A stretch of DNA of 64,000 nt from Candidatus Brocadiia bacterium (GCA_050015075.1 JBEKCB010000022.1:23478-87477), one strand, 5' to 3'. Counted from the first letter of the stretch, positions 1 through 64,000 are shown. The notes: generated by a model from the letters alone, not told the origin. A program made the numbers and translations.

Positions 1-705
1 CTGGGGGCCGAGGCGCGCAATGCGCTGACGCGCCGCATCGCCGCCGGCCCGCCCCTCGACCCGAACGCGCTGCGGATGGCGTGGGAGGAAATCTATATCG
101 CCGAGGGCAGCGACTGGTGCTGGTGGCTCGGCGGCGATCGCACCTCGGACCAGGACTACCTGTTCGACGAACTGTTCCGCAATCACCTGTCGAACATGTA
201 CCGGTTCATCGGCCTGGAGCCGCCGCCGTCGCTGGCGCAGCCGATCGGCAAGCCGCTGAAGTCGGCGCAGGAAGGCGGACTCGACATGGACCTGGCGACC
301 GACGGGCTGCCGGGCGTCCGCGCGGGCTGGAAGCCGGCCGGGTATCGGCGCTTCGGCGCGGAGAGTTCCGCGATGCGCCGCTCGGGTGAAATCGCCGGGG
401 CCCTGGTCTATTGGTTCGCCGACAAACAGTTCTTCCTGAACCTGAAGGCGGGCGGATACGGCGAGGCGGTCCAGTTCGACATCGTCTTCGCGAACTCCGG
501 CATGAAACGAGTCTCCGTCGCGCCCGCGCGCGCCACGCAGCAGGAGTCCGGCGCGGCCCGCTTCAGCGCGCCGGTCTCGGCGCTTGTCGGGCAGACTGAA
601 GATCAGATACAATTCTACGTCGAGGTCCGGCATGGCAATAAGACGGTGCTAAGAGTTCCCGAGAGCGGGGTCATTCCAGCAGCCGTTCCGGCCGAAGCCC
701 GCTAG
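1..705 (+). CDS. Glycoside hydrolase family 57 (amylopullulanase-like), C-terminal part, 5'-truncated by window edge
   Basis: Frame open from base 1; motif AEGSDWCWW...FDELFRNHL typical of GH57; directly upstream of glgA. Confidence 0.8.
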
Positions 706-756
706 CGCCGGAGCGCGCACACTCTTCTGCGGCGAAGAACCAGCGAGAAATCCAGC

Positions 757-2238
757 ATGAAAATCGCCATCGTGGCGTCCGAGGCGGTGCCGTTCGCGAA
801 AACGGGCGGGCTTGCCGACGTGACGGGCGCATTGCCGAAGGCGCTGTTCCGGCTCGGACATGAGCCGATCCTGATCCTGCCGCTCCACCGCGCGGTGCGG
901 CGCTCCGGCGCGGCCCTCTCCGAGGCGGGAAGCATCGTCGTGCCCGTCGGCAAACGCTGGATCGAATCGCGGCTCTGGCGCGGCGAGGTCCCCGGCATTG
1001 ACGCCGCCGCCTATTTTCTGGAGCAGGACTCGTATTTCGACCGCGACGGGCTCTACGGTTATAACGATGATTACACGGACAACTGCGAGCGGTTCTCGTT
1101 CCTCTCGCGCGGCGCGCTGGAGGCGGTCCGAAGCCTCGGCTTCGACGCGGACGTGTTCCACCTCCACGATTGGCAAAGCTCGCTCGTCGCGCCTTACCTG
1201 CGCATCCTGTACTCGGCGGACCCGCTCCTCCGCGGCGCCGCCGCACTTCTGACGATCCACAACATCGCCTACCAGGGAGTTTTCTGGCATTGGGACATGG
1301 ACCTGCTCGGGCTCGACTGGTCGCACTTCAATGTCCGCGAGTTCGAGTTCTGGGGCAAGATCAACCTGCTCAAGGCCGGGATAATGTACTCCGACGTCGT
1401 GAACACCGTCAGCCCGACTTACGCGCGCGAGATTCAAACGCTGGAACAGGGCTGGGGCCTGGACGGCGTCCTGCGCGACCGGCACGACGTGGTGCACGGC
1501 GTGGTCAACGGAATTGACGATGCGGTTTGGAATCCCGCCGCCGACCCGCACCTGACGGCGCGCTTCGGCCCCGAGGACCTGCGCGGCAAGGCCGCCTGCA
1601 AGGCCGCGTTACAGCGACAATGCGGGCTGCCGCAACGCAAGGTCCCGCTGATCGGCATCGTCAGCCGCTTCGCCGAGCAGAAAGGGCTGGACCTCGTCGC
1701 CCAGGCGCTGCCGGACCTGTTCGACCGCGGGCCGCTCCAATGCGTCATCCTCGGCGACGGCGGCAATGGAGTCCAACTCCTGATCGAGAGCGTGGCCAAG
1801 CAGTTCCCGGACCGCCTGCGCAGCTTCGCGCAGATGGATGAGCGCCTGGCGCATCGCATCATCGCCGGCGCGGACATGATACTGGTCCCCTCGCGCTTTG
1901 AGCCGTGCGGCCTGACGCAGTTGTACGGGCTCAAATACGGCAGCGTGCCGATCGTCCGGCGGACCGGCGGGTTGGTGGACACGGTGGCCGACTGCACGCC
2001 GGAGACGCTCGCGGCGGGGACGGCGACCGGGTTCCTGTTCGACGACCCGACGCCGGAAGCGCTCGGCGAATGCGTCCAGCGGGCGCTGAATCTCTATCGC
2101 GACGCGGCCTCCTGGAAACGCCTGATGGCCGCCGGCATGTCGCAGGACTGGTCCTGGGAATCGAGCGCGAAACGCTATCTCGATCTCTACGCGGAGGCGC
2201 GGGCGCTTCATCAATCAGGAGGCCGGATCCCGCACTGA
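757..2238 (+). CDS. glgA: Glycogen synthase (GT5)
   Basis: N-terminal SEAVPFAKTGGLADV, HLHDWQ, TIHNIAYQG, PSRFEPCGLTQLY, RRTGGLVDTV. Confidence 0.97.
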   Translation: MKIAIVASEAVPFAKTGGLADVTGALPKALFRLGHEPILILPLHRAVRRSGAALSEAGSIVVPVGKRWIESRLWRGEVPGIDAAAYFLEQDSYFDRDGLYGYNDDYTDNCERFSFLSRGALEAVRSLGFDADVFHLHDWQSSLVAPYLRILYSADPLLRGAAALLTIHNIAYQGVFWHWDMDLLGLDWSHFNVREFEFWGKINLLKAGIMYSDVVNTVSPTYAREIQTLEQGWGLDGVLRDRHDVVHGVVNGIDDAVWNPAADPHLTARFGPEDLRGKAACKAALQRQCGLPQRKVPLIGIVSRFAEQKGLDLVAQALPDLFDRGPLQCVILGDGGNGVQLLIESVAKQFPDRLRSFAQMDERLAHRIIAGADMILVPSRFEPCGLTQLYGLKYGSVPIVRRTGGLVDTVADCTPETLAAGTATGFLFDDPTPEALGECVQRALNLYRDAASWKRLMAAGMSQDWSWESSAKRYLDLYAEARALHQSGGRIPH

Positions 2239-2253
2239 TACTGGCAGGGGCAA

Positions 2254-4383
2254 ATGATGAAAACCGTCCGATTCGTGATGGCGCTGCACAACCATCAGCC
2301 GGTGGGCAATTTCGAGGACGTGGTCGAGAAGGCCTGCCGCATGGCCTACCATCCGTTCCTCGACGTGGCCGAAGAATTCCCCGAGATCCGCCTGACGCTC
2401 CACTACTCCGGGCCGCTCTTCGAGTGGGCGGAGGAGCACGATCCGCGGCTGATCGAGCGCGCCGTCGCCGGCGTCCGCGCCGGCCGGTTCGAGCTGATGG
2501 GCGGCGGTTTCGGCGAGCCGATCCTCACCATGCTCTCCTCCGACGACGCCATCGGCCAAATCCGCCTTTTCTGTGAGCGCCTTCGCCGCCGGTACAACGT
2601 GCCCGTGCGCGGCCTGTGGCTGACGGAACGCATCTGGGAAGCGCAACTCGCCGGCGTCCTCGCGAAGGCCGGCATCGAGTACTCCGTCGTGGACGACTTC
2701 CATTTCCGCGCCGTCGGCCTGCGCGAGGAAGACCTTACCGGCTACTATATCACCGAGGACCAGGGAAAGCTGCTGCGCATGTTCAGCGGCAGCGAATTCC
2801 TCCGCTACGCCATCCCCTTCCGCGACCCGCAGGACACCCTGGCCTACCTGCGCCGGTTCGCGACCGAGGACGGGCGCAACGTGGTGGTCTACGCCGACGA
2901 CGGCGAGAAGTTCGGCATGTGGCCGGAGACGTACAAGCACGTCTACGAGCGCGGCTGGCTCCGGAGTTTCCTGAAGCTCTTGAACGAGAACCGCGACTGG
3001 ATCCGCTTCTCGACGTTCGCCGAGACCCTCGACGCTCTGCCGCCGCGCGGCCGGATTTACCTCGCCGACGCGTCGTACCGCGAGATGACCGAATGGGCGC
3101 TGCCGGTCAAGGCCCAGCTCGAGCTGGAATCCCTCCTCGACCGGCTGAAGGCGGCGCAACTGCTCGACCCGGCGCGCCCGTTCATGCGCGGCGGAACGTG
3201 GCGCAACTTCAAGGCGAAGTACGTCGAGGCCGCACAGATGTACGCGCGGATGACCGAGGTCAGCCGGCTCGTCGCCGACCGCCAGGCCGCCCGGAACTAT
3301 GAAGAGGCGCGCCGCGCGCTCTATCGCGGCCAATGCAACTGCGCCTACTGGCACGGCGTCTTCGGCGGCCTGTACATGCCGTTCCTCCGCTTCGCGATTT
3401 ATGAGCAATTGCTGAAGGCCGAGAATCTCCTCGCCGACCGCCGCGAACATCCCGGTCGGCACGTCGGCGACCTGGACCTCGACGGCCGCCCGGAGGTGAA
3501 GCTCCACAACCGGGCGCTGAATTGCTATCTGAAGCCGGACCGCGGCGGCGCGCTCTACGAGCTCGACGACCGCGAGCGCGGCTGGAACCTGACCGCGGTG
3601 ATGACGCGCCGGCGCGAGGCCGCCCACCGGCGGTTGGTCGAAGCCGTGCGGTCCGGCAAGGCCTTCCTCGTGCAGCCCGGCGGGCCCGCGCAGAGCATTC
3701 ACGACCTGGTGCGCTGCAAGGAACCGGGCCTCGAGAAACTGCTGCAGTACGATTCGCACGTGCGGGAGTCGCTGCTCGATCATTTCTACCCGGCCGATGC
3801 CGCCGTCCCGGCGCTCAAGCGCAACGAGGTCGCCGAATGGGGCGATTTCATCGGCGCCGAATACGATCTGAAAGCGCCGCCTTCGCACGGCAGCGCCGTC
3901 ACGCTCAGCCGCAGCGGACTGGCCGGCCCGCCGGGGCGCAAGGCGCCGGTGCAGATTTCCAAGCGCATCACGCTCGGCAAAGGCGGCACGCTCGAAGCGC
4001 GTTACGCGCTCGGCTTCCCCGAAGGCGCCCCGCCGGACACCGTCTTCGGCGTCGAGTTCAACTTCGGCCTGATGGCCGGGAATGCGCCGGACCGGAATTA
4101 CTTCTCCCACGCGCGCGAGAACCTCAACAACCTGAGCACGCTGATTTCGCGCCCCGCCGAGCCGGCGCTGGGCCTGGTGGACGAATGGCTCAAAGTCGCC
4201 CTCTGGCTGCACGCCGAGCCGGGCGCCGCGTTCTGGGCGTACCCGGTCGAGACCGTAAGCGATTCGGAAGGCGGGTTTGAGCGCGTGTACCAGGGCTCCG
4301 CCGTCATCCCGCACTGGCCGCTGAACGCCCTGCCCGGCGAAGAGATGGTTTTCACGCTGCGGCTTGAAGTGGCTGAAAAGTGA
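2254..4383 (+). CDS. GH57 alpha-amylase / 4-alpha-glucanotransferase (DUF1925/DUF1926 C-terminus)
   Basis: HNHQPVGN, GLWLTERIWE, DDGEKFG, QCNCAYWHGVFGGLY, ETVSDSEGGFERVYQGS. Confidence 0.92.
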   Translation: MMKTVRFVMALHNHQPVGNFEDVVEKACRMAYHPFLDVAEEFPEIRLTLHYSGPLFEWAEEHDPRLIERAVAGVRAGRFELMGGGFGEPILTMLSSDDAIGQIRLFCERLRRRYNVPVRGLWLTERIWEAQLAGVLAKAGIEYSVVDDFHFRAVGLREEDLTGYYITEDQGKLLRMFSGSEFLRYAIPFRDPQDTLAYLRRFATEDGRNVVVYADDGEKFGMWPETYKHVYERGWLRSFLKLLNENRDWIRFSTFAETLDALPPRGRIYLADASYREMTEWALPVKAQLELESLLDRLKAAQLLDPARPFMRGGTWRNFKAKYVEAAQMYARMTEVSRLVADRQAARNYEEARRALYRGQCNCAYWHGVFGGLYMPFLRFAIYEQLLKAENLLADRREHPGRHVGDLDLDGRPEVKLHNRALNCYLKPDRGGALYELDDRERGWNLTAVMTRRREAAHRRLVEAVRSGKAFLVQPGGPAQSIHDLVRCKEPGLEKLLQYDSHVRESLLDHFYPADAAVPALKRNEVAEWGDFIGAEYDLKAPPSHGSAVTLSRSGLAGPPGRKAPVQISKRITLGKGGTLEARYALGFPEGAPPDTVFGVEFNFGLMAGNAPDRNYFSHARENLNNLSTLISRPAEPALGLVDEWLKVALWLHAEPGAAFWAYPVETVSDSEGGFERVYQGSAVIPHWPLNALPGEEMVFTLRLEVAEK

Positions 4384-4470
4384 ATGGCGACGGGCAGTAT
4401 AGGCATGATGGGCGCCATGCGCCCCCGTGCGGCTCATGACTCCCATTTTTACCATAATCCCCATAAAGCC
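4384..4470. repeat. Degenerate 9-nt-period inverted repeat (ATGGG-type vs CCCAT-type units)
   Basis: ctcatgact-cccattttt-accataatc-cccataaag at 9-nt spacing, facing tatagg/catgatggg/cgccatg. Confidence 0.4.
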
Positions 4471-4480
4471 AAATGCAGCC

Positions 4481-4508
4481 TTGCATGTTAGGCCCGATAA
4501 GGTAGAAT
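4481..4508 (+). promoter_or_regulatory. Putative sigma70 promoter, probably giving a leaderless mRNA for the histidine kinase
   Basis: TTGCAT-16 nt-TAGAAT; ATG at 4516 lies 7 nt after the -10 box; no Shine-Dalgarno. Confidence 0.5.
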
Positions 4509-4515
4509 CGTGCTC

Positions 4516-7185
4516 ATGGGCGACAAACCGACACAGAATCCGTCATCTCCGGCCGATGCGACTCAGCCGCAACGCGACCCGAAGTCGGTCGTCCACCTCA
4601 ACCTGATCTTCGAGGTCGGCCGCGCCTCGCTCTCGAAGCTCGACATGGGCGACCTGCTCGCCACCGCCGCCCAGGCCATCCAGCGCCATTTCGGCTACTA
4701 CGACGTGAGCATCTTCCTGCTCGACCCCGATGCGCAGGAGTGCGTCCTCGTCGCGCACGCCGGCGACTACTACACCGAGGGCATCAAAGGGTATCGGCAG
4801 AAACTCAGCGTCGGCATCGTCGGCTGGGTCGCCAGCCACGGGCAGACCGTCCTCGCCAACGACGTCCGCAACGACTCGCGACACGTCGTCGCGTTCCAGG
4901 GCGAGGCCGCGCTCCTCTCCGAGTTGACCGTGCCGATCCGGCTGCACGGCAAGACGCTCGGCGTCATCAACGTCGAGCGGCGCGAGGTCAACGCCTTCGA
5001 CGACAGCGACGTGATGACGATGGAGACGCTCTCCGACCAGCTCGCGCAGGCCATCGCCAACGCGCAGCTCTTCGAACAGACGAGCCTGCTCCTCGACCTG
5101 AACCGCAGCGTTCTCGATGCCGTCCCCTCGAGCCTGTGCGTGCTCGATTCGCAGATGCGCATCCTTTTCACGAACCCGCGTTTCTGCCGCTTCTTCGGCC
5201 GCACGGCCGAAGAGGCCCACGGCATGGACATCCGCCAGCTCCTGCCGCCCACGCTCTTCCAGCAAGGCGGCCTCGAGTCGGCCATCCACCGCGCCGCCGC
5301 GGAGAGCGAGCCGCTTCTCTGCCCCGACCTCTCCGTCCAGGCCCCCGACCAGCCGCAGCGTTATTTCAACGTGCACGTCGCCGCGACCCAGGTCCCCGAA
5401 GGCGGCGGAGTGCTGCTGCTGTTCGAGGACATCACCGACCGACGCCGCTCCAGCGACGAACTCCTGCGCGAGAAACAGAAGCTTGAGCAGGTCGTGGACC
5501 TGATCGGCGCCGGCCTGGCGCTCATCGGCAGGGACCACCGGATCCTTTGGGCCAACCGCACGATCAGCGAATGGTTCGGCCGGGGCGCTCCCGTCGTGGG
5601 CCGCCGCTGCCACGAGGTCTATTGCCGGCGCGATACGAAGTGCGTCTCCTGCCCGTCCGAGCAATGTTTCGCCACCGCCGTCAACGGCGAGGCGGAAGTC
5701 ATCCTCACTCGTTCCGACGGCGCCCTGCGCGAGTACCATCATGCCGTTACGCCCGTGCTCGACGAGAACGCGCAGGTGGACCAGGTCCTCAAGCTCACGC
5801 TCGACGTGACCGACGAGACGAAGAAGCTCTATCAGCTCGCGCGGCTGCGCCAGATCGGCGAGTTGATGCAGGGCGTGCTCGACCTCGACCGGCTGCTGCA
5901 TTTCGTGCTGACCTGCGTCACGGCCGGCCAGGCGCTGGGATTCAACCGCGCATTGCTCTTCCTGGTGGACAAGGACCGGGACGTCCTCGAAGGGAAAATG
6001 GGCGTCGGCCCGGCGAGCGCCGAGGAGGCCGGGCGCATCTGGAGCCAGATCACGCGCGACGCCCCGACACTCGAAGACCTGCTCGCGCGGTACGACCGTG
6101 CCGTCCCTCAAACGCCGTCCCTGCTCGATCAGCTCGCGCGCGGCATCTGCGTCCCGCTCAGCGACAGCTCGCACATCGCCGTCGCCTGCGCGTTCGGACG
6201 CCGCCCGATTGTCGTCTCGCGCCCGCTCGACGACCGGCGCGTGAGCGAGGATTTCCGGCGCCTGCTCGGCTCGCGCGAATTCGTCCTCGCCCCGCTCATC
6301 GCGCATGGTGAGCCGGTCGGCGTCATCCTGGCCGACAACCTCTTCAGCGGCCAGCCGATCAGCGAGGACCACGTCGAGCTCCTCAGCATGTTCGCCAACC
6401 AGGCCGCCATCGCGATCGAGAACGCGGGCAATTACCGCCGGCTCCAGGAGGAGAAGATGCACCTCGAGGCCGCGTACCGCGACCTGGGCGAGGCGGAGGA
6501 CAAGCTCGTCCGGTCCGAGCGGCTCGGCGCGGTCGGCCGCATGGCCGCGCACGTCGCGCACGAAATCCGCAACCCCCTTGTCACCATCGGCGGGTTCGCC
6601 AACACGCTGCTGGAGCATCCCGACTCGCCCAGGGAAGACCTCCTCCGCTATCTCAAGATCATCGTCAGCGAGGTGCGCCGCCTGGAGGAGATCCTCGCGC
6701 GAGTCATGGATTTCACGCGCCCACCCAAGGCGCTGCTCCGCGAGGGCGCCATCGAGCCGGTGATCCGCGAGACGATCGAACCGCTGCGCCAGCGCGCGCA
6801 GGATCAGCGCGTCGAAATCCGCCTCGACCTGCCGCCGGATGAGGCGCGACTGCAGATAGACGCCGACCAGATGAAGCAGGTCTTCATCAACCTCTTCAGG
6901 AACGCCCTCGACGCCATGCGCGACGGCGGCCGCCTTACCGTGCAGGTCGCGCACGAGCCGGGCGCCGTGAAGATCACCATCGCGAACAACGGCGACCCGA
7001 TCCGCCCCGAGGACCTGCCGAAGCTCTTCGAGCCGTTCTTCACCACCAAGCCGGGCGGCACCGGGCTGGGCCTCTCCGTCAGCCAGCGCATCGTCCAGGA
7101 CCACGGCGGTAGCATCCGCGTCGTCAGCAGCCTCGAACGCGGCACGGAATTCGTCATTGCCCTGCCGCGGAAGGACAGGCCGTAG
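4516..7185 (+). CDS. Cytoplasmic sensor histidine kinase, GAF-PAS-PAS-GAF-HisKA-HATPase
   Basis: H-box AHVAHEIRNPL, N-box QVFINLFRNA, F/G boxes FEPFFTTKPGGTGLGL; GAF and PAS-like segments; no obvious transmembrane helix. Confidence 0.93.
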   Translation: MGDKPTQNPSSPADATQPQRDPKSVVHLNLIFEVGRASLSKLDMGDLLATAAQAIQRHFGYYDVSIFLLDPDAQECVLVAHAGDYYTEGIKGYRQKLSVGIVGWVASHGQTVLANDVRNDSRHVVAFQGEAALLSELTVPIRLHGKTLGVINVERREVNAFDDSDVMTMETLSDQLAQAIANAQLFEQTSLLLDLNRSVLDAVPSSLCVLDSQMRILFTNPRFCRFFGRTAEEAHGMDIRQLLPPTLFQQGGLESAIHRAAAESEPLLCPDLSVQAPDQPQRYFNVHVAATQVPEGGGVLLLFEDITDRRRSSDELLREKQKLEQVVDLIGAGLALIGRDHRILWANRTISEWFGRGAPVVGRRCHEVYCRRDTKCVSCPSEQCFATAVNGEAEVILTRSDGALREYHHAVTPVLDENAQVDQVLKLTLDVTDETKKLYQLARLRQIGELMQGVLDLDRLLHFVLTCVTAGQALGFNRALLFLVDKDRDVLEGKMGVGPASAEEAGRIWSQITRDAPTLEDLLARYDRAVPQTPSLLDQLARGICVPLSDSSHIAVACAFGRRPIVVSRPLDDRRVSEDFRRLLGSREFVLAPLIAHGEPVGVILADNLFSGQPISEDHVELLSMFANQAAIAIENAGNYRRLQEEKMHLEAAYRDLGEAEDKLVRSERLGAVGRMAAHVAHEIRNPLVTIGGFANTLLEHPDSPREDLLRYLKIIVSEVRRLEEILARVMDFTRPPKALLREGAIEPVIRETIEPLRQRAQDQRVEIRLDLPPDEARLQIDADQMKQVFINLFRNALDAMRDGGRLTVQVAHEPGAVKITIANNGDPIRPEDLPKLFEPFFTTKPGGTGLGLSVSQRIVQDHGGSIRVVSSLERGTEFVIALPRKDRP

Positions 7186-7209
7186 CGCCGCAGGCGCGCA
7201 AAGTTGGCA

Positions 7210-7238
7210 TTGACGCCGCTCGCTCCGCAAAGTACCAT
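7210..7238 (+). promoter_or_regulatory. Putative sigma70 promoter for purB
   Basis: TTGACG-17 nt-TACCAT; GGAGG RBS near 7268. Confidence 0.6.
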
Positions 7239-7278
7239 CCACAGGCTGAACACGTCATATTGAACCTGGAGGAGAACG

Positions 7279-8739
7279 ATGTCCGAGTCTCCGTCGCCCG
7301 AGATTTATTCCTCTCCGCTCGCCCAGCGATTCGCCAGCCGGGAGATGCTGGAGAATTTCTCCGAGCTGAAGAAGTTCCGCACCTGGCGCAAAGTCTGGGT
7401 GGCGCTCGCCGAGGCGGAGCATGAACTCGGTGTCAAAGCCGTCACCGCAAAGCAGATCCGCGAACTGCGCGCGCACCAGGACGATATCAACCTCGACGTC
7501 GCGCGCGAGTTCGAGGCGAAGCTCCGCCACGACGTCATGGCGCACATCCACGCCTTCGGAAAGCAATGCCCCAACGCGGCGAAGATCATCCACCTCGGCG
7601 CGACAAGCTGCGACATCACCGACAACGCCGACATCATCATCATGCGCGACGGCCTGCTGATCCTGCGGCGGAAACTGGTCAACCTCATTGACCGGCTGGG
7701 AACGTTCGCCGAAAAGTACAAGGACTTGCCCACGCTCGGCTGGACGCATTTCCAGCCGGCGCAATTGACGACCGTCGGCAAGCGCGCGTGCCTGTGGGCG
7801 CAGGATTTTCTGCTCGACCTGAATGAGATCGAGTCAAGGCTCGAAACCCTTCAACTGCGCGGCATCAAGGGCGCGACCGGGACGCAGATGAGCTTCCTCG
7901 AACTCTTCGCCGACGAACCTGAAAAGGTCGAACTGCTGGAACAGCTCGTCGTGAAGAAACTCGGGTTCGAGACGAAACCCTTCGCGGTCACCGGCCAGAC
8001 GTACCCGCGCAAGCTCGACGCGCTGATCCTGAATGCCGTGTGCGGCATCGCGCAGTCCGCGCACAAGTTCGCCAACGACATCCGCCTCCTGCAGCACCTG
8101 CGCGAGGTGGAGGAGCCATTCGAGGCGGAGAGCCAGGTCGGCTCGTCGGCGATGGCGTACAAGCGCAACCCGATGCGCTGCGAACGGATCACCGGGCTGG
8201 CGCGGTTCCTGATCTGCCTGGAGCCGAACGCGGCACTCAACGCCGCCGAGCAGTGGCTTGAGCGCACGCTGGACGATTCGTCCAACCGCCGACTCAGCCT
8301 GTCGGAGGCGTTCCTGACCGCGGACGCAATCCTCCACATCGCGATCAACGTGGCCTCCGGACTCGTCGTCCGGCCGGAGATGATCAAGCGAAACACTGAC
8401 CGCGAAATTCCCTTCATGGTGACGGAATTGATAATCATGATAGGCGTCAAGGCAGGAGCGGACAGGCAGGAACTGCACGAACTTATCCGCAAGCACTCGG
8501 TCGCGACCGCCGAAGCGATTCGCTCAGGCGCGGAAAAGAACGACCTCTTGGAACGGTTGGCAGGAGACCCGCTCCTTCTGAAATCGAGGGAGAATATTCG
8601 CTCAATAGCGATAAATTCCGCAGTTTTCACGGGCCTTGCCGGCCCTCAGGTGTCATCATTCCTGAACGAGCATGTCGCGCCGATCCGCAAGCGCTATGCG
8701 CGCGACCTGGACCGCAAGAAAGCCGACCTGCGCGTGTAA
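7279..8739 (+). CDS. purB: Adenylosuccinate lyase
   Basis: RHDVMAH, IHLGATS, THFQPAQLTT, GSSAMAYKRNP signature, WLERTLDDS. Confidence 0.96.
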   Translation: MSESPSPEIYSSPLAQRFASREMLENFSELKKFRTWRKVWVALAEAEHELGVKAVTAKQIRELRAHQDDINLDVAREFEAKLRHDVMAHIHAFGKQCPNAAKIIHLGATSCDITDNADIIIMRDGLLILRRKLVNLIDRLGTFAEKYKDLPTLGWTHFQPAQLTTVGKRACLWAQDFLLDLNEIESRLETLQLRGIKGATGTQMSFLELFADEPEKVELLEQLVVKKLGFETKPFAVTGQTYPRKLDALILNAVCGIAQSAHKFANDIRLLQHLREVEEPFEAESQVGSSAMAYKRNPMRCERITGLARFLICLEPNAALNAAEQWLERTLDDSSNRRLSLSEAFLTADAILHIAINVASGLVVRPEMIKRNTDREIPFMVTELIIMIGVKAGADRQELHELIRKHSVATAEAIRSGAEKNDLLERLAGDPLLLKSRENIRSIAINSAVFTGLAGPQVSSFLNEHVAPIRKRYARDLDRKKADLRV

Positions 8740-8758
8740 TTGACGTAAGAGAACGCTG

Positions 8759-9745
8759 ATGGCCGAACTGCCGAAAAAATGGTCGCGGCGCATCTTCGCC
8801 GTGTACATGATCACCACGATTTTCGGCGGCGTCATTCTCTTTCTCTTCCTCTTTCTCCTCGGCCTCCTGTACGCGATGAACGTGCGCGTGCCGCTGCCCG
8901 ATCACCACGCGCTCCTTCGCGAGAACAGCGACAAACCCTGGCTGTACGTACTGGCCCCTGGCTTGGATAAGCTTCCGCCGGGAACCCTCCAGTTCCTGAC
9001 CGCCGGCGCGCCTTCGCAGGTGCAGCGGCTCCTGGACGTCCGCAACGCAACTCGCGAGTGCCCTGTGCAAATAGTCATATCCGCAGCCCCGACGAGCGAC
9101 GGCCGACGCGGCGAGACCAGCCTCGTCGCGAGCCTCGGCAGGTATCCGGGCCGGTTTTGGCTGGTGGGCCGCGACCTGGAGAAGCGCGTCCAAAAGCAGT
9201 TATTGCCGCTCTCCCTCCGGCGTCACGACGGGAAAGCCATTTTCGTGGAGAATGACACGTCAAAGCCCTTTGGCGCTTTCTGCCTGTCCGCATGCACCCT
9301 CGTGCGAAGCTCTACCGCCGACGGGGCAGAGGCGCTCGCGGGACGCCTGGCAAGAGCCTCGGAAGTTGCCCGCCAAGAAGGAAAAGCATATCCGAGATAC
9401 CCCGAGTTTTCAGGTATGGTCACAGACTGGCGGGACCCTCCGGTTGAAGCGATGGTCCCGCCCGCGTCCATCAAGCGGTGGCAGGATTTCTGCGGAAAGC
9501 TCCTCTCGAATTTCCCGGAGCTTGCGGGCATCAAGAGCGTGGAATTCCGCGGCAGCTTGCCCGACCCCAACCACGCGACCTTGACGCTCGATTCCGGAAC
9601 ACTCAGGGATGTCATTTCTCAGCCCCTTGCCGAAAAGCTCATCGAATGGCTGAGGCGGAACGGCGCGGAAATCGGCATCACTTCGGCCGACTTGCCTGGG
9701 ACGCTGAAAGACGGCGCGGGAGTCACGGTCAACGTTGAGTTTTGA
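8759..9745 (+). CDS. Hypothetical membrane-anchored protein
   Basis: 328-aa ORF in operon orientation with one N-terminal hydrophobic helix; no recognised family. Confidence 0.65.
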   Translation: MAELPKKWSRRIFAVYMITTIFGGVILFLFLFLLGLLYAMNVRVPLPDHHALLRENSDKPWLYVLAPGLDKLPPGTLQFLTAGAPSQVQRLLDVRNATRECPVQIVISAAPTSDGRRGETSLVASLGRYPGRFWLVGRDLEKRVQKQLLPLSLRRHDGKAIFVENDTSKPFGAFCLSACTLVRSSTADGAEALAGRLARASEVARQEGKAYPRYPEFSGMVTDWRDPPVEAMVPPASIKRWQDFCGKLLSNFPELAGIKSVEFRGSLPDPNHATLTLDSGTLRDVISQPLAEKLIEWLRRNGAEIGITSADLPGTLKDGAGVTVNVEF

Positions 9746-9755
9746 GGGTTCAGCA

Positions 9756-10364
9756 ATGTTCAAGCTCATGCTGGTCACGGATCGCCGGCGTTCGAAGCGG
9801 CCGCTGGCGGAGACGGTGCGAATGGCGCTGGCGGGCGGCGTGGACGCGGTGCAGTTGCGGGAGCGCGATCTCAGTGCGCGCGAGCTCTACGACCTGGCGT
9901 TGAAGCTCCGCGCGATCACGCGCGCGGCGGGCGCGGCGCTGATCGTCAACCAGCGGCTCGACGTGGCGCTCGCCGCCGGCGCGGACGGCGTGCACCTCGG
10001 CTGGCGGTCCCTGAACCCGGCGGCCGTGCGCAAACTCGCCGGCGAGAAATTCCTGATCGGCCTCTCCTGTCACGACGGGCCGCAGCTTCATTCCGCCGAA
10101 GAATCCCGCGCGAACTACGCGCTGCTCGGACCGGTGTTTCACACGCCGTCGAAGGAAGGGCTGGTGTACCCGATCGGCCTCGGGCCTCTGAAGGACATGG
10201 TCTCCGCCGCGAAGATCCCCATCCTCGCCATCGGCGGCGTTACGCCGGAGAACGCCGCGCAGGTGATGGAGACCGGCGTCGCCGGCCTCGCCGTAATCTC
10301 CGCGCTGATTGACCCCGAAGACCCCGCCGCCGCCGCGCGCGCCTTCCGAAAGGAGTGCGAATGA
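9756..10364 (+). CDS. thiE: Thiamine-phosphate synthase
   Basis: VQLRERDL, ADGVHLG, IGLSCH, GPVFHTPSK, AIGGV. Confidence 0.9.
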   Translation: MFKLMLVTDRRRSKRPLAETVRMALAGGVDAVQLRERDLSARELYDLALKLRAITRAAGAALIVNQRLDVALAAGADGVHLGWRSLNPAAVRKLAGEKFLIGLSCHDGPQLHSAEESRANYALLGPVFHTPSKEGLVYPIGLGPLKDMVSAAKIPILAIGGVTPENAAQVMETGVAGLAVISALIDPEDPAAAARAFRKECE

Positions 10365-10417
10365 TGAATCTTGAGTGATGAAGCGCTTCATCACTCATCC
10401 TTCATACTTCTTACTTC
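10362..10417. repeat. 7-nt-unit palindrome (GATGAGT/ACTCATC type) between convergent genes; possible bidirectional terminator
   Basis: Perfect 26-nt palindrome tgagtgatgaagcgcttcatcactca at 10372-10397 with degenerate flanking heptamers. Confidence 0.8.
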
Positions 10418-10418
10418 C

Positions 10419-11384
10419 CTACAGGCTGATCACTTTCCCCGTCTGCGCCGATTCGTTCGCCGCGACGGCGACCGCCAGGCTCTGCACCGCGTCCGCATAC
10501 GACGAGCGCGCGAGCTTCGGATCGCCCGATTTCACCGCCTCGACGAACGCCCGCTGGCATGCCGCCAGGCCCGGTTCGGCGTGCTGGACCACGGCGCGCG
10601 TGCCCGCCTGGATCGTTTCGAGCGCTTCCGCGGTCAGCCGAATCTCCAGGTCGCCGGCGATGACGGAAAGCAATGTCTCCTCGCGCGGCGCCACGTCCGC
10701 TGCCGTCACCTCGCCGACCGCGCCGCTGCGGAACCGGAGCGCGGCGACCGACACGTCCTCGATGTCGTAGTTCGGCACGCGCGCCGCGACCATGCCCTGG
10801 AACTGTATCCCGTACACCGAAGCGACGTCGCCGCCGAAGCAGCGCGCCAGGTCAATCAGGTGCGTCGCCTCGAGCAGCAACTGCCCGCCGCACGACTCCC
10901 GCTTCGTGCGCCAGCCCGGCGCCGGCGCCGGGACCAGCCGCCATCCGCGCACGAGCGCCACCCGCCGGTCCTTGAGCAACTCGCGCGCGACGTCGGTCCC
11001 CGAAAGATAGCGCCACGGGTGCGCGACCGACGCGACGACGCCGGACTTCTCGATGTCCTTCTGAATCTGCCGCGCCCTCTCGACACTGAGCGCCACCGGC
11101 GGCTCCAGCAGCAGGTGAATCCCCGCGCGCGCGGCCGCGCTCTCCGGCTCGCCCCGCGCGAAGGGCGGCAGGCAGACCGCCAGCGCGTCGAGCCGCTCCG
11201 ATTCGAGCAGCGTCCTGTAATGCAGGTGGACGCTCGCGCCGAACGGCTTCGCCGCCGCCTCCGCGCGCGCCCGGTCATTGTCGCAGACCGCCACGACCTG
11301 CACGTCCGCAGCGGAGGCCGAAAAATTCTGCAGGTACGCGCGGCCGACGCGCCCCGCCCCGATCAGGCCCATGCGAATCGGCAT
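10419..11384 (-). CDS. Gfo/Idh/MocA family oxidoreductase
   Basis: GLIGAGRVG Rossmann motif, LLEPPVA (EKP variant), GGQLLLEATHLIDL; GGAGG RBS before ATG 11384. Confidence 0.88.
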   Translation of the reverse strand: MPIRMGLIGAGRVGRAYLQNFSASAADVQVVAVCDNDRARAEAAAKPFGASVHLHYRTLLESERLDALAVCLPPFARGEPESAAARAGIHLLLEPPVALSVERARQIQKDIEKSGVVASVAHPWRYLSGTDVARELLKDRRVALVRGWRLVPAPAPGWRTKRESCGGQLLLEATHLIDLARCFGGDVASVYGIQFQGMVAARVPNYDIEDVSVAALRFRSGAVGEVTAADVAPREETLLSVIAGDLEIRLTAEALETIQAGTRAVVQHAEPGLAACQRAFVEAVKSGDPKLARSSYADAVQSLAVAVAANESAQTGKVISL

Positions 11385-11400
11385 CTGTAACCCTCCGTTT

Positions 11401-11494
11401 TTCGTCCTCGTCCTCGAACGCGCCCTCCTCGTCGTCATCGGCCTCGGCCAATCGAGACGTTCGTTCGAGGACGAGGACGACGACGAGGACGATT
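11401..11494. repeat. 6-nt-period palindromic element (GTCCTC)n...(GAGGAC)n
   Basis: tcgtcctcgtcctcgaacg ... cgttcgaggacgaggacgacgacgaggacga; second copy at 15671. Confidence 0.8.
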
Positions 11495-11502
11495 ATACTC
11501 GA

Positions 11503-12111
11503 TCACGCCCCTTCGCGGCGCGATCGTCGGATCTGCGAAACCGCGCCGACAACCCCCACGGTGTATTTTACCGCCGAGCCGACGCTGAAGAGCAGCACGG
11601 AGTAGAACGTCACCGTCGCCAGCACCAGCCAGAGAAAGTCTTCGCGCTCCGCGACCCACGGCACCAGCACCAGCATCATCAGCGTGAACTGCAGGCCGGT
11701 CTTGGCCTTCCCGACCCAGTTCGCCGCCACCACGACGCCGTACGTCCATGCCGCCGGACGCATGACGAACGTCACCAGCGCCTCCCGCGCGATCAGGATG
11801 CCCAGCCCCCAGAGCGGCATATGAAAGACGAATTGCCCGCCGCCCTGGCTCGTGTGCGGCCGCGCGAAAACGTAAAACACGATCATGCAGAACAGCGCGT
11901 CGGCGAACGGGTCGAGCAATTTCCCAGCCGTCGAAATCGCGTTCCACCGCCGCGCCGCCGCGCCGTCGAGCCAGTCCGTCGCCATCGCCGCCCACACGAG
12001 CAGCAGCAGCCACTCCGCGCCGTACTCCCTCCGGTCCACGATCAGGAATGCCGGCGCCATCAGGATCCGCAGTCCGGTCAGGAGCAGCGGCACCATGCGC
12101 AAGAATTTCAA
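11503..12111 (-). CDS. CDP-alcohol phosphatidyltransferase (PgsA-like)
   Basis: TDWLDGAAARR...GKLLDPFAD signature; multiple hydrophobic helices. Confidence 0.88.
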   Translation of the reverse strand: MKFLRMVPLLLTGLRILMAPAFLIVDRREYGAEWLLLLVWAAMATDWLDGAAARRWNAISTAGKLLDPFADALFCMIVFYVFARPHTSQGGGQFVFHMPLWGLGILIAREALVTFVMRPAAWTYGVVVAANWVGKAKTGLQFTLMMLVLVPWVAEREDFLWLVLATVTFYSVLLFSVGSAVKYTVGVVGAVSQIRRSRREGA

Positions 12112-12245
12112 TCCAGTCTCCTGTCCGCCGTTCGCGGTTCGGCGCGTTCCTCGTTCGCCCGCATTATACCGAACCGTTTGCGCCGAGAAAAATCGTCCTT
12201 CTCAAAACAGGACTTGAAAAGCGCCCCCGGCTATCGCAAACTATG

Positions 12246-12280
12246 CCTGCCGCCCATTCGACGCAGCTCAGGGCGGCAGG
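12246..12280. repeat. REP-like hairpin, related to the in-frame elements in the DUF2851 gene
   Basis: cctgccgccc-attcgacgcagctca-gggcggcagg (10-bp perfect stem); 24/27 identical to 13256-13282. Confidence 0.7.
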
Positions 12281-12310
12281 ACCGCTTCTCGAACCGGTGG
12301 AGAGCGCGAC

Positions 12311-13954
12311 ATGGCGAAAGCAGCGCAGCCGACGGAGGGACAGTTCTCGCGCCTCTACGCACAGATGACCGGCGGCGCCGGTTCGGTGGCTGAGCCGGCC
12401 CAGTCCGCGCAGGCCGAACCGGCGGAAGTCCGCGAGAAGATCGTCCGCTGCCTGTGGTTCGATCAATTCCTCGACAGCGCGAACCTCGCGACCGAGGACG
12501 GCCGCAGGATCGCGGTGTTTTCGCCCGGATACTGGAACGAAGGCGCGGGCCCGGATTTTCGCAACGCGGAGTTCGCCTTCGGCGACGAGCCCCGCGTGCG
12601 CGGCGACGTGGAGATTCACGTCGCCGCCTCCGACTGGGGCCGCCACGGACATGCCGACGACCCGATGTACGACCGGGTGCTGCTCCACGTCGTCCTGCAT
12701 AACGATCTCGGCGAGCCGACCGTGGCGCAGCGCGGCCGGCGGATTCCGCAGCTTGCGCTCGCCGGCCGGCTCAGTTCGGACCTCGGCGAGATCCTCGGAT
12801 CGCTCGACCCGGACGCCTATCCGCGCGTCGGCTGCGGACGCGAGGGCGCCTGCTGCCGCAGCGTGCGCGCTTGCGGACGCGACGCGCAATGGGTCGGCCG
12901 ATTTCTCGATATCGCCGGCGACGAGCGGATGCTCCGCAAGGCTGAGCGGTTCGCCGGCTTGATCGAGAAATCCACGCCCGATGACGCACTCTACGAGGCG
13001 CTCATGGAAGTCATGGGCTACAGCGCCAACCGCCGCGCGTTCAGGCTCCTCGCGCGCGCCGTGCCGCTCCGCACCCTGCGCAAGCTCATCCCGGCCGACG
13101 GCGATTTCCGCGACACGCTGCTCGCCGTGCAGGCCCTGCTGTTCGGCGCGGCCGGTTTCCTGGACGCCGCCGAGCCGACCGCCGATCCGGAATCCGCGCG
13201 CTACCTGAAGTCGCTCCGCGCCAAATGGGACGCCGCCCGGCCGGACATCGCCGGCCGCCCATTCGACGTCACTCAGGGCGGCCCTGAGCATGGTCGAAGG
13301 GGCCACATGCTTGACCGCACGGCCTGGAGCCTGCGCCGGACGCGCCCCGCGAACCACCCCATCCGCCGCATCGCCGGAATCGCCGCGTTCCTCGCGGGCA
13401 GTCTTCACACCGGGCTATGCCGCGCGATGCTCCGCGCCATCGAGGATATCCCGACCGGCGGCGGCGAGGCGCGGCGTTGCGCCGAGACGCTCCGCCGCTT
13501 CCGCGCCATGTTCGAAGAGCCGCAGCCGTTCGACTCCGCTCGCGGCCATGAGCCTGTCGAATGGCAGACATACTGGCTCCGCCGGACCGGCTTCCGGCCC
13601 GAGTCGCTCAGGCAGCCGACCGCCCTGATCGGCCCGACGCGGACGACCGAGCTGATCGTCAACGCGGTCGTCCCGCTCCTGCTCGCTCTGCAGCGCGATG
13701 GCGACCGCGCGCGCGTCGAGCAGCGCCTGCACAACGTGTATTGCTCGCTGCGCCCGCTCTCGGACAACTCGGTCACACGATACATGAAGAGCCGCATTTT
13801 CCAGGAAGGCCCGGCCGCCGGCGAGGTCGTCCGCTCGATGCGCCGCCAGCAGGGCCTGATGCAGATCTTCCACGATTACTGCGAGAGCGACAGCACCACC
13901 TGCGAGGCGTGCGGCTTCCTCGCGGCGGTCGAAGCGCGCGGAGAGCGGGCATGA
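12311..13954 (+). CDS. DUF2851 family protein
   Basis: PGYWNEGAGPDF, GDVEIH...DW..HGH..DP.Y..VLLHVV, RPANHP.RR, C-terminal QQGLMQI...C...C..C. Confidence 0.85.
   Translation: MAKAAQPTEGQFSRLYAQMTGGAGSVAEPAQSAQAEPAEVREKIVRCLWFDQFLDSANLATEDGRRIAVFSPGYWNEGAGPDFRNAEFAFGDEPRVRGDVEIHVAASDWGRHGHADDPMYDRVLLHVVLHNDLGEPTVAQRGRRIPQLALAGRLSSDLGEILGSLDPDAYPRVGCGREGACCRSVRACGRDAQWVGRFLDIAGDERMLRKAERFAGLIEKSTPDDALYEALMEVMGYSANRRAFRLLARAVPLRTLRKLIPADGDFRDTLLAVQALLFGAAGFLDAAEPTADPESARYLKSLRAKWDAARPDIAGRPFDVTQGGPEHGRRGHMLDRTAWSLRRTRPANHPIRRIAGIAAFLAGSLHTGLCRAMLRAIEDIPTGGGEARRCAETLRRFRAMFEEPQPFDSARGHEPVEWQTYWLRRTGFRPESLRQPTALIGPTRTTELIVNAVVPLLLALQRDGDRARVEQRLHNVYCSLRPLSDNSVTRYMKSRIFQEGPAAGEVVRSMRRQQGLMQIFHDYCESDSTTCEACGFLAAVEARGERA
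13257..13303. repeat. REP-like palindrome inside the DUF2851 CDS (encodes PFDVTQGGPEHGRRG)
   Basis: gcccattcgac...ctcagggc-g-gccctgag...gtcgaaggggc hairpin. Confidence 0.75.
13525..13565. repeat. Second REP-like palindrome inside the DUF2851 CDS (encodes PFDSARGHEPVEW)
   Basis: gccgttcgactccgctc...tgagcctgtcgaatggc, same TTCGAC..GCTC / GAGC..GTCGAA core. Confidence 0.7.
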
Positions 13955-14661
13955 CGGCGGACCGCGGCGCCAGTCCCAGGCCGGCCTACGCGACCCGCGC
14001 GACGGCGCTGCATTGGGCCGCCGGCGCGATCGCCAAGTGGGTGCTCTTTCCCTATTACCTGACCGTCCGCATCGTGGAAGGCGGCGAGCTCCGGACCAAA
14101 ATGCTGCGCCACCCTCGGCCGGCCGGCATCTATGCCTTCTGGCATTCGCACCAGCTCTCGGCGGTGTGGCATTTCCGCCGGGTCGCCGCCGGGATCCTGA
14201 TCAGCGCGTCGAAAGACGGAGAATACATCGCGCGCATCGCGCGGTCGGTCGGCTTCGTGCCGCTGCGCGGATCGTCCTCGCGGCTCGGCGCTCCGGGGCT
14301 CAAAGCGCTCATCGAGCTCGCGCGCAGCGGCCGGACGGTGGCGATCACGCCCGACGGCCCGCGCGGCCCGAGGTATTCCATCGGCCCGGGCGTCCTTGCC
14401 CTGGCGCAGAAGAGCGGCTATCCGATCGTCCCGTTCGCCATCGGCCTTTCGAGCTTCTGGGAATTGCCGAGCTGGGACCGGTTCCGAATCCCGAAACCGT
14501 TCTCCCGCGGCTATGCCTGCTGGGGCGAGCCGCTTTCGGTCCCGCCCGACGCGGATGACGCGGCGCTGGACCAGCTCGCCGCCGAACTTCGCCGCCGGAT
14601 GATTGACCTCGAGCAATTCGCGGACCGCATGGCCCGAACCCAGGGCTGGCGAAACGGCTGA
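13951..14661 (+). CDS. DUF374 / lysophospholipid acyltransferase family protein
   Basis: AFWH, ILISASKDGE, RGSSS, ITPDGPRGP, SWDRFRIPKPFS; ATGA overlap with the upstream gene. Confidence 0.88.
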   Translation: MTADRGASPRPAYATRATALHWAAGAIAKWVLFPYYLTVRIVEGGELRTKMLRHPRPAGIYAFWHSHQLSAVWHFRRVAAGILISASKDGEYIARIARSVGFVPLRGSSSRLGAPGLKALIELARSGRTVAITPDGPRGPRYSIGPGVLALAQKSGYPIVPFAIGLSSFWELPSWDRFRIPKPFSRGYACWGEPLSVPPDADDAALDQLAAELRRRMIDLEQFADRMARTQGWRNG

Positions 14662-14905
14662 ACGTTTTTGCCACGGATTGCACGGATTTGCACGGATTAC
14701 CGGCGACGAACTGAATACGACGAACGTTCTTGCCACGGATTTCACGGATTCACACGGATTACCGGCGACAAACTGAACCGCTGAAGAATAGTCTTCGCCT
14801 TTGCCTCCGGTAATCCGTGGCCATCCGTGAAATCCGTGGCAAAAATCCGTTTTGCCTTTTTGTCTTTAATCCGCGGTCATTCGTGCAATCCGCGGCAAGA
14901 ACGTT
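14661..14905. repeat. Nested palindromic element of CACGGAT-core 9/10-nt units (two direct left arms, two inverted right arms)
   Basis: ccacggattgcacggatttgcacggatt-like arms at about 14661-14715 and 14723-14777, versus aatccgtggccatccgtgaaatccgtgg and aatccgcggtcattcgtgcaatccgcgg. Confidence 0.85.
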
Positions 14906-14928
14906 AACTGGAAACCCGCGCGGCAAGC

Positions 14929-14937
14929 TGGTAAACT
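14929..14937 (+). promoter_or_regulatory. Extended -10 box, probably leaderless hisA
   Basis: TGG-TAAACT ending 7 nt before ATG 14945; no Shine-Dalgarno. Confidence 0.45.
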
Positions 14938-14944
14938 CCGCCGC

Positions 14945-15658
14945 ATGCTGATCATCCCCGCCATTGACCTGAAAGACGGCTGCGCCGTGCGCCTGGTGCG
15001 CGGCGAGGCGGCCCAGGCGACGGTCTTCTCCAACGATCCGGTCGAGGTCGCGCTCCGCTGGCGCAGCGAGGGCGCGGAGTACCTGCACGTCGTGGACCTC
15101 GACGGCGCGTTCGAGGGTGAGCCGGTCCAGTTCGGCATGGCTGTCCAGATCGCGCGCGAGAGCGGCCTGCCGGCCGAGGTCGGCGGCGGCATCCGCACGC
15201 GCGACACGGTGCTGCGCTACCTGAACGCGGGGCTGGACCGCGTGGTCATCGGCACGCGCGCGCTCGAGTCGCCCGAGTGGCTGGCGAAGCTGTGCGAGGA
15301 ATTCCCCGGCCGCATCGCCGCCGGAGTGGACGCGCGCGGCGGCCGCGTCGCCGTCCGCGGCTGGGTGGAGACCTCCGAACTCACCGCCCTCGAACTCGCC
15401 CGCCGGCTGAGCGGCATCCCGTTGCGCGCCGTGATCTTCACCGACATCTCGGCGGACGGAACGATGGCCGGCCCGGCCATCGAGAGCACCCGCGCCTTCG
15501 CCGAAATGATCCGGCTGCCGGTGATCGCCTCCGGCGGCGTCGGCAGCATCGAGCATTTGCGGCAGATCGCGCGCCTGCCGGTCGAGGCCGCCATCGTCGG
15601 CCGCGCGCTCTACACCGGCGCGGTGTCGCTGCCCGATGCCATCGCGGCCGCGCGCTGA
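14945..15658 (+). CDS. hisA: ProFAR isomerase
   Basis: IIPAIDLKDGCAVRLVRG, LHVVDLDGA, EVGGGIRT, TDISADGTMAG, IASGGV. Confidence 0.95.
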   Translation: MLIIPAIDLKDGCAVRLVRGEAAQATVFSNDPVEVALRWRSEGAEYLHVVDLDGAFEGEPVQFGMAVQIARESGLPAEVGGGIRTRDTVLRYLNAGLDRVVIGTRALESPEWLAKLCEEFPGRIAAGVDARGGRVAVRGWVETSELTALELARRLSGIPLRAVIFTDISADGTMAGPAIESTRAFAEMIRLPVIASGGVGSIEHLRQIARLPVEAAIVGRALYTGAVSLPDAIAAAR

Positions 15659-15670
15659 AGGAGTTTTGTG

Positions 15671-15758
15671 AATCGTCCTCGTCGTCGTCCTCGGCCTCGT
15701 CCTCGGTCGTTCAAAACGGCCGTTCGAGGCCGAGGACGACGACGAGGACGAGTACGAT
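15671..15758. repeat. 6-nt-period palindromic element (second copy)
   Basis: tcgtcctcgtcgtcgtcctcggcctcg ... cgaggccgaggacgacgacgaggacga. Confidence 0.8.
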
Positions 15759-15785
15759 GAAAGTTCAGCCCTCGGACCATAACGC

Positions 15786-17489
15786 ATGAACTCATCCCGC
15801 CTGATCGTCCTCACGCTCGCCCTCTGCATCCTGACGGGCATTTGGGGCTACTGCCACGAGTGCTCGCGCGAGCCGGACGACACCGGCGACGAAAGCGCGT
15901 ATCTTTCCGAATCCGCATGGATCGCCGAGCACGGCGGAATTTTCGGCTACCTCCGGCTCTGCGCTCAGGGACGCTATCAGCGGACGGGGACTTACCCGCT
16001 GCTGGCCGTCGCCGCTGCTCCGTTCGCGTCGCGCGACCTTGCCTTCATCCGCCCGGCCCGGCTGTTCAAGAGCGCCCTGACGGCGCTGGCGTTGATCGGC
16101 ATTTTCCTTGTCACCGGACGATTGACGTCCTGGGACCACGGCGCATGGCTGATCGCCATGATCGCGCTCTCGCGGAACTGGCTCGGGAAGGCCGGCGTCT
16201 TCACGATTGACCCGATCATCTACGCGCTCATTTTCCTGGCCTGGCTGCTGATCGCCGGCTTGTGGCGGCCGAAGGGCCGGTGGCTCTGGGCCGGCGCGGC
16301 GTTCGGGCTGGCCTGGATGGCCAAGGGAACCGCCCTGCTGCTCCTGGCGGGGCTGATCGGCGCGGTCGCGTGGCGGCTGGCATTCGGGCGCGACCGTCTT
16401 CGCCTGCTGACTTCGGCCCGCTTCTGGATGGCGGGCGTCCTGTTCGCGGCCGGCATGGCCGTCACCGCCGCCCCGCTGCTCATGCAGACCACGCTCGCCG
16501 CGCGCTCCGAAAGCGCCCTGACGCGCTACCTGCCGCCGGGGCTGTGGCTGGACAGTTGGAGCCAGCGGCTGGAGACCAATCCGGAGCGCGCCACGCAGGG
16601 GATGAGCGGCTATCTCCAGAGGCACGGCCTGGCGGGCGCGGCTGAGCGCCTGGTCCAGGGCATGGCCGACCAGGCGCCGCGGTTCGTCGGCGTCTTCGCG
16701 ATAGACAAGGAAGCGCCGAAGGCGCTCTGGGTGCTGACGCTGATCTGCTCGGCCGGCCTCTTCGCGCTGGCCGTCCGCGGGATGGTCCGCGAGCGCGACT
16801 CGTGGGCGCGGTCATACACGGTCCTGTTCGTCCTCGCGGGGTTCCTGCTTTACTCCTGGTTCTCCGCCATCACCTATGCCTCGCGCTTCGCCGCGACGTT
16901 CGGGCCGGTATTTGCATGGTACGCAGCGGCGGAGATTTCGCCGCTATTGCGCCGACTGGCCGAACGCCTTTGGGCGGCGCGGCCTGAATTGCGCGAGGCC
17001 GTCCCCAGGCGCGTCGTCGCGGGGATCATCGCCCTGCTGATTCTCTGCCTGGTCATCAGCAACGGGAAACGCCTGCCCGCCGATCCGCGCGAGCCGCTGC
17101 CGCTGAAGCCGGACTACGCGAAGCTCATGAACTGGTACGATCAAAACGTAGCGCGCACCGGCGCGGTCTGCGTCCACACGATGGACCTGGGCTGGCGATT
17201 CCGCTTCCTCTGGCTGCTGCCCCCGTCGCAAGCAATTGAAATGCCCATGGCACCGGACTTCGCCGCCTTCATGGCCTGGGCGGACAAAGCCGAAGCGGAA
17301 TATCTCCTGCTCGCGCGCCCCGCGCCCGAATACGCCGACTTCCTCAAGCCGCCCCTGGGCGACTTCATCTGCAACGACCCCGCCGCCGGCCTGATCCAGA
17401 GCGCCCCAATTCCCGGCTGGCGCCTCGTTCTCGAAGACCGCGATGGCGTCTGCGACTACCTCGTCTACCGCCGCCAGCGAACGCGTTGA
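15786..17489 (+). CDS. Polytopic membrane protein, GT-C fold glycosyltransferase-like (ArnT/PMT family)
   Basis: DESAYL acidic motif after the first helix, GLAWMAKG motif, many hydrophobic helices. Confidence 0.65.
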   Translation: MNSSRLIVLTLALCILTGIWGYCHECSREPDDTGDESAYLSESAWIAEHGGIFGYLRLCAQGRYQRTGTYPLLAVAAAPFASRDLAFIRPARLFKSALTALALIGIFLVTGRLTSWDHGAWLIAMIALSRNWLGKAGVFTIDPIIYALIFLAWLLIAGLWRPKGRWLWAGAAFGLAWMAKGTALLLLAGLIGAVAWRLAFGRDRLRLLTSARFWMAGVLFAAGMAVTAAPLLMQTTLAARSESALTRYLPPGLWLDSWSQRLETNPERATQGMSGYLQRHGLAGAAERLVQGMADQAPRFVGVFAIDKEAPKALWVLTLICSAGLFALAVRGMVRERDSWARSYTVLFVLAGFLLYSWFSAITYASRFAATFGPVFAWYAAAEISPLLRRLAERLWAARPELREAVPRRVVAGIIALLILCLVISNGKRLPADPREPLPLKPDYAKLMNWYDQNVARTGAVCVHTMDLGWRFRFLWLLPPSQAIEMPMAPDFAAFMAWADKAEAEYLLLARPAPEYADFLKPPLGDFICNDPAAGLIQSAPIPGWRLVLEDRDGVCDYLVYRRQRTR

Positions 17490-17511
17490 GAGAAGAACTC
17501 GATCCAGCGTC

Positions 17512-18945
17512 CTATTCGGTTTCCTTCAGCTTTTCCGCCGGCGCCGGAAGGCTCTTCGGCTCTCCCCTGTGGCTCCGGTGCTCGGTGTTGGAGCGCACTT
17601 TATTGGTGAAGATGAAATCGGGGCCGAACCATCCCTTCTCGTCTGCGATGGATGCTTCGCCGCCGTCGTCCTTCAGGTCATAGCCGACGCGCCAGAGTTT
17701 CCAGCCACGCGCCGTGCGGGCATAGCGCAGAGGCTTGCCGTCGAACGGATCGGAGGGAACTTCGGGCAGGATTCCTGGCACGAGTGCATCGAGGCGGTCA
17801 GGTGGCGTGCCATGCATCTTCTCATAGAGGGCGATGGCCGCGCGGATCTGAAGCACGCGCATTGTGAGGTCATACTGCGCCCAGTATCGCGGCAGCGATT
17901 CCAACCAAACCGGCGCCAGTTCTGCCTGTAGCGGATGCCTGTCCTTGACCTCCTTGACCGCGGCTTCGGCGGATCGAAGCAGTTCGGGGAGCGGCTTGGA
18001 GAACATCTTTAGCAGGAAGGCGTTATACGCGTCGTAGTCCTTTCCGAACTCATTGGCCGTTTCAGGACACATGGCCATTGTGATCTTGACATATTCCGCC
18101 TCTCGCTTCACCGTGGCCAGCCGCATCTTTGGCGTTGTTTCCATTTCGCGGCAGCGCGCGATGATGCGCTTCAACTCAGCCTCATCCAGCGAACTGTTCG
18201 CAACAAGGGAATCCAAGTCGCTTGCTCCGAGAGCCTGAACCGCAAGCGCTACAAGTTGCGCGATCAGCACGGAATCTTCCTGAAGCTTATTGCCCATTTG
18301 CAAGCATTCGACGTACCGCTCAGCGGCAACGTCGGGCCGGCCCTCCAGTTCGGCGGCGAATCCGGCATCGGACAGGAACCGCGCCAGGTTGCGGATGTCT
18401 GCCATACCTGGCAATGCGGGGTATGGAGAAGGGCATTCTACATTGCTGACCAGCCAAGGAAACTGGAGAGCGCGCTGGTTCAGCCCCTCCTTAAAGGTTG
18501 CAAGGACCGATGCGTTTTCCTTGATGTAACGCGTAAACCCGGCAGAGTCGCCTGCATAAGATTCTTCCACCGAAACTGATCCGGGCGGTTCAGGCGACAT
18601 CTTTTCGCAGCGCTCGGCCAAGTCCCTGGCGGCCTTGATAAAGTAACAGAAGGCGTTCTTCTCCGGCGGCACGTTCGGCCAGAGTGGGCCTAACGCCTTG
18701 ATTTCCTCTTTCGTCGGCATCCGCGCGATCCCAGTTATAAGATTGGGATAAAGCTTGAACAGGACGGAATAGTCGTCCACGTCTTTTTCGGGCGCAGGCG
18801 TTGAAGTGGCAGGCGACGGATTGTTGGGCGTCGCGGCTTCCGCCTTGGCGGTACTGATCTTTCCTTTCTCTGTAAGTGGCGAAGCGCAGGAGATGACGCC
18901 GGAGATCAGGAGTGCCAGCAGCATCGTCATTTTCCTGAACACCAT
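17512..18945 (-). CDS. Hypothetical lipoprotein with a GspG-like C-terminal motif
   Basis: Lipobox-like LLISGVIS-C; C-terminal LVPGILPEVPSDPFDGKPLRY...LWRVGYDLKDDGG. Confidence 0.65.
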   Translation of the reverse strand: MVFRKMTMLLALLISGVISCASPLTEKGKISTAKAEAATPNNPSPATSTPAPEKDVDDYSVLFKLYPNLITGIARMPTKEEIKALGPLWPNVPPEKNAFCYFIKAARDLAERCEKMSPEPPGSVSVEESYAGDSAGFTRYIKENASVLATFKEGLNQRALQFPWLVSNVECPSPYPALPGMADIRNLARFLSDAGFAAELEGRPDVAAERYVECLQMGNKLQEDSVLIAQLVALAVQALGASDLDSLVANSSLDEAELKRIIARCREMETTPKMRLATVKREAEYVKITMAMCPETANEFGKDYDAYNAFLLKMFSKPLPELLRSAEAAVKEVKDRHPLQAELAPVWLESLPRYWAQYDLTMRVLQIRAAIALYEKMHGTPPDRLDALVPGILPEVPSDPFDGKPLRYARTARGWKLWRVGYDLKDDGGEASIADEKGWFGPDFIFTNKVRSNTEHRSHRGEPKSLPAPAEKLKETE

Positions 18946-18958
18946 TTCCCGTCTCCTA

Positions 18959-20131
18959 TCACTTGGCCGCCAGGAACGTCTGCGCGCACTGGACGAGCAT
19001 GGCGGCGCCGATCGGGAGGATTCGCTCGTCGAAGTCGAAGCGGTTGCTGTGATGCCCCTTCACCTTGCGGCCGCGGCGGGTTCCTATGCTGAAGAACGCG
19101 CCCGGCACGCGCTCGAGGAAGAAGGAGAAGTCCTCACTGCCCATCGTCATCTTGTCTTTCACGACGCGCCGGCCCAGGGCTGCGGCGGCGGCCTTGACGA
19201 TGCCGACCGCGGCGGCGTCGTTCACGAGCACGGGACAACTGATATCCCAGAAAATCCGGCCTTCGACGGAGTGCGCGGCGGCGGTCTGCCTTACGACGCG
19301 CTTCATGCGGGCCATCACGCGCCTGCGCATCTTCGGCTGGAAGGTCCGCAGCGTGCCGCGCAGCTCCACGTTGTGCGGGATCACATTGTAGGAAACGCCG
19401 CTCTCGAAGGAGCAGATGGAGATGACGCAGGGCTGGAACGGATCGGCCATGCGGCGGACGCCGGCGAGTTGCTGGTAGATCTGGTTAGCCGGGACCAGCG
19501 GGTCGCGCGTGCGGTCCGGGTGGCTGGCGTGTCCGCCGCGGCCGGTGACGACGATGCGGAAGTGGTCCGCGCCGGCCATGCCGGGGCCTTCGCGCAGAGC
19601 GATGGTGCCGAACGGCCGGTCAGTGCTGACGTGCGCGGCAAAGATCGCGTCCACTTTCGGCGATGCGAGCGCGCCGTCCTTTACCATGAGCGGCGCGCCG
19701 CTGACGATCTCCTCCGCCGGCTGAAAAATAAACTTCACATTGCCGGGCAATTCCCTGCGCATCCGCGAGAGCATGAACGCCGCGCCGAGGAGCATCGCCG
19801 TGTGCCCGTCGTGGCCGCAGGCGTGCATCACGCCGGCGTTGCGCGAGCGGTACGGCACCTCATTGGCTTCCTGCAGCGGCAGCGCGTCCATGTCCGCGCG
19901 CAGCGCGACCGTCCTGCGCGCGCCTTTGACGCGCAGCAGGCCCACGACGCCCGTCTTGCCCACTCCCGTTCTCACCTCCACATCAGCCGCGCGGAGCATC
20001 TCCGCGACGCAGCGGGCGGTCCGCTTCTCGTTGAATGCGAGTTCCGGATGCGAGTGGATGTCGCGGCGGATGCGGGTGAGCCGCGCCCTCAGCGCGGAGG
20101 CCATTTCCAATATCTGCGTCGGATTGCTCAT
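18959..20131 (-). CDS. M20 family amidohydrolase (HipO/YhaA-like)
   Basis: HSHPELAFNE, ALRADMDALP, MHACGHDGH, FQPAEE, GSEDF. Confidence 0.93.
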   Translation of the reverse strand: MSNPTQILEMASALRARLTRIRRDIHSHPELAFNEKRTARCVAEMLRAADVEVRTGVGKTGVVGLLRVKGARRTVALRADMDALPLQEANEVPYRSRNAGVMHACGHDGHTAMLLGAAFMLSRMRRELPGNVKFIFQPAEEIVSGAPLMVKDGALASPKVDAIFAAHVSTDRPFGTIALREGPGMAGADHFRIVVTGRGGHASHPDRTRDPLVPANQIYQQLAGVRRMADPFQPCVISICSFESGVSYNVIPHNVELRGTLRTFQPKMRRRVMARMKRVVRQTAAAHSVEGRIFWDISCPVLVNDAAAVGIVKAAAAALGRRVVKDKMTMGSEDFSFFLERVPGAFFSIGTRRGRKVKGHHSNRFDFDERILPIGAAMLVQCAQTFLAAK

Positions 20132-20220
20132 GGACGATTCTCCTGCTGAAATGCGCGCATCGGCGTGGACATGAGACATGAGATTATCACTGAAGCGGGC
20201 GGTTGACAACTCACATGGCA

Positions 20221-20315
20221 GGAGATTGGGAAATTAGGAGATTGGGAAATTGGGACTTCGGCCGACAGTTATCTCTCCTAATTTCCTAATCTCCCAGTCT
20301 CCCAATCGCCCAATC
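20221..20315. repeat. 8-nt-period palindromic element (GAGATTGG)n...(CCAATCTC)n
   Basis: ggagattgggaaattaggagattgggaaattggga ... tcctaatttcctaatctcccagtctcccaatcgcccaatc. Confidence 0.8.
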
Positions 20316-20324
20316 GTCCTCAAG

Positions 20325-21998
20325 CTACCGCAGCTCCATGATGATGTGCGCCAGTTTGGCGGGGTCGTGGCGGAGGAGGTCCTGCTTTTCCCAGAGGACG
20401 CGCTCCTGGTCCACGTTTTCGACGATGTCGGCTTCGATGATCTGCGGGCCGAGGGAACGGAGGTCGTCGTCGGCGCGGAGCAGTTGCGCGCCGGCGGCCT
20501 GGTATCGCTCGAGGACTTCCTTGGGCGGCATGGTGCTGTTGACGATGGCGTAGTCGGGCGCGCCGTCGCCGAGGTATCGCTGCACGGCGCGCACGTGATC
20601 GGCGGCGGTGTAGCCGTCGGTCTGGCCGGGCTGGGTGACGATGTTGCAGATGTAGATCACCCGCGCGTCGGAGCCGCGGATCGCGCGCGTGATGCCGCGG
20701 ACGAGCAGGTTGGTGATGACGCTGGTGTAGAGGCTGCCCGGCCCGATGACGATGGTGTCCGCCTGGGCGATCTCCTGGATCGCCTCCTCGGTGGCGGCGG
20801 CGTCTTCGGGCTCGAGATAGACGTGCTCGATGGGCGCCTTGTTCTCGGCGCGGACGTTGTACTCCTCGCGGACGATTGTGCCGTCCTGGAGCAGCGCGCA
20901 GAGGTGCGTGTCGGCGAGCGTGGACGGGATGACTTTGCCTTCGATGGCGAGGATTTCGCTCGCCGCGCGAAGCGCCTGCTCGAACGAGCCGGTGATCTTC
21001 TCGAGCGCGGCCAGGAAGAGGTTGCCGAAGCTCATCCCGGCCAGGCCGCCCTCCTCGAAACGATACTGGAAGAGGTCGTGCAACTGGCGGCCGGTCTTGT
21101 CGCTGCTCGAGAGGGCGATCAGGCAGTTGCGCGCGTCGCCGGGCGGCAGCACGCCGAGGTCGCGCCGGAGTTTGCCGGAGCTGCGGCCGGAATCGGTCAC
21201 GGTCACGATGGCAGTCAGGTTGCGCGAGAACGCCTTGAGGCCCTGCAGCACCATCGGCAGGCCGGTGCCGCCGCCGATGGCCAGGATGCGCGCCTGCTCG
21301 CGATGGCGCCGCTTGTTGGCGGCGGCGAGCACGTCGTGCAGCTCGGTGAGGCGCGTGATGCGGAAGTCCGGCTGCTCGAACTGGTTCTTCGGCTGGAGCG
21401 ATTTGAACCGGCCCTGCATGATCTGCACGGTGGTGATGCGCAGGTAGTTGGCGACGCGGATTTCCGCGTCCACGCGGTCGCCGACGATCAGGCACTCCTG
21501 CGGCGTCAGGCCGTGCCGCGTCATGAGCGCGATGCAGCTCTCTTCGAGCCCGGTCCCGATCTCGGTGTCGGTGATGTCCACTTCGTCGAAGAGCGGGCCG
21601 AGGCCCAGGAGCTTGATCTTCTGCTCCTGCCGCCGGTGCACGCCGGTGGTGACGAGGAAGAGCATGTACCCCTGCGCGCGCAGGTTGCGCAGGACGGAGA
21701 TGACGTCGGGGAACGGGCGGATGTCTTCCACCTCGGACTGGTTGTACGCGCGGAGGATGCTCTCGACGACGTCGCGGCCCTTTCCGTATCGCTCGGCGAT
21801 ATGGTCGAACACGCGGTAGCTCGGCCCGTGGCGCGCGGTGAGGTCGGCCTGCATGTGGAAGGCCTCCTCCTCGGTGCAGGGCAGGCCGGCCGCGACCATC
21901 GCCTTCGCGGCGCGCCGCCGGGCCGCGTCAACGAGCGAGCCGGAGCAGTCGTACAGAGTGTCGTCGAGATCGAACAGGATCGCTTTTATGCGGGCCAT
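20325..21998 (-). CDS. Fusion of a HAD-superfamily hydrolase and a YvcK/GlmR (CofD-like) domain
   Basis: N-terminal FDLDDTLYD HAD motif I and IVGDRVDAEI; then ILAIGGGTGL, DSGRSSG, PPGDARNCL, IGPGSLYTS, LRHDP. Confidence 0.88.
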   Translation of the reverse strand: MARIKAILFDLDDTLYDCSGSLVDAARRRAAKAMVAAGLPCTEEEAFHMQADLTARHGPSYRVFDHIAERYGKGRDVVESILRAYNQSEVEDIRPFPDVISVLRNLRAQGYMLFLVTTGVHRRQEQKIKLLGLGPLFDEVDITDTEIGTGLEESCIALMTRHGLTPQECLIVGDRVDAEIRVANYLRITTVQIMQGRFKSLQPKNQFEQPDFRITRLTELHDVLAAANKRRHREQARILAIGGGTGLPMVLQGLKAFSRNLTAIVTVTDSGRSSGKLRRDLGVLPPGDARNCLIALSSSDKTGRQLHDLFQYRFEEGGLAGMSFGNLFLAALEKITGSFEQALRAASEILAIEGKVIPSTLADTHLCALLQDGTIVREEYNVRAENKAPIEHVYLEPEDAAATEEAIQEIAQADTIVIGPGSLYTSVITNLLVRGITRAIRGSDARVIYICNIVTQPGQTDGYTAADHVRAVQRYLGDGAPDYAIVNSTMPPKEVLERYQAAGAQLLRADDDLRSLGPQIIEADIVENVDQERVLWEKQDLLRHDPAKLAHIIMELR

Positions 21999-22071
21999 GG
22001 CTCCGCCGGGACAAGATCGGGTGCAGGGGCGGCAAGAACGCGCTCGCCCGCTGCGGGTATCGGGCCGGAAG

Positions 22072-22323
22072 CTATTCCTTCAGGACGTCGTACAGGCCGG
22101 TTTCTTCCGGCGGGATGTCCGGCAGGCGGCGCGCCGGCCCGCCGCCGGAGAACATCTTCCGGATTTCTTCGATCTGCTTGCCGTAGAACATGACCAGCCC
22201 CGTTTGCGTACGGATGTCGCGGATGATCTTCAACTGGACGAGAAAGACCACCAGAAAGCAAATCGGCGTCAACAGGTTCGCCATGAAGAAATCCACGACG
22301 GTCTTCAATTGCTCCAGGTTCAT
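22072..22323 (-). CDS. Small hypothetical membrane protein
   Basis: 83-aa ORF with GGAGG RBS and one hydrophobic helix. Confidence 0.55.
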   Translation of the reverse strand: MNLEQLKTVVDFFMANLLTPICFLVVFLVQLKIIRDIRTQTGLVMFYGKQIEEIRKMFSGGGPARRLPDIPPEETGLYDVLKE

Positions 22324-22444
22324 CTTTCCTCCGTTCCGCTCCTGCGGCCGGCGCCGGCTTGCCTGCAACGTCCGCGCGCCGTCGCAAAAGCCCCTGCGCC
22401 ATGCTCCCCAAGGCCGCTGCCGCGGCCTGAGCTGGAGCCACGCG

Positions 22445-23128
22445 CTAGAATTGCAGCGTGATGTAAATGTCCTTCATCGCGTTCTGCGGGTCCGCGGCGT
22501 CATGGATGAGGTACCGCTGGCCCGGTTTCTCGATCGTGAACTCCTGCTTCACAATATTCCCGGCCGGCCCGAATCTCTCGATCGTGATGACGACCGGTTT
22601 CCTCTCCGCGGCTCTCGATCTCGGCTCCTCGTGCCCGAGGATGACGTGGTCCACCGCGAACGTCGTCGCGCCGCCGTCTCCGACAAAGACGCGCCGGCCG
22701 ACGCGGCCCATGAGGAAGATCTCGGCGCCGCGAGGCGGGCCGGCCGCCTTCAACGCGGCGACGTCCGGATTGTCCAGCGGGACGAAACAGAGCAGGTCCG
22801 AGCCATCGGGCCGAGTGCGAAACGCGTAGTACTTCGCCGGCGTGATTCCCGCATTCAGCGCGTCGTCCGGGAAGACCGTGACTTCCTGGTAGAAGACGTC
22901 CGCGACCTTGACGAAGGTGCCGAGCAACTGCTGCGCCGAGCTGGCGATGCCGAGCGTTTCGGCCGTGACCGGATTGTAAACCTGCGCCGCGGGCTGCTCG
23001 CTCGAAGTCGCCTGAGCGGGAACGTTTGTCGCCGCCGACGGTTGGTAAACCTGCGCCAGGATCGTGCCAGTGACCAGCGCGCTGCCCAGGATCATGCCGC
23101 CGAGGACCCACGTCCGTGTCCGAATCAT
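22445..23128 (-). CDS. Hypothetical exported protein
   Basis: GGGAGG RBS, signal-peptide-like N-terminus, QVYQP/QVYNP duplicated motif. Confidence 0.65.
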   Translation of the reverse strand: MIRTRTWVLGGMILGSALVTGTILAQVYQPSAATNVPAQATSSEQPAAQVYNPVTAETLGIASSAQQLLGTFVKVADVFYQEVTVFPDDALNAGITPAKYYAFRTRPDGSDLLCFVPLDNPDVAALKAAGPPRGAEIFLMGRVGRRVFVGDGGATTFAVDHVILGHEEPRSRAAERKPVVITIERFGPAGNIVKQEFTIEKPGQRYLIHDAADPQNAMKDIYITLQF

Positions 23129-23194
23129 CTCGACCTCCCTCACAGGAAGAGCCTACCCGGCAAAACGGCGCAGGAAACGGCTTTGCTTCTGTGA

Positions 23195-23267
23195 ATATAT
23201 ATATCACTATACAGCGCCCTGTCAAATAAATCTGGCATTTGACGTTGCTTTCGGAGCGGCATACAAT
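23195..23267. promoter_or_regulatory. Divergent sigma70 promoters (galK-trpD on +, hypothetical gene on -)
   Basis: + strand TTGACG(23239)-17 nt-TACAAT(23262); - strand TTGACA(23225-23220) followed by an AT-rich -10-like stretch. Confidence 0.6.
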
Positions 23268-23308
23268 GAGGCCGCTTTGTGGAATCCGCGTCACCGAAGG
23301 AGCCCATC

Positions 23309-24493
23309 ATGCCCGGACAAAAGTTGATCGAGGTCTTCGGTAAGGGGCCGGTCTCGATCGCCCGCGCGCCGGGGCGAGTCAACCTGATCGGCGATCACAC
23401 CGATTACAACGGCGGCTACGTGCTGCCGGCGGCGGTGGATCGCGAGGTACGGATTGCGTTCCGCCCGTCGGGCGACGCGCGCGTGGAGATGGTCAGCGCC
23501 GACTTCGAAGAGCGCGCCGCCTTCGACCTCGGCGGGGTCGCGCGCGGCCAGGCGCAGGGCTGGGCCAAATACCCGGCCGGCGTCGCCGCGGCCCTCCAGG
23601 CCGAGAAATATCCCGTCGCAGGCCTGCGCGCCGTCATCCAGGGGAACGTGCCGGTCGGCGCGGGCCTCAGCTCATCGGCGGCGATCGAGGTCGCCTGCGC
23701 CCTGGCGTTCTGCAGCGTCTCCGGACTGAAGATTGATCGCGAGAAACTCGCCCACATCTGCCAGCGCGCCGAGAATGAGTTCGTGGGCATGCAGTGCGGC
23801 ATCATGGACCAATACGCCTGCCTGCTCGGACGGAAGGATTGCGCCCTCTTCCTGGACTGCACCACGCTCCAGAGCGAGCTGGTGCCGCTGGATGAACGCG
23901 GCGCCAAGATCGTCATCTGCGACACCCGGCTCAAGCGCCAGCTCGTCAACAGCGCCTACAACCGCCGCCGCGGCGAATGCGAGGAGGCCTTCAGGATCCT
24001 CAAGCAGCATCTGCCCGATGCGAAGTCGTACAAGGACATCTCCATCCCCATGTTCCGCGCGTACGCGCACGACCTGCCGGACCCGCTCGGGAAGCGCGCG
24101 AAGCACGTGGTGACGGAGAACGCGCGCGTCGTGCAGGCCGCGCGCCTGCTGAAGAAAGGCGACCTGATCGGCTTCGGCGCCTTAATGGACGCCTCGCACG
24201 ACAGTTTGCGGGATGATTTCGAGGTCAGTTGCAAGGAGCTCGACCTGCTGGTCGGCATCGCCCGCGAGTCGGAAGGCGTCTTCGGCAGCCGGATGACCGG
24301 GGCGGGATTCGGCGGCTGCACCGTTGCGCTCGTCCGGCCGGATTGCGTCGAGGCGTTCACCGCGAAAATCTCCGAGGGGTACCGGGCGGACACGGGCGCG
24401 GCACCGGGAATCTACATCGTCCGCGCTTCCGAAGGAGCGACGTATGAAAATGCCGAAGGGAGGTCGGCCATTGAGGAGAGCCCACGGCGATGA
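23309..24493 (+). CDS. galK: Galactokinase
   Basis: APGRVNLIGDHTDYNGG, PVGAGLSSSAA, CGIMDQ, GSRMTGAGFGGC. Confidence 0.95.
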   Translation: MPGQKLIEVFGKGPVSIARAPGRVNLIGDHTDYNGGYVLPAAVDREVRIAFRPSGDARVEMVSADFEERAAFDLGGVARGQAQGWAKYPAGVAAALQAEKYPVAGLRAVIQGNVPVGAGLSSSAAIEVACALAFCSVSGLKIDREKLAHICQRAENEFVGMQCGIMDQYACLLGRKDCALFLDCTTLQSELVPLDERGAKIVICDTRLKRQLVNSAYNRRRGECEEAFRILKQHLPDAKSYKDISIPMFRAYAHDLPDPLGKRAKHVVTENARVVQAARLLKKGDLIGFGALMDASHDSLRDDFEVSCKELDLLVGIARESEGVFGSRMTGAGFGGCTVALVRPDCVEAFTAKISEGYRADTGAAPGIYIVRASEGATYENAEGRSAIEESPRR

Positions 24494-25518
24494 TTAAAGA
24501 GGCGATCCGCAGGCTGACCGAACGGCGCGACCTGACCTCCGAAGAGTGCGCGCAGGCGATGAACGAGGTGATGAGCGGCGAGGCGACGCCGGCGCAGGTC
24601 GCGGCCTTCATCGTCGCGCTGCGCATGAAGGGCGAGACGCCGGAGGAGATCGCCGGCTGCGCCCGCGTGATGCGCGCGAAGGCGCGCCGCATCGAGGCCG
24701 GCGCCGAGGTCGTGCTCGATACCTGCGGCACCGGCGGCGATGCGCGGAACACGTTCAACATCTCCACCGCGGCGGCGTTCGTCGCGGCCGGCGCGGGCGC
24801 GACCGTGGCCAAGCACGGCAACCGCGCCGTCAGCTCGCACAGCGGCTCGGCGGACGTCCTCCGGCAACTCGGCGTGAACATCGAAGCCGGGCCCGACGTG
24901 GTCGAGCGCTGCCTGCGCGAGGTCCGGATCGGGTTCCTCTACGCGCCGATGCTCCACGAGGCGATGAAGTTCGCCATCGGCCCGCGGCGCGAGATCGGCA
25001 TCCGCACCGTCTTCAACCTGCTCGGTCCGCTGACCAACCCCGCCGGCGCGCGCCACCAGCTCATCGGCGTGTACGACCCCGCCCTGCCGCCGGTCCTCGC
25101 CGCGGTGCTCAAGACCCTCGGCAGCGAGCGATGCCTCGTCGTCCACGGCGACGACGGCCTCGACGAAATCACGACGACGGGCAAAACGCTCGTGGCGGAG
25201 CTGAAGGACGGCGAGGTGACGACGCGCGAATGGGCGCCGGAGCAGTTCGGCTTGCCGCGCGCGAAGCTCTCGGACCTGGTCGTCCGGAGCGTTGAAGAGG
25301 CCGCCGAGGCGGTCCGCTCCGTCTTGAAGGGCGAGCGCGGCCCCCGGCGCGACATCGTCGCGCTGAACGCCGGGGCGGCGATCATGGTGGCCGGTCTCGC
25401 CGACGACCTTCCCTCGGGCATCCGCCGCGCGGAGCAGGCGATGGACACCGGCGCTGCGGAGCGCGCCTTGAAGGAACTGATCCGCATTACGAACGGGAGT
25501 CCGAACGGCGAGCGATGA
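24490..25518 (+). CDS. trpD: Anthranilate phosphoribosyltransferase
   Basis: DTCGTGGD, FNIST, KHGNRAVSSHSGSAD, RTVFNLLGPLTNP, GLDE. Confidence 0.96.
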   Translation: MIKEAIRRLTERRDLTSEECAQAMNEVMSGEATPAQVAAFIVALRMKGETPEEIAGCARVMRAKARRIEAGAEVVLDTCGTGGDARNTFNISTAAAFVAAGAGATVAKHGNRAVSSHSGSADVLRQLGVNIEAGPDVVERCLREVRIGFLYAPMLHEAMKFAIGPRREIGIRTVFNLLGPLTNPAGARHQLIGVYDPALPPVLAAVLKTLGSERCLVVHGDDGLDEITTTGKTLVAELKDGEVTTREWAPEQFGLPRAKLSDLVVRSVEEAAEAVRSVLKGERGPRRDIVALNAGAAIMVAGLADDLPSGIRRAEQAMDTGAAERALKELIRITNGSPNGER

Positions 25519-25547
25519 GTGATGGAATACTCCATCACTCATCGCTC
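25510..25547. terminator. Perfect 17-bp hairpin of GATGAGT-type units between convergent genes
   Basis: gagcgatgagtgatgga-atac-tccatcactcatcgctc; includes the trpD stop codon; no U-tract. Confidence 0.65.
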
Positions 25548-25567
25548 CCACTTCCTCGTCTCCAGCG

Positions 25568-27406
25568 TCACTTCTCCGGCGCAGGCGGCGTCAGTGGCGC
25601 AGACGGCGGCGGAACCGGCGCCTCAGGCGGCTGAGCGCCCGGAGCGGCGCCCGGCGGCGGCGCAGACAGGGACTTGATTCCGTCCGCAATCGCCTTGATC
25701 TCCGCGGCGGGGATGTGCACGTTGCAGGTCACCGAACTCCCGGCCGGCGCGGTGACGAAGATCGCCGTGACGCCCGGGCCGCGCTGGAAGGGTATATCCG
25801 GAATGGGCAGTTGCCCGACCGAGCGGGCCATCGAAATCCCGAATTCCACGAACCCCGTAAGGTGAACCAGGCAGAATCCGCAGGACTCGGGCGGGATCGA
25901 AGCCACCGTCTTCGCGAAGTCTTCCCGGTCGCCCAGTTTCTTCAGCTTGCCGTCAATGATCTGCTTGAGCGTGTCGAGCGCGTCGCTTCCCTGGGCCATC
26001 ACCTCGTCCTTCCCCAGAACCACCAGGTCCTGGGTCAGCGCGTCGCCGAACATGGCCTTGATCGTCTTCTGCTGCGCGTCGGCCGCCGCCGCCTGGTCCG
26101 GCGTGGCGCCGGCCGCCGGCTTGATATCGAACGCCCATTTCATCTGCGTGATTTCCTGGTCATTGTACTTGACGACTTCCGACTGGAGCTGCATCGGCAT
26201 GTTCATGTTCGCGTAGAAGCCGGCGAGCGCGCCGTAAAGTGTGGGCATTTTCTGAAGCAGCGCCTTGAAGATTTCGGGATCCTTGAGGGACATGGCGCCG
26301 ACCATGCGGAATCCCGGGCCGGAACGAACCGCGAAGACCGCATCGTCGCCGACCGCCTTGAACCAGGCGGAGAATTGGCTGAAGATCAGCGCGGACTGTG
26401 CCGGGTCCACTCCGCCCGTGGCCATGATTTTCGTGGTGAGCGCGATGAGCGGGATTTCCAGCGGCGCCAGGTTGCCCACCTTGAACGCGCACACGGCGAA
26501 GGCGTCCTCCGGCACGTACTTCAGCGTCGCCGGGATGCCGGTCGGGACGGTGGCCAGATACGCGGCCAGCAGACCGCCCTGGACGGGCGCGAGCTTCGCC
26601 GACAGATTGATCTCCTGCGCGTCCGGAGTCAGCGACACGGTCGCTCGCTCCGCCTGCTTCACCGCCGTTTCGAGGGCGTCCACCTCGACGTCAATCGCGT
26701 CGCGGGCCTGCTGGCTCTTCGCCGGGTCCGTCTGCGCCATGGCGATCTTGCTCTTCAAGCTCTCCTTCAACTCGGTGAACACGCCGCCCTTTTCGTCGGC
26801 CAGGTGATTGAGCAGCGCCTTGACCTCGATGCTGGCGACCACGTCGCCGCCTTGCAGCATGGCGTCCGCGGGGAGCGCGTTGCTGTTCACGAGCGCGAGC
26901 ACCTGCCCGACGGCCGCCGCATTCTCGCCGATGCAGATCACCTTGCCGGCTTCGCCGACGGCCACCGTCTCCTGGTCCTGCGTGTAGGTCGTGACGCCGT
27001 CCTTCTCCTCGCCTTTCTTCAGGCCCGGCTCCAGCGTGGAGCGATAGACGGCGGGGTCCTTGACGGTGCACTGCAAGATCGCCACGACCTTGCGCGGGCC
27101 GGCTTTCACAAGGACGAAGCGCACCGGTTGCGTCACGTCCATCTGGCTGGGATCGGTCGAGTGGAAGGCTTCATCGAAGACCTCGAGAATCGGGGGAATC
27201 TGTCCGGGCGGCAACGCCCCGGTCGCGTTCACGAAGTCGGTCACGTGCTTCTGGAGCGTCTCGACGCTGGCGAACTCCACGACCGCCAGCACCCCGGCGG
27301 GCAACCCGGCCGGCTTCACGGCCGGGACTTCGGCAGGGCCGGCCTGACCGAAGGCGACGCCCGACGCCAACAGCGCGGCTGCGACCATGCTCCATATGCG
27401 TTTCAT
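25568..27406 (-). CDS. Hypothetical exported protein with Pro-rich C-terminus
   Basis: AAGGAG RBS, signal peptide ending AFG, about 610 aa. Confidence 0.7.
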   Translation of the reverse strand: MKRIWSMVAAALLASGVAFGQAGPAEVPAVKPAGLPAGVLAVVEFASVETLQKHVTDFVNATGALPPGQIPPILEVFDEAFHSTDPSQMDVTQPVRFVLVKAGPRKVVAILQCTVKDPAVYRSTLEPGLKKGEEKDGVTTYTQDQETVAVGEAGKVICIGENAAAVGQVLALVNSNALPADAMLQGGDVVASIEVKALLNHLADEKGGVFTELKESLKSKIAMAQTDPAKSQQARDAIDVEVDALETAVKQAERATVSLTPDAQEINLSAKLAPVQGGLLAAYLATVPTGIPATLKYVPEDAFAVCAFKVGNLAPLEIPLIALTTKIMATGGVDPAQSALIFSQFSAWFKAVGDDAVFAVRSGPGFRMVGAMSLKDPEIFKALLQKMPTLYGALAGFYANMNMPMQLQSEVVKYNDQEITQMKWAFDIKPAAGATPDQAAAADAQQKTIKAMFGDALTQDLVVLGKDEVMAQGSDALDTLKQIIDGKLKKLGDREDFAKTVASIPPESCGFCLVHLTGFVEFGISMARSVGQLPIPDIPFQRGPGVTAIFVTAPAGSSVTCNVHIPAAEIKAIADGIKSLSAPPPGAAPGAQPPEAPVPPPSAPLTPPAPEK

Positions 27407-27446
27407 CCGGAACTCCTTCATAAAAAGAAATGCTCTCCGAATCCTC

Positions 27447-28223
27447 TCAATGCATCACCGCGCCGCCGGTGAGGTTGATCGCCTGGCCGGTGATGTACGA
27501 AGCGTCGTCGCCGGCGAGGAACACGGCCACCCGGGCCACCTCGTCCGGTTCGCAAACCCGGCCGAGCGGAATCCGGCTGACCAGGTACGGGCGCACCTCT
27601 TCCGGCTTCATGTTGCGCTTGCGGGCGTAATCGGCCTCCTGGCTCTCCCACATCGGCGTCGGCACGATGCCCGGACAGAGCGCGTTGACGCGGATGCCGT
27701 GCGGGGCGAACTCGACGGCGAGCGACTGCGTCAGGCCGATGACGCCGAACTTGCTGGCGCAGTACGCGGCGAACTGCGTGTTGCCGACCTTGCCGGACTG
27801 CGAGGAGAGGTTGACGATCGCGCCTCGTTTGCGCGGCAGCATCCGCCGGATGGCCGCCTGGCAGCCGAAGAAAACGCCCTTGAGGTTCACGTCGAGAATC
27901 TGGTCCCAGGTCTGCTCGGTGCAGTCGAGGAACGGGACGATTTTCGAGACGCCGGCGGCATTGACCCACGTCTCGATGGCGCCGAGCTGCCGCTCGATGT
28001 CGTCCGAGATCCGCTCGACGCCGGCGCGATCGGTGACATCCATCTTCCAGGCCTGGCCGCGTCCGTTCTCGCTCTGGATGTCGAGCGCGGTGGTCTCCGC
28101 CGCGTCGAGGCGGGCGTCGCATACGGCCACCGCGCAGCCGGCCTTCGCGAACGCGCGCGCGATGGCCGCGCCGATGCCGCCTCCGCCGCCCGCGACGACC
28201 ACCGTCTGCTCGTTCATCTTCAC
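27447..28223 (-). CDS. SDR oxidoreductase (sorbitol-6-phosphate/polyol dehydrogenase-like)
   Basis: AGGGGGIG, NAAG, SSQSGKVG, YCASKFG. Confidence 0.88.
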   Translation of the reverse strand: MKMNEQTVVVAGGGGGIGAAIARAFAKAGCAVAVCDARLDAAETTALDIQSENGRGQAWKMDVTDRAGVERISDDIERQLGAIETWVNAAGVSKIVPFLDCTEQTWDQILDVNLKGVFFGCQAAIRRMLPRKRGAIVNLSSQSGKVGNTQFAAYCASKFGVIGLTQSLAVEFAPHGIRVNALCPGIVPTPMWESQEADYARKRNMKPEEVRPYLVSRIPLGRVCEPDEVARVAVFLAGDDASYITGQAINLTGGAVMH

Positions 28224-29266
28224 GTTTCACCCGGAATGATGACGACCTTGAACGATTCCTTCCGCTTCATCAGCTCGATGCCCTCCCAGATTTCCGAGAG
28301 CGGCAAGCGATGCGTCACCAGCGCCGCGGCATCCACCTTGCCTGCGGCGAGAAGATCCACGGCCTTCTGGACGTGCTCGGGCCGCGAATCGGAGCAGCCC
28401 ACGACGCGGAGTTCGCCGTAGTGGATCGTGCGGCTGTCTAACAAAATGGCGGATTCGCCCTTGGGCAGGCTGCTGAAAAGGCTGACGGCGCCGCCCTTCC
28501 GCGCGAGATCGAGCGACTTCTCCTGCGCGTCTCGGTCCGGCGCGCATATCAAGACGACGTCCGCTCCGAGACCGTCAGTTTGCGCCAGCACGCGGGCCTT
28601 GACATCTTCGTGCGCGCCGTCAATCACCGTCACGCCGCGCAGCTTGCGCAGGAGCGAAAGCCGAGGCTCCGAGCGCTGCACCACCATCACCACAGCGGCG
28701 CCGGCCGCCCGGGCCAGTTCCGCGTGAATCGCGCCCAGCGGACCGCCTCCGACGATCACAACGCGGTCCCCGGCTTTCAGGCCGGCCAACTCCTGCGCGT
28801 TGATCGCGCAGCTCATCGGCTCGCTCAGCGCCGCGGCTTCGTCGGGCACGTTTCCGGGCACCTTGATGATGTTGCCGCCCGCCAGCGCCAGCGGCGGAAC
28901 GGCCATTCGGCTCGCGAAGGCCCCGTCGTGCACCATGCTGATCGGCTCGCACCTCGGGCAGAGGTTGCCGAGCCCGCGCGCGCAGATCGGGCAATGTCCG
29001 CAGGCGAGGGTCGTCGCCAGCGTGACGCGCTCGCCGACGGCGAATCCCTGCGTGCGGCTGCCCGCGTGGATGATCCGGCCGACGAGTTCATGCCCGATAA
29101 TGACGGGCTTCGTCCAGCGCGGGTGGCCGATGGTCGCGAGCTTCACGTCGGTGCCGCAGATGGCGCAGCAGGCGATCTCGAGGAGCAAGTTGTCCTCGCG
29201 CGCCTGGGGCTCGGGCCGGTCGCAGACTTCAATGTGGCCCGGGCCGAAATAGACCGCAGCCTTCAC
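28220..29266 (-). CDS. Zinc-dependent medium-chain (polyol) dehydrogenase
   Basis: CAICGTD, IIGHE, CGHCPICARGLGNLC, EPMSC, GGGPLG. Confidence 0.9.
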   Translation of the reverse strand: MKAAVYFGPGHIEVCDRPEPQAREDNLLLEIACCAICGTDVKLATIGHPRWTKPVIIGHELVGRIIHAGSRTQGFAVGERVTLATTLACGHCPICARGLGNLCPRCEPISMVHDGAFASRMAVPPLALAGGNIIKVPGNVPDEAAALSEPMSCAINAQELAGLKAGDRVVIVGGGPLGAIHAELARAAGAAVVMVVQRSEPRLSLLRKLRGVTVIDGAHEDVKARVLAQTDGLGADVVLICAPDRDAQEKSLDLARKGGAVSLFSSLPKGESAILLDSRTIHYGELRVVGCSDSRPEHVQKAVDLLAAGKVDAAALVTHRLPLSEIWEGIELMKRKESFKVVIIPGET

Positions 29267-29272
29267 AGCCGT

Positions 29273-30121
29273 TCACTCCTTGGCGCCATACTGTCGCAGT
29301 TGAACATCCGTCCGCGCGAGCCGCCCCGTCCGATCCCACCGGAAGGCGGCGTCCGCGAAGCGCGCCGACGCGCGGCTCAGCCGGATGTTCGGCCCGTCCG
29401 TGCGCCGGAAATGATTCTCGATCCATTCCGCGTCGCGGCCGGCGGCGGCGTGCCGGCGCGCCAGCCGCTCGCGCAGCACCGCGTCGTCCGCATCCAGGAA
29501 GATTTTCCGGTCGAACAGGCCCCGAATCTCCCGCCACGCGGGCTGGTCCAGGAACAGGTAATTCCCCTCTGCGAAAACCCACTTCACTTCCGGGCCGATG
29601 CGGATTCGGTCCGGGATCGGATCATGCAGCACGCGGCTGTAACCGGGCAGCCGGCGCTCGCGACCCTCGGACTTCAGCGCGCGCAGATCGGCCAGCAGCC
29701 GCTCCGCATCGAAGGTCGCCGGCGCGCCCTTGAGCTTTCGCAGCGAGACCGGGTTGCCCTCCGGATCCAGGCCGATGCGGCGATCCAGCAGGTCATTCGG
29801 CAGATGGTAGCCGTCCAAGGCGAGAAAAGCAAATTCCTTCCATTCGAGCGCCCTGGCTGTGGCCGCCAGCCATGCCAGCAGCAGCGTTTTCCCGCCGCCG
29901 GGGGGCGCGGCAACACCCACAAGTCCGCGGCCGGGAGTGGTCGCCGTACGCTCCGCGCACCATTCCAGCAGGGGCAGCAGCGTCTCGCGGACGTCCTCCG
30001 CCGACGGCAGCGCGGTCACCGGCTTCTCGTCTGCCAGGATCTCGCCGGCACGCAGAATCTCCGCCGCTTTCGACGCGACCGGCGCGATTTCCGGCGGCGG
30101 ATTCTTGGGCATCGGTCTCAC
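29273..30121 (-). CDS. P-loop kinase (YggC/FrcK, pantothenate/uridine kinase-like)
   Basis: APPGGGKT, LDGYHLPN, KGAPATFD, EGNYL. Confidence 0.8.
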   Translation of the reverse strand: MRPMPKNPPPEIAPVASKAAEILRAGEILADEKPVTALPSAEDVRETLLPLLEWCAERTATTPGRGLVGVAAPPGGGKTLLLAWLAATARALEWKEFAFLALDGYHLPNDLLDRRIGLDPEGNPVSLRKLKGAPATFDAERLLADLRALKSEGRERRLPGYSRVLHDPIPDRIRIGPEVKWVFAEGNYLFLDQPAWREIRGLFDRKIFLDADDAVLRERLARRHAAAGRDAEWIENHFRRTDGPNIRLSRASARFADAAFRWDRTGRLARTDVQLRQYGAKE

Positions 30122-31680
30122 CGTGCCTCGGCGAACGGCTCCACGTGGCGCCTCATGTGCCGGGCCACGGTCTCGTAATGCACGTCCTCGTTCGACGCCA
30201 GCGCGTTGAGGAGCCGGTCGCGGAAGCGATAGTTCCCGGCGGGATCCTTGACGGTCAGTACCGAGCCGAACGTGACGTGCAGCACCTGACGGCCGTCATT
30301 GCCGCTCAGGACGGAGGCGAGCTGCCGGTCCGGGAGCTGATCCGGCGCCGGGACGGCGGCCGGGTTGGCCGAGACGTGATAGGAAGCCTTGTCCTCGCCG
30401 TATCGCTCGAGCGCGAAGGCCAGGATCTCCCGGAAGAGGTCCGGCTGAACCCCGGCGATGGCGCGGAGCGCTTCGAGGTAACTGGTGCCGGCGGTCTTGA
30501 GATGGATCAGCTCGCGCGCGTGTTTCGCGGCGATCGGGTAGATCGAGAACTTGTCGGAGCCGCTGTGGATGCTGATCTTGTAAGGGCCGAGGTGGCGGGC
30601 GATCTTGACGTGCTGCGCGAAGGCCGTCTCGAAGGCGGACAGGTCGCCCTTGTAATCAATTCCCTTCTCGAACGCGCCGATGAAGCGCGGCGCCAGGCTG
30701 ACGACCGGAACGCCCAGGCGCTTCAGCTCGTGCGCGACGTAATAATGCTCGTGCGGCGTGGTCGGAGAATCGGTCTCGTCCACGGACATCTCGAGCTCGG
30801 TCTGCCGACCCGACGCGGCCTGCGCCAGGTGCCGATGCATGCGCCGGGTGTGCGCGACGGCCCGGCCGTACTTGACCACGGCGCGCAGGAGCGTTTCCTC
30901 GTCGAACGACAGGTCCATGTCGGGGCCGACGCGGTGCGCCCGGCCGAGGAACGCTCTGCGGCAGTCCGCTTCGGTCGTCTCCAGGTCCGTCCAGGGAATT
31001 CCCTTGAGCTTGCCGGCGAGGACCTCGGCGCTTTCGCGGCCGGCGGCGTTATCCACGTGATCGCCCGGGTCAATCGTGAACATGCGGAACCCGGCCGCGA
31101 GGGTGACATCAATATCGGCGGTGGATTTGAGATGATCCGCGTCGGCGCCGAAACCGTCGCGGAAGCCTTCCTCGAACACGCCCCAGAGCGCGTCTTCCAT
31201 CACCTGCTCCGCGGTGCGTTGAGTGCGCGTCATTTCGCGGATGGACTGCTGCGCGAACACCGGCCTGACGCCGCTCCCGCGCACCGCGCGGATATGGCCG
31301 GGCGTGGCCAGGCCGAGCCGGTCGCCCATCCCGATGCAGCGGCAAAGTCCCAGGCACTGCGGATTCAGGTAGGGAAGCGCCGCGGCGAGCGCGGAAGCGT
31401 TGGCGCGGTCCCGCACGCACAGCTTGAGCCGGGCGCCATGCGCCGTGTCGGCCGTCTCGCCGCGGAAACCGCCGGCGTCCTGCCGCGACAGAATGCAGAG
31501 GAGTTTCGCCGCCCCGCGACGGCCGACGAAATAGACGCGCCCGTCCCGGGCGACGATGGACCGCGGATAGACCGTCAGCCGTGAAATGCCCGCCAGCTCG
31601 CCGGCGGCGGTCTCCGCCTCATGCCCGGAAAACGGCGCCGCCAGTTCGCGCGCGTCCAGCAGGGGAAGCAGTGCGCTCAT
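30118..31680 (-). CDS. uxaE: Tagaturonate/fructuronate epimerase
   Basis: GMGDRLGLATPGH, AQQSIREMTRT, FGADADHLK, EMSVDET, FEKGIDY, HSGSDKFSIY, HLKTAGTSYLEALR. Confidence 0.88.
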   Translation of the reverse strand: MSALLPLLDARELAAPFSGHEAETAAGELAGISRLTVYPRSIVARDGRVYFVGRRGAAKLLCILSRQDAGGFRGETADTAHGARLKLCVRDRANASALAAALPYLNPQCLGLCRCIGMGDRLGLATPGHIRAVRGSGVRPVFAQQSIREMTRTQRTAEQVMEDALWGVFEEGFRDGFGADADHLKSTADIDVTLAAGFRMFTIDPGDHVDNAAGRESAEVLAGKLKGIPWTDLETTEADCRRAFLGRAHRVGPDMDLSFDEETLLRAVVKYGRAVAHTRRMHRHLAQAASGRQTELEMSVDETDSPTTPHEHYYVAHELKRLGVPVVSLAPRFIGAFEKGIDYKGDLSAFETAFAQHVKIARHLGPYKISIHSGSDKFSIYPIAAKHARELIHLKTAGTSYLEALRAIAGVQPDLFREILAFALERYGEDKASYHVSANPAAVPAPDQLPDRQLASVLSGNDGRQVLHVTFGSVLTVKDPAGNYRFRDRLLNALASNEDVHYETVARHMRRHVEPFAEAR

Positions 31681-31713
31681 GACAAGGTCCCACTGACGAC
31701 GGAGAATGCGCGG

Positions 31714-32640
31714 TCACTTCCCGTATACCGGCGTACACCACGCGGCGTATTTCGGCAGTTCCGCGCGCGCGGCCTTTATGAAGATGCCCTGAAGCTCCTT
31801 CGTAATCGGTCCGGGCCGGCCGTCGCCGACCTTGCGCCGGTCCACCTCGACCAGAGGAGCGATCTCCGCGCCGGTGCCGCAAAGGAACGCTTCATCGGCG
31901 GTGTAGAGTTCCGTGCGGCTGACGCGGCGCTCGACCACCTCGCGGCCCATCTCGTTCCGGACGAGCTCGCTGATCACGCGCCGCGTGATGCCCTCCAGGT
32001 TGTCCTCCTGCGTGCTCGGCGTCACGAGCGCGCCGCCGCGCACGATGAAGACGTGCTCCGCGCTCGCCTCGGAAACGTATCCGTCCTGCGTCAGAAGAAT
32101 CGCCTCGTCATAACCGTTCATCTTCGCCTCATCGCGCGCCAGGGCGCTGTTGAGATAGGCGCCGGTGGGCTTCGCGCGCGCCGGGATCATGTTCTCCGAG
32201 ACGCGCCGCCAGCTCGAGACGCACGCCGTCACGCCCTTCGACGGGTCCAGGTAGTCCCGCAGCGGCAGCGTGTACATGGCGAATTCGATGCCGTCGGCCG
32301 TCAGCGTGGGCGAAAGCAGTTCGGAGCTGCTGAAGACGATGGGCCGGATATACACGTCCTCGCGATGCTCGTTCCGGCGCAGGAGCTCAATCGTGATCGC
32401 CAGAAGCTGCTCGACCGTCAAGGGCAGCGCCAGGCGGACGATCTTGCACGAATTGTGGAGCCGCTCGTAATGGTCGCGGGCGCGGAAGATATGGAGCTGG
32501 CTCGCGCGCGCATTCCAATACGCGCGGACGCCCTCGAAACAGCCGATGCCGTAGTTGAGCGCCTTGCAGCGGATGCTGACTTTGGCCTCGTCGAAACTGC
32601 GGTAATCACCTTTGAAGTATGCGAACTTCGGTTCTGGCAT
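31714..32640 (-). CDS. ilvE: Branched-chain amino acid aminotransferase
   Basis: LNYGIGCFEGVRAY, AKPTGAYLNS, LEGITR, ADEAFLCGTGAEI. Confidence 0.93.
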   Translation of the reverse strand: MPEPKFAYFKGDYRSFDEAKVSIRCKALNYGIGCFEGVRAYWNARASQLHIFRARDHYERLHNSCKIVRLALPLTVEQLLAITIELLRRNEHREDVYIRPIVFSSSELLSPTLTADGIEFAMYTLPLRDYLDPSKGVTACVSSWRRVSENMIPARAKPTGAYLNSALARDEAKMNGYDEAILLTQDGYVSEASAEHVFIVRGGALVTPSTQEDNLEGITRRVISELVRNEMGREVVERRVSRTELYTADEAFLCGTGAEIAPLVEVDRRKVGDGRPGPITKELQGIFIKAARAELPKYAAWCTPVYGK

Positions 32641-32784
32641 GCATCACACTCCTGGGAACAACCCGGAAAAGGCCGCCACGGCGGTCAAAGCCCCTTCAGT
32701 ATAGCTACTTGGCGCGCCGGGTCAAGTGCCGCAAGAAAGAAGATGCGCGCAGCCGTGAAACGGAGGCGATGCGGGAATGCGGTC

Positions 32785-32814
32785 TTGACTTGTCTTGCGA
32801 CACACACCTATAAT
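32785..32814 (+). promoter_or_regulatory. Putative sigma70 promoter of the pil operon
   Basis: TTGACT-18 nt-TATAAT; a divergent TTGACC-16 nt-TATACT for ilvE lies at 32725-32698. Confidence 0.6.
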
Positions 32815-32929
32815 TGCGATGGATAAAAGCTGCCGCAGTTGTCCCGATTCACGGGATAGCGGCGGATTGGCCGAGGTGGGGAGCGTTTGTGACTTTTCCG
32901 GCGGTTGCAGGAAAGCACAGGAGCGCAAG

Positions 32930-34660
32930 ATGGGTGAGAAAAAACAGAGAAGTATCGGCCAAATCCTGATCGAAAAAGGGATCGTGACGGAGGAGCAGAT
33001 CGCCCAGGCGCTGGAGATGCAGCGCGCGAACCCCAAGATCAGGCTCGGCGAGGCGCTCGTCCAGATGCAGGCGGCCAACTGGGACCAGGTGTACGAGGCG
33101 CTGGCCGAACTGCTCGGATACCGCTTCGTGGATCTGCGCGCCACCCGTATCCCCGCCGAGGCGATCGAGGCCATGCCGAGGCCCATCGCCCGAAAGCACA
33201 ACCTGGTCCCCGTCGGCGAGGAAGACGGCGTGCTCATCGTGGCCATCACCGATCCCTTCGACCTTTACGCGATGGACAGCCTGCGCTTCTACCTCAACCG
33301 CGAGGTCCGCTGCGTCCTCGCCGCGCCCGACGCGGTCGAAGAAGCCATCAGCAAGTATTACGGCATCGAGGAATCCACCGTGGACAACATGCTCGCGGAG
33401 TTCACGGAGAGCGACCTGGGCATCCAGGCCGCCGTCGAGGCCACGGAGGACGACGGCGAGGATTCCGCCATGATCCGCCTGGTGACGCTGCTCATCAGCG
33501 AGGCGGTGAAGATGCGCGCGAGCGACATCCACATCGAGCCGATGAAGACCAAACTGCGCGTGCGGTACCGCGTGGACGGCAACTGCCAGGAAATGGATTC
33601 CCCGCCGAAGAAACTGCAAGGTCCGATCATCTCGCGCGTGAAGATCCTGGCGGGGATTGATATCGCCGAGAAGCGGCGGCCGACCGATGGACGCATCAGC
33701 ATGCGCGTCGCCGGGCAGTCGTTCGATATCCGCGTGAGTTGCCTGCCCGCCACGCACGGCGAGTCGGTCGTCATGCGCCTGCTCATGAAGGAATCAGTGC
33801 TGATCAACCTGCAGGAACTGGGCTTCCACGAGAGCGACTACCGGCGGTTCGAGAGCATCATCAAGCGCCCCAACGGCATCTTCCTCGTCACGGGCCCCAC
33901 CGGCAGCGGCAAGACCACCACGCTCTACGCCGCGCTCCACGAGCTGAACCGCCCCGACAAGAAAATCATCACCGCCGAAAACCCCGTCGAGTACAACCTC
34001 TCCGGCGTCAACCAGTGCGAGGTCCGCGAGCGCATCGGGCTGACCTTCATGGCGATCCTCCGCTCGATGCTGCGCCAGGCCCCCAACATCATTCTCATCG
34101 GCGAAATCCGCGACGCCGAAACCGCCGAGATCGCCGTCCAGGCCGCCCTCACAGGCCACCTGGTCTTCAGCACGCTGCACACCAACGACGCCCCGTCGGC
34201 CATCACGCGCCTGATTGATATGGGCGTCAAGCCGTTCCTCATCGCCTCGAGCGTACAGGCCATCCTGGCCCAGCGCCTCGTCCGCCGCATCTGCAGCGGC
34301 TGTAAGGAGCCGTTCCGGTACGACCGCAAGAGCCTGATGTCCATCGGGCTGAAACCCGAAGAGGTGAAGAACGTCACCTTCTACCACGGCGCCGGTTGCC
34401 AGCGCTGCCGGAGCACCGGCTACCGGGGCCGGACGGCGCTCTTCGAATTGATGGAGCTGGACAATACGCTGCGCGACATGACGTTCCGGCGCGAGCCGCT
34501 GGCCGAACTGCGCAAGCACGCGCACGCGGCCGGCATGGTCACACTGCGCGAGGACGGCGTCCGCAAGGTGCTCGCCGGCGCCACGACCATCGCCGAGGTG
34601 CTCGAAGTCACCGCCAAGGACACCGAGATCGCCGAAGCCGAGGCCGCGGCCGGGGCCTGA
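32930..34660 (+). CDS. pilB: Type IV pilus / T2SS assembly ATPase (PilB/GspE), copy 1
   Basis: MshEN-like N-terminus, ASDIHIEP, GPTGSGKTT, LRQAPNIILIGEIRD, TGHLVFSTLHTND, tetra-Cys motif. Confidence 0.92.
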   Translation: MGEKKQRSIGQILIEKGIVTEEQIAQALEMQRANPKIRLGEALVQMQAANWDQVYEALAELLGYRFVDLRATRIPAEAIEAMPRPIARKHNLVPVGEEDGVLIVAITDPFDLYAMDSLRFYLNREVRCVLAAPDAVEEAISKYYGIEESTVDNMLAEFTESDLGIQAAVEATEDDGEDSAMIRLVTLLISEAVKMRASDIHIEPMKTKLRVRYRVDGNCQEMDSPPKKLQGPIISRVKILAGIDIAEKRRPTDGRISMRVAGQSFDIRVSCLPATHGESVVMRLLMKESVLINLQELGFHESDYRRFESIIKRPNGIFLVTGPTGSGKTTTLYAALHELNRPDKKIITAENPVEYNLSGVNQCEVRERIGLTFMAILRSMLRQAPNIILIGEIRDAETAEIAVQAALTGHLVFSTLHTNDAPSAITRLIDMGVKPFLIASSVQAILAQRLVRRICSGCKEPFRYDRKSLMSIGLKPEEVKNVTFYHGAGCQRCRSTGYRGRTALFELMELDNTLRDMTFRREPLAELRKHAHAAGMVTLREDGVRKVLAGATTIAEVLEVTAKDTEIAEAEAAAGA

Positions 34661-34687
34661 TCGCCGAGTCAAGGAGAAAGACGAGAG

Positions 34688-35881
34688 ATGCAGATCAACA
34701 AGCTGCTGCAGACGGTGGTGAGTCAGAACGCGTCGGACCTGATCCTGACCGTGGCCGCCAAGCCCATGCTGCGGCTCAACGGCCGCCTCGTGGCGCTCCA
34801 GACGAAGGTCCTCGAACCGGACGATACCGTCGCACTGATGAGGAGCATCACCTCCGAGCGGTGCCAGCAGGAACTGCAGGAGGTCGGCTCCACGGACTTC
34901 GGTTTCTCCTACGGCGAGCAGGCCCGTTTCCGCGTCGCCGTCTTCAAGCAGCGCGGTTACACCGGCATCGTCCTCCGGCTGATCCCGAACAAGCTCCTGT
35001 CCTTTTCCGAGATCGGCCTGAGCGACGACATCCAGCGGCTGCTCTGGCGCCCGCGCGGGCTGGTCCTCGTCACCGGGCCCACCGGCTCGGGCAAGACGAC
35101 CACGCTCGCGACGATGATTGATTACATCAACATGAACCGCGACACGCACATCATCACCGTCGAGGACCCGATCGAATACTTCCATAGCCACAAGCGCTCC
35201 GTGGTGACGCAGCGCGAACTGGGCGTGGACGTGCCCTCCTTCGCGGAAGGCCTCCGGCGCGCCCTGCGGCAGAACCCCGACGTGATCCTCGTCGGCGAAA
35301 TGCGCGACCTCGAGACGATGGAGACCGCCATCAGCGCCGCCGAGACCGGGCACCTGGTCTTCGCCACGCTGCACACCAACTCGGCCGAGACCACGATCAA
35401 CCGCATCGTGGACGCCTTCCCGCCGCAGCAGCAGGAGCAGGTGCGCGTCCAGCTCTCCAGCAACCTGATCGCGGTCATCTGCCAGGCGCTCATCCCGGAC
35501 GTCACCGGCCACAAGCGCGTCGCCGCGTTCGAGATCATGATGCGCACCGACGCAATCAGCAACCTCATCCGCCAGCAGAAGGTCTACCAGATCCAGTCCG
35601 AAATCCAGACCGGCATGAAGCACGGCATGATCCTGCTCGACGACTCGCTCGCCAAACTCTTCCATGCCGGGCGCATCAGCCGTGAAGAGGCGATGAACCG
35701 ATGCCGCAACATCGAGGAAATGGCGCAAAAGCTCGCGGCGCCGCCGCGGGTAGGGCCTGGCGACGTGGCCGAAGCCGGTTCGGCCGCCGCAGCGCCCAAG
35801 GCCGGCAGGCCGCAAGTCATGATCGGGCCCGCCGCAGCGGCGGCGGCAGCGGCCGCGAAGAGGTCGCCCGAGAAGAAATAG
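34688..35881 (+). CDS. pilT: Type IV pilus retraction ATPase
   Basis: GPTGSGKTTT, HIITVEDPIE, QRELG, LRQNPDVILVGEMRD, AISNLIR (AIRNLIRE-like). Confidence 0.95.
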   Translation: MQINKLLQTVVSQNASDLILTVAAKPMLRLNGRLVALQTKVLEPDDTVALMRSITSERCQQELQEVGSTDFGFSYGEQARFRVAVFKQRGYTGIVLRLIPNKLLSFSEIGLSDDIQRLLWRPRGLVLVTGPTGSGKTTTLATMIDYINMNRDTHIITVEDPIEYFHSHKRSVVTQRELGVDVPSFAEGLRRALRQNPDVILVGEMRDLETMETAISAAETGHLVFATLHTNSAETTINRIVDAFPPQQQEQVRVQLSSNLIAVICQALIPDVTGHKRVAAFEIMMRTDAISNLIRQQKVYQIQSEIQTGMKHGMILLDDSLAKLFHAGRISREEAMNRCRNIEEMAQKLAAPPRVGPGDVAEAGSAAAAPKAGRPQVMIGPAAAAAAAAAKRSPEKK

Positions 35882-35934
35882 TTGCGATGTCCCGTCCCGC
35901 GCGATGACAACCTGACTGAGAGGCGATGCGACTC

Positions 35935-37764
35935 ATGGCTGACGAACGGAAACAAACGCCGATGGATGCCGGCGGCGAACCCGCGCAGCGCCCGCCGTCC
36001 CCGCCCGCCGCGCCGCCCATCGGACCGGGTGAAATTCCCGAGGCGCCCGAGGTCGGCGGCCGCAAGCTCATCGGCCAGATCCTCAAGGAGATGCGCCTCG
36101 TCACCGAGGCCCAGATCCAGGAAGCGCTCGCCACCCAGAAGCAGAGCGGCGGCGCCATCGGCGGCATCCTGATCAGCCTGAACTACGTGACCGAGCAGGA
36201 AGTGCTCACCGCCCTCGGCATCCAGGCCGGGATGGAGGTCGTGGACCTTGACGTGCTGGAAATCCCCGACGACGTGATCGCCCGCGTCTCGCCCTCGATC
36301 GCCTCGGTCTATCGCGTGGTCCCCACCAAGTTCGAGAACAACATCCTGACCGTGGCGATGGCCGACCCGCTCAACGTGAAGACGCTCGACGATCTGCGGT
36401 TCCTCCTCGACTGCGAGACCCACGGAGCGGTGAGCAACGAGCCGTCCGTGGCGCGCGCGCTCGACCGCTACTACTCCGGAATCCAGGAGTCGGTCGAGAG
36501 CCTCCTCGCCGAGCTCGATGACGGCACCATGGCCAAGGCGATGCACAACACGAGCGAATCCATTGACCTGCAGACCCTCGAGGAGATGGCCGACGCCGCG
36601 CCCGTGCGGAAGCTGCTCAACTACGTGCTCCTCGTCGCCATCCGCGACAAGGCCTCCGACATCCACTTCGAGCCGTTCGAGGACGAGTTCAAGATCCGCT
36701 ACCGCATTGACGGGGTGCTCTACGAGATGGTGCCGCCGCCGAAGCAACTGGCCATCGCGATCGCCTCGCGAATCAAGGTCATGTCCGAGCTCGACATCGC
36801 CGAGCGCCGCCTGCCTCAGGACGGCCGCATGGAGCTCAACATCAGCGGCAACCCGATCGAGCTGCGCATCGCCATCCTGCCGACGATGTTCGGCGAGAGC
36901 TGCGTCATGCGCGTGCTCGACCGCACCGTCGTCCAGCTCGACATCCAGAAACTCGGCCTGCGCGATGACGAGTTGCAGATCTTCGACGACCTCCTCAAGC
37001 TGCCCAACGGCATCATCCTCGTGACCGGCCCCACCGGCGCCGGCAAGACCACCACGCTCTACGCCGCCCTCAACACCGTCAACACGATTGACGTGAAGAT
37101 CATCACCACCGAGGACCCCGTCGAGTACGAGATTGACGGCATCATCCAGGTGCAGGTGAACCCGGACATCGGCGTCACCTTCGCCCACTGCCTGCGCAGC
37201 ATCCTGCGGCAGGACCCCGACAAGATCCTCGTCGGCGAAATCCGCGACGTGGAGACCGCCCAGATCGCCATCCAGTCCTCGCTCACCGGCCACGTGGTCT
37301 TCAGCACGGTTCACACCAACGACGCGCCGAGCACCGTCACGCGCCTGATTGATATGGGCCTCGAACCCTACATGATCACCGCCACGCTCGAAGCGGTGGT
37401 CGCCCAGCGCCTGGTGCGGCGCATCTGCGCGCGCTGCCGCAAGGACTTCACGCCCACCGAAGACATGCTCATGGAGCTGAACCTGCGCCCCGCCGACGTC
37501 CGCGGCAAACGGTTCGCCTACGGCCCCGGCTGCGACTACTGCAACAACACCGGGTTCAAGGGACGCATGGCGATTTTCGAGATCTTCGTCATGGACGACG
37601 ACATCCGCGAGATCATTATGAACCAGGGCTCCACGCAGGCCCTCCGCGAAGCCGCCATGCGCAAGGGCATGCGCACCCTGCGCGACAGCGGACTGCTCGC
37701 AATTTACGATGGTGAGACGACCATTGAAGAGGTCGTCCGCGAAACGATCCTCTCAGAGGTGTAA
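35935..37764 (+). CDS. pilB: Type IV pilus / T2SS assembly ATPase (PilB/GspE), copy 2
   Basis: ASDIHFEP, ERRLPQDGR, GPTGAGKTT, EDPVEY, LRQDPDKILVGEIRD, tetra-Cys motif. Confidence 0.92.
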   Translation: MADERKQTPMDAGGEPAQRPPSPPAAPPIGPGEIPEAPEVGGRKLIGQILKEMRLVTEAQIQEALATQKQSGGAIGGILISLNYVTEQEVLTALGIQAGMEVVDLDVLEIPDDVIARVSPSIASVYRVVPTKFENNILTVAMADPLNVKTLDDLRFLLDCETHGAVSNEPSVARALDRYYSGIQESVESLLAELDDGTMAKAMHNTSESIDLQTLEEMADAAPVRKLLNYVLLVAIRDKASDIHFEPFEDEFKIRYRIDGVLYEMVPPPKQLAIAIASRIKVMSELDIAERRLPQDGRMELNISGNPIELRIAILPTMFGESCVMRVLDRTVVQLDIQKLGLRDDELQIFDDLLKLPNGIILVTGPTGAGKTTTLYAALNTVNTIDVKIITTEDPVEYEIDGIIQVQVNPDIGVTFAHCLRSILRQDPDKILVGEIRDVETAQIAIQSSLTGHVVFSTVHTNDAPSTVTRLIDMGLEPYMITATLEAVVAQRLVRRICARCRKDFTPTEDMLMELNLRPADVRGKRFAYGPGCDYCNNTGFKGRMAIFEIFVMDDDIREIIMNQGSTQALREAAMRKGMRTLRDSGLLAIYDGETTIEEVVRETILSEV

Positions 37765-37776
37765 AGGAGGTCAACC

Positions 37777-39015
37777 ATGCCGACCTTTCGATTCGAGGCC
37801 ATGAACTCGCAGGGCCAGACGATCAAGAACGAGGTGGACGCCACATCCGAGGAAGAGGCGATTCAGAAGATCCGCGCGCAGAAGCTCTTCCCCACCAGCG
37901 TCAAGGCCAAGGTCGGCCGGCGCGGCCTGACGACCGGCGCGGGCAGAAAACGCAAGAAGAGCTTCGCCATCGGCGGCGTGAGCGCCAAGCAGCTCACGCT
38001 CTTCACCCGCCAGCTCTCCACGCTGCAGGACGCCGGACTTCCCATCGTCCGCAGCCTCAAAATCCTCGAGGGCCAGCTCAAGCCCGGCGTGTTGAAGAAC
38101 ACGCTCATCACCGTGACCGACGACGTCGAAGGCGGCATGACCTTCAGTGAGGCCCTCGCCAAGCACCCCAAGGCGTTCGACAAGCTCTACACCAACATGG
38201 TCCGCGCCGGCGAGGTCGGCGGCGTCCTCGACGAAATTCTCCAGCGCCTCGCCGACTTCCGCGAGAAGGCCCGCCGCCTCAAGAAGCAGATCGTCGGCGC
38301 GATGGTTTACCCGATCGCCGTCATCACCGTCGCCGGCGGCATCCTCTGGGGCATCATGACCTTCATCGTCCCCAAGTTCAAACAAATCTTCGTCGAGCTC
38401 GATGTCCAGTTGCCCACGATGACGCTGATGCTCATCTCGTTCTCCGACTTCATCAAGAACAGTTGGTACTGGATCCCGACCGGCATCATCGGCTTCATCC
38501 TCCTCGTCAAGGGCGTCGGCGCCACCAACCTGGGGCGCTACATCCTGGACAAGATCAAGCTGCGCATACCCTTGTTCGGCAGCATCCTCAACAAGGCCGT
38601 GATCGCGCGCTTCACCCGCACGCTCGGCACCCTCGTCGCCTCCGGCGTGCCCATCCTCGAAGCGCTGAACATCACCAAGGACACCGCCGGAAACATGGTC
38701 ATCTCCAGGGCCATCGGCCACGTGCATGACAGCATTCGTGAGGGCGAAAGCATCGCCGAGCCGCTCGCCCAGAGCAAGATCTGCGACGACATGGTGGTCA
38801 ACATGGTGGACGTCGGCGAGGAGACCGGCGACCTCGACAAGATGCTTCTGAAGATCGCCGACCAGTATGACGAAGACGTGGACCTGGCCGTCGCCGGCCT
38901 GGCGCACTTGATCGAGCCGATCATGATCGTCGTCCTCGGCGGCTGCGTCGGCTTCATTGTGATCTCGCTGTTCCTGCCCTTGATCAAGCTCATGAACAGC
39001 TTGGGCGGATCGTAA
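37777..39015 (+). CDS. pilC: Type IV pilus inner-membrane platform protein (PilC/GspF)
   Basis: FTRQLSTLQDAGLP, MVRAGEVGG, RFTRTLGTL, VGEETGDL, IEPIMI; AGGAGG RBS. Confidence 0.95.
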   Translation: MPTFRFEAMNSQGQTIKNEVDATSEEEAIQKIRAQKLFPTSVKAKVGRRGLTTGAGRKRKKSFAIGGVSAKQLTLFTRQLSTLQDAGLPIVRSLKILEGQLKPGVLKNTLITVTDDVEGGMTFSEALAKHPKAFDKLYTNMVRAGEVGGVLDEILQRLADFREKARRLKKQIVGAMVYPIAVITVAGGILWGIMTFIVPKFKQIFVELDVQLPTMTLMLISFSDFIKNSWYWIPTGIIGFILLVKGVGATNLGRYILDKIKLRIPLFGSILNKAVIARFTRTLGTLVASGVPILEALNITKDTAGNMVISRAIGHVHDSIREGESIAEPLAQSKICDDMVVNMVDVGEETGDLDKMLLKIADQYDEDVDLAVAGLAHLIEPIMIVVLGGCVGFIVISLFLPLIKLMNSLGGS

Positions 39016-39200
39016 GCGAGTGCGGAGTGCGGAGTGTTGAGTGCGGAGTTCGCGAGCGGATGAGCGGATTGCCGCGGTCGTCTGATTACTGCTCACAAAG
39101 CCAGGAGGCGCTACCCGTGCCAAGCCAAAGAAATGGTTATTCTGTACTCCGCACTCTATACTCCGCACTCCGCACTCCGCGCTCCGCACTCTGCGCTCGC
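39016..39200. repeat. 7-nt tandem-repeat palindrome (GAGTGCG)n...(CGCACTC)n with the pilin RBS and start codon in its loop
   Basis: Left arm 39016-39050, right arm 39146-39200; about 32 bp near-perfect pairing; AGGAGG at 39103 and GTG at 39117 lie between the arms. Confidence 0.9.
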
Positions 39201-40421
39201 GCGTTCACGCTCGTCGAGATGCTGACGGTCATCGCCATCATCGGCATCCTTGCCGCAATCCTCATCACCGCCGTGCCGACCGTCATGCGGAACGCGCGCA
39301 TCGCCACCGCCAAAGCCGACATCAGTCATCTCTACCAGGCGGCGACGTCCTACCAGTTGGACTTCGGCGCCTTCCCGCCGGACTGCACCGCCTTCTGGAC
39401 GAACGGACAAGTGCAGCAACCGGACTGCCCGTTCCCCGGAGTTTGGAACAACCAGTCCGCCCCGTACAACGCCTCGCTCAGCCCGAACGAGTTGCTGATG
39501 TGGTACTTGACGATGCAGTACAGCACCGGGCAGCTTAACCCCGTTACGAACAGTTATCCGGCCTCGGGTTACCCGGCCGGTTACCCGGCCGACCCAACCC
39601 TGCAGGGAAACTGGCCGGGTAGCCCTTCCAGCCCTTCCGCCGCCACCGTTGTGTTCTCGCACGGCGTCAACGCCGGCCCCTACTACGACATGAAGGCGAA
39701 GCAGAAAACCGATGTCAACGCGAACGGCTTCTGGGAGTTCATGGATCCGTGGGGCCGGCCGTACATGTACCGCGCCTATCCGCAGTTTGCCCAGGTCATA
39801 GGCGCCACCCCGCCTCCGAATTCGGCCCCCTACACGGTCATCCTGACGCTTGGCAACCTTGCTGGTCCCAGCCCTTACGGGCCCGAGGTCGGCACCGTTT
39901 GCAACACCTACACCTACTACGGCGGCTACAACTTTTACGCGAACTCGCCCCTGGCCGGCACGACCGGTTCCATCCAGCTCACCGGTTTCAGCAATCCCCT
40001 CTACAACGGCACCTTCGCGTTCCAGGGCGTGCCATACAATCAGGGCACGAACCCGAACAATAATCAGGTCGTTTTGACGTTCGCGGCGAATCCGGGGCCC
40101 GCCGGCACGCCCGGCTACTACAGCTTCCCGCTCCACAACAAGCAGACCTGCGACATCTATAGTCTGGGTCCCTACGGACTCACCCGCGCCGCTTCTTCAA
40201 TGCCGAATGCCAATAACGCGCCCCAGGAGTGGAAGCCCACACACGGCGGCACTTCGGTCGCGGCCGACATGGCCCTCAAGAACTCGTCGCTCGACGCCAC
40301 TTCGCTGGACGCATGGGCCCAGGTCTGGGGCACGCCCGGCGACGGAAACGATATTAACGTGACCAGCGGCAACATCATCGTCAACGTCCAGTACCAGGAC
40401 AATATCTGTAACTGGAATTGA
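39117..40421 (+). CDS. Large type IV prepilin-like protein (GspG/PilA-like)
   Basis: RA|FTLVEMLTVIAIIGIL N-methylation motif, DPWGRPY and IYSLGP GspG-like motifs; alternative in-frame GTG at 39027. Confidence 0.88.
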   Translation: MPSQRNGYSVLRTLYSALRTPRSALCARAFTLVEMLTVIAIIGILAAILITAVPTVMRNARIATAKADISHLYQAATSYQLDFGAFPPDCTAFWTNGQVQQPDCPFPGVWNNQSAPYNASLSPNELLMWYLTMQYSTGQLNPVTNSYPASGYPAGYPADPTLQGNWPGSPSSPSAATVVFSHGVNAGPYYDMKAKQKTDVNANGFWEFMDPWGRPYMYRAYPQFAQVIGATPPPNSAPYTVILTLGNLAGPSPYGPEVGTVCNTYTYYGGYNFYANSPLAGTTGSIQLTGFSNPLYNGTFAFQGVPYNQGTNPNNNQVVLTFAANPGPAGTPGYYSFPLHNKQTCDIYSLGPYGLTRAASSMPNANNAPQEWKPTHGGTSVAADMALKNSSLDATSLDAWAQVWGTPGDGNDINVTSGNIIVNVQYQDNICNWN

Positions 40422-40464
40422 AGCGGCGCCTGAGTCCCGGAACGCCGCCAAGGAAAGCCCGCAC

Positions 40465-41022
40465 ATGAGCAACCCGATCGCGCGATCCCGCCTTGCCCCG
40501 CAGCGCGCGCGCGCCATGACGCTGACCGAGATCATCGTCGTCATGTCCATCATGATCATCCTCGTCAGCGCCGTGGTCGTCGCCGTCTTCCGCGTCTCCT
40601 CCAAGGGGCCGGTGGAAGGCACCAAGGGCTTGCTCCAAAAGCTCGCCGTCGGCCTGGAAGCCTACCGGGCCACTTACCGGATGTATCCGCCCATGGATCC
40701 CAACGATCCCTCTTCCCGGTTGAACCTCAAACAGCCCATACAGCTCGCGCAGGTCCAAGTGACCTCGGGCGTGCTCTGGCAGGCGCTCGAATTCAGCGGC
40801 GAGGGACAGTTCATGGCCCCGGTCTCCGCCGCCTACAAATCCGCGGGCGGCGTCTTCACCGATTCACGGACCGGCTCGGTGCAGACGTGGTACTACTACC
40901 AGGACGCGTGGCTGCAGCCGCTGCTCTACGTTTGCCCGGGGCCCAACTACACGCAGTACACCTTGACCTCCGGCGGCCAGGACCTGATCCTGGGCACGGC
41001 CGACGATATTACGGTGCCCTGA
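40465..41022 (+). CDS. Type IV prepilin-like protein (GspG-like)
   Basis: RA|MTLTEIIVVM; C-terminal DAWLQPL.Y...LTSGGQDLILGTADDI. Confidence 0.88.
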   Translation: MSNPIARSRLAPQRARAMTLTEIIVVMSIMIILVSAVVVAVFRVSSKGPVEGTKGLLQKLAVGLEAYRATYRMYPPMDPNDPSSRLNLKQPIQLAQVQVTSGVLWQALEFSGEGQFMAPVSAAYKSAGGVFTDSRTGSVQTWYYYQDAWLQPLLYVCPGPNYTQYTLTSGGQDLILGTADDITVP

Positions 41023-41025
41023 CAC

Positions 41026-41074
41026 AATGCAGAATGCAAAGTGCAAAATGCAAAGTGCAAAATGCAAGCTGCAA
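41026..41074 (+). repeat. Seven tandem heptamers (AATGCAA/AGTGCAA) encoding the pilin leader; single arm only
   Basis: aatgcag aatgcaa agtgcaa aatgcaa agtgcaa aatgcaa gctgcaa. Confidence 0.9.
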
Positions 41075-42130
41075 CACGCCCGAAGGAGCGGATCACCCGC
41101 CTTTACGCTGATCGAAATGCTCGTCGTCCTCGGCATCGTCGCCCTGGTCGCCGCCATCACCCTGCCGATGGTCGTCCCGATCCTGCGCACGCGCACGCTG
41201 GACTCGGCCGTGGACACCGTCAAGACCTCGTGCAACCTGGCCCGGAGCATGGCCCTCCAGCAACGAAAAATGGTGAACCTCACTCTCCTTCAGCAAACGG
41301 ATTCCACTCACGGCCCCGGCGTCGTTCTGACCGGCTACAGTTTTGCGGGCTCCGTGACATCCAACGGGCCTGTCGATACCGTTTATGACATCAATCAGAA
41401 CTGGACGGCCGGCGCTTTTCAATATAACCAGATATTGCTGTTCTCGCCCGGGAACCCGATTCCGCAGGTCAGGAAGATTCAAAGCAATACCCTGAACACA
41501 ATCACCATCTATGAGCAAGGCGGCACCCCTTATAATCCCAATGATCCCAACGACCCTAACGAGTCGGACTGGAGCCCGCAGCCGGTGGCCGGGAACGTCT
41601 ATGTCGTCATGTCTTCCACCAGTTCCGCCCAGCCCTATTGCATTCATTATTTCGGCAACTACTACAACGGCGTCCTGGGCAACGGCCTCCCTGCCGCCGC
41701 CGACGATGTCAGGTTCAACGTGATGAAAACTTTCTCGCTCTACATGGGCGAGACCATAGAATATCTTCCGCTGGGCTGCCAGTTCGACTTCACCGCGGGA
41801 TACAGCGCGTGGAATTCTCTCACGTCGTACACTCCCGGCAAAGCGGTCGCGGACAAGGGCATCGTCTACTACTGCCTCTCCAACACCATCGGCGTCGAAC
41901 CGCCCAACGCCAACTGGCAGGCGTTGACCGCGTGGACGTACGTGTTCCTGCCCGATGGCGAGGCGTGGACCCTGCTGCCCACGGCGCAGAACGTGCGCGA
42001 CCCGAATTGGTTCCTCACCACCTGCATGAGCAACGGAACCGTCTCCGGCCCGAAGATCTGGGGCCCGCAGAACCTCATGTCCGCCACCATCGTCGTCTAC
42101 GGGACGACCGGGCAGGTGATATCACAATGA
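41027..42130 (+). CDS. Minor prepilin, FimT/GspH-like, with inserted modules
   Basis: PA|[19 protein letters not shown]; VFLPDG and C-terminal GTTGQV motifs. Confidence 0.85.
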   Translation: MQNAKCKMQSAKCKLQHARRSGSPAFTLIEMLVVLGIVALVAAITLPMVVPILRTRTLDSAVDTVKTSCNLARSMALQQRKMVNLTLLQQTDSTHGPGVVLTGYSFAGSVTSNGPVDTVYDINQNWTAGAFQYNQILLFSPGNPIPQVRKIQSNTLNTITIYEQGGTPYNPNDPNDPNESDWSPQPVAGNVYVVMSSTSSAQPYCIHYFGNYYNGVLGNGLPAAADDVRFNVMKTFSLYMGETIEYLPLGCQFDFTAGYSAWNSLTSYTPGKAVADKGIVYYCLSNTIGVEPPNANWQALTAWTYVFLPDGEAWTLLPTAQNVRDPNWFLTTCMSNGTVSGPKIWGPQNLMSATIVVYGTTGQVISQ

Positions 42131-44529
42131 ACAGATTGCGGATTGCAGATTGCGGATTGCGGATTAAACGACGGGCTGCCGCCCTCCGAATGCCGCCAGT
42201 CGTTCATTCCACATTCCGCACTCGCCGTCGCACGGCTGGCCTGACGTTGATCGAAATCCTGATCGCGATGTTCATCTTCCTCGTCGGCTGCCTGGGCGTC
42301 CTCTCGGTGTTCCCCGTCGCCATGAACAGCGCCGGGCGCGTGCTCGGCGAGACGCGCGGCAACATGCTGGCCCAGTCCGCCGTCGGCCAGATCACCGCCG
42401 ACTGCCGCGTCAATTTCGACTGGTCCGCCGCCACAGGTTCTGCGGGTGCCTGCGCTGCAGGGGCAAGCTCCACCACGTTGAAGCGTGCGGTCGCGTCCAC
42501 ATCATTTAAAAACACGCCTTACGCCCAAGACTATTTCGTGACGATGCTCGATGGTCCCGGCCGTGGCCAGAGTCGCTTCATCATCAGCGACGACGGAACC
42601 ACGCTCACCGTTGCACCCCCATGGACGCAGGTCAACTTCACAAGCCCTGCGACCACGTGGACGTACCCGGGCAGTCTCCTGGCACTGAGTCCCACCGCCT
42701 ATGAGCACTACAGCATTACGCGCATCGGCCTGCCGGAACGGCCGCTCCTTGCGGGTTCGACAACCACTCCAGTTCCAGGGGAGCAGATTCTGCAGGGCTG
42801 GGCGGGATCGCCAGGGCCTTACTATGTTGCCCCGTGGCCGGCGTCCGGCACCCCCAACTACAACTACGGATCATTCGGCCTGAACCGCGACCTCGCGGTC
42901 CGGCAGATTGCGTCCGGCAACGGCTTTTACGCCGGCATCGCAAATCCGTTGAATGTCCCGACCAACGCCATTCAAGTTGACCCATTGGTGGCGTACTATG
43001 GCACAGCCACGTCTGCCATTCCGCCGCCGGCGGCGCTGGCGCTGCAGTACCCGCAGTGGCTTAATGCTACGCCGTACGTCGCGGGCAACATGGTCTCGGA
43101 CAAAGGCAGTTACTACATTTGCCTCGTAGCCAACACCAACGCCGAACCGCCCAACCCGTACTGGCAGAACGCGGCCTATGTTACTCTTTATGACGCCAAC
43201 GCCAATCTGGGTGCTCTTTGGCCGGTAGCCCCGGCAGCGCAACTCTCAAATTATTACCAAGTCCGCATCGTCAGCGGCTCGGGCGCGGGCCAAGTCCGCA
43301 CGATTACGGGCAACACGACAAACCAACTTATTGTTACTCCGAGTTGGGCGATTCTTCCCGATGGTAGTTCCGTTTACGAATTCGGTTGGGCGAACACGAA
43401 CCCGGCTAACCCACCACTTGCACCGCAACCCGCGACATGGTGCGCGCAGTTGTATCCGGTCCCGCCTGTGGCACCGCCACCATGCTCCGTCAGCGGCAAC
43501 ATTTTGACCGACGGCGGCGCAGCCTGGGTTGCTAACCAGTTCCAAGGTAAATACGTCTATATTACGACGCCCGGCGAAGGCCAGGCGCGCGCCATTGTCT
43601 CCAATGGCCCGAGCCAGCTCGTCGTAACGCCCGCCTTCACGGTGTCAGGTCCTCTGAACTATATCATTACCGAAAGCCGCGGCTACGTCCTCATCACCAG
43701 CGGCCGCGCGACGAACCGGCTGTTTCCCATCGCCTGGGACCAGATTGACCAGACCGATGGACATTTGATCGTCTGCGCGGGGACTGATTTCACGTCGCTC
43801 ACCGGCATCACAGCCGCCCGGAAGCCCAGCACCAACATTGCCACCGGGTTCCTCTATAACCTCCAGGACGCTACGACTTTCACGGTCATCGGAAACTGGA
43901 GCCAGACTTCGCTCGCATGGCCTGCCAACGACACCGTGGCGCCTTATCCTGCCATGCCGTTGATCCTGAACGCCGTGCCGGACGGCAGCCCCATTAATCC
44001 CCTTTTATGGACAGCGCCGCCGCCGCAGCCCGCGGCTCCGTTCTGCCCACCCTGGTTCAACACGCTGAATGTCTGTGCTCAGCCATATAACGCGGGGACG
44101 GTTTCCGTGACCCAGGGCAATCCGAACGTGACCGCCACGCCGGGAACCCTTTGGTTAGCCAACGTCAGCCCCGGCAATATTTTCATCGGGCCGGATGGCG
44201 CGCTTCATCGCATCCTCAGCGTAGGATCCAATACCTCGCTGACGCTCGCCGACAATTACGAAGGACAGAACCAACCCGTGGGCGGCTATACGATCTTCTC
44301 AGGCCCGCCGAACCGCCTGGCGCTGGACCAGTACAACGTGTCGGCGCAGGGCGGCGGCGCCTACACCTCCGAGTACAGCTACGGCGTGGTCTTCAGCGAC
44401 AGCGGGACGGATCCGTCCTTGCCGGTGCGGGTGGACGTCTTCGTCTGGCGCAATTTCGACACCACCAGGGATTTCGTCGAGAACCAGAAACCGGTCGGGC
44501 ACATGGCCGGGTACATTAGAAGGCCTTGA
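42127..44529 (+). CDS. Giant minor prepilin, PilV/GspI-like (800 aa)
   Basis: ATGA overlap with the upstream gene; AG|LTLIEILIAMFIFLVGCLGVLSVFP; C-terminal VRVDVFVWR. Confidence 0.85.
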   Translation: MNRLRIADCGLRIKRRAAALRMPPVVHSTFRTRRRTAGLTLIEILIAMFIFLVGCLGVLSVFPVAMNSAGRVLGETRGNMLAQSAVGQITADCRVNFDWSAATGSAGACAAGASSTTLKRAVASTSFKNTPYAQDYFVTMLDGPGRGQSRFIISDDGTTLTVAPPWTQVNFTSPATTWTYPGSLLALSPTAYEHYSITRIGLPERPLLAGSTTTPVPGEQILQGWAGSPGPYYVAPWPASGTPNYNYGSFGLNRDLAVRQIASGNGFYAGIANPLNVPTNAIQVDPLVAYYGTATSAIPPPAALALQYPQWLNATPYVAGNMVSDKGSYYICLVANTNAEPPNPYWQNAAYVTLYDANANLGALWPVAPAAQLSNYYQVRIVSGSGAGQVRTITGNTTNQLIVTPSWAILPDGSSVYEFGWANTNPANPPLAPQPATWCAQLYPVPPVAPPPCSVSGNILTDGGAAWVANQFQGKYVYITTPGEGQARAIVSNGPSQLVVTPAFTVSGPLNYIITESRGYVLITSGRATNRLFPIAWDQIDQTDGHLIVCAGTDFTSLTGITAARKPSTNIATGFLYNLQDATTFTVIGNWSQTSLAWPANDTVAPYPAMPLILNAVPDGSPINPLLWTAPPPQPAAPFCPPWFNTLNVCAQPYNAGTVSVTQGNPNVTATPGTLWLANVSPGNIFIGPDGALHRILSVGSNTSLTLADNYEGQNQPVGGYTIFSGPPNRLALDQYNVSAQGGGAYTSEYSYGVVFSDSGTDPSLPVRVDVFVWRNFDTTRDFVENQKPVGHMAGYIRRP
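42134..42225. repeat. Heptamer repeat element in the pilin leader, (GATTGCG)n ... cgttcattccacattccgcactcgc
   Basis: Four and a half GATTGCG-type units at 42134-42165; three degenerate complementary-type units at 42205-42225. Confidence 0.8.
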
Positions 44530-44531
44530 GT

Positions 44532-44619
44532 ATGCAGAGCGCAAAGTGCAGAGCGCAGAATGCAGAGTTGGCACGGAAAGGCCCAGGTCTTCGCCGTTCA
44601 TTCTGCACTCTGCACTCTC
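44532..44619. repeat. Heptamer palindrome in the pilin leader, (TGCAGAG)n...(CACTCTG)n
   Basis: Five units at 44533-44568; loop cggaaaggcccaggtcttcgccgttc; three units at 44599-44619. Confidence 0.85.
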
Positions 44620-46040
44620 GATCAGCGTTCACGCTGATCGAGCTGATGGTCGCCGTCGGCCTGATGGCGATACTGCTCACCATGATCGCGGTGATTTTCT
44701 ACGAGGCCACACAGGCGTTCCGCGTGGCGCGGGCGTCCATCGAGATCCACGAGAGCGCCCGCTCGGCGCTGAACGCGCTGGTGAACGACCTCACGGCCGC
44801 CGAGTTCACCTCGTATGACAATGGCGTCCAGGGTTATTTCGCGCTGAGCGCGGGGCCTGCCGATCCCGCGCTCGGCTCTTCCCCGCCCGTTTGGAACAAT
44901 GCGGCGACCTACGCTGTGAATAGTCGCGTGATCAGCGGAGGCGTTGTGAATAATGGCGTGATCAGCGGAGGAAACGAGTACATCTGCATTACCGCGAACT
45001 TGAACCAGCAACCGCCGAATGCAAACTGGCAGTTGCTCGGCCCGTGGATTGTGCCGGTCGCCGTCACCGGCGCCCCCATCGCCGTTGACACGCTGACGTT
45101 CACGACTCTCGCCCCGCAGCCGGGCGCGCGCGACGCCACCCCGGAGGCGGTCGAGCAGCTTGCCCTCGTGCGATATGCCCTGGAGTGGGACGGCGGCTAC
45201 GCCACCATTCCCGGCAGCGCCGCCCCGCAGCCGACGTATAACCTGGTCAAGCGCGTGCGCTTCCCGTGCACCAACGACCCGAACCTGAATATGGACCAGT
45301 TCGCCTGGGCCGTAATCGGCCCGAACGGACAGCCGGTCCTGCCGTATCAGTACCTCCTGCCGTTGGAGTACACATTTCACACCTCGCCGCCGCTGGCTTC
45401 CAACGATCCCGACGTCATCCTCGACGAAGCGGGACTGCGGTACGCGCAGTCCGAGGTGATCGCCTTCCACGTGCTCTCCATGAACGTGCGGCTCTTCTGC
45501 CTGCCGCTGAAGAATCTTTCGGCGGAAACTTCCGAAGCCTTCGTCGAAGCAGGTTTCGCCAGCGCACCTGGAGGAGCCACTCCGCCCACGTTCACTGATA
45601 CGACCAAGAACTGGCTGCAGCCCTGGCAACTGCCTATCGCAACACAGACCCTCCGAATCTATGCCGGGACGGGGGCAAGCCAATACGCAATGATTCAGAG
45701 CAACACGGCCAACGTGATTACGCTGAATGCCACTGCGCCGACTCTTTCGGCGACCGGCGGAACCTGGGCCCCGCTGCCGGACACCACATCGCAGTACCGC
45801 ATTGACGGTCTCCTGTCGAGCCTGTTCCCCGCTCCAGCCAGCCCGCCGCCGCCCAGCACGCCGCCTCCGCCGCCGCCGGGCTGGTATCAGCGGGTATCAG
45901 CGGCGGGCAGTTATAACTTCTTAGGAACGACGTATCGTCCGCCGGCGGTCGTCGAACTCACGCTGCAAACGACCGATCTCCGGGCGACGCGCGCGTTCAC
46001 GTTCACGCAGAGATTCTATATACCGGCATCGGAAAGATGA
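44532..46040 (+). CDS. Large minor prepilin, PilW/GspJ-like
   Basis: SA|FTLIELMVAVGLMAIL, ARSALNALVNDL, DTLTFTT, C-terminal PPAVVELTL...FTQRFYIP. Confidence 0.87.
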   Translation: MQSAKCRAQNAELARKGPGLRRSFCTLHSRSAFTLIELMVAVGLMAILLTMIAVIFYEATQAFRVARASIEIHESARSALNALVNDLTAAEFTSYDNGVQGYFALSAGPADPALGSSPPVWNNAATYAVNSRVISGGVVNNGVISGGNEYICITANLNQQPPNANWQLLGPWIVPVAVTGAPIAVDTLTFTTLAPQPGARDATPEAVEQLALVRYALEWDGGYATIPGSAAPQPTYNLVKRVRFPCTNDPNLNMDQFAWAVIGPNGQPVLPYQYLLPLEYTFHTSPPLASNDPDVILDEAGLRYAQSEVIAFHVLSMNVRLFCLPLKNLSAETSEAFVEAGFASAPGGATPPTFTDTTKNWLQPWQLPIATQTLRIYAGTGASQYAMIQSNTANVITLNATAPTLSATGGTWAPLPDTTSQYRIDGLLSSLFPAPASPPPPSTPPPPPPGWYQRVSAAGSYNFLGTTYRPPAVVELTLQTTDLRATRAFTFTQRFYIPASER

Positions 46041-46156
46041 GAATGCAGAATGCAGAGCGCAGAGTGGAAGCGGAAAGGCCAAGGCCGTCGCCGTTCATTC
46101 TGCATTCTGCACTCTGCACTCTGCACTCGCCCGTTCATAGGCAGGAAGCGTCATGA
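46037..46156 (+). CDS. 39-aa mini-ORF spanning the heptamer palindrome ([39 protein letters not shown])
   Basis: Translated by hand. ATG 46037 overlaps the upstream TGA, and its TGA 46154-46156 overlaps ATG 46153. Below the ORF-track size cutoff. Confidence 0.45.
   Translation: MRMQNAERRVEAERPRPSPFILHSALCTLHSPVHRQEAS
46040..46130. repeat. Heptamer palindrome between the PilW-like and PilX-like genes
   Basis: gaatgcagaatgcagagcgcagagtg ... cattctgcattctgcactctgcactctgcactcgc; loop closely similar to the 44532 element. Confidence 0.87.
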
Positions 46157-49100
46157 TGCATGAGAAGATGCGCAGGGCTGATCGCGGCGTGATCCTGATC
46201 GTCATCGTCGGCGTGCTGGCGGTGCTCAGTCTGCTGGCGGCGACATTCGGGATGATCGCGCGGCTCGAACTTGCCGGCAGCCGCAACCAGACGGAACACG
46301 AAATGGCGCGCGAGGCCGCCCACGCCGGCGCCGAATACCTGCTCAACGCCTTGCAGTCCTGGCTCAACGGCAGTTCCATGACCTCGGGCCCCGTGCCGAC
46401 CTTTCTCCCCAACGTCTCGGACGCCGACGGCATCCTGCAGTACAAGCGCGACGGCGTAAAGGTCTATTTCGCCGTCAACAGCACAGTCCCGCCCGGCTCG
46501 GTGACGCCCGATTGGCTGCAGGGCCTCGGGCTGGCGGATGCCGGCATGTTCAACCTCAACGCCATGGGCTTTGCGAGCGACCTGGGCAGCGACGTCAACC
46601 CGGACATCCGCTACACGTCGTTCGATTGCAGTCTGGTCCGGCTGCTGAAGTCGCGGTTTGCGACCGTGACCGCAGGCGACATCAACAATCCCAGCAACAC
46701 GGGCATTGACAATTATCGCGGCGCCGTGTACCCGGCCCCCGCAGTTCCAACCTTCACGAGTGCCCTCGAGCAGCAGCGCGTGGCGATCCTCCTCTCGCAG
46801 GCGCTCATGAATTGGCGGTACGGCCCGGACGGAGTGCCCGGGACCGCCGGCACGGAGGAACGCCGGTTGGGCCACCTGCCGCGCTGGAACAGCAAGCTCG
46901 GCGCCACGAGCATCAACCTGGGCATCCACGATGCCGCCGGCAATCCCTATCCGCCTGGCGGCCCGGCCTGGGGCGCCAGCTCTAATCCTAACGACACGCT
47001 GGCATCGCTCTTGATCACCTGGGCCGGTCCGGGTTTCTTTCCCACGACATATTTCGAGCCCGGCGGCCCATTGCCCGTTCCTCCGGCTCCTCCGACGGGA
47101 GAATGGCGTTCGTACAGCAGCACCGACGCGAAATGGGGCAATGACCAGGGCCTTCCCGTGCCAGGTTTGTTCTGGGGCATCGTGGCCCTCAGTCCTCCCA
47201 GTCTTCCATCCAACACGACAACGATCTACGCCGATAAGACCCAGCAGCCCGGCTGGCACGATTGGCCCGCTTCGATCTGGAACAACTACTACGTCTACTT
47301 CGCCACCGGCCCCGACAAGTGGCAGCGAGCCCAGATACAGACGAATACTGCCAATGTCTTGACCCTGGCCACACCGCTGCCGAACGCGCCGAATGCCGGA
47401 GACTCCTTCTGTATCTGCACGCCGCAGGCGTACGTGGGCCTGTTGAACCAGCGCTGGGTGACCGGCGACCTGAACGAGGGCGACTTGGTCCCGAACGCGA
47501 TGGCCTGGCCGAACGGCGCCCTCGCGACGGAGGGGAACGTCTGGGACCTGCTGGTGGATAACGACACCTTGCTGTTCCCCGGCCCTTACGGCGCGGTGGC
47601 CAACATGGGCACCTGCACGGCGCTCGTGGCCCCCAACGATAACTCGCTGTATGACTCGACCAAAAACGGGATCTGGACCTCGAGTGCTTTTCTGAACAAG
47701 GGCTACGTCGTTCACATCTACGGGGGCACGGGAAGAGGCCAGGTGAGAACGATCTATGACTATGACAGCACGAGGAACCGACTCGTCCTTTACAATCCCG
47801 TTACGAGCACCCCGCCCGTTACAGTCAACCCGGTTTTCTGGACGAGCGGGAACAGCCCGGACACGACCAGCCAGTATCGAATCGAGTGGCCCGACAACAA
47901 CCTGACGTCGAAGTTCCAGCCCAACAATCTCCAGGGCGACGACCGGCTCTATCTTTCGCTCGGCAGCCTGCGCGACTCCGTGATCGTCCCGGCGTTCGTC
48001 AGCGACGGCCTCAGCAGCGCCAACGCGCAGGCCGTGGCGGACATACTCCTGCCCTATTTCCTGCCGTATCTCAGCGTCTCCACGCAGGCCATCCAGGCCA
48101 GCCAGTCGCTCTGCAGCATCAACGACTGGGCGGTGGACGGCGTGGACAACGACGCGAACGGAGTGGTGGATGATAATAATAATCCCCCGGCCGGTTCGGC
48201 GCCGTCTTCGAATGCGCTGACGGAACCGCAGTACGAGTGGAATTCCCCACAGGGCACCAGCAACCGCGAGACACAGCTTGCCCCGAGGCTTTACAACAAG
48301 CTGGGCCTGTACACCTGGGCCCACGCCGGCGCAGCGACCACAAGCACCACGACGCGGATCCAGCAGGCGGCGCAACTCGTCGCCAACATCATAGATTTCC
48401 GCGACCCGCCGCCGACCGCCACGCCGCCGGCCATCCCGCCGCCCGACGTGCCGACCAAGCTCACGATCAGCGCCCTGGATCCGACAGCAGCCTTGCTCGG
48501 GGTCCCCGCCAACACCGTCGTGTACGGCGCCAAAGGGCTGCACGTTACGCAGGTCATGCCTTCGCCGGACCCCATTTACAGCGCCATCCCCAACGGCGGG
48601 GAAATGATAGACAACGGCAGCGGGGCGCCGACTGAAATCCCTGCTGGCGACTGGGTTTGGAATGCGGCCGGGCATTGGGACGTCCTCGATTGGACCCACA
48701 ATGTCAACGGTCTGGGGCCCCGAGCGACATTCACCTTCAACAACCTGATGCCCGGCTATTACGCGATGCGCCTGATCGGCACGCCCAGCACCTTCACGCT
48801 GACCTACCCGATCGGCGGCACCGCCTACACCGTAACCCCCGCGATCGCCGAACCTGATAACCCCGCATTGAGCACCGCTTTTGTCCGCAAGCCCGCCGAC
48901 GCCTTCGGCTTCACCCGCCTGGTATGCTTCCAAGTCGTATCCGGCGGCACTCTGAGTTTTCAACTGCAGGCTCCGGTCAACTCCCAATTCTGGGGCTTTG
49001 CGCTGTGCGCGCAGTACATTCAACTCACCAACATTGCCACACACGACATCCGGCTGGATGCCCTGACCGTGGCGACCGACCAGACTCAGGTCGCGACGAC

Positions 49101-50898
49101 CGGGCCAGGCATCCTCCCCTGGCAAGCCGCCGGCATGTATACGCGGGCTGACGGCGGATACGCTGACCTTCGCCGGATCCCCGGCGCGGCTGTCGGCGCC
49201 CTCGGCTTTGTCACCGATAGTGGAGGAAATCCAGCCCCGACGCTCTCGACCGCGACATTTCCGATCAACTACGGGACTTATGTCATTTGCATGTCTGAGG
49301 AATCGTACGAGAAACAATGGACCGCCCAGAAAGGCGACCCCGACTATAGCACCACGCCCAGCACCTATAACCCCGGCGGCCTGGTCCCGCCGCCCACCAT
49401 AAACGGCGACGGCATCTGGGGCGACGCGCCGAACGAAGCGTACCCGATCTATCCTTTCGGCGACCTTAACTCCGACCAGTACACCATGGCCCTGTTGATG
49501 GGCGTCAAGGGCTCGCCGACGGCGTACAAACCCTCCGTTGCCGTCAGCTATGTCGCCGGCGCCCAGATCGCCCTGGTTGCGGGCGGCCCGGCGGCGGACG
49601 GCAGTTACGTGGACGGGGCGATTCCGGTTATGAATGTCCCGCCTCATCTGGACGCGACATACCATAACGAACTCAGTTGCTACTCCAGCATCGAGAAGAC
49701 GGTCATCCTGCAGCCCACCTGGGATACGACACCCCAATACGGGCCGTATTGGGCGCCCTACGTGACTGCAGCGGCCGGCACCATACCGACAACCTCGTCG
49801 CCTCAGGGGCTCGCTGCCTCTCAGAATACGCTGGTCATCGGCCAGGATGATTCGCCCCGAACCCCGGCGGGCAACACATTTCGAGCCTGCCTGAACAAAA
49901 ACTATGGATACTCCTCGAGCATTTATGTCGGTATGATATGGGATCCCGCTGCAGTGCCGACATGGTTCGGTGCGGGTACACCGCCCTGGCCGAACTCGTC
50001 CCCTCCCGTTTGGTATACCGATAAACGGTGGGCCACTCTGGCGAAGCCGTCTCTCCTGGCTTTGCAGTATCGCGCCTTTCCGTTCATCTTGAATCGTCCG
50101 TACCCGACCACCGGTTGGCTGGGCCTGGTGCCAACGAGCAATACCGATGCCGTGAATGCCGCAACCGGAAATCCAACCGTATTGGGCTCATGGCGCACGA
50201 TTGATCCCAACCCGAACCCGCCGGTCGCCGGTCAAGTGACGCCGCCGGCGACGCCTGAGCAGCTCCTCGGCACGCTGATGTCCAACGCCACCGTCGGCGG
50301 AGTTTACGCGCGTTTCAACATCAACACCGCGCCGGTGGATACGCTCAAGGCCGTCTTCCCCGACGCAACCGCACAGGCCATCGTCTTTGCCCGTAACGCG
50401 CGGGCGAAGGGCTTTGCGCCGACGACTTATCCCTGGTACTCCGGCGTGCTGTCGCCGGCGCTCGCCAATGCTTCGTGGGCGACGTGGGACGAACTTCTCA
50501 ACGACCCGCTTTTCCAATACTCTGCGACTGTCAGCGGCTACCCTCCTCCGCCTCCGCCGAACGTCGGCGGCATCGGATTCTACGATTGTCACGATCCTGT
50601 CAACCCGCTGACGGACCTCGTCTCCAACGCCGACGCCGGCGCGGGCACCTATGCGGACGGGTTCCCGGACAACTCGAACGAGAAAAAAGAGTGGTTCATG
50701 CGCTACTCGAACCTCTTCTGCCTGCAATCCACCTCCTTCCAGTTCACCGTCGCCGGACTGGTCTACGCGGACAGGCCGTGGGACCCGGTGACGATGCAGA
50801 ACAACGAGCCGGTCGCCATGGTGCGCATCGAGGTGGACGTGGACCTGAGCACCGGCACCCCGAGCATCGTCCACTTCCGGTACCTGACACAACAGTAA
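46153..50898 (+). CDS. Giant PilX/GspK-like pilus tip protein (1581 aa)
   Basis: RG|[17 protein letters not shown] lacking Glu5 as typical of PilX/GspK; AREAAHAG; FNINTAP...AQAIVFAR GspK-like motif; [13 protein letters not shown] Ca-binding-like loop. Confidence 0.85.
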
Positions 50899-50907
50899 GG
50901 ACGAGAC

Positions 50908-51044
50908 GAATGCAAAATGCGGAGTGCAGAATGCAGAATGCAGAACAGTACGGCAACGGGAAGAGCCGCCGGCGGCGAAACCGTCGTTCATTCCGGAGTC
51001 CACACTCTGCGCTCTGCACTCTGCATTCTGCATTCCGCACTCGC
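50908..51044. repeat. Heptamer palindrome in the pilin leader, (GAATGCA)n...(CACTCTG/CATTCTG)n
   Basis: Five units at about 50908-50945; ccgtcgttcattcc; six units at 51003-51044 abutting the A-F-T-L codons. Confidence 0.9.
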
Positions 51045-52046
51045 GCGTTCACGCTGATCGAGATGCTGGTCGTTATCGCCATCATTGCGGTCCTGGCCGG
51101 CCTCCTCCTGCCGGTACTGACGAAAGCCAGGGAGGAAGCCCGCAGGAAAATCTGTCTTAATAATCTGCGACAAATCGGCGCGGCCTGCATTGCATACCAG
51201 GACCCCAACGGCGATTACTTCCCTGCGTTCCTGCAACAGGCGACCTATAACAATACGGCGCCGCCTCCGCCGCTATGTACGCTGAACGGAATTTCATGGC
51301 CATGGCCGGGCCAGATGGTTATGACGCCCCCGCAGCCGCTGTCCTGGAACTCTTCTAATTCCTACGGCGCAGGCGCCGTCGTCTCGGACTATGGCTTCAA
51401 CTACGTTTGCCTCGTACCGAACACGGGCTGCGAACCGTACTCGGATTGCTCGCATTGGCAATTGCTGCAGGGCTTCGATGGGACTTTTCAGCCAATGCCT
51501 TCGCTGGCCTGTCTGTATCCCGCGTATATTGACAACGTGAAGGTTTTTGGGTGCCCATCTACGCCGGATAAGCCGCTGATCGCCTTTGCCTACTACAATG
51601 GAGCCAGGCATACTTGTTTTGGGTTCGACGCATATAGCTCCGGCATACATGTCAATACCGTGGACCCGGCGACGTATACCGGGAATGAAGTGAGCGGCAC
51701 GAACAAGTGCAGTTATTTCTATGACGAGCTGACGAGCTTTCGTAATGCTGATCCCGACCTCGCCGTTGCCTGCGATGCGGACGGTCAGACGTGGACAAAC
51801 TCAAACGGCAAGTATCCGCCATACGCAAGCATATGGTTTCGTACGCCTGTAACGAACCACAAAAACGGCCAAAATGTGATGTATTTCGACGGCCACGTGA
51901 AATGGGCGGAAACCGCATACTCAAGTTCTGACGCAACCGACAACATCTTCTGCCCAAACGGAAGCATCGGCGGCGGCCAGTGGAATCCGGACACCGACTC
52001 GTATATGTGGGATGGCTTCGACAGCCGAATCCCACAATCACAATGA
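50910..52046 (+). CDS. Prepilin-type protein, DUF1559 / H-X9-DG family
   Basis: RA|[44 protein letters not shown]; [17 protein letters not shown]. Confidence 0.9.
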
Positions 52047-52073
52047 TTTTGTCATAACAAAACGGGATGTGTG

Positions 52074-53291
52074 ATGAGAAATAGAAAAGGGTTTACGCTT
52101 GTCGAGATGCTCGTCGTGATCAGCATTATCGCCATATTGGCGGGCATGCTGACCGGGGTCATCCTCTACGCGCGCAACCTCGCCATCCGCGCGGAATGCC
52201 AGCAGAACCTCAATCACATCGGGCAGACCGTCAGCCTGCTCGTCCTCAGCAACAACGGGCTCTATCCGCAGCTCACCGACGCTGATCCGACGCAGCAGGC
52301 CTCCGACGCGTATTACCAGGCCCTCAACTCCGGATTCCCATGGAACAATTCCGGTTTCCCGTGGTGGGCGCGGGTCTTTGAGCAGTGGAAAGACCTGGGA
52401 CTTCTGTACGCTAAGAAACCCGCCCCCGACGGAACCTACCTAACTTACACCCCCGTGCCCAACACCCTCGACGCAGCCCTGAATCCGGACGGCCACGTCC
52501 TGATTCCCAATTTCCAAGTGCCCAAGACGATGAGCGGCCTTCACTGCCGAATGGCCGGCGCGCTGGACGGGTCGACCGCCGCAAACCTCTTCAGCTCGAT
52601 CTCCTATGGCATCAACTTCGACGTGAAAGACGCAACCGGCCTGCCCTACTGCGCAAGCTCCAATTCCAGCCCTTACTCCGTCGATTTTCCAAACAATCTG
52701 AGCGCGAATGACAAGCAGCCCGACCAATACCGCAGCACTGAAATCCTTAATCCAAGCCAGTTTATCCTCATTTCCGAAGCAAACACCCAGGGCCCGGAAT
52801 GGAATGGAAGATGGTGCGGCGTTTGGAGTACAGTCGCCACTTACAACGTCGGTGACATTGTTGCGGACCGCGGCGGGTCTTACTACTGCTTGGCGTCCAA
52901 CAAGGGTTCGGAACCACCCAATGCGAGCTGGAAGTCCGCTGAGCCGAACTGGACCGGCGGGCGGATCAGCCCGTGGAGCAACTACGGTTGCAACCCGAGC
53001 AGATGGCGCGGCCCATGGAGCTCTGCTACGGCGTACAATGTGGGCGATATAGTCTCCGACAGCCAAGCCGTTGCCTACTACTGCGTCGTAAAGAACACCA
53101 ACTTCAAGCCGCCATGCTCATACTGGCAAACCCTTGAGGGGATCGTCGGACGCCATAGCGGCTACGCCAACGTCCTTTTCGCGGATTACCACGTCGAGGC
53201 GATCCAGATCACCTCCGTCCCCGGACAAGTCCCCAGCCCCAGCCTGAATATCAATTACGACTACTCCAAGTGGACGCTGCCGGGCAAATAG
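52074..53291 (+). CDS. Prepilin-type protein, DUF1559 / H-X9-DG-like family
   Basis: MRNRKG|FTLVEMLVVISII, CQQNLNHIG, SISYGIN, RHSGYANVLFADYHVE. Confidence 0.88.
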   Translation: MRNRKGFTLVEMLVVISIIAILAGMLTGVILYARNLAIRAECQQNLNHIGQTVSLLVLSNNGLYPQLTDADPTQQASDAYYQALNSGFPWNNSGFPWWARVFEQWKDLGLLYAKKPAPDGTYLTYTPVPNTLDAALNPDGHVLIPNFQVPKTMSGLHCRMAGALDGSTAANLFSSISYGINFDVKDATGLPYCASSNSSPYSVDFPNNLSANDKQPDQYRSTEILNPSQFILISEANTQGPEWNGRWCGVWSTVATYNVGDIVADRGGSYYCLASNKGSEPPNASWKSAEPNWTGGRISPWSNYGCNPSRWRGPWSSATAYNVGDIVSDSQAVAYYCVVKNTNFKPPCSYWQTLEGIVGRHSGYANVLFADYHVEAIQITSVPGQVPSPSLNINYDYSKWTLPGK

Positions 53292-53305
53292 AAGGAGTGT
53301 CGGCA

Positions 53306-54142
53306 TTGGCCGGACGCATCGTGGAGATCGGCGGTCTGCGCGTGGGCGAAGGGCAGGAGATGCTCCTCGTCGCCGGGCCCTGCGTGATCGAATCGCCCGA
53401 GCTTTGCTTCCGCATCGCCGAGGCGCTCAAGAAAATCTGCGCCCGGCTCGGCGTCCCCTGCGTCTTCAAGGCCTCCTTCGACAAGGCGAACCGCACCGCC
53501 GCCGCCTCCTTTCGCGGGCCGGGACTGGATGCGGGCCTGCGGACGCTCGAGGAGGTCCGCCGCCGCTTTGAGCTGCCGGTGCTGAGCGACGTCCACCTCG
53601 CAGAGCAGTGCGCGCCCGCCGCGCAGGCGCTCGACGCGCTGCAGATTCCCGCATTCCTCTGCCGCCAGACCGACCTGGTCGTCGCCGCCGCCCGCGCCGG
53701 AAAGCCGCTCAACATCAAGAAGGCGCAGTTCCTCGCGCCGGAGGACATGGGCCAGGTCTGCGCCAAGGCCCGCGCCGCCGGCAACGACCGGCTGCTGCTG
53801 ACCGAGCGAGGCACGGCGTTCGGCTACCATCGGCTGATCAACGACATGACGGCGATCCCGCGCATGCAGGCGCTCGGATGCCCCGTGCTTTTCGACGGCA
53901 CCCACAGCGTTCAGCAGCCCGGCGGCCAGGGCGACCGCAGCGGCGGCGAGCGCGAAATGGCCATCCCGCTCAGCCTGGCCGCCATGGCCGCCGGCGCGGA
54001 CGGCCTGTTCCTGGAAGTGCACCCCGAGCCGGAAAAAGCCCTCAGCGACGCCGCCTGCATGCTCCCGCTCTCGGCCGTCGAGCCGCTGCTCGAAAAAGCC
54101 CGCCGCATCCGGAAAATCGTGAGAGGTCAGAAGTATGAGTGA
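53306..54142 (+). CDS. kdsA: 3-deoxy-8-phosphooctulonate (KDO8P) synthase
   Basis: AGPCVIES, FKASFDKANRT, QIPAFLCRQTDL, TERGTAFGY, DGTHSVQQPG; AAGGAG then TTG 53306 (start uncertain). Confidence 0.95.
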   Translation: MAGRIVEIGGLRVGEGQEMLLVAGPCVIESPELCFRIAEALKKICARLGVPCVFKASFDKANRTAAASFRGPGLDAGLRTLEEVRRRFELPVLSDVHLAEQCAPAAQALDALQIPAFLCRQTDLVVAAARAGKPLNIKKAQFLAPEDMGQVCAKARAAGNDRLLLTERGTAFGYHRLINDMTAIPRMQALGCPVLFDGTHSVQQPGGQGDRSGGEREMAIPLSLAAMAAGADGLFLEVHPEPEKALSDAACMLPLSAVEPLLEKARRIRKIVRGQKYE

Positions 54143-54182
54143 TGAGTGAAGAAGCACTTCATCGCTCGTCACTCACACTTCT
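54129..54182. repeat. GATGAGT-type heptamer hairpin covering the stop codons of convergent kdsA and pcm
   Basis: gaagtatgagtgatgagtgaagaag-ca-cttcatcgctcgtcactcacacttc. Confidence 0.75.
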
Positions 54183-54856
54183 TCCTTCGTGCTCCATCCT
54201 TCTTCCCCGATCAGCCGAACGAAAACGCAGCCGCAGATGCTCCTCGTCTTGAGGGCGCGCCCCTTCCGCTCCACGAGCATCAGGTTCTGCCCGCGCAGGT
54301 CGCCGACCGGGATCACCATGCGCCCGCCGTCGGCGAGCTGGTCGAGGAGCGGTTGCGGCATATGCGGCGCCGCGGCGCTGACCACAATCGCGTCATACGG
54401 CGCCTTCTCCGGCCAGCCCAGCGTGCCGTCCGCCACGCGCACTTCGATGTTCGCATACCCCGTCTCGCGCAGCCGCGAGCGCGCGGCCTCCGCCAGCTCG
54501 GCGATTCGCTCGATCGAGTCCACCTCGCGGCACAGTTCGGCCAGGAGCGCCGTCTGGTAGCCGGACCCGGTGCCGATCTCCAGCGCCCGGTCCTTCGGCG
54601 TGAGCGCCAGGCACTCGAGCGTCCTCGCCACGATGTACGGCTGCGAGATCGTCTGCGAGCAGCCGATCGCGATGGGATGGTCCTCGTACGCCATGTCCGG
54701 CGCCACGTCCGGAATGAACAGGTCGCGCCGGACTTTGCGGAAGGCCGCCAGCACGCGCGCGTCGCGGATGCCCCGGGCGATCAGTTGATCGCGCACCATC
54801 GCCTCGCGCAATGCCGCAGACCGGCCGTCGTCAGCGCCCGCCGCGCCCATCGTCAA
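54173..54856 (-). CDS. pcm: Protein-L-isoaspartate O-methyltransferase
   Basis: QTISQPYIVA, LEIGTGSGYQTA, DGTLGWPEKAPYDAI, FVRLIG. Confidence 0.95.
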   Translation of the reverse strand: MTMGAAGADDGRSAALREAMVRDQLIARGIRDARVLAAFRKVRRDLFIPDVAPDMAYEDHPIAIGCSQTISQPYIVARTLECLALTPKDRALEIGTGSGYQTALLAELCREVDSIERIAELAEAARSRLRETGYANIEVRVADGTLGWPEKAPYDAIVVSAAAPHMPQPLLDQLADGGRMVIPVGDLRGQNLMLVERKGRALKTRSICGCVFVRLIGEEGWSTKEEV

Positions 54857-54861
54857 TCCTC

Positions 54862-55012
54862 ACCACCAGCAGGCACAAAGACGCCAAGAACGACCGAACC
54901 ACAGATGAACACAGATGAGCACAGATACGAATTTCTTTCTTGGCCCCATCTGTGTTCATCTGTGTCCATCTGTGGTTCCCAAATTCGTCGCCGTTCTTCG
55001 TGCCTTGGTGGT
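54862..55012. repeat. Nested palindromic elements: inner 10-nt (CACAGATGAA)n arms, outer ~9-nt CACAAAG/CTTCGTG-type arms
   Basis: aaccacagatgaacacagatgagcacagat (54897-54926) pairs with atctgtgttcatctgtgtccatctgtggtt (54948-54977); outer accacc..ggcac..caagaacg pairs with cgttcttcgtgccttggtggt. Confidence 0.85.
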
Positions 55013-55035
55013 AAACGTCTCCTGTTCAACCGTAA

Positions 55036-56763
55036 TCACTTGACCCTTATCTCCCGGACCTCCAGTTCGATCTTCACCTCTCCGCGCCAGCGGTTCAACC
55101 TGGGCGCGAACACCAGGGAGCAGGCGCGGCTGGCCGTCAGCGCCGCGGCCATGTGGCCCTGGTTGAACGCCACGGCGCGGAACGCGGCGCCGTTCTGCCG
55201 CACCCAGAACGCCAGGTGGCGCCCGTCGCCGATGTAGGTCGCGCCCGACGGCGCTTCCAGGTCGAACGCCGCCAGCAGCGGCTCGCGGTTGCCCTCGCCG
55301 AACGGCGCCAGCCGGTCCAGCTCGTCCAGAAGCGGGCGCGTGATGTCCGGCAGCCGCACCTCGGCATCCACGTCCACGAACGCCTCCAGGTCGCCGGAGG
55401 AGAGCCGGCGCGCGGCCGCTTTCTCAAACTCCTCGCGGAAAGGCGCGATTTCGCTCTTCCGCAGCCGGAGCCCGGCGGCGCGCGCGTGGCCGCCGAAGCC
55501 GATCAGCCGGCCGGAGCATTCGCGCAGGCACTCGAACAGGTTCATCGCCGCGATCGAGCGGGCGGAGCCGTGGCCCACGTCGTCGTCCACCGCCAGGAGC
55601 ACCACCGGCCGCCAGTAAGCCTCCACCAGGCGCGAGGCGACCACGCCGATCACGCCCGCGTGCCATCCCTCGCGCGCGAGGACGATGGAGCAGCGGCCTT
55701 CGACGCCGCCCTCGCGCGCGATCATCTCGTGGCTCTCGGCGAGGATCTTCTCCTGCATCTTCTGGCGCCGGGCGTTATCGCGGTTCAGGCGGGCGGCGAT
55801 CTCCGCCGCGCGTTCGTCGGAGGTCGTGGTCAGAAGCTCCACCGCCTCGCGCGCGGAGCCCAGCCGCCCCGCCGCGTTCAGGCGCGGCGCCAGCTTGAAC
55901 GCCACGTCCCACGCGCTCAGGCCCTTGTCCTCGACGCCGGCCGCGCTGCGCAGCGCCCTGATGCCGGCCGAGGACGACGCGCTCAGTCCCCGCACGCCGA
56001 AGCACGCGATGGTGCGGTTCTCGTCCCGCAGCGGCACCACGTCCGCAATCGTCCCGAGCGCCGCGAGCGAGAGCGAATCCACCAGGAACTCGCGGAACGC
56101 GACCGAGACCTTGCGGCCGGAGGAGAAGTCCTTCCCGATGGCCCAGGCGAGCTTCAAGGCCAGGCCCGCGCCGGAGAGTTCCCGGAACGGGTAAACGCAG
56201 CCGGGCAGCTTCGGGTCAATCAGCGTAGCGCCTGAAGGCACCACCGCGGCCGCCTCGTGGTGGTCGGTGACGATGACCTCCATGCCCAGCTTCCGCGCCA
56301 GCGCGATCTCCTCGACCGCGGTGATCCCACAGTCCACGGTGATGAGCAACTGCGTCCCGGCCTCAGCCAGCTTGCGGACGGCGGCGGCGTTGAGGCCGTA
56401 GCCTTCCTCGAGCCGGTCGGGGACGTAGAACTCCGGGGTGGAACCGACGAGCGCCAGGCAGCGCAGCAGGATCGCCGTGGCCGAGATGCCGTCCACGTCG
56501 TAGTCGCCGTACACGGCGATCTTCTGCCGCCGTTCGACCGCCTCGCGCACGCGCCGCGCGGCGACCTGCATTTCCGGCATGCAGGAAGGATCGTGAAGCT
56601 GGTTCAGGTCGGGGTAGAGAAAGGCCCGCACGGCCGGCTCGCCGATCACGCCGCGGTTCAGCAGCACCTGCGCGGCGACGGCGCTCATGCCGAACTGCCG
56701 CGCCACCGCCTGCGCCGCGGCGCGGTCCGAAGGCACAATGCGCCATTGCTTCTCGACGCGCAT
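55036..56763 (-). CDS. recJ: Single-stranded-DNA-specific exonuclease
   Basis: YGDYDVDG, EEGYGL, ITVDCG, TDHH, GTIADVVPL, PRLNAAGRL, GSARS, GGHARAAG. Confidence 0.96.
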   Translation of the reverse strand: MRVEKQWRIVPSDRAAAQAVARQFGMSAVAAQVLLNRGVIGEPAVRAFLYPDLNQLHDPSCMPEMQVAARRVREAVERRQKIAVYGDYDVDGISATAILLRCLALVGSTPEFYVPDRLEEGYGLNAAAVRKLAEAGTQLLITVDCGITAVEEIALARKLGMEVIVTDHHEAAAVVPSGATLIDPKLPGCVYPFRELSGAGLALKLAWAIGKDFSSGRKVSVAFREFLVDSLSLAALGTIADVVPLRDENRTIACFGVRGLSASSSAGIRALRSAAGVEDKGLSAWDVAFKLAPRLNAAGRLGSAREAVELLTTTSDERAAEIAARLNRDNARRQKMQEKILAESHEMIAREGGVEGRCSIVLAREGWHAGVIGVVASRLVEAYWRPVVLLAVDDDVGHGSARSIAAMNLFECLRECSGRLIGFGGHARAAGLRLRKSEIAPFREEFEKAAARRLSSGDLEAFVDVDAEVRLPDITRPLLDELDRLAPFGEGNREPLLAAFDLEAPSGATYIGDGRHLAFWVRQNGAAFRAVAFNQGHMAAALTASRACSLVFAPRLNRWRGEVKIELEVREIRVK

Positions 56764-56816
56764 GATCGCCTTTCCTCGGCGGATTCCACCATGAGGGTCT
56801 GACATCAAGCTTCGGG

Positions 56817-57608
56817 TCAGGTGAGATTGCGGCGCGCGAAGTCCACGGCGTTCCGGAAGACTCTCACGCCATCGCCTTCGGATTTCGCTCCTTCGCGCGT
56901 CCAGCGCGGGTGCTGGGTCGGCTCGACGTGGCGCTCCGGGTGCGGCATCAGGCCGAAAATCCGGCCCGAGGGATCACAAATCCCGGCGATGTCGGCGATG
57001 GAGCCGTTCGGGTTCCACGGGTAGCCGGGATTCGATTCGCCGTCCGGCCCGACGTACCGCGCGACGACCAGCTTCTTCCGCTCGATCTCGTGCAGGACGT
57101 CCTTCCCCGCGATGAACTTCCCTTCGCCGTGCGCGACCGGAAGATAGAGCGAATCGCCCGGACGGACGAACACGCACGGGCTTTCCCCGACGCGCAGGTG
57201 CACCCAGCGGGCCTCGAAAAGCGCGCGGTCGTTGACGGTCAGCGTCGCCTCGACCTTGTCGCCGTGCAGCCTCGGCAGCAACCCGGCCTTGGCAAGCACC
57301 TGGAACCCGTTGCAGATTCCGATGATCAGCTTCCCGTCCGCCATGAAGCGGCGAATCTCGTCCTCCATCCGGTAGCGGATCTCGTTCGCGAGCACTTTGC
57401 CCGACGCGATGTCGTCGCCGTAGCTGAAGCCGCCAGGAATCGCGAGGACGTGGAACTGGTCGAGCGCGCGCCGATTCTCGGCGAGCCGGTTGACGTGCAC
57501 TCGCTCCGCCTCGGCGCCGACCTTCTCAAACGCGTACGCGGTCTCCACGTCGCAGTTCGTCCCGGCCGTCCGCAGCACCACCACCCGCACCGGCTTCTCG
57601 CGGCTCAT
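56817..57608 (-). CDS. purQ: FGAM synthase glutaminase subunit
   Basis: GTNCD, PGGFSYGD, GICNGFQVL, VAHGEG, NPNGS, GLMPHPER. Confidence 0.95.
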   Translation of the reverse strand: MSREKPVRVVVLRTAGTNCDVETAYAFEKVGAEAERVHVNRLAENRRALDQFHVLAIPGGFSYGDDIASGKVLANEIRYRMEDEIRRFMADGKLIIGICNGFQVLAKAGLLPRLHGDKVEATLTVNDRALFEARWVHLRVGESPCVFVRPGDSLYLPVAHGEGKFIAGKDVLHEIERKKLVVARYVGPDGESNPGYPWNPNGSIADIAGICDPSGRIFGLMPHPERHVEPTQHPRWTREGAKSEGDGVRVFRNAVDFARRNLT

Positions 57609-57822
57609 CGAGCTTCATCTCCGGCTGAATTCGTGTTATCGAGCCAACTGGATAAGCACATAAGACGTTCAGGCAAAAGGCTTTGCTACAACTCCACTAC
57701 AAACAGCATAAACCCTTCAGGCGCTGGGTATTGCTACAAATTGGATTCGTTTTTTCAAATCGCCTTTTACGTCCTATCTTCTTCCCCTCCTGAGCCTTGC
57801 GACTTCCCCAGAGGTCAGGGAT

Positions 57823-57851
57823 ATGTTACCATAATTTTTCTGATATGTCAA
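57823..57851 (-). promoter_or_regulatory. Putative sigma70 promoter for purQ-recJ with a long 5' leader
   Basis: Minus strand TTGACA-17 nt-TAACAT with a TG extension. Confidence 0.65.
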
Positions 57852-57875
57852 GTTAATTCCGGCTTTTTTCTCTCG

Positions 57876-58589
57876 CTATAGTTTCTTCAGCTCCGCCAGG
57901 CTCGTGAAACCTTCCTCGCCGATGATCACGTGATCGAGCAGCTTGATGCCGGTCAATTCGCAGACTTCACGGATGCGCTTCGTCACGCGGATGTCGTCGG
58001 CGCTGGGCTCGGGATCTCCGCTGGGATGGTTATGCACGACAATGATCGCGGAGGCGGCTTCGGCGACGGCGGCCTGGAGCACGTCGCGCGGGTTGACCAG
58101 GGCGACGCTGAGGCCGCCCTTGGAAATCTCCACTTCCCGCAGCACGCGGTTCTTCACGTCCAGCAGCACGCAGTAGAAGCACTCCTGTTTCTGCGACCGA
58201 AGCCGCTGGTAGAAGTGCGCGAAGACCTCCTCGCTGCTCGTGAACTTCCGTCCGCGGCGAAGCGTCGGGCCGGCCAGCCGCGCGCCGAGCGCCAGCGCGG
58301 CTTTGACCTGCGCCGCCCGCGCCGGGCCGATGCCGTGAGTCTTGCAGAGTTCGGCGATGCTCTTCCTGGACAAGCCGCTCAGGCTGTTGTCGGATTCCGC
58401 GAGCAGGCGCCGCGCCAGGTCCAGCGCGCTTTCCCTGCGCGTGCCGTCGCGGATGATGATCGCCAGCAACTCGGCTTCCGTCAGGGCCTCCGCGCCCTTC
58501 GCCAGGAGCCGCTCGCGCGGCCGCTCATCCGGCGGAAGCTCTTTGATCGTCAGCCGCCGCGGTTCCGGCGGCTGCTCGTATTTCTCCAC
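57876..58589 (-). CDS. radC: RadC (UPF0758, JAB domain) protein
   Basis: ERPRERLL..GAEAL...ELLAI, GIGPARA, HNHPSGDPEPSADD, LLDHVII. Confidence 0.94.
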   Translation of the reverse strand: MEKYEQPPEPRRLTIKELPPDERPRERLLAKGAEALTEAELLAIIIRDGTRRESALDLARRLLAESDNSLSGLSRKSIAELCKTHGIGPARAAQVKAALALGARLAGPTLRRGRKFTSSEEVFAHFYQRLRSQKQECFYCVLLDVKNRVLREVEISKGGLSVALVNPRDVLQAAVAEAASAIIVVHNHPSGDPEPSADDIRVTKRIREVCELTGIKLLDHVIIGEEGFTSLAELKKL

Positions 58590-58632
58590 GAGTTCCCTCC
58601 GTCCCGGCCCGGAACTCCGCCGGAGTTTCAGC

Positions 58633-59325
58633 CTACATGCGCATCCGCCTGGTCTTGCGGACGGGCCTCGGCGTCGAAGGCGACTGGGCCAGCGCCGTGC
58701 CCACGATCTCCTCCGGATCGTCGGAAATGACCATCAGCGAGCGGTCCGACGGCAGGATGTAGCCTTCGCGGATCGTCTTTCGATCAATCCAGTCCAGGAG
58801 CCCCTGCCAGTAATCCTTGCCGACGAGGACCACCGGGAAATGCGGGTGCCGGCTGGTCTGGATCAGCATCAGCGACTCGAACAACTCGTCCAGCGTGCCG
58901 TATCCGCCCGGGAAGATCACGTAGGCGAGCGAGTGATAGAGGAACATGTACTTGCGCGTGAAGAAGTACCGGAAATGCAGCACCTTGGTCAGGTAGGGGT
59001 TCGGCTTCTGCTCGGTGGGCAGGTCAATGTTGAGGCCGATGGAGACGCCGCCGGCATCGAACGCGCCGCGATTGGCCGCCTCCATGATGCCCGGCCCGGC
59101 GCCGGTGATGACCGCGACGCCGCGCTGGGCGATCATGCCTCCGACGCGGCGCGCCAGCCGGTACTCGGCGCTGGTCCGCTTCGAGCGCGTGGCGCCGAAG
59201 ACGCAGACGCCCGGCGCCATGCCGCTGAGGTCCTCGAATCCTTGCACGAACTCGCTCATGACCCGCAGCACGCGCCAGGGTTGCTGCGCAAAGGTGCCGT
59301 CGGGGTTGGTCGGTCGTATCGCCAT
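58633..59325 (-). CDS. LOG family nucleotide phosphoribohydrolase
   Basis: TGAGPGIMEAANRGA, FRYFFTRK, FPGGYGTLDELFE. Confidence 0.92.
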   Translation of the reverse strand: MAIRPTNPDGTFAQQPWRVLRVMSEFVQGFEDLSGMAPGVCVFGATRSKRTSAEYRLARRVGGMIAQRGVAVITGAGPGIMEAANRGAFDAGGVSIGLNIDLPTEQKPNPYLTKVLHFRYFFTRKYMFLYHSLAYVIFPGGYGTLDELFESLMLIQTSRHPHFPVVLVGKDYWQGLLDWIDRKTIREGYILPSDRSLMVISDDPEEIVGTALAQSPSTPRPVRKTRRMRM

Positions 59326-59349
59326 CGTTCCGCGCTCTCCAGGTTCCGC

Positions 59350-60405
59350 CTATCCCAAGGCGGCCACAACGAGGTCTCCGACTTCGCGGGTGCCGAAGCC
59401 CATCCGGCCGGCGGCCATGGATTTGAGCTTGGTGCCCGTAACGCTCTTGACGGCGGCTTCGATGTTCTGCGCCGCGCGCTTCTTGCCGAGGTGATTGAGC
59501 AGCATGCCCGCCGCGCAGATCGCGGCCAGCGGGTTGATCACGTTCTTGCCGGTGTACTTCGGCGCGGACCCGCCGATCGGCTCGAACATGCTGACGCCCT
59601 TGGGATTGATGTTGCCGCCGGCGGCGATGCCCATGCCGCCCTGGATCATCGCGCCCAGGTCGGTGATGATGTCGCCGAACATGTTGTCCGTCACGATCAC
59701 GTCGAACCGGTCCGGGTTCTTGATCATCCACATGCAGGTCGCGTCCACGTGCGCGTACTCGCGCTTGATGTCGGCGAAATCGCGGTCGCCGATTTCGTGG
59801 AACGCGCGCTCCCACAGGTCCCAGGCGTACGTGAGCACATTGGTCTTGCCGCAGAGCGTGAGCGTCTTGTTTTTCTTCCGCTCGCGGCAATACTCGAAGG
59901 CGTACCGCAGGCAGCGCTCCACGCCTCCGCGCGTGTTGATCGAGGTCTGGATCGCCACTTCCTGCGGCGTGCCCTTGCGGAGGAACCCGCCGGTCCCCGC
60001 GTAAAGCCCTTCGGTATTCTCGCGGACCACGATGAAGTCAATGTCCTCGGGCTTCCGGTCCTTCAGCGGGCAATCCACGCCGGGATAAAGCTGGACGGGC
60101 CGGAGATTGATGTATTGATCCAGCTCGAAGCGCAGCCGCAGCAGCAGGCCCTTTTCGAGGATTCCGGGCTTGACGTCCGGATGGCCGACCGCGCCGAGGA
60201 AGAGGACGTCCAGGCGGCGGATTTCCTCCAGGGCGGAATCGGGCAGGATCTCGCCGGTCCGCAGGTAGCGTTCTCCGCCGAAATCGTACGTCACCGTTTC
60301 GTACTTGATATCGTGCTTCTTGCAGGCCGCCGCCATGACCTTCAGCGCTTCGCGGGTCACTTCCGGCCCCGTGCCGTCTCCTGGGATGACTCCGATCTTG
60401 TACAC
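59350..60405 (-). CDS. leuB: 3-isopropylmalate dehydrogenase (isocitrate/isopropylmalate family)
   Basis: PGDGTGPEV, VRENTEG, TDNMFGDIITD, MFEPIGGSAP. Confidence 0.85.
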   Translation of the reverse strand: MYKIGVIPGDGTGPEVTREALKVMAAACKKHDIKYETVTYDFGGERYLRTGEILPDSALEEIRRLDVLFLGAVGHPDVKPGILEKGLLLRLRFELDQYINLRPVQLYPGVDCPLKDRKPEDIDFIVVRENTEGLYAGTGGFLRKGTPQEVAIQTSINTRGGVERCLRYAFEYCRERKKNKTLTLCGKTNVLTYAWDLWERAFHEIGDRDFADIKREYAHVDATCMWMIKNPDRFDVIVTDNMFGDIITDLGAMIQGGMGIAAGGNINPKGVSMFEPIGGSAPKYTGKNVINPLAAICAAGMLLNHLGKKRAAQNIEAAVKSVTGTKLKSMAAGRMGFGTREVGDLVVAALG

Positions 60406-60469
60406 AGCGTGTCCTTCCTCTGGTTAAAACTCCGCGCGATTCCTTCACGAAGCCTGGCCTGCGGAGCCG

Positions 60470-61957
60470 TCACGACTTCCGCGGCTGCGGGCGCGGCGGG
60501 ATCTCTTCCACGACAAACAGTGACTTGTAGACGCGCAGCGTGTCGCCCGGCCGTATGGACGCGGAGGCGACGCGCGCGCCGTTGACGAAAACTCCGTTGC
60601 GACTGCCCAGATCCTTCACTTCCGCCTTCTCCGGCCCGAGAACGATCTCGGCGTGCCGCCGCGAGACGGACCCGTCCGGAATGGTCAGGTCGAGGCCGTC
60701 GTCGCGCCCGATGATCATCGAACGCCGCGCGATGACGAACCGCTGTCCCTCCAGCGGCCCTTTGATGCACAGCAACCGAAGGTCGCCCGGCTTGAAGGCC
60801 TTGAACGGCACGTGCGCGACGGCATCCGCGCGCGGCACCTTCGTTCCCCTGCGCAGGAATGGATCGGAGACCGGCTCGACTTCGACCTCCGCGGCGATAT
60901 TCCAATCCTTGGAGCCTTCCGCCTTCGACTCCGGAGCCGCAGCGGGCTTCTGCTCCACGGCGGGCCCCGTCGGCCGATCGGCTTTTCCGCCGATCGGCGG
61001 CGGCACGAGGTCGAAAGCAAGTGTGACCGGCCCGATGGAGATATTGTCTCCATCGTTGAGCAACTTCCAGTCCGCGTGGACGCCGTTGACCTTCGTCCCC
61101 GCAGCGCTCAGCAGGTCCGCCAGCCGGACCCCCTGCTGCGTTTGAGCGATCTGCGCATGGAAAGCGGCGACGGCCGCCTCCCTCAGATGCACGTTGGCCA
61201 GCATGTGCCGGCCGATGACCAGCGGCGACGAACCCAGGTAGAACTCCGCGGCCTTGCGCGAGCCTTCCGCAATCCGCACTCGCGCGCAAGGCGCGCCGCC
61301 GGCCGCAGCCGGGTCCACCGGCTCCGCCGCGGGCTGATCGCCGTAGTCGGGCAGGAAGAGCAGCAACGCGCTGCCCAGCTTGACCAGGTCGTATGGAACC
61401 AGCTTATGAGTTCGGACGCGCTGATCGTTGACGAGAATGCCGCCGCCGGGCACGGCTTCTTCGATCTCGTGAGTCTCCTCGCGAAAGCTCAGCCTCGCAT
61501 GCAGTTCCAGGACGCCGGCATCCGACAGGACGATATCGCAACTTGCGCCTTTGCCGAGCGTCGCCATGCGCGGCGGCAGCGGGTAGACCTTCGTCTGCGC
61601 GCCCTTGTGGACGTGTGCCAGCACAAAGCCGCGCGCACGGTGCAGCGGCAGGTGAAGGTCATCCGCCGTTTCCTCCTCGGAGGTCGCTGCCGGCGGAGCC
61701 GTTGCAGCCTGGGGAGCAGCCGGGACCCGCGGAGCAACCGGGACAACCGGCGCCGCGCCGTCCAAGCTCGCCCGGATTTCGGCGATGGCCGCTTCGCTCA
61801 TATAGGCCTTGCGCTGGACGGTCTGCCAGAGCCGCTGTTTCGAGCCGACGCGCTCAAGCGCCACGAGGATCTCGACGCATTCCTCGAGTTGATCCTGCGT
61901 AAGACGCCCGGCGCTGACGGCGCGCTTGCCGAATTCGTAATCCATCTCCTGCGGCAT
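60470..61957 (-). CDS. Protein with three FHA domains
   Basis: LGK...HARL, IGRH...HAQI...GTKVNG, IGRD...VSRRHAEI...DLGSRNGVFVNG; N-terminal helical GRLTQDQLEEC domain. Confidence 0.85.
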   Translation of the reverse strand: MPQEMDYEFGKRAVSAGRLTQDQLEECVEILVALERVGSKQRLWQTVQRKAYMSEAAIAEIRASLDGAAPVVPVAPRVPAAPQAATAPPAATSEEETADDLHLPLHRARGFVLAHVHKGAQTKVYPLPPRMATLGKGASCDIVLSDAGVLELHARLSFREETHEIEEAVPGGGILVNDQRVRTHKLVPYDLVKLGSALLLFLPDYGDQPAAEPVDPAAAGGAPCARVRIAEGSRKAAEFYLGSSPLVIGRHMLANVHLREAAVAAFHAQIAQTQQGVRLADLLSAAGTKVNGVHADWKLLNDGDNISIGPVTLAFDLVPPPIGGKADRPTGPAVEQKPAAAPESKAEGSKDWNIAAEVEVEPVSDPFLRRGTKVPRADAVAHVPFKAFKPGDLRLLCIKGPLEGQRFVIARRSMIIGRDDGLDLTIPDGSVSRRHAEIVLGPEKAEVKDLGSRNGVFVNGARVASASIRPGDTLRVYKSLFVVEEIPPRPQPRKS

Positions 61958-62000
61958 GCGTCAAATCTCCGAGTTCGCAACAGGACTGCGACAGAGCCGG

Positions 62001-62030
62001 ATTATAGCCCACGTCTTTCGTGGCTTTCAA
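62001..62030 (-). promoter_or_regulatory. Putative internal promoter for the FHA gene within the rluA 3' end
   Basis: Minus strand TTGAAA-18 nt-TATAAT. Confidence 0.5.
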
Positions 62031-62988
62031 GTGACCGGGCGCGGCGCAGCCGGTTGAGGACCTTTTCCAGTTCGTCCGGCAGCGCAAGGGAAAACGCCAG
62101 CGGGCGGCCCGTTTCGGGGTGCCGGAACTTCAGGGCGCCGGCATGCAGGAACATTCGGCCCAGGCCCGCCGCGCGCGAGAGCTGCGCATTGGCGGCGGCA
62201 TCGCCCTCGTCCGGGTCGCCCGCAACCGGATGGCCCAGCGCCCTGAAATGAAGTCGAATCTGCCGCCAGCGGCCGGTCTGCGGCTGCGCTTCCACGAGCG
62301 TCGCGCCGTCGAAGCGCTCCAGGACGCGGTATCGCGTGAGCGCGCGCTGCGGCTCGCCCGCGCCCGCGACGCCCACGGCGCGCCCGCCGCGCCGAACCCG
62401 ACCCAGCGGCAAGCTGACTTGGCCCGACTCCTGCGGAAGCCGGCCCACCAGCAACGCCGTGTACCGCTTCTCGGCCTCGTGCCTCCGGAACTGGCCCGAG
62501 AGCCGCTCGTGCGCCTCGACGTTTTTCGCGATGACCATCAGGCCGGAGGTGTCGCGGTCGAGCCGGTGGACCATGCCGTAGTCGTGCTCCGGCCCGATGC
62601 GGTCCTGCGCCTTGCCGTAGCGCGCGATGAGCCCGTTGAGCAGCGTGTCGAGTTTGTGGCCGATGCCCGGCTCGGAGACGAGCCCCGCCGGTTTCTCGAG
62701 CACCGCGATGGAGTCGTCTTCATAGACGACGCGGACCGGCACTTCCGGATTCGGCGCCACAAGGAACGCGCCGGCGGGCAGGTGAATCTCGACCTGCTGT
62801 CCTGCCCGCAGCCGCGTCTTCTCGCCGCCCGGCGCGCCATCCACCAGCACGAACCCCTTGCGCAGGAGTTTGTTCAGAAAGCCGACAGGCGCCTCGGGAC
62901 AGTGCCGGGCAATGAAGTCCTTCAAAGGCCGCGCCTCGTCCTCGCGCGAGGTCTTCAGCGAACGCCTCAACGTCTGGTCTTCAGCCAT
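62002..62988 (-). CDS. RluA/RluD family pseudouridine synthase
   Basis: S4-like N-terminus, KPAGL, VHRLDRDTSG, TGRWRQIR (HQIR variant), LHA. Confidence 0.92.
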   Translation of the reverse strand: MAEDQTLRRSLKTSREDEARPLKDFIARHCPEAPVGFLNKLLRKGFVLVDGAPGGEKTRLRAGQQVEIHLPAGAFLVAPNPEVPVRVVYEDDSIAVLEKPAGLVSEPGIGHKLDTLLNGLIARYGKAQDRIGPEHDYGMVHRLDRDTSGLMVIAKNVEAHERLSGQFRRHEAEKRYTALLVGRLPQESGQVSLPLGRVRRGGRAVGVAGAGEPQRALTRYRVLERFDGATLVEAQPQTGRWRQIRLHFRALGHPVAGDPDEGDAAANAQLSRAAGLGRMFLHAGALKFRHPETGRPLAFSLALPDELEKVLNRLRRARSLESHERRGL

Positions 62989-63079
62989 TTCTCGGCGACT
63001 CCTGATCGCGCGCGGGGCAGCCTTCGAGGAAAACCTCGAATAACCCTTGATAAATCTAAAGAAATATGGTTATTTGGTG

Positions 63080-63108
63080 TTGCAAGCGTAGAAACCGTGT
63101 GATATGCT
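63080..63108 (+). promoter_or_regulatory. Putative sigma70 promoter for HU
   Basis: TTGCAA-17 nt-TATGCT with a TG extension. Confidence 0.55.
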
Positions 63109-63214
63109 ACCGCGCATTCAGGGGTAAGCGCAAGGGACTGACGCAGGCAAGAGGAGCGCGCGCGGCAATGGGCCGCGCCGGTTAGACTGGGTCCTTGGAG
63201 AAAGGTGGAATTCG

Positions 63215-63487
63215 ATGGCAATGACGAAGACGCAGATCGTCAAAGAGCTGGCGGAGTCGGTCGAGATCAGCAAGAAGCAGGCCGTGTGCGCGCTGGAAGC
63301 CATTACGAAGATGGCTTACCGCGAAGCGAAGAACGGCTTCACGCTGCCGGGCATCGGCAAGCTCGTGCTCGTGAACCGCAGCGCCCGCGTCGGCCGCAAT
63401 CCGAAGACTGGTGAGCCGATCCAGATCCCGGCCAAGAAAGTGGTCAAGTTCCGCGTTGCCAAAGCCGCCAAGGAAGCGGTTCTGTAA
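63215..63487 (+). CDS. hup: HU family DNA-binding protein
   Basis: MTKTQIV, LPGIGK, ARVGRNPKTGEPIQIPAK. Confidence 0.95.
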   Translation: MAMTKTQIVKELAESVEISKKQAVCALEAITKMAYREAKNGFTLPGIGKLVLVNRSARVGRNPKTGEPIQIPAKKVVKFRVAKAAKEAVL

Positions 63488-63521
63488 ACCGGCGACATTC
63501 GGCCTGAGTTTCGAAGACGAC

Positions 63522-63563
63522 AGGAGCGGTGCGCCCCGACAGAGGCGTGCCGCTCCTTCTTTT
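63522..63563 (+). terminator. Rho-independent terminator after HU
   Basis: aggagcggtgcgcc-loop-ggcgtgccgctcct followed by tctttt. Confidence 0.8.
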
Positions 63564-63564
63564 G

Positions 63565-64000
63565 TCACGCCTCATTCGCCCGGTCCGCCGCTGACGGCGA
63601 GGCCGCCACGGCCAGCAGCAGCGTGAAACTGATGAAGTAATAATAGTTGATGAACGCCTGTTTGCCCAGCAGGAAGAAAACCAGCCATGAGGTCGCCATC
63701 GAGAACAGCCACCCGCCCAGAGTGCGCGGCATCTTCCATGTGAGCCATACCATCGCCAGCAGCCAGATCCCCACGCTGACCTTCGCCGGCAGTTCCACGC
63801 CTTGGCGGGCCATCGCGCCGTAGATGGAAAGCGAGTCCGCCCGTCCCGGCGATTCGACGAAGAAGCGCACCGTCTTGCCCACCAGCGCGCCGAAATCCCA
63901 GAGGAGGAACGGCAGCGTCAGGACGGTCCCGACGATGGCGGCCCAGAGCCACGTGTTGGCCGACGCGCGCCGCAGCCGGATCAGCAGCGGAACCGCAAGG
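63565..64000 (-). CDS. Polytopic membrane protein, possibly a GT-C/GT87-like glycosyltransferase; 5' part outside the window
   Basis: Hydrophobic ORF open to the window end; QAFINYYYF motif. Confidence 0.55.
   Translation of the reverse strand, partial: LAVPLLIRLRRASANTWLWAAIVGTVLTLPFLLWDFGALVGKTVRFFVESPGRADSLSIYGAMARQGVELPAKVSVGIWLLAMVWLTWKMPRTLGGWLFSMATSWLVFFLLGKQAFINYYYFISFTLLLAVAASPSAADRANEA

Follow-up and report, generated by a model that had tools for sequence, protein, structure and literature searches.

GspI/J/K and FimT-PilVWX form the tip complexes of filaments. That a pilin core may carry grafted modules is by now an established concept; modular type IV pilins are described in PMC8179133 as widespread, numbering over 1,200 proteins distributed over 264 architectures, including lectin modules and a fusion to peptidase S74. 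Known examples (PMC8179133) include PilB (vWA) and PilC (lectin) of S. sanguinis, the insertion of GspK, and the combination of N_methyl with peptidase S74. In the last of these, a pilin already bears a domain of phage-tail type. S74 is the tail chaperone family PF13884, which was also seen in tail fibres among the relatives of the domain described below. The entry IPR030392 listed in the survey of modular pilins is presumably the same family as PF13884.

Among virions and tailocins, the F-pyocin side fibre's N-terminal domain is described by the depositor of structure 25VE as OB-like and as resembling the decorating domain of T5 (PMC13455828). According to that report, this domain and the stem helix following it fix the fibre to the central shaft, the barrels make a pseudo-sixfold ring round a coiled coil, and receptor binding is the function of a separate, distal domain (PMC13455828). 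The attachment regions at the N-termini of fibres are reported to be conserved and their distal ends to diverge (10.64898/2026.02.24.707460). Six-stranded Greek-key barrels have been described as outward-facing decorations on tail tubes (PMC13576161), and a barrel of the same fold is reported to help bind polysaccharide in one tailspike, where its contribution to catalysis is marginal (PMC10653864), and to contribute to polysaccharide binding in a second (PMC12632334).

A type IV pilus locus with a modular PilV-like pilin

The window, i.e., the whole stretch of 64,000 nucleotides that was analysed, encodes on its plus strand a series of assembly genes recognized with NCBIfam as pilB/gspE, pilT, pilB/gspE, and pilC/gspF (32795..39015). 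PilT scored 449.7 bits against TIGR01420 (cut-off, 319.1), and the matches to the PilB and PilC families were strong but below the equivalog cut-offs, and equally close to GspE and GspF; PilT together with PilB and PilC is as expected of a type IVa system. Neither PilMNOPQ nor the prepilin peptidase PilD was found among the window ORFs scanned. Downstream on the same strand lie two GspG/PilA-like pilins (39027..41022; Pfam T2SSG and N_methyl, with TIGR01710 below its cut-off), a FimT/GspH-like pilin in which one resident barrel repeat accompanies a CBM-like module (41027..42130; Pfam and a local repeat HMM), and an 800-aa PilV/GspI-like minor pilin encoded by an uninterrupted ORF (42127..44529). 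These are followed by a PilW/GspJ-like pilin (44526..46040), a PilX/GspK-like pilin of 1581 aa without a tail-type barrel (46153..50898; Pfam and alignment), and two further pilins, one DUF1559-type and one other, with CBM5/12 modules assigned by Pfam (50904..53291; E 0.008 in the first and 27.1 bits, above gathering, in the second). A loop of PilW (aa 121-169; 44886-45032) holds a CBM5/12-like module that scored 27.2 bits with a local CBM HMM trained without PilW, Pfam itself giving no match. The H-I-J-K gene order and the GspI-like core mark the 800-aa protein as a PilV/GspI-like minor pilin; like other GspI/PilV minor (pseudo)pilins, it occupies the slot between the FimT/GspH-like and PilW/GspJ-like genes.

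The first-pass annotation had recorded no prophage genes nearby, and this was borne out for the ORFs examined: of 39 ORFs of at least 150 aa that were chosen by hand as non-pilin or distal, not one matched PHROG families of virion, lysis, or integration functions at E<=1e-8, and the NCBIfam names of the window ORFs are mostly those of housekeeping genes. A genome scan recovered two related loci from 47 candidate stretches, one in a Ca. Brocadiia MAG and the other in a Planctomycetota MAG, Ca. Brocadiia being a class of the Planctomycetota. The Ca. Brocadiia locus has the same gene order as the window down to kdsA, and its PilW and PilX are 70% and 78% identical, respectively, to those of the window. 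On this basis, the window itself most probably belongs to a planctomycete akin to Ca. Brocadiia.

The prepilin N-methylation motif of PilV was recognized by Pfam (N_methyl; 24.6 bits against a cut-off of 21.2), and the protein matches TIGR02523 at E 4.7e-6, its 27.1 bits lying below the equivalog cut-off of 52.2. A class III signal peptide is recognizable by Gly38 at position -1 of the cleavage site and Glu at +5, and the helix of the mature N-terminus spans aa 39-94 (42241..42408; residues 41-94 in the model). Three C-terminal strands complete the pilin core (aa 750-797, 44374..44517; modelled at 750-757, 767-775, and 789-797), and most of the invariant columns of the PilV alignment fall in this region. 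Residues 68..800 of the full-length model, which is of moderate quality (pLDDT 65), match EpsI, XcpV, and GspI discontinuously (Z 7.0-7.2, rmsd 2.7-3.3, 79-86 residues aligned). PilV shares the cleavage motif, the helix, and the three-stranded sheet with EpsI (2ret), XcpV (5bw0), and GspI (3ci0), but its 800 aa compare with only 83-89 residues in these solved chains and it falls under the TIGR02523 cut-off. In the model, the pilin core is split, with approximately 650 aa of cargo between the helix and the C-terminal strands.

This cargo includes a first resident barrel repeat of the G-x-G-Q-x-R type (approximately aa 104-198; 42436..42720), recognized from its strand pattern and by 70.7 bits with the local repeat HMM, of whose training set it forms part; its fold was not matched on its own. 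The second resident repeat (aa 287-419; 42985..43383) has an optional CBM5/12-like module of chitin-binding type nested inside it (aa 310-350, 43054..43176; Pfam E 1.3e-4, below gathering), the module superposing on 2d49 with an rmsd of 0.9 over 42 residues (Foldseek E 0.19). Repeat 2 matches residues 88-168 of T5 pb9 (4jmq; Z 6.5, rmsd 2.3, 71 aligned), of which 93-168 are also matched by the cassette described below, and the third repeat (aa 439-516; 43441..43674) matches 24qj 389-470 (Z 7.8, rmsd 2.7, 73 aligned) and 8gtc_P over stretches that the cassette matches too. At the level of models, then, at least two resident modules of PilV (repeats 2 and 3) have the same fold as the cassette. 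Among Atlas structure rows, the neighbours of resident repeat 3 include phage hub proteins as well as clusters of Nitrospirota pilins and of dockerins, and the Atlas feature scores for a resident repeat are under 0.9. A Pro-rich linker of low confidence (aa 590-653; 43894..44085) precedes the cassette, which is held between two linkers of low confidence (pLDDT<50 at 590-654 and 723-748).

As in the modular pilins already known, PilV is a pilin core with grafted modules, and the cassette is a discrete extra domain on that core. PilV differs from them in that its cargo lies inside the pilin fold and not after it, and in that this cargo, with at least four barrels and a CBM5/12 module, has a tandem and nested layout and is exchanged among PilV, PilW, and PilX.

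Homology and fold of the cassette

The 70 residues singled out by the first-pass annotation, which had likened them to the N-termini of phage tail fibres, are the translation of 44086-44295 on the plus strand and constitute aa 654-723 of the 800-aa ORF. An 87-aa stretch around them matched 13 PHROG families, seven of tail or tail fibre and six of unknown function (best E 1.3e-13), the match falling at the N-terminus of the profile in 12 of the 13. By tblastn, 199 of 50,697 phage records matched at E<=1, the best at 6e-9 with 45.7% identity, and in the four records inspected, the match fell each time at the beginning of a gene of tail-fibre or lectin type. Only two entries fell below E 0.001 among the PDB sequences searched with the cassette segment, viz., 25VE, a side fibre of F2-pyocin (E 1.7e-5 over residues 5-64), and 23GD, the distal tail protein gp20 (E 1.3e-4 over residues 3-69). 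Against 1.84 billion representatives, 1,130 matches were obtained at E<=0.001; the domain starts within the first 15 residues in 129 of the best 150 of these, one pilin fragment and one C25-peptidase protein included, and tail-fibre or tailspike PHROGs were within the top five for all 22 N-terminal relatives tested. A search for longer relatives returned only three proteins.

Controls with other parts of the same pilin gave no such signal: a resident barrel repeat found no phage match by tblastn, and four resident modules produced no PHROG match below E 0.03. Shuffled 70-mers reached at most 16.1 bits compared to 94.6 for the real sequence, a control of composition only given that the HMM was trained on the query's own matches. 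The consensus built from 73 aligned sequences conforms to the tail-fibre pattern given in the first-pass annotation. No Pfam match was found for the 70-mer at E<=1, nor for the cassette domain in the 73 aligned members, and by Atlas features the cassette fell only into unnamed clusters (0.93-0.94). The 70-mer is a sequence homologue of the PyoF13-type tail-fibre N-terminal anchor domain across the barrel of approximately 70 aa, as the PHROG, tblastn, and PDB comparisons show.

The AlphaFold2 model of the cassette is a small barrel with a pLDDT of 95.4, the input alignment having consisted mostly of fibre-type sequences, and it qualifies as the six-stranded barrel fold. Its best match among viral structures (BFVD) is a tail fibre at a TM of 0.92, which agrees with the resemblance first noted; in Foldseek searches of the PDB, neither of the models found a match at E<=0.001. 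In a wide fold search, Z values of 5.5-7.9 were obtained with FCCH, tailspike inserts, the lambda gpJ insert, the tail tubes gp13/gp39, T5 pb9, and the P22 I-domain; no cassette match reached 8, and values below it are a common level. These relatives are just 8-23% identical to the cassette, and 25VE and 23GD were absent from the fold-search results. The cassette thus has the same fold as the E1 FCCH-like Greek-key barrels that decorate virions (tail tubes, T5 pb9, the lambda gpJ insert, the P22 I-domain, and tailspike inserts), but at 8-23% identity the shared fold carries no function with it. With the FCCH family of E1 itself, represented in Foldseek by Uba1 at a TM of 0.70, the modelled likeness is on the level of fold only, there being no Pfam match at E<=1. 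The two tailspikes of PMC10653864 and PMC12632334 likewise appear as weak Foldseek rows (E 0.04-0.05) and are fold-level relatives of the cassette only.

With the PyoF13 F-pyocin side fibre (PDB 25VE/25VJ) and the side fibres of proteobacterial phages (PHROG 2712, 1980, 22609, and 28473), homology extends over the whole barrel and includes the same turn motif. Unlike in these fibres, the cassette is a single internal copy in a non-trimeric protein, outside any virion or tailocin locus. In fibres, the PHROG profiles keep matching beyond the barrel, whereas in the pilin the matches end at approximately aa 723-726, and no helix of four or more residues, and hence no stem helix, occurs in the native pilin sequence that follows in the full-length model. 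The hallmark of a tail-fibre anchor, an N-terminal position succeeded by the stem helix of a trimeric fibre, is therefore lacking in a domain located internally at aa 654-723. In its sequence and its fold, the cassette is a member of the fibre-anchor domain family; it does not share the positional and stem-helix features of that family, and the protein is no tail fibre.

Distribution of the cassette among pilins

The cassette is an optional, in-frame element. Among the 25 PilV orthologues placed on the tree, it is present in six and absent from 19, including both GTDB loci. P0001, P0004, P0005, P0006, and P0039 carry it in the same loop, and P0157 has two copies at a different loop. The proportion of 6/25 is inflated, as the cassette or its region was the query that retrieved P0004, P0005, P0006, and P0039; of the orthologues found by the full-length profile only, one of 18 informative cases has it. 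P0003 (a near copy), P0007 (a fragment, with the cassette), and P0170 (truncated before the site) were dropped from this backbone tree, and P0037 (a spurious repeat) and P0153 (a weak LRR match) from the domain sets. Orthologues without the cassette join the same flanks directly, as expected of a clean in-frame indel. On a tree built without the cassette, a quick one in which the outgroup was not monophyletic, five changes were needed to account for its distribution. P0158 has kept the flanks without the barrel and its sister P0006 (SH-aLRT 99) has the barrel, which suggests a precise loss in P0158. Where present in PilV, the copies are in frame and 65-75% identical. CBM modules were found in 8/24 of the PilV orthologues and resident barrels in 24/24.

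The other minor pilins participate in the same exchange. The PilW homologues P0010 and P0182 each have one tail-type barrel in the loop where the window PilW has its CBM5/12-like module, and the PilX homologues P0041 and P0052 carry one and three copies, respectively. Judged by alignment, the tail-type barrel and the CBM5/12-like module are shown to replace each other in one PilW loop. The PilW of L001 also aligns with the CBM-like loop of the window but scores less than 8 bits with the local CBM HMM. Comparison of orthologues shows that, in these pilins of the planctomycete lineage, surface loops serve as display sites at which small cargo has been gained, lost, and swapped, be it the cassette barrel, CBM5/12, or same-fold barrels of older date. 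The minor-pilin set behaves like a system of cassettes, a tail-type barrel and a CBM5/12-like module being interchangeable in one loop.

Outside the pilins, the cassette domain occurs in central tip proteins (Phage-tail_3) and other virion-like proteins, and also, often in multiple copies, in C25-peptidase/SdrD, PKD, and beta-helix proteins, which on their domain content look cellular. The module is, on sequence evidence, not phage-specific.

Origin and possible function of the cassette

The first-pass annotation had proposed that a phage virion module was recruited onto a pilus. The recruitment of a discrete module stands; its direction, from phage to pilin, is likely but unproven, as the same domain is found in surface proteins and the same fold in the resident repeats. 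The window copy has a mean identity of 0.56 with other pilin copies, 0.48 with N-terminal fibre-type copies, and 0.35 with surface-protein copies, making tail-fibre N-termini its closest non-pilin relatives by this measure, although the comparison is tilted towards a phage donor, its set having been picked by similarity to the window copy and an HMM of N-terminal copies having been used to align it. The turn GP[DN][GAS] is present in 10/13 pilin, 75/128 N-terminal, and 0/24 surface-protein copies, as well as in 1/4 annotated phage copies (as written), 1/5 tip-protein copies, and 0/11 other internal copies. In a domain tree of 73 columns, 98 of 181 forks were open; the AU test did not reject one clade comprising the 13 pilin copies (p 0.688; 91/185 rows), a result that demonstrates no clade. 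The cassette has a GC3 of 0.73 compared to 0.74 in the rest of the gene, and its codon adaptation is ordinary. A recent transfer was rejected, as GC, GC3, and codon adaptation are the same as in the rest of the gene and 25 of 58 pilin windows score lower. From these comparisons of sequence, the cassette probably came from a side-fibre gene of a phage or tailocin, long enough ago to have lost its compositional signal.

A somewhat less probable course is that the barrel derives from a pool common to bacterial surface proteins and virions, with traffic in both directions, and reached the pilin via another cellular protein; this concerns its origin only and is compatible with a binding function. 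The multi-copy occurrence in C25-peptidase/SdrD, PKD, and beta-helix proteins is consistent with such a pool, and so are resident repeats of the same fold, found in each of the 24 orthologues tested as well as in a pilin cluster of Nitrospirota. The Ig-like domains common to phages and bacteria offer a parallel. Against it, the surface-protein copies are without the turn motif (0/24) and less similar to the window copy, and the domain is N-terminal in 129 of the best 150 relatives. The resident repeats, moreover, can hardly be aligned with the cassette (hhalign E 0.016, probability 3%). Origin of the cassette by duplication of these repeats was rejected on the same hhalign result and on phmmer, which found nothing; they share a fold and no detectable recent ancestry. 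That the cassette is an artefact, either a misassembly or a prophage remnant fused by chance, is practically inconceivable, being refuted by cassette-bearing orthologues with the cassette in frame and at the same site in the independent records P0004, P0005, P0006, P0007, and P0039; the GC3 (0.73 vs. 0.74), the ordinary codon adaptation, and the lack of virion genes among the ORFs scanned also speak against it.

With respect to function, the mobile tail-fibre-anchor-type barrel is probably a binding or spacer cargo displayed at the tip by a modular type IV pilin, a reading based on sequence, models, and analogy. The six-stranded barrel is inserted in frame into a permissive loop of the PilV/GspI pilin. 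Judging from the analogous H/I/J/K minor-pilin complex, and because GspI/J/K and FimT-PilVWX are established as tip complexes, PilV would occupy the tip of a retractable type IV filament, with the barrel on a flexible, Pro-rich tether. There it would most probably serve as surface-binding cargo, with a glycan or a protein as its ligand, or else as a spacer extending such cargo, because it is swapped with a CBM and because same-fold barrels help to bind polysaccharide in tailspikes. Its presence or absence could then tune adhesion between strains, and a phage or tailocin side-fibre gene would be its presumed source. The first-pass annotation had suggested an adhesin scaffold; such a role cannot be inherited from the phage, because the domain attaches the fibre and receptor binding sits distally, and the binding or spacer role is deduced here on other grounds. 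The closest solved relative, which uses the domain as a protein-protein anchor and not as a ligand binder, speaks against a binding cargo, as does the fact that most PilV orthologues do without the barrel.

A possible but rather unlikely alternative is that the barrel is a neutral or structural passenger, a stable domain tolerated in a permissive loop that contributes at most bulk or surface variation with respect to pilus-binding phages. Its absence from 19 of 25 orthologues and its apparently precise loss in P0158 are consistent with this, and the fold occurs as a decoration with no known ligand on tail tubes, capsids, hubs, and Dit proteins (wide fold search; PMC13576161). A passenger would not, however, be expected to be kept in frame at 65-75% identity among PilV copies, nor to be placed repeatedly in three different pilins and to fill the CBM site of PilW.

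It is doubtful that the barrel has instead retained its phage docking function, by which it would dock onto a coiled coil or onto other barrels and recruit a secreted adhesin or enzyme to the tip or cross-link pili. The pseudo-sixfold ring of F-pyocin barrels round a coiled coil (PMC13455828) would favour such docking, and the pilin copy keeps the subfamily motif, but the stem helix that inserts into the shaft in fibres is absent from the pilin, the barrel is present as one copy and not as a trimer, and no partner gene was seen in the operon. A fuller proposal is similarly doubtful, namely that the lineage took over the docking barrel of a phage or tailocin side fibre and that this became an exchangeable cassette of the pilus tip with its docking kept. 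If true, it would mean pili armed with interchangeable partner proteins, as virions are with side fibres, and a whole barrel-studded tip complex built from virion decoration domains.

The further suggestion of the first-pass annotation, a phage decoy or anti-phage module, is very improbable, because a decoy must mimic the receptor of the host and not the anchor of the phage: it has phage homology alone in its favour, the domain is a virion-proximal anchor and neither a receptor mimic nor a receptor-binding domain, Proteobacteria are the hosts of the cultured phages that match, whereas the syntenic relative belongs to Ca. Brocadiia, and a literature search on phage decoys with pili and tail fibres found nothing.

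The preferred reading, that of a displayed binding or spacer cargo, makes the cassette a further instance of the modular pilin concept, as it works like such cargo. A literature search with little coverage of subscription journals found no paper on a tail-fibre-type barrel in pilins, and InterPro-based surveys would miss the cassette because it has no Pfam model. The surprise is limited by the facts that modular pilins are known and that the hosts are apparently uncultured; the cassette nonetheless represents a domain family without a Pfam model that is common to virion fibres and, putatively, type IV pilus tips. For annotation, a match to a tail fibre in such pilins should be equated with neither a prophage nor receptor binding. 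Natural pairs with and without a modular pilin cargo are provided by P0006 and P0158 for PilV, and by the window protein and P0010 or P0182 for PilW.

Barrel repeats and a beta-rich insert

The resident barrel repeat of the PilV/GspI-like pilin is also present in seven other proteins (P0174 to P0178, P0180 and P0181). Proteins of 876-978 amino acids to which no name has been assigned carry up to six copies each, and a protein named 'phage tail protein' carries one. Given this distribution, the older barrels of the pilin, like its tail-fibre-type cassette, may also have counterparts in phages. The first G-like pilin of the operon contains a beta-rich insert (39780-40139), which we take to resemble another repeat of the FCCH type (a six-stranded Greek-key barrel); the insert found no match in PHROG and none below E 0.05 in Pfam, and a similar stretch occurs in the PilV homolog P0173.

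Assembly genes and carbohydrate-binding modules

The pilT gene lies between two genes encoding PilB/GspE ATPases (32795-37764); neither PilMNOPQ nor PilD was seen among the window ORFs scanned. CBM5/12-like modules recur across five pilins of the operon (41800-41925, 43054-43176, 44886-45032, 51345-51425, and two copies in the last, 52824-53140), a recurrence that suggests binding of chitin or another glycan. Inside the module of the PilW/GspJ-like pilin is a 30-bp tandem duplication (44915-44971).

Short tandem repeats

Most pilin genes carry heptamer tandem repeats overlapping their 5' end or leader peptide (39018-39198, 41026-41074, 42134-42165, 44532-44618, 46040-46128 and 50908-51042), frequently in an inverted-pair arrangement, and similar leaders are present in homologs. 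Three of the seven tested had much more stable folds than their mononucleotide-shuffled versions, with z values of -9.4, -7.2 and -4.6; the repeats could represent REP-like elements or hairpins with a regulatory role. Start-codon calls are blurred by them. Intergenic pairs of short tandem repeats with units of 6-10 bp were also found (10386-10417, 11402-11492, 14660-14842, 15673-15757, 20220-20320 and 54900-54974), their partners appearing inverted relative to each other.
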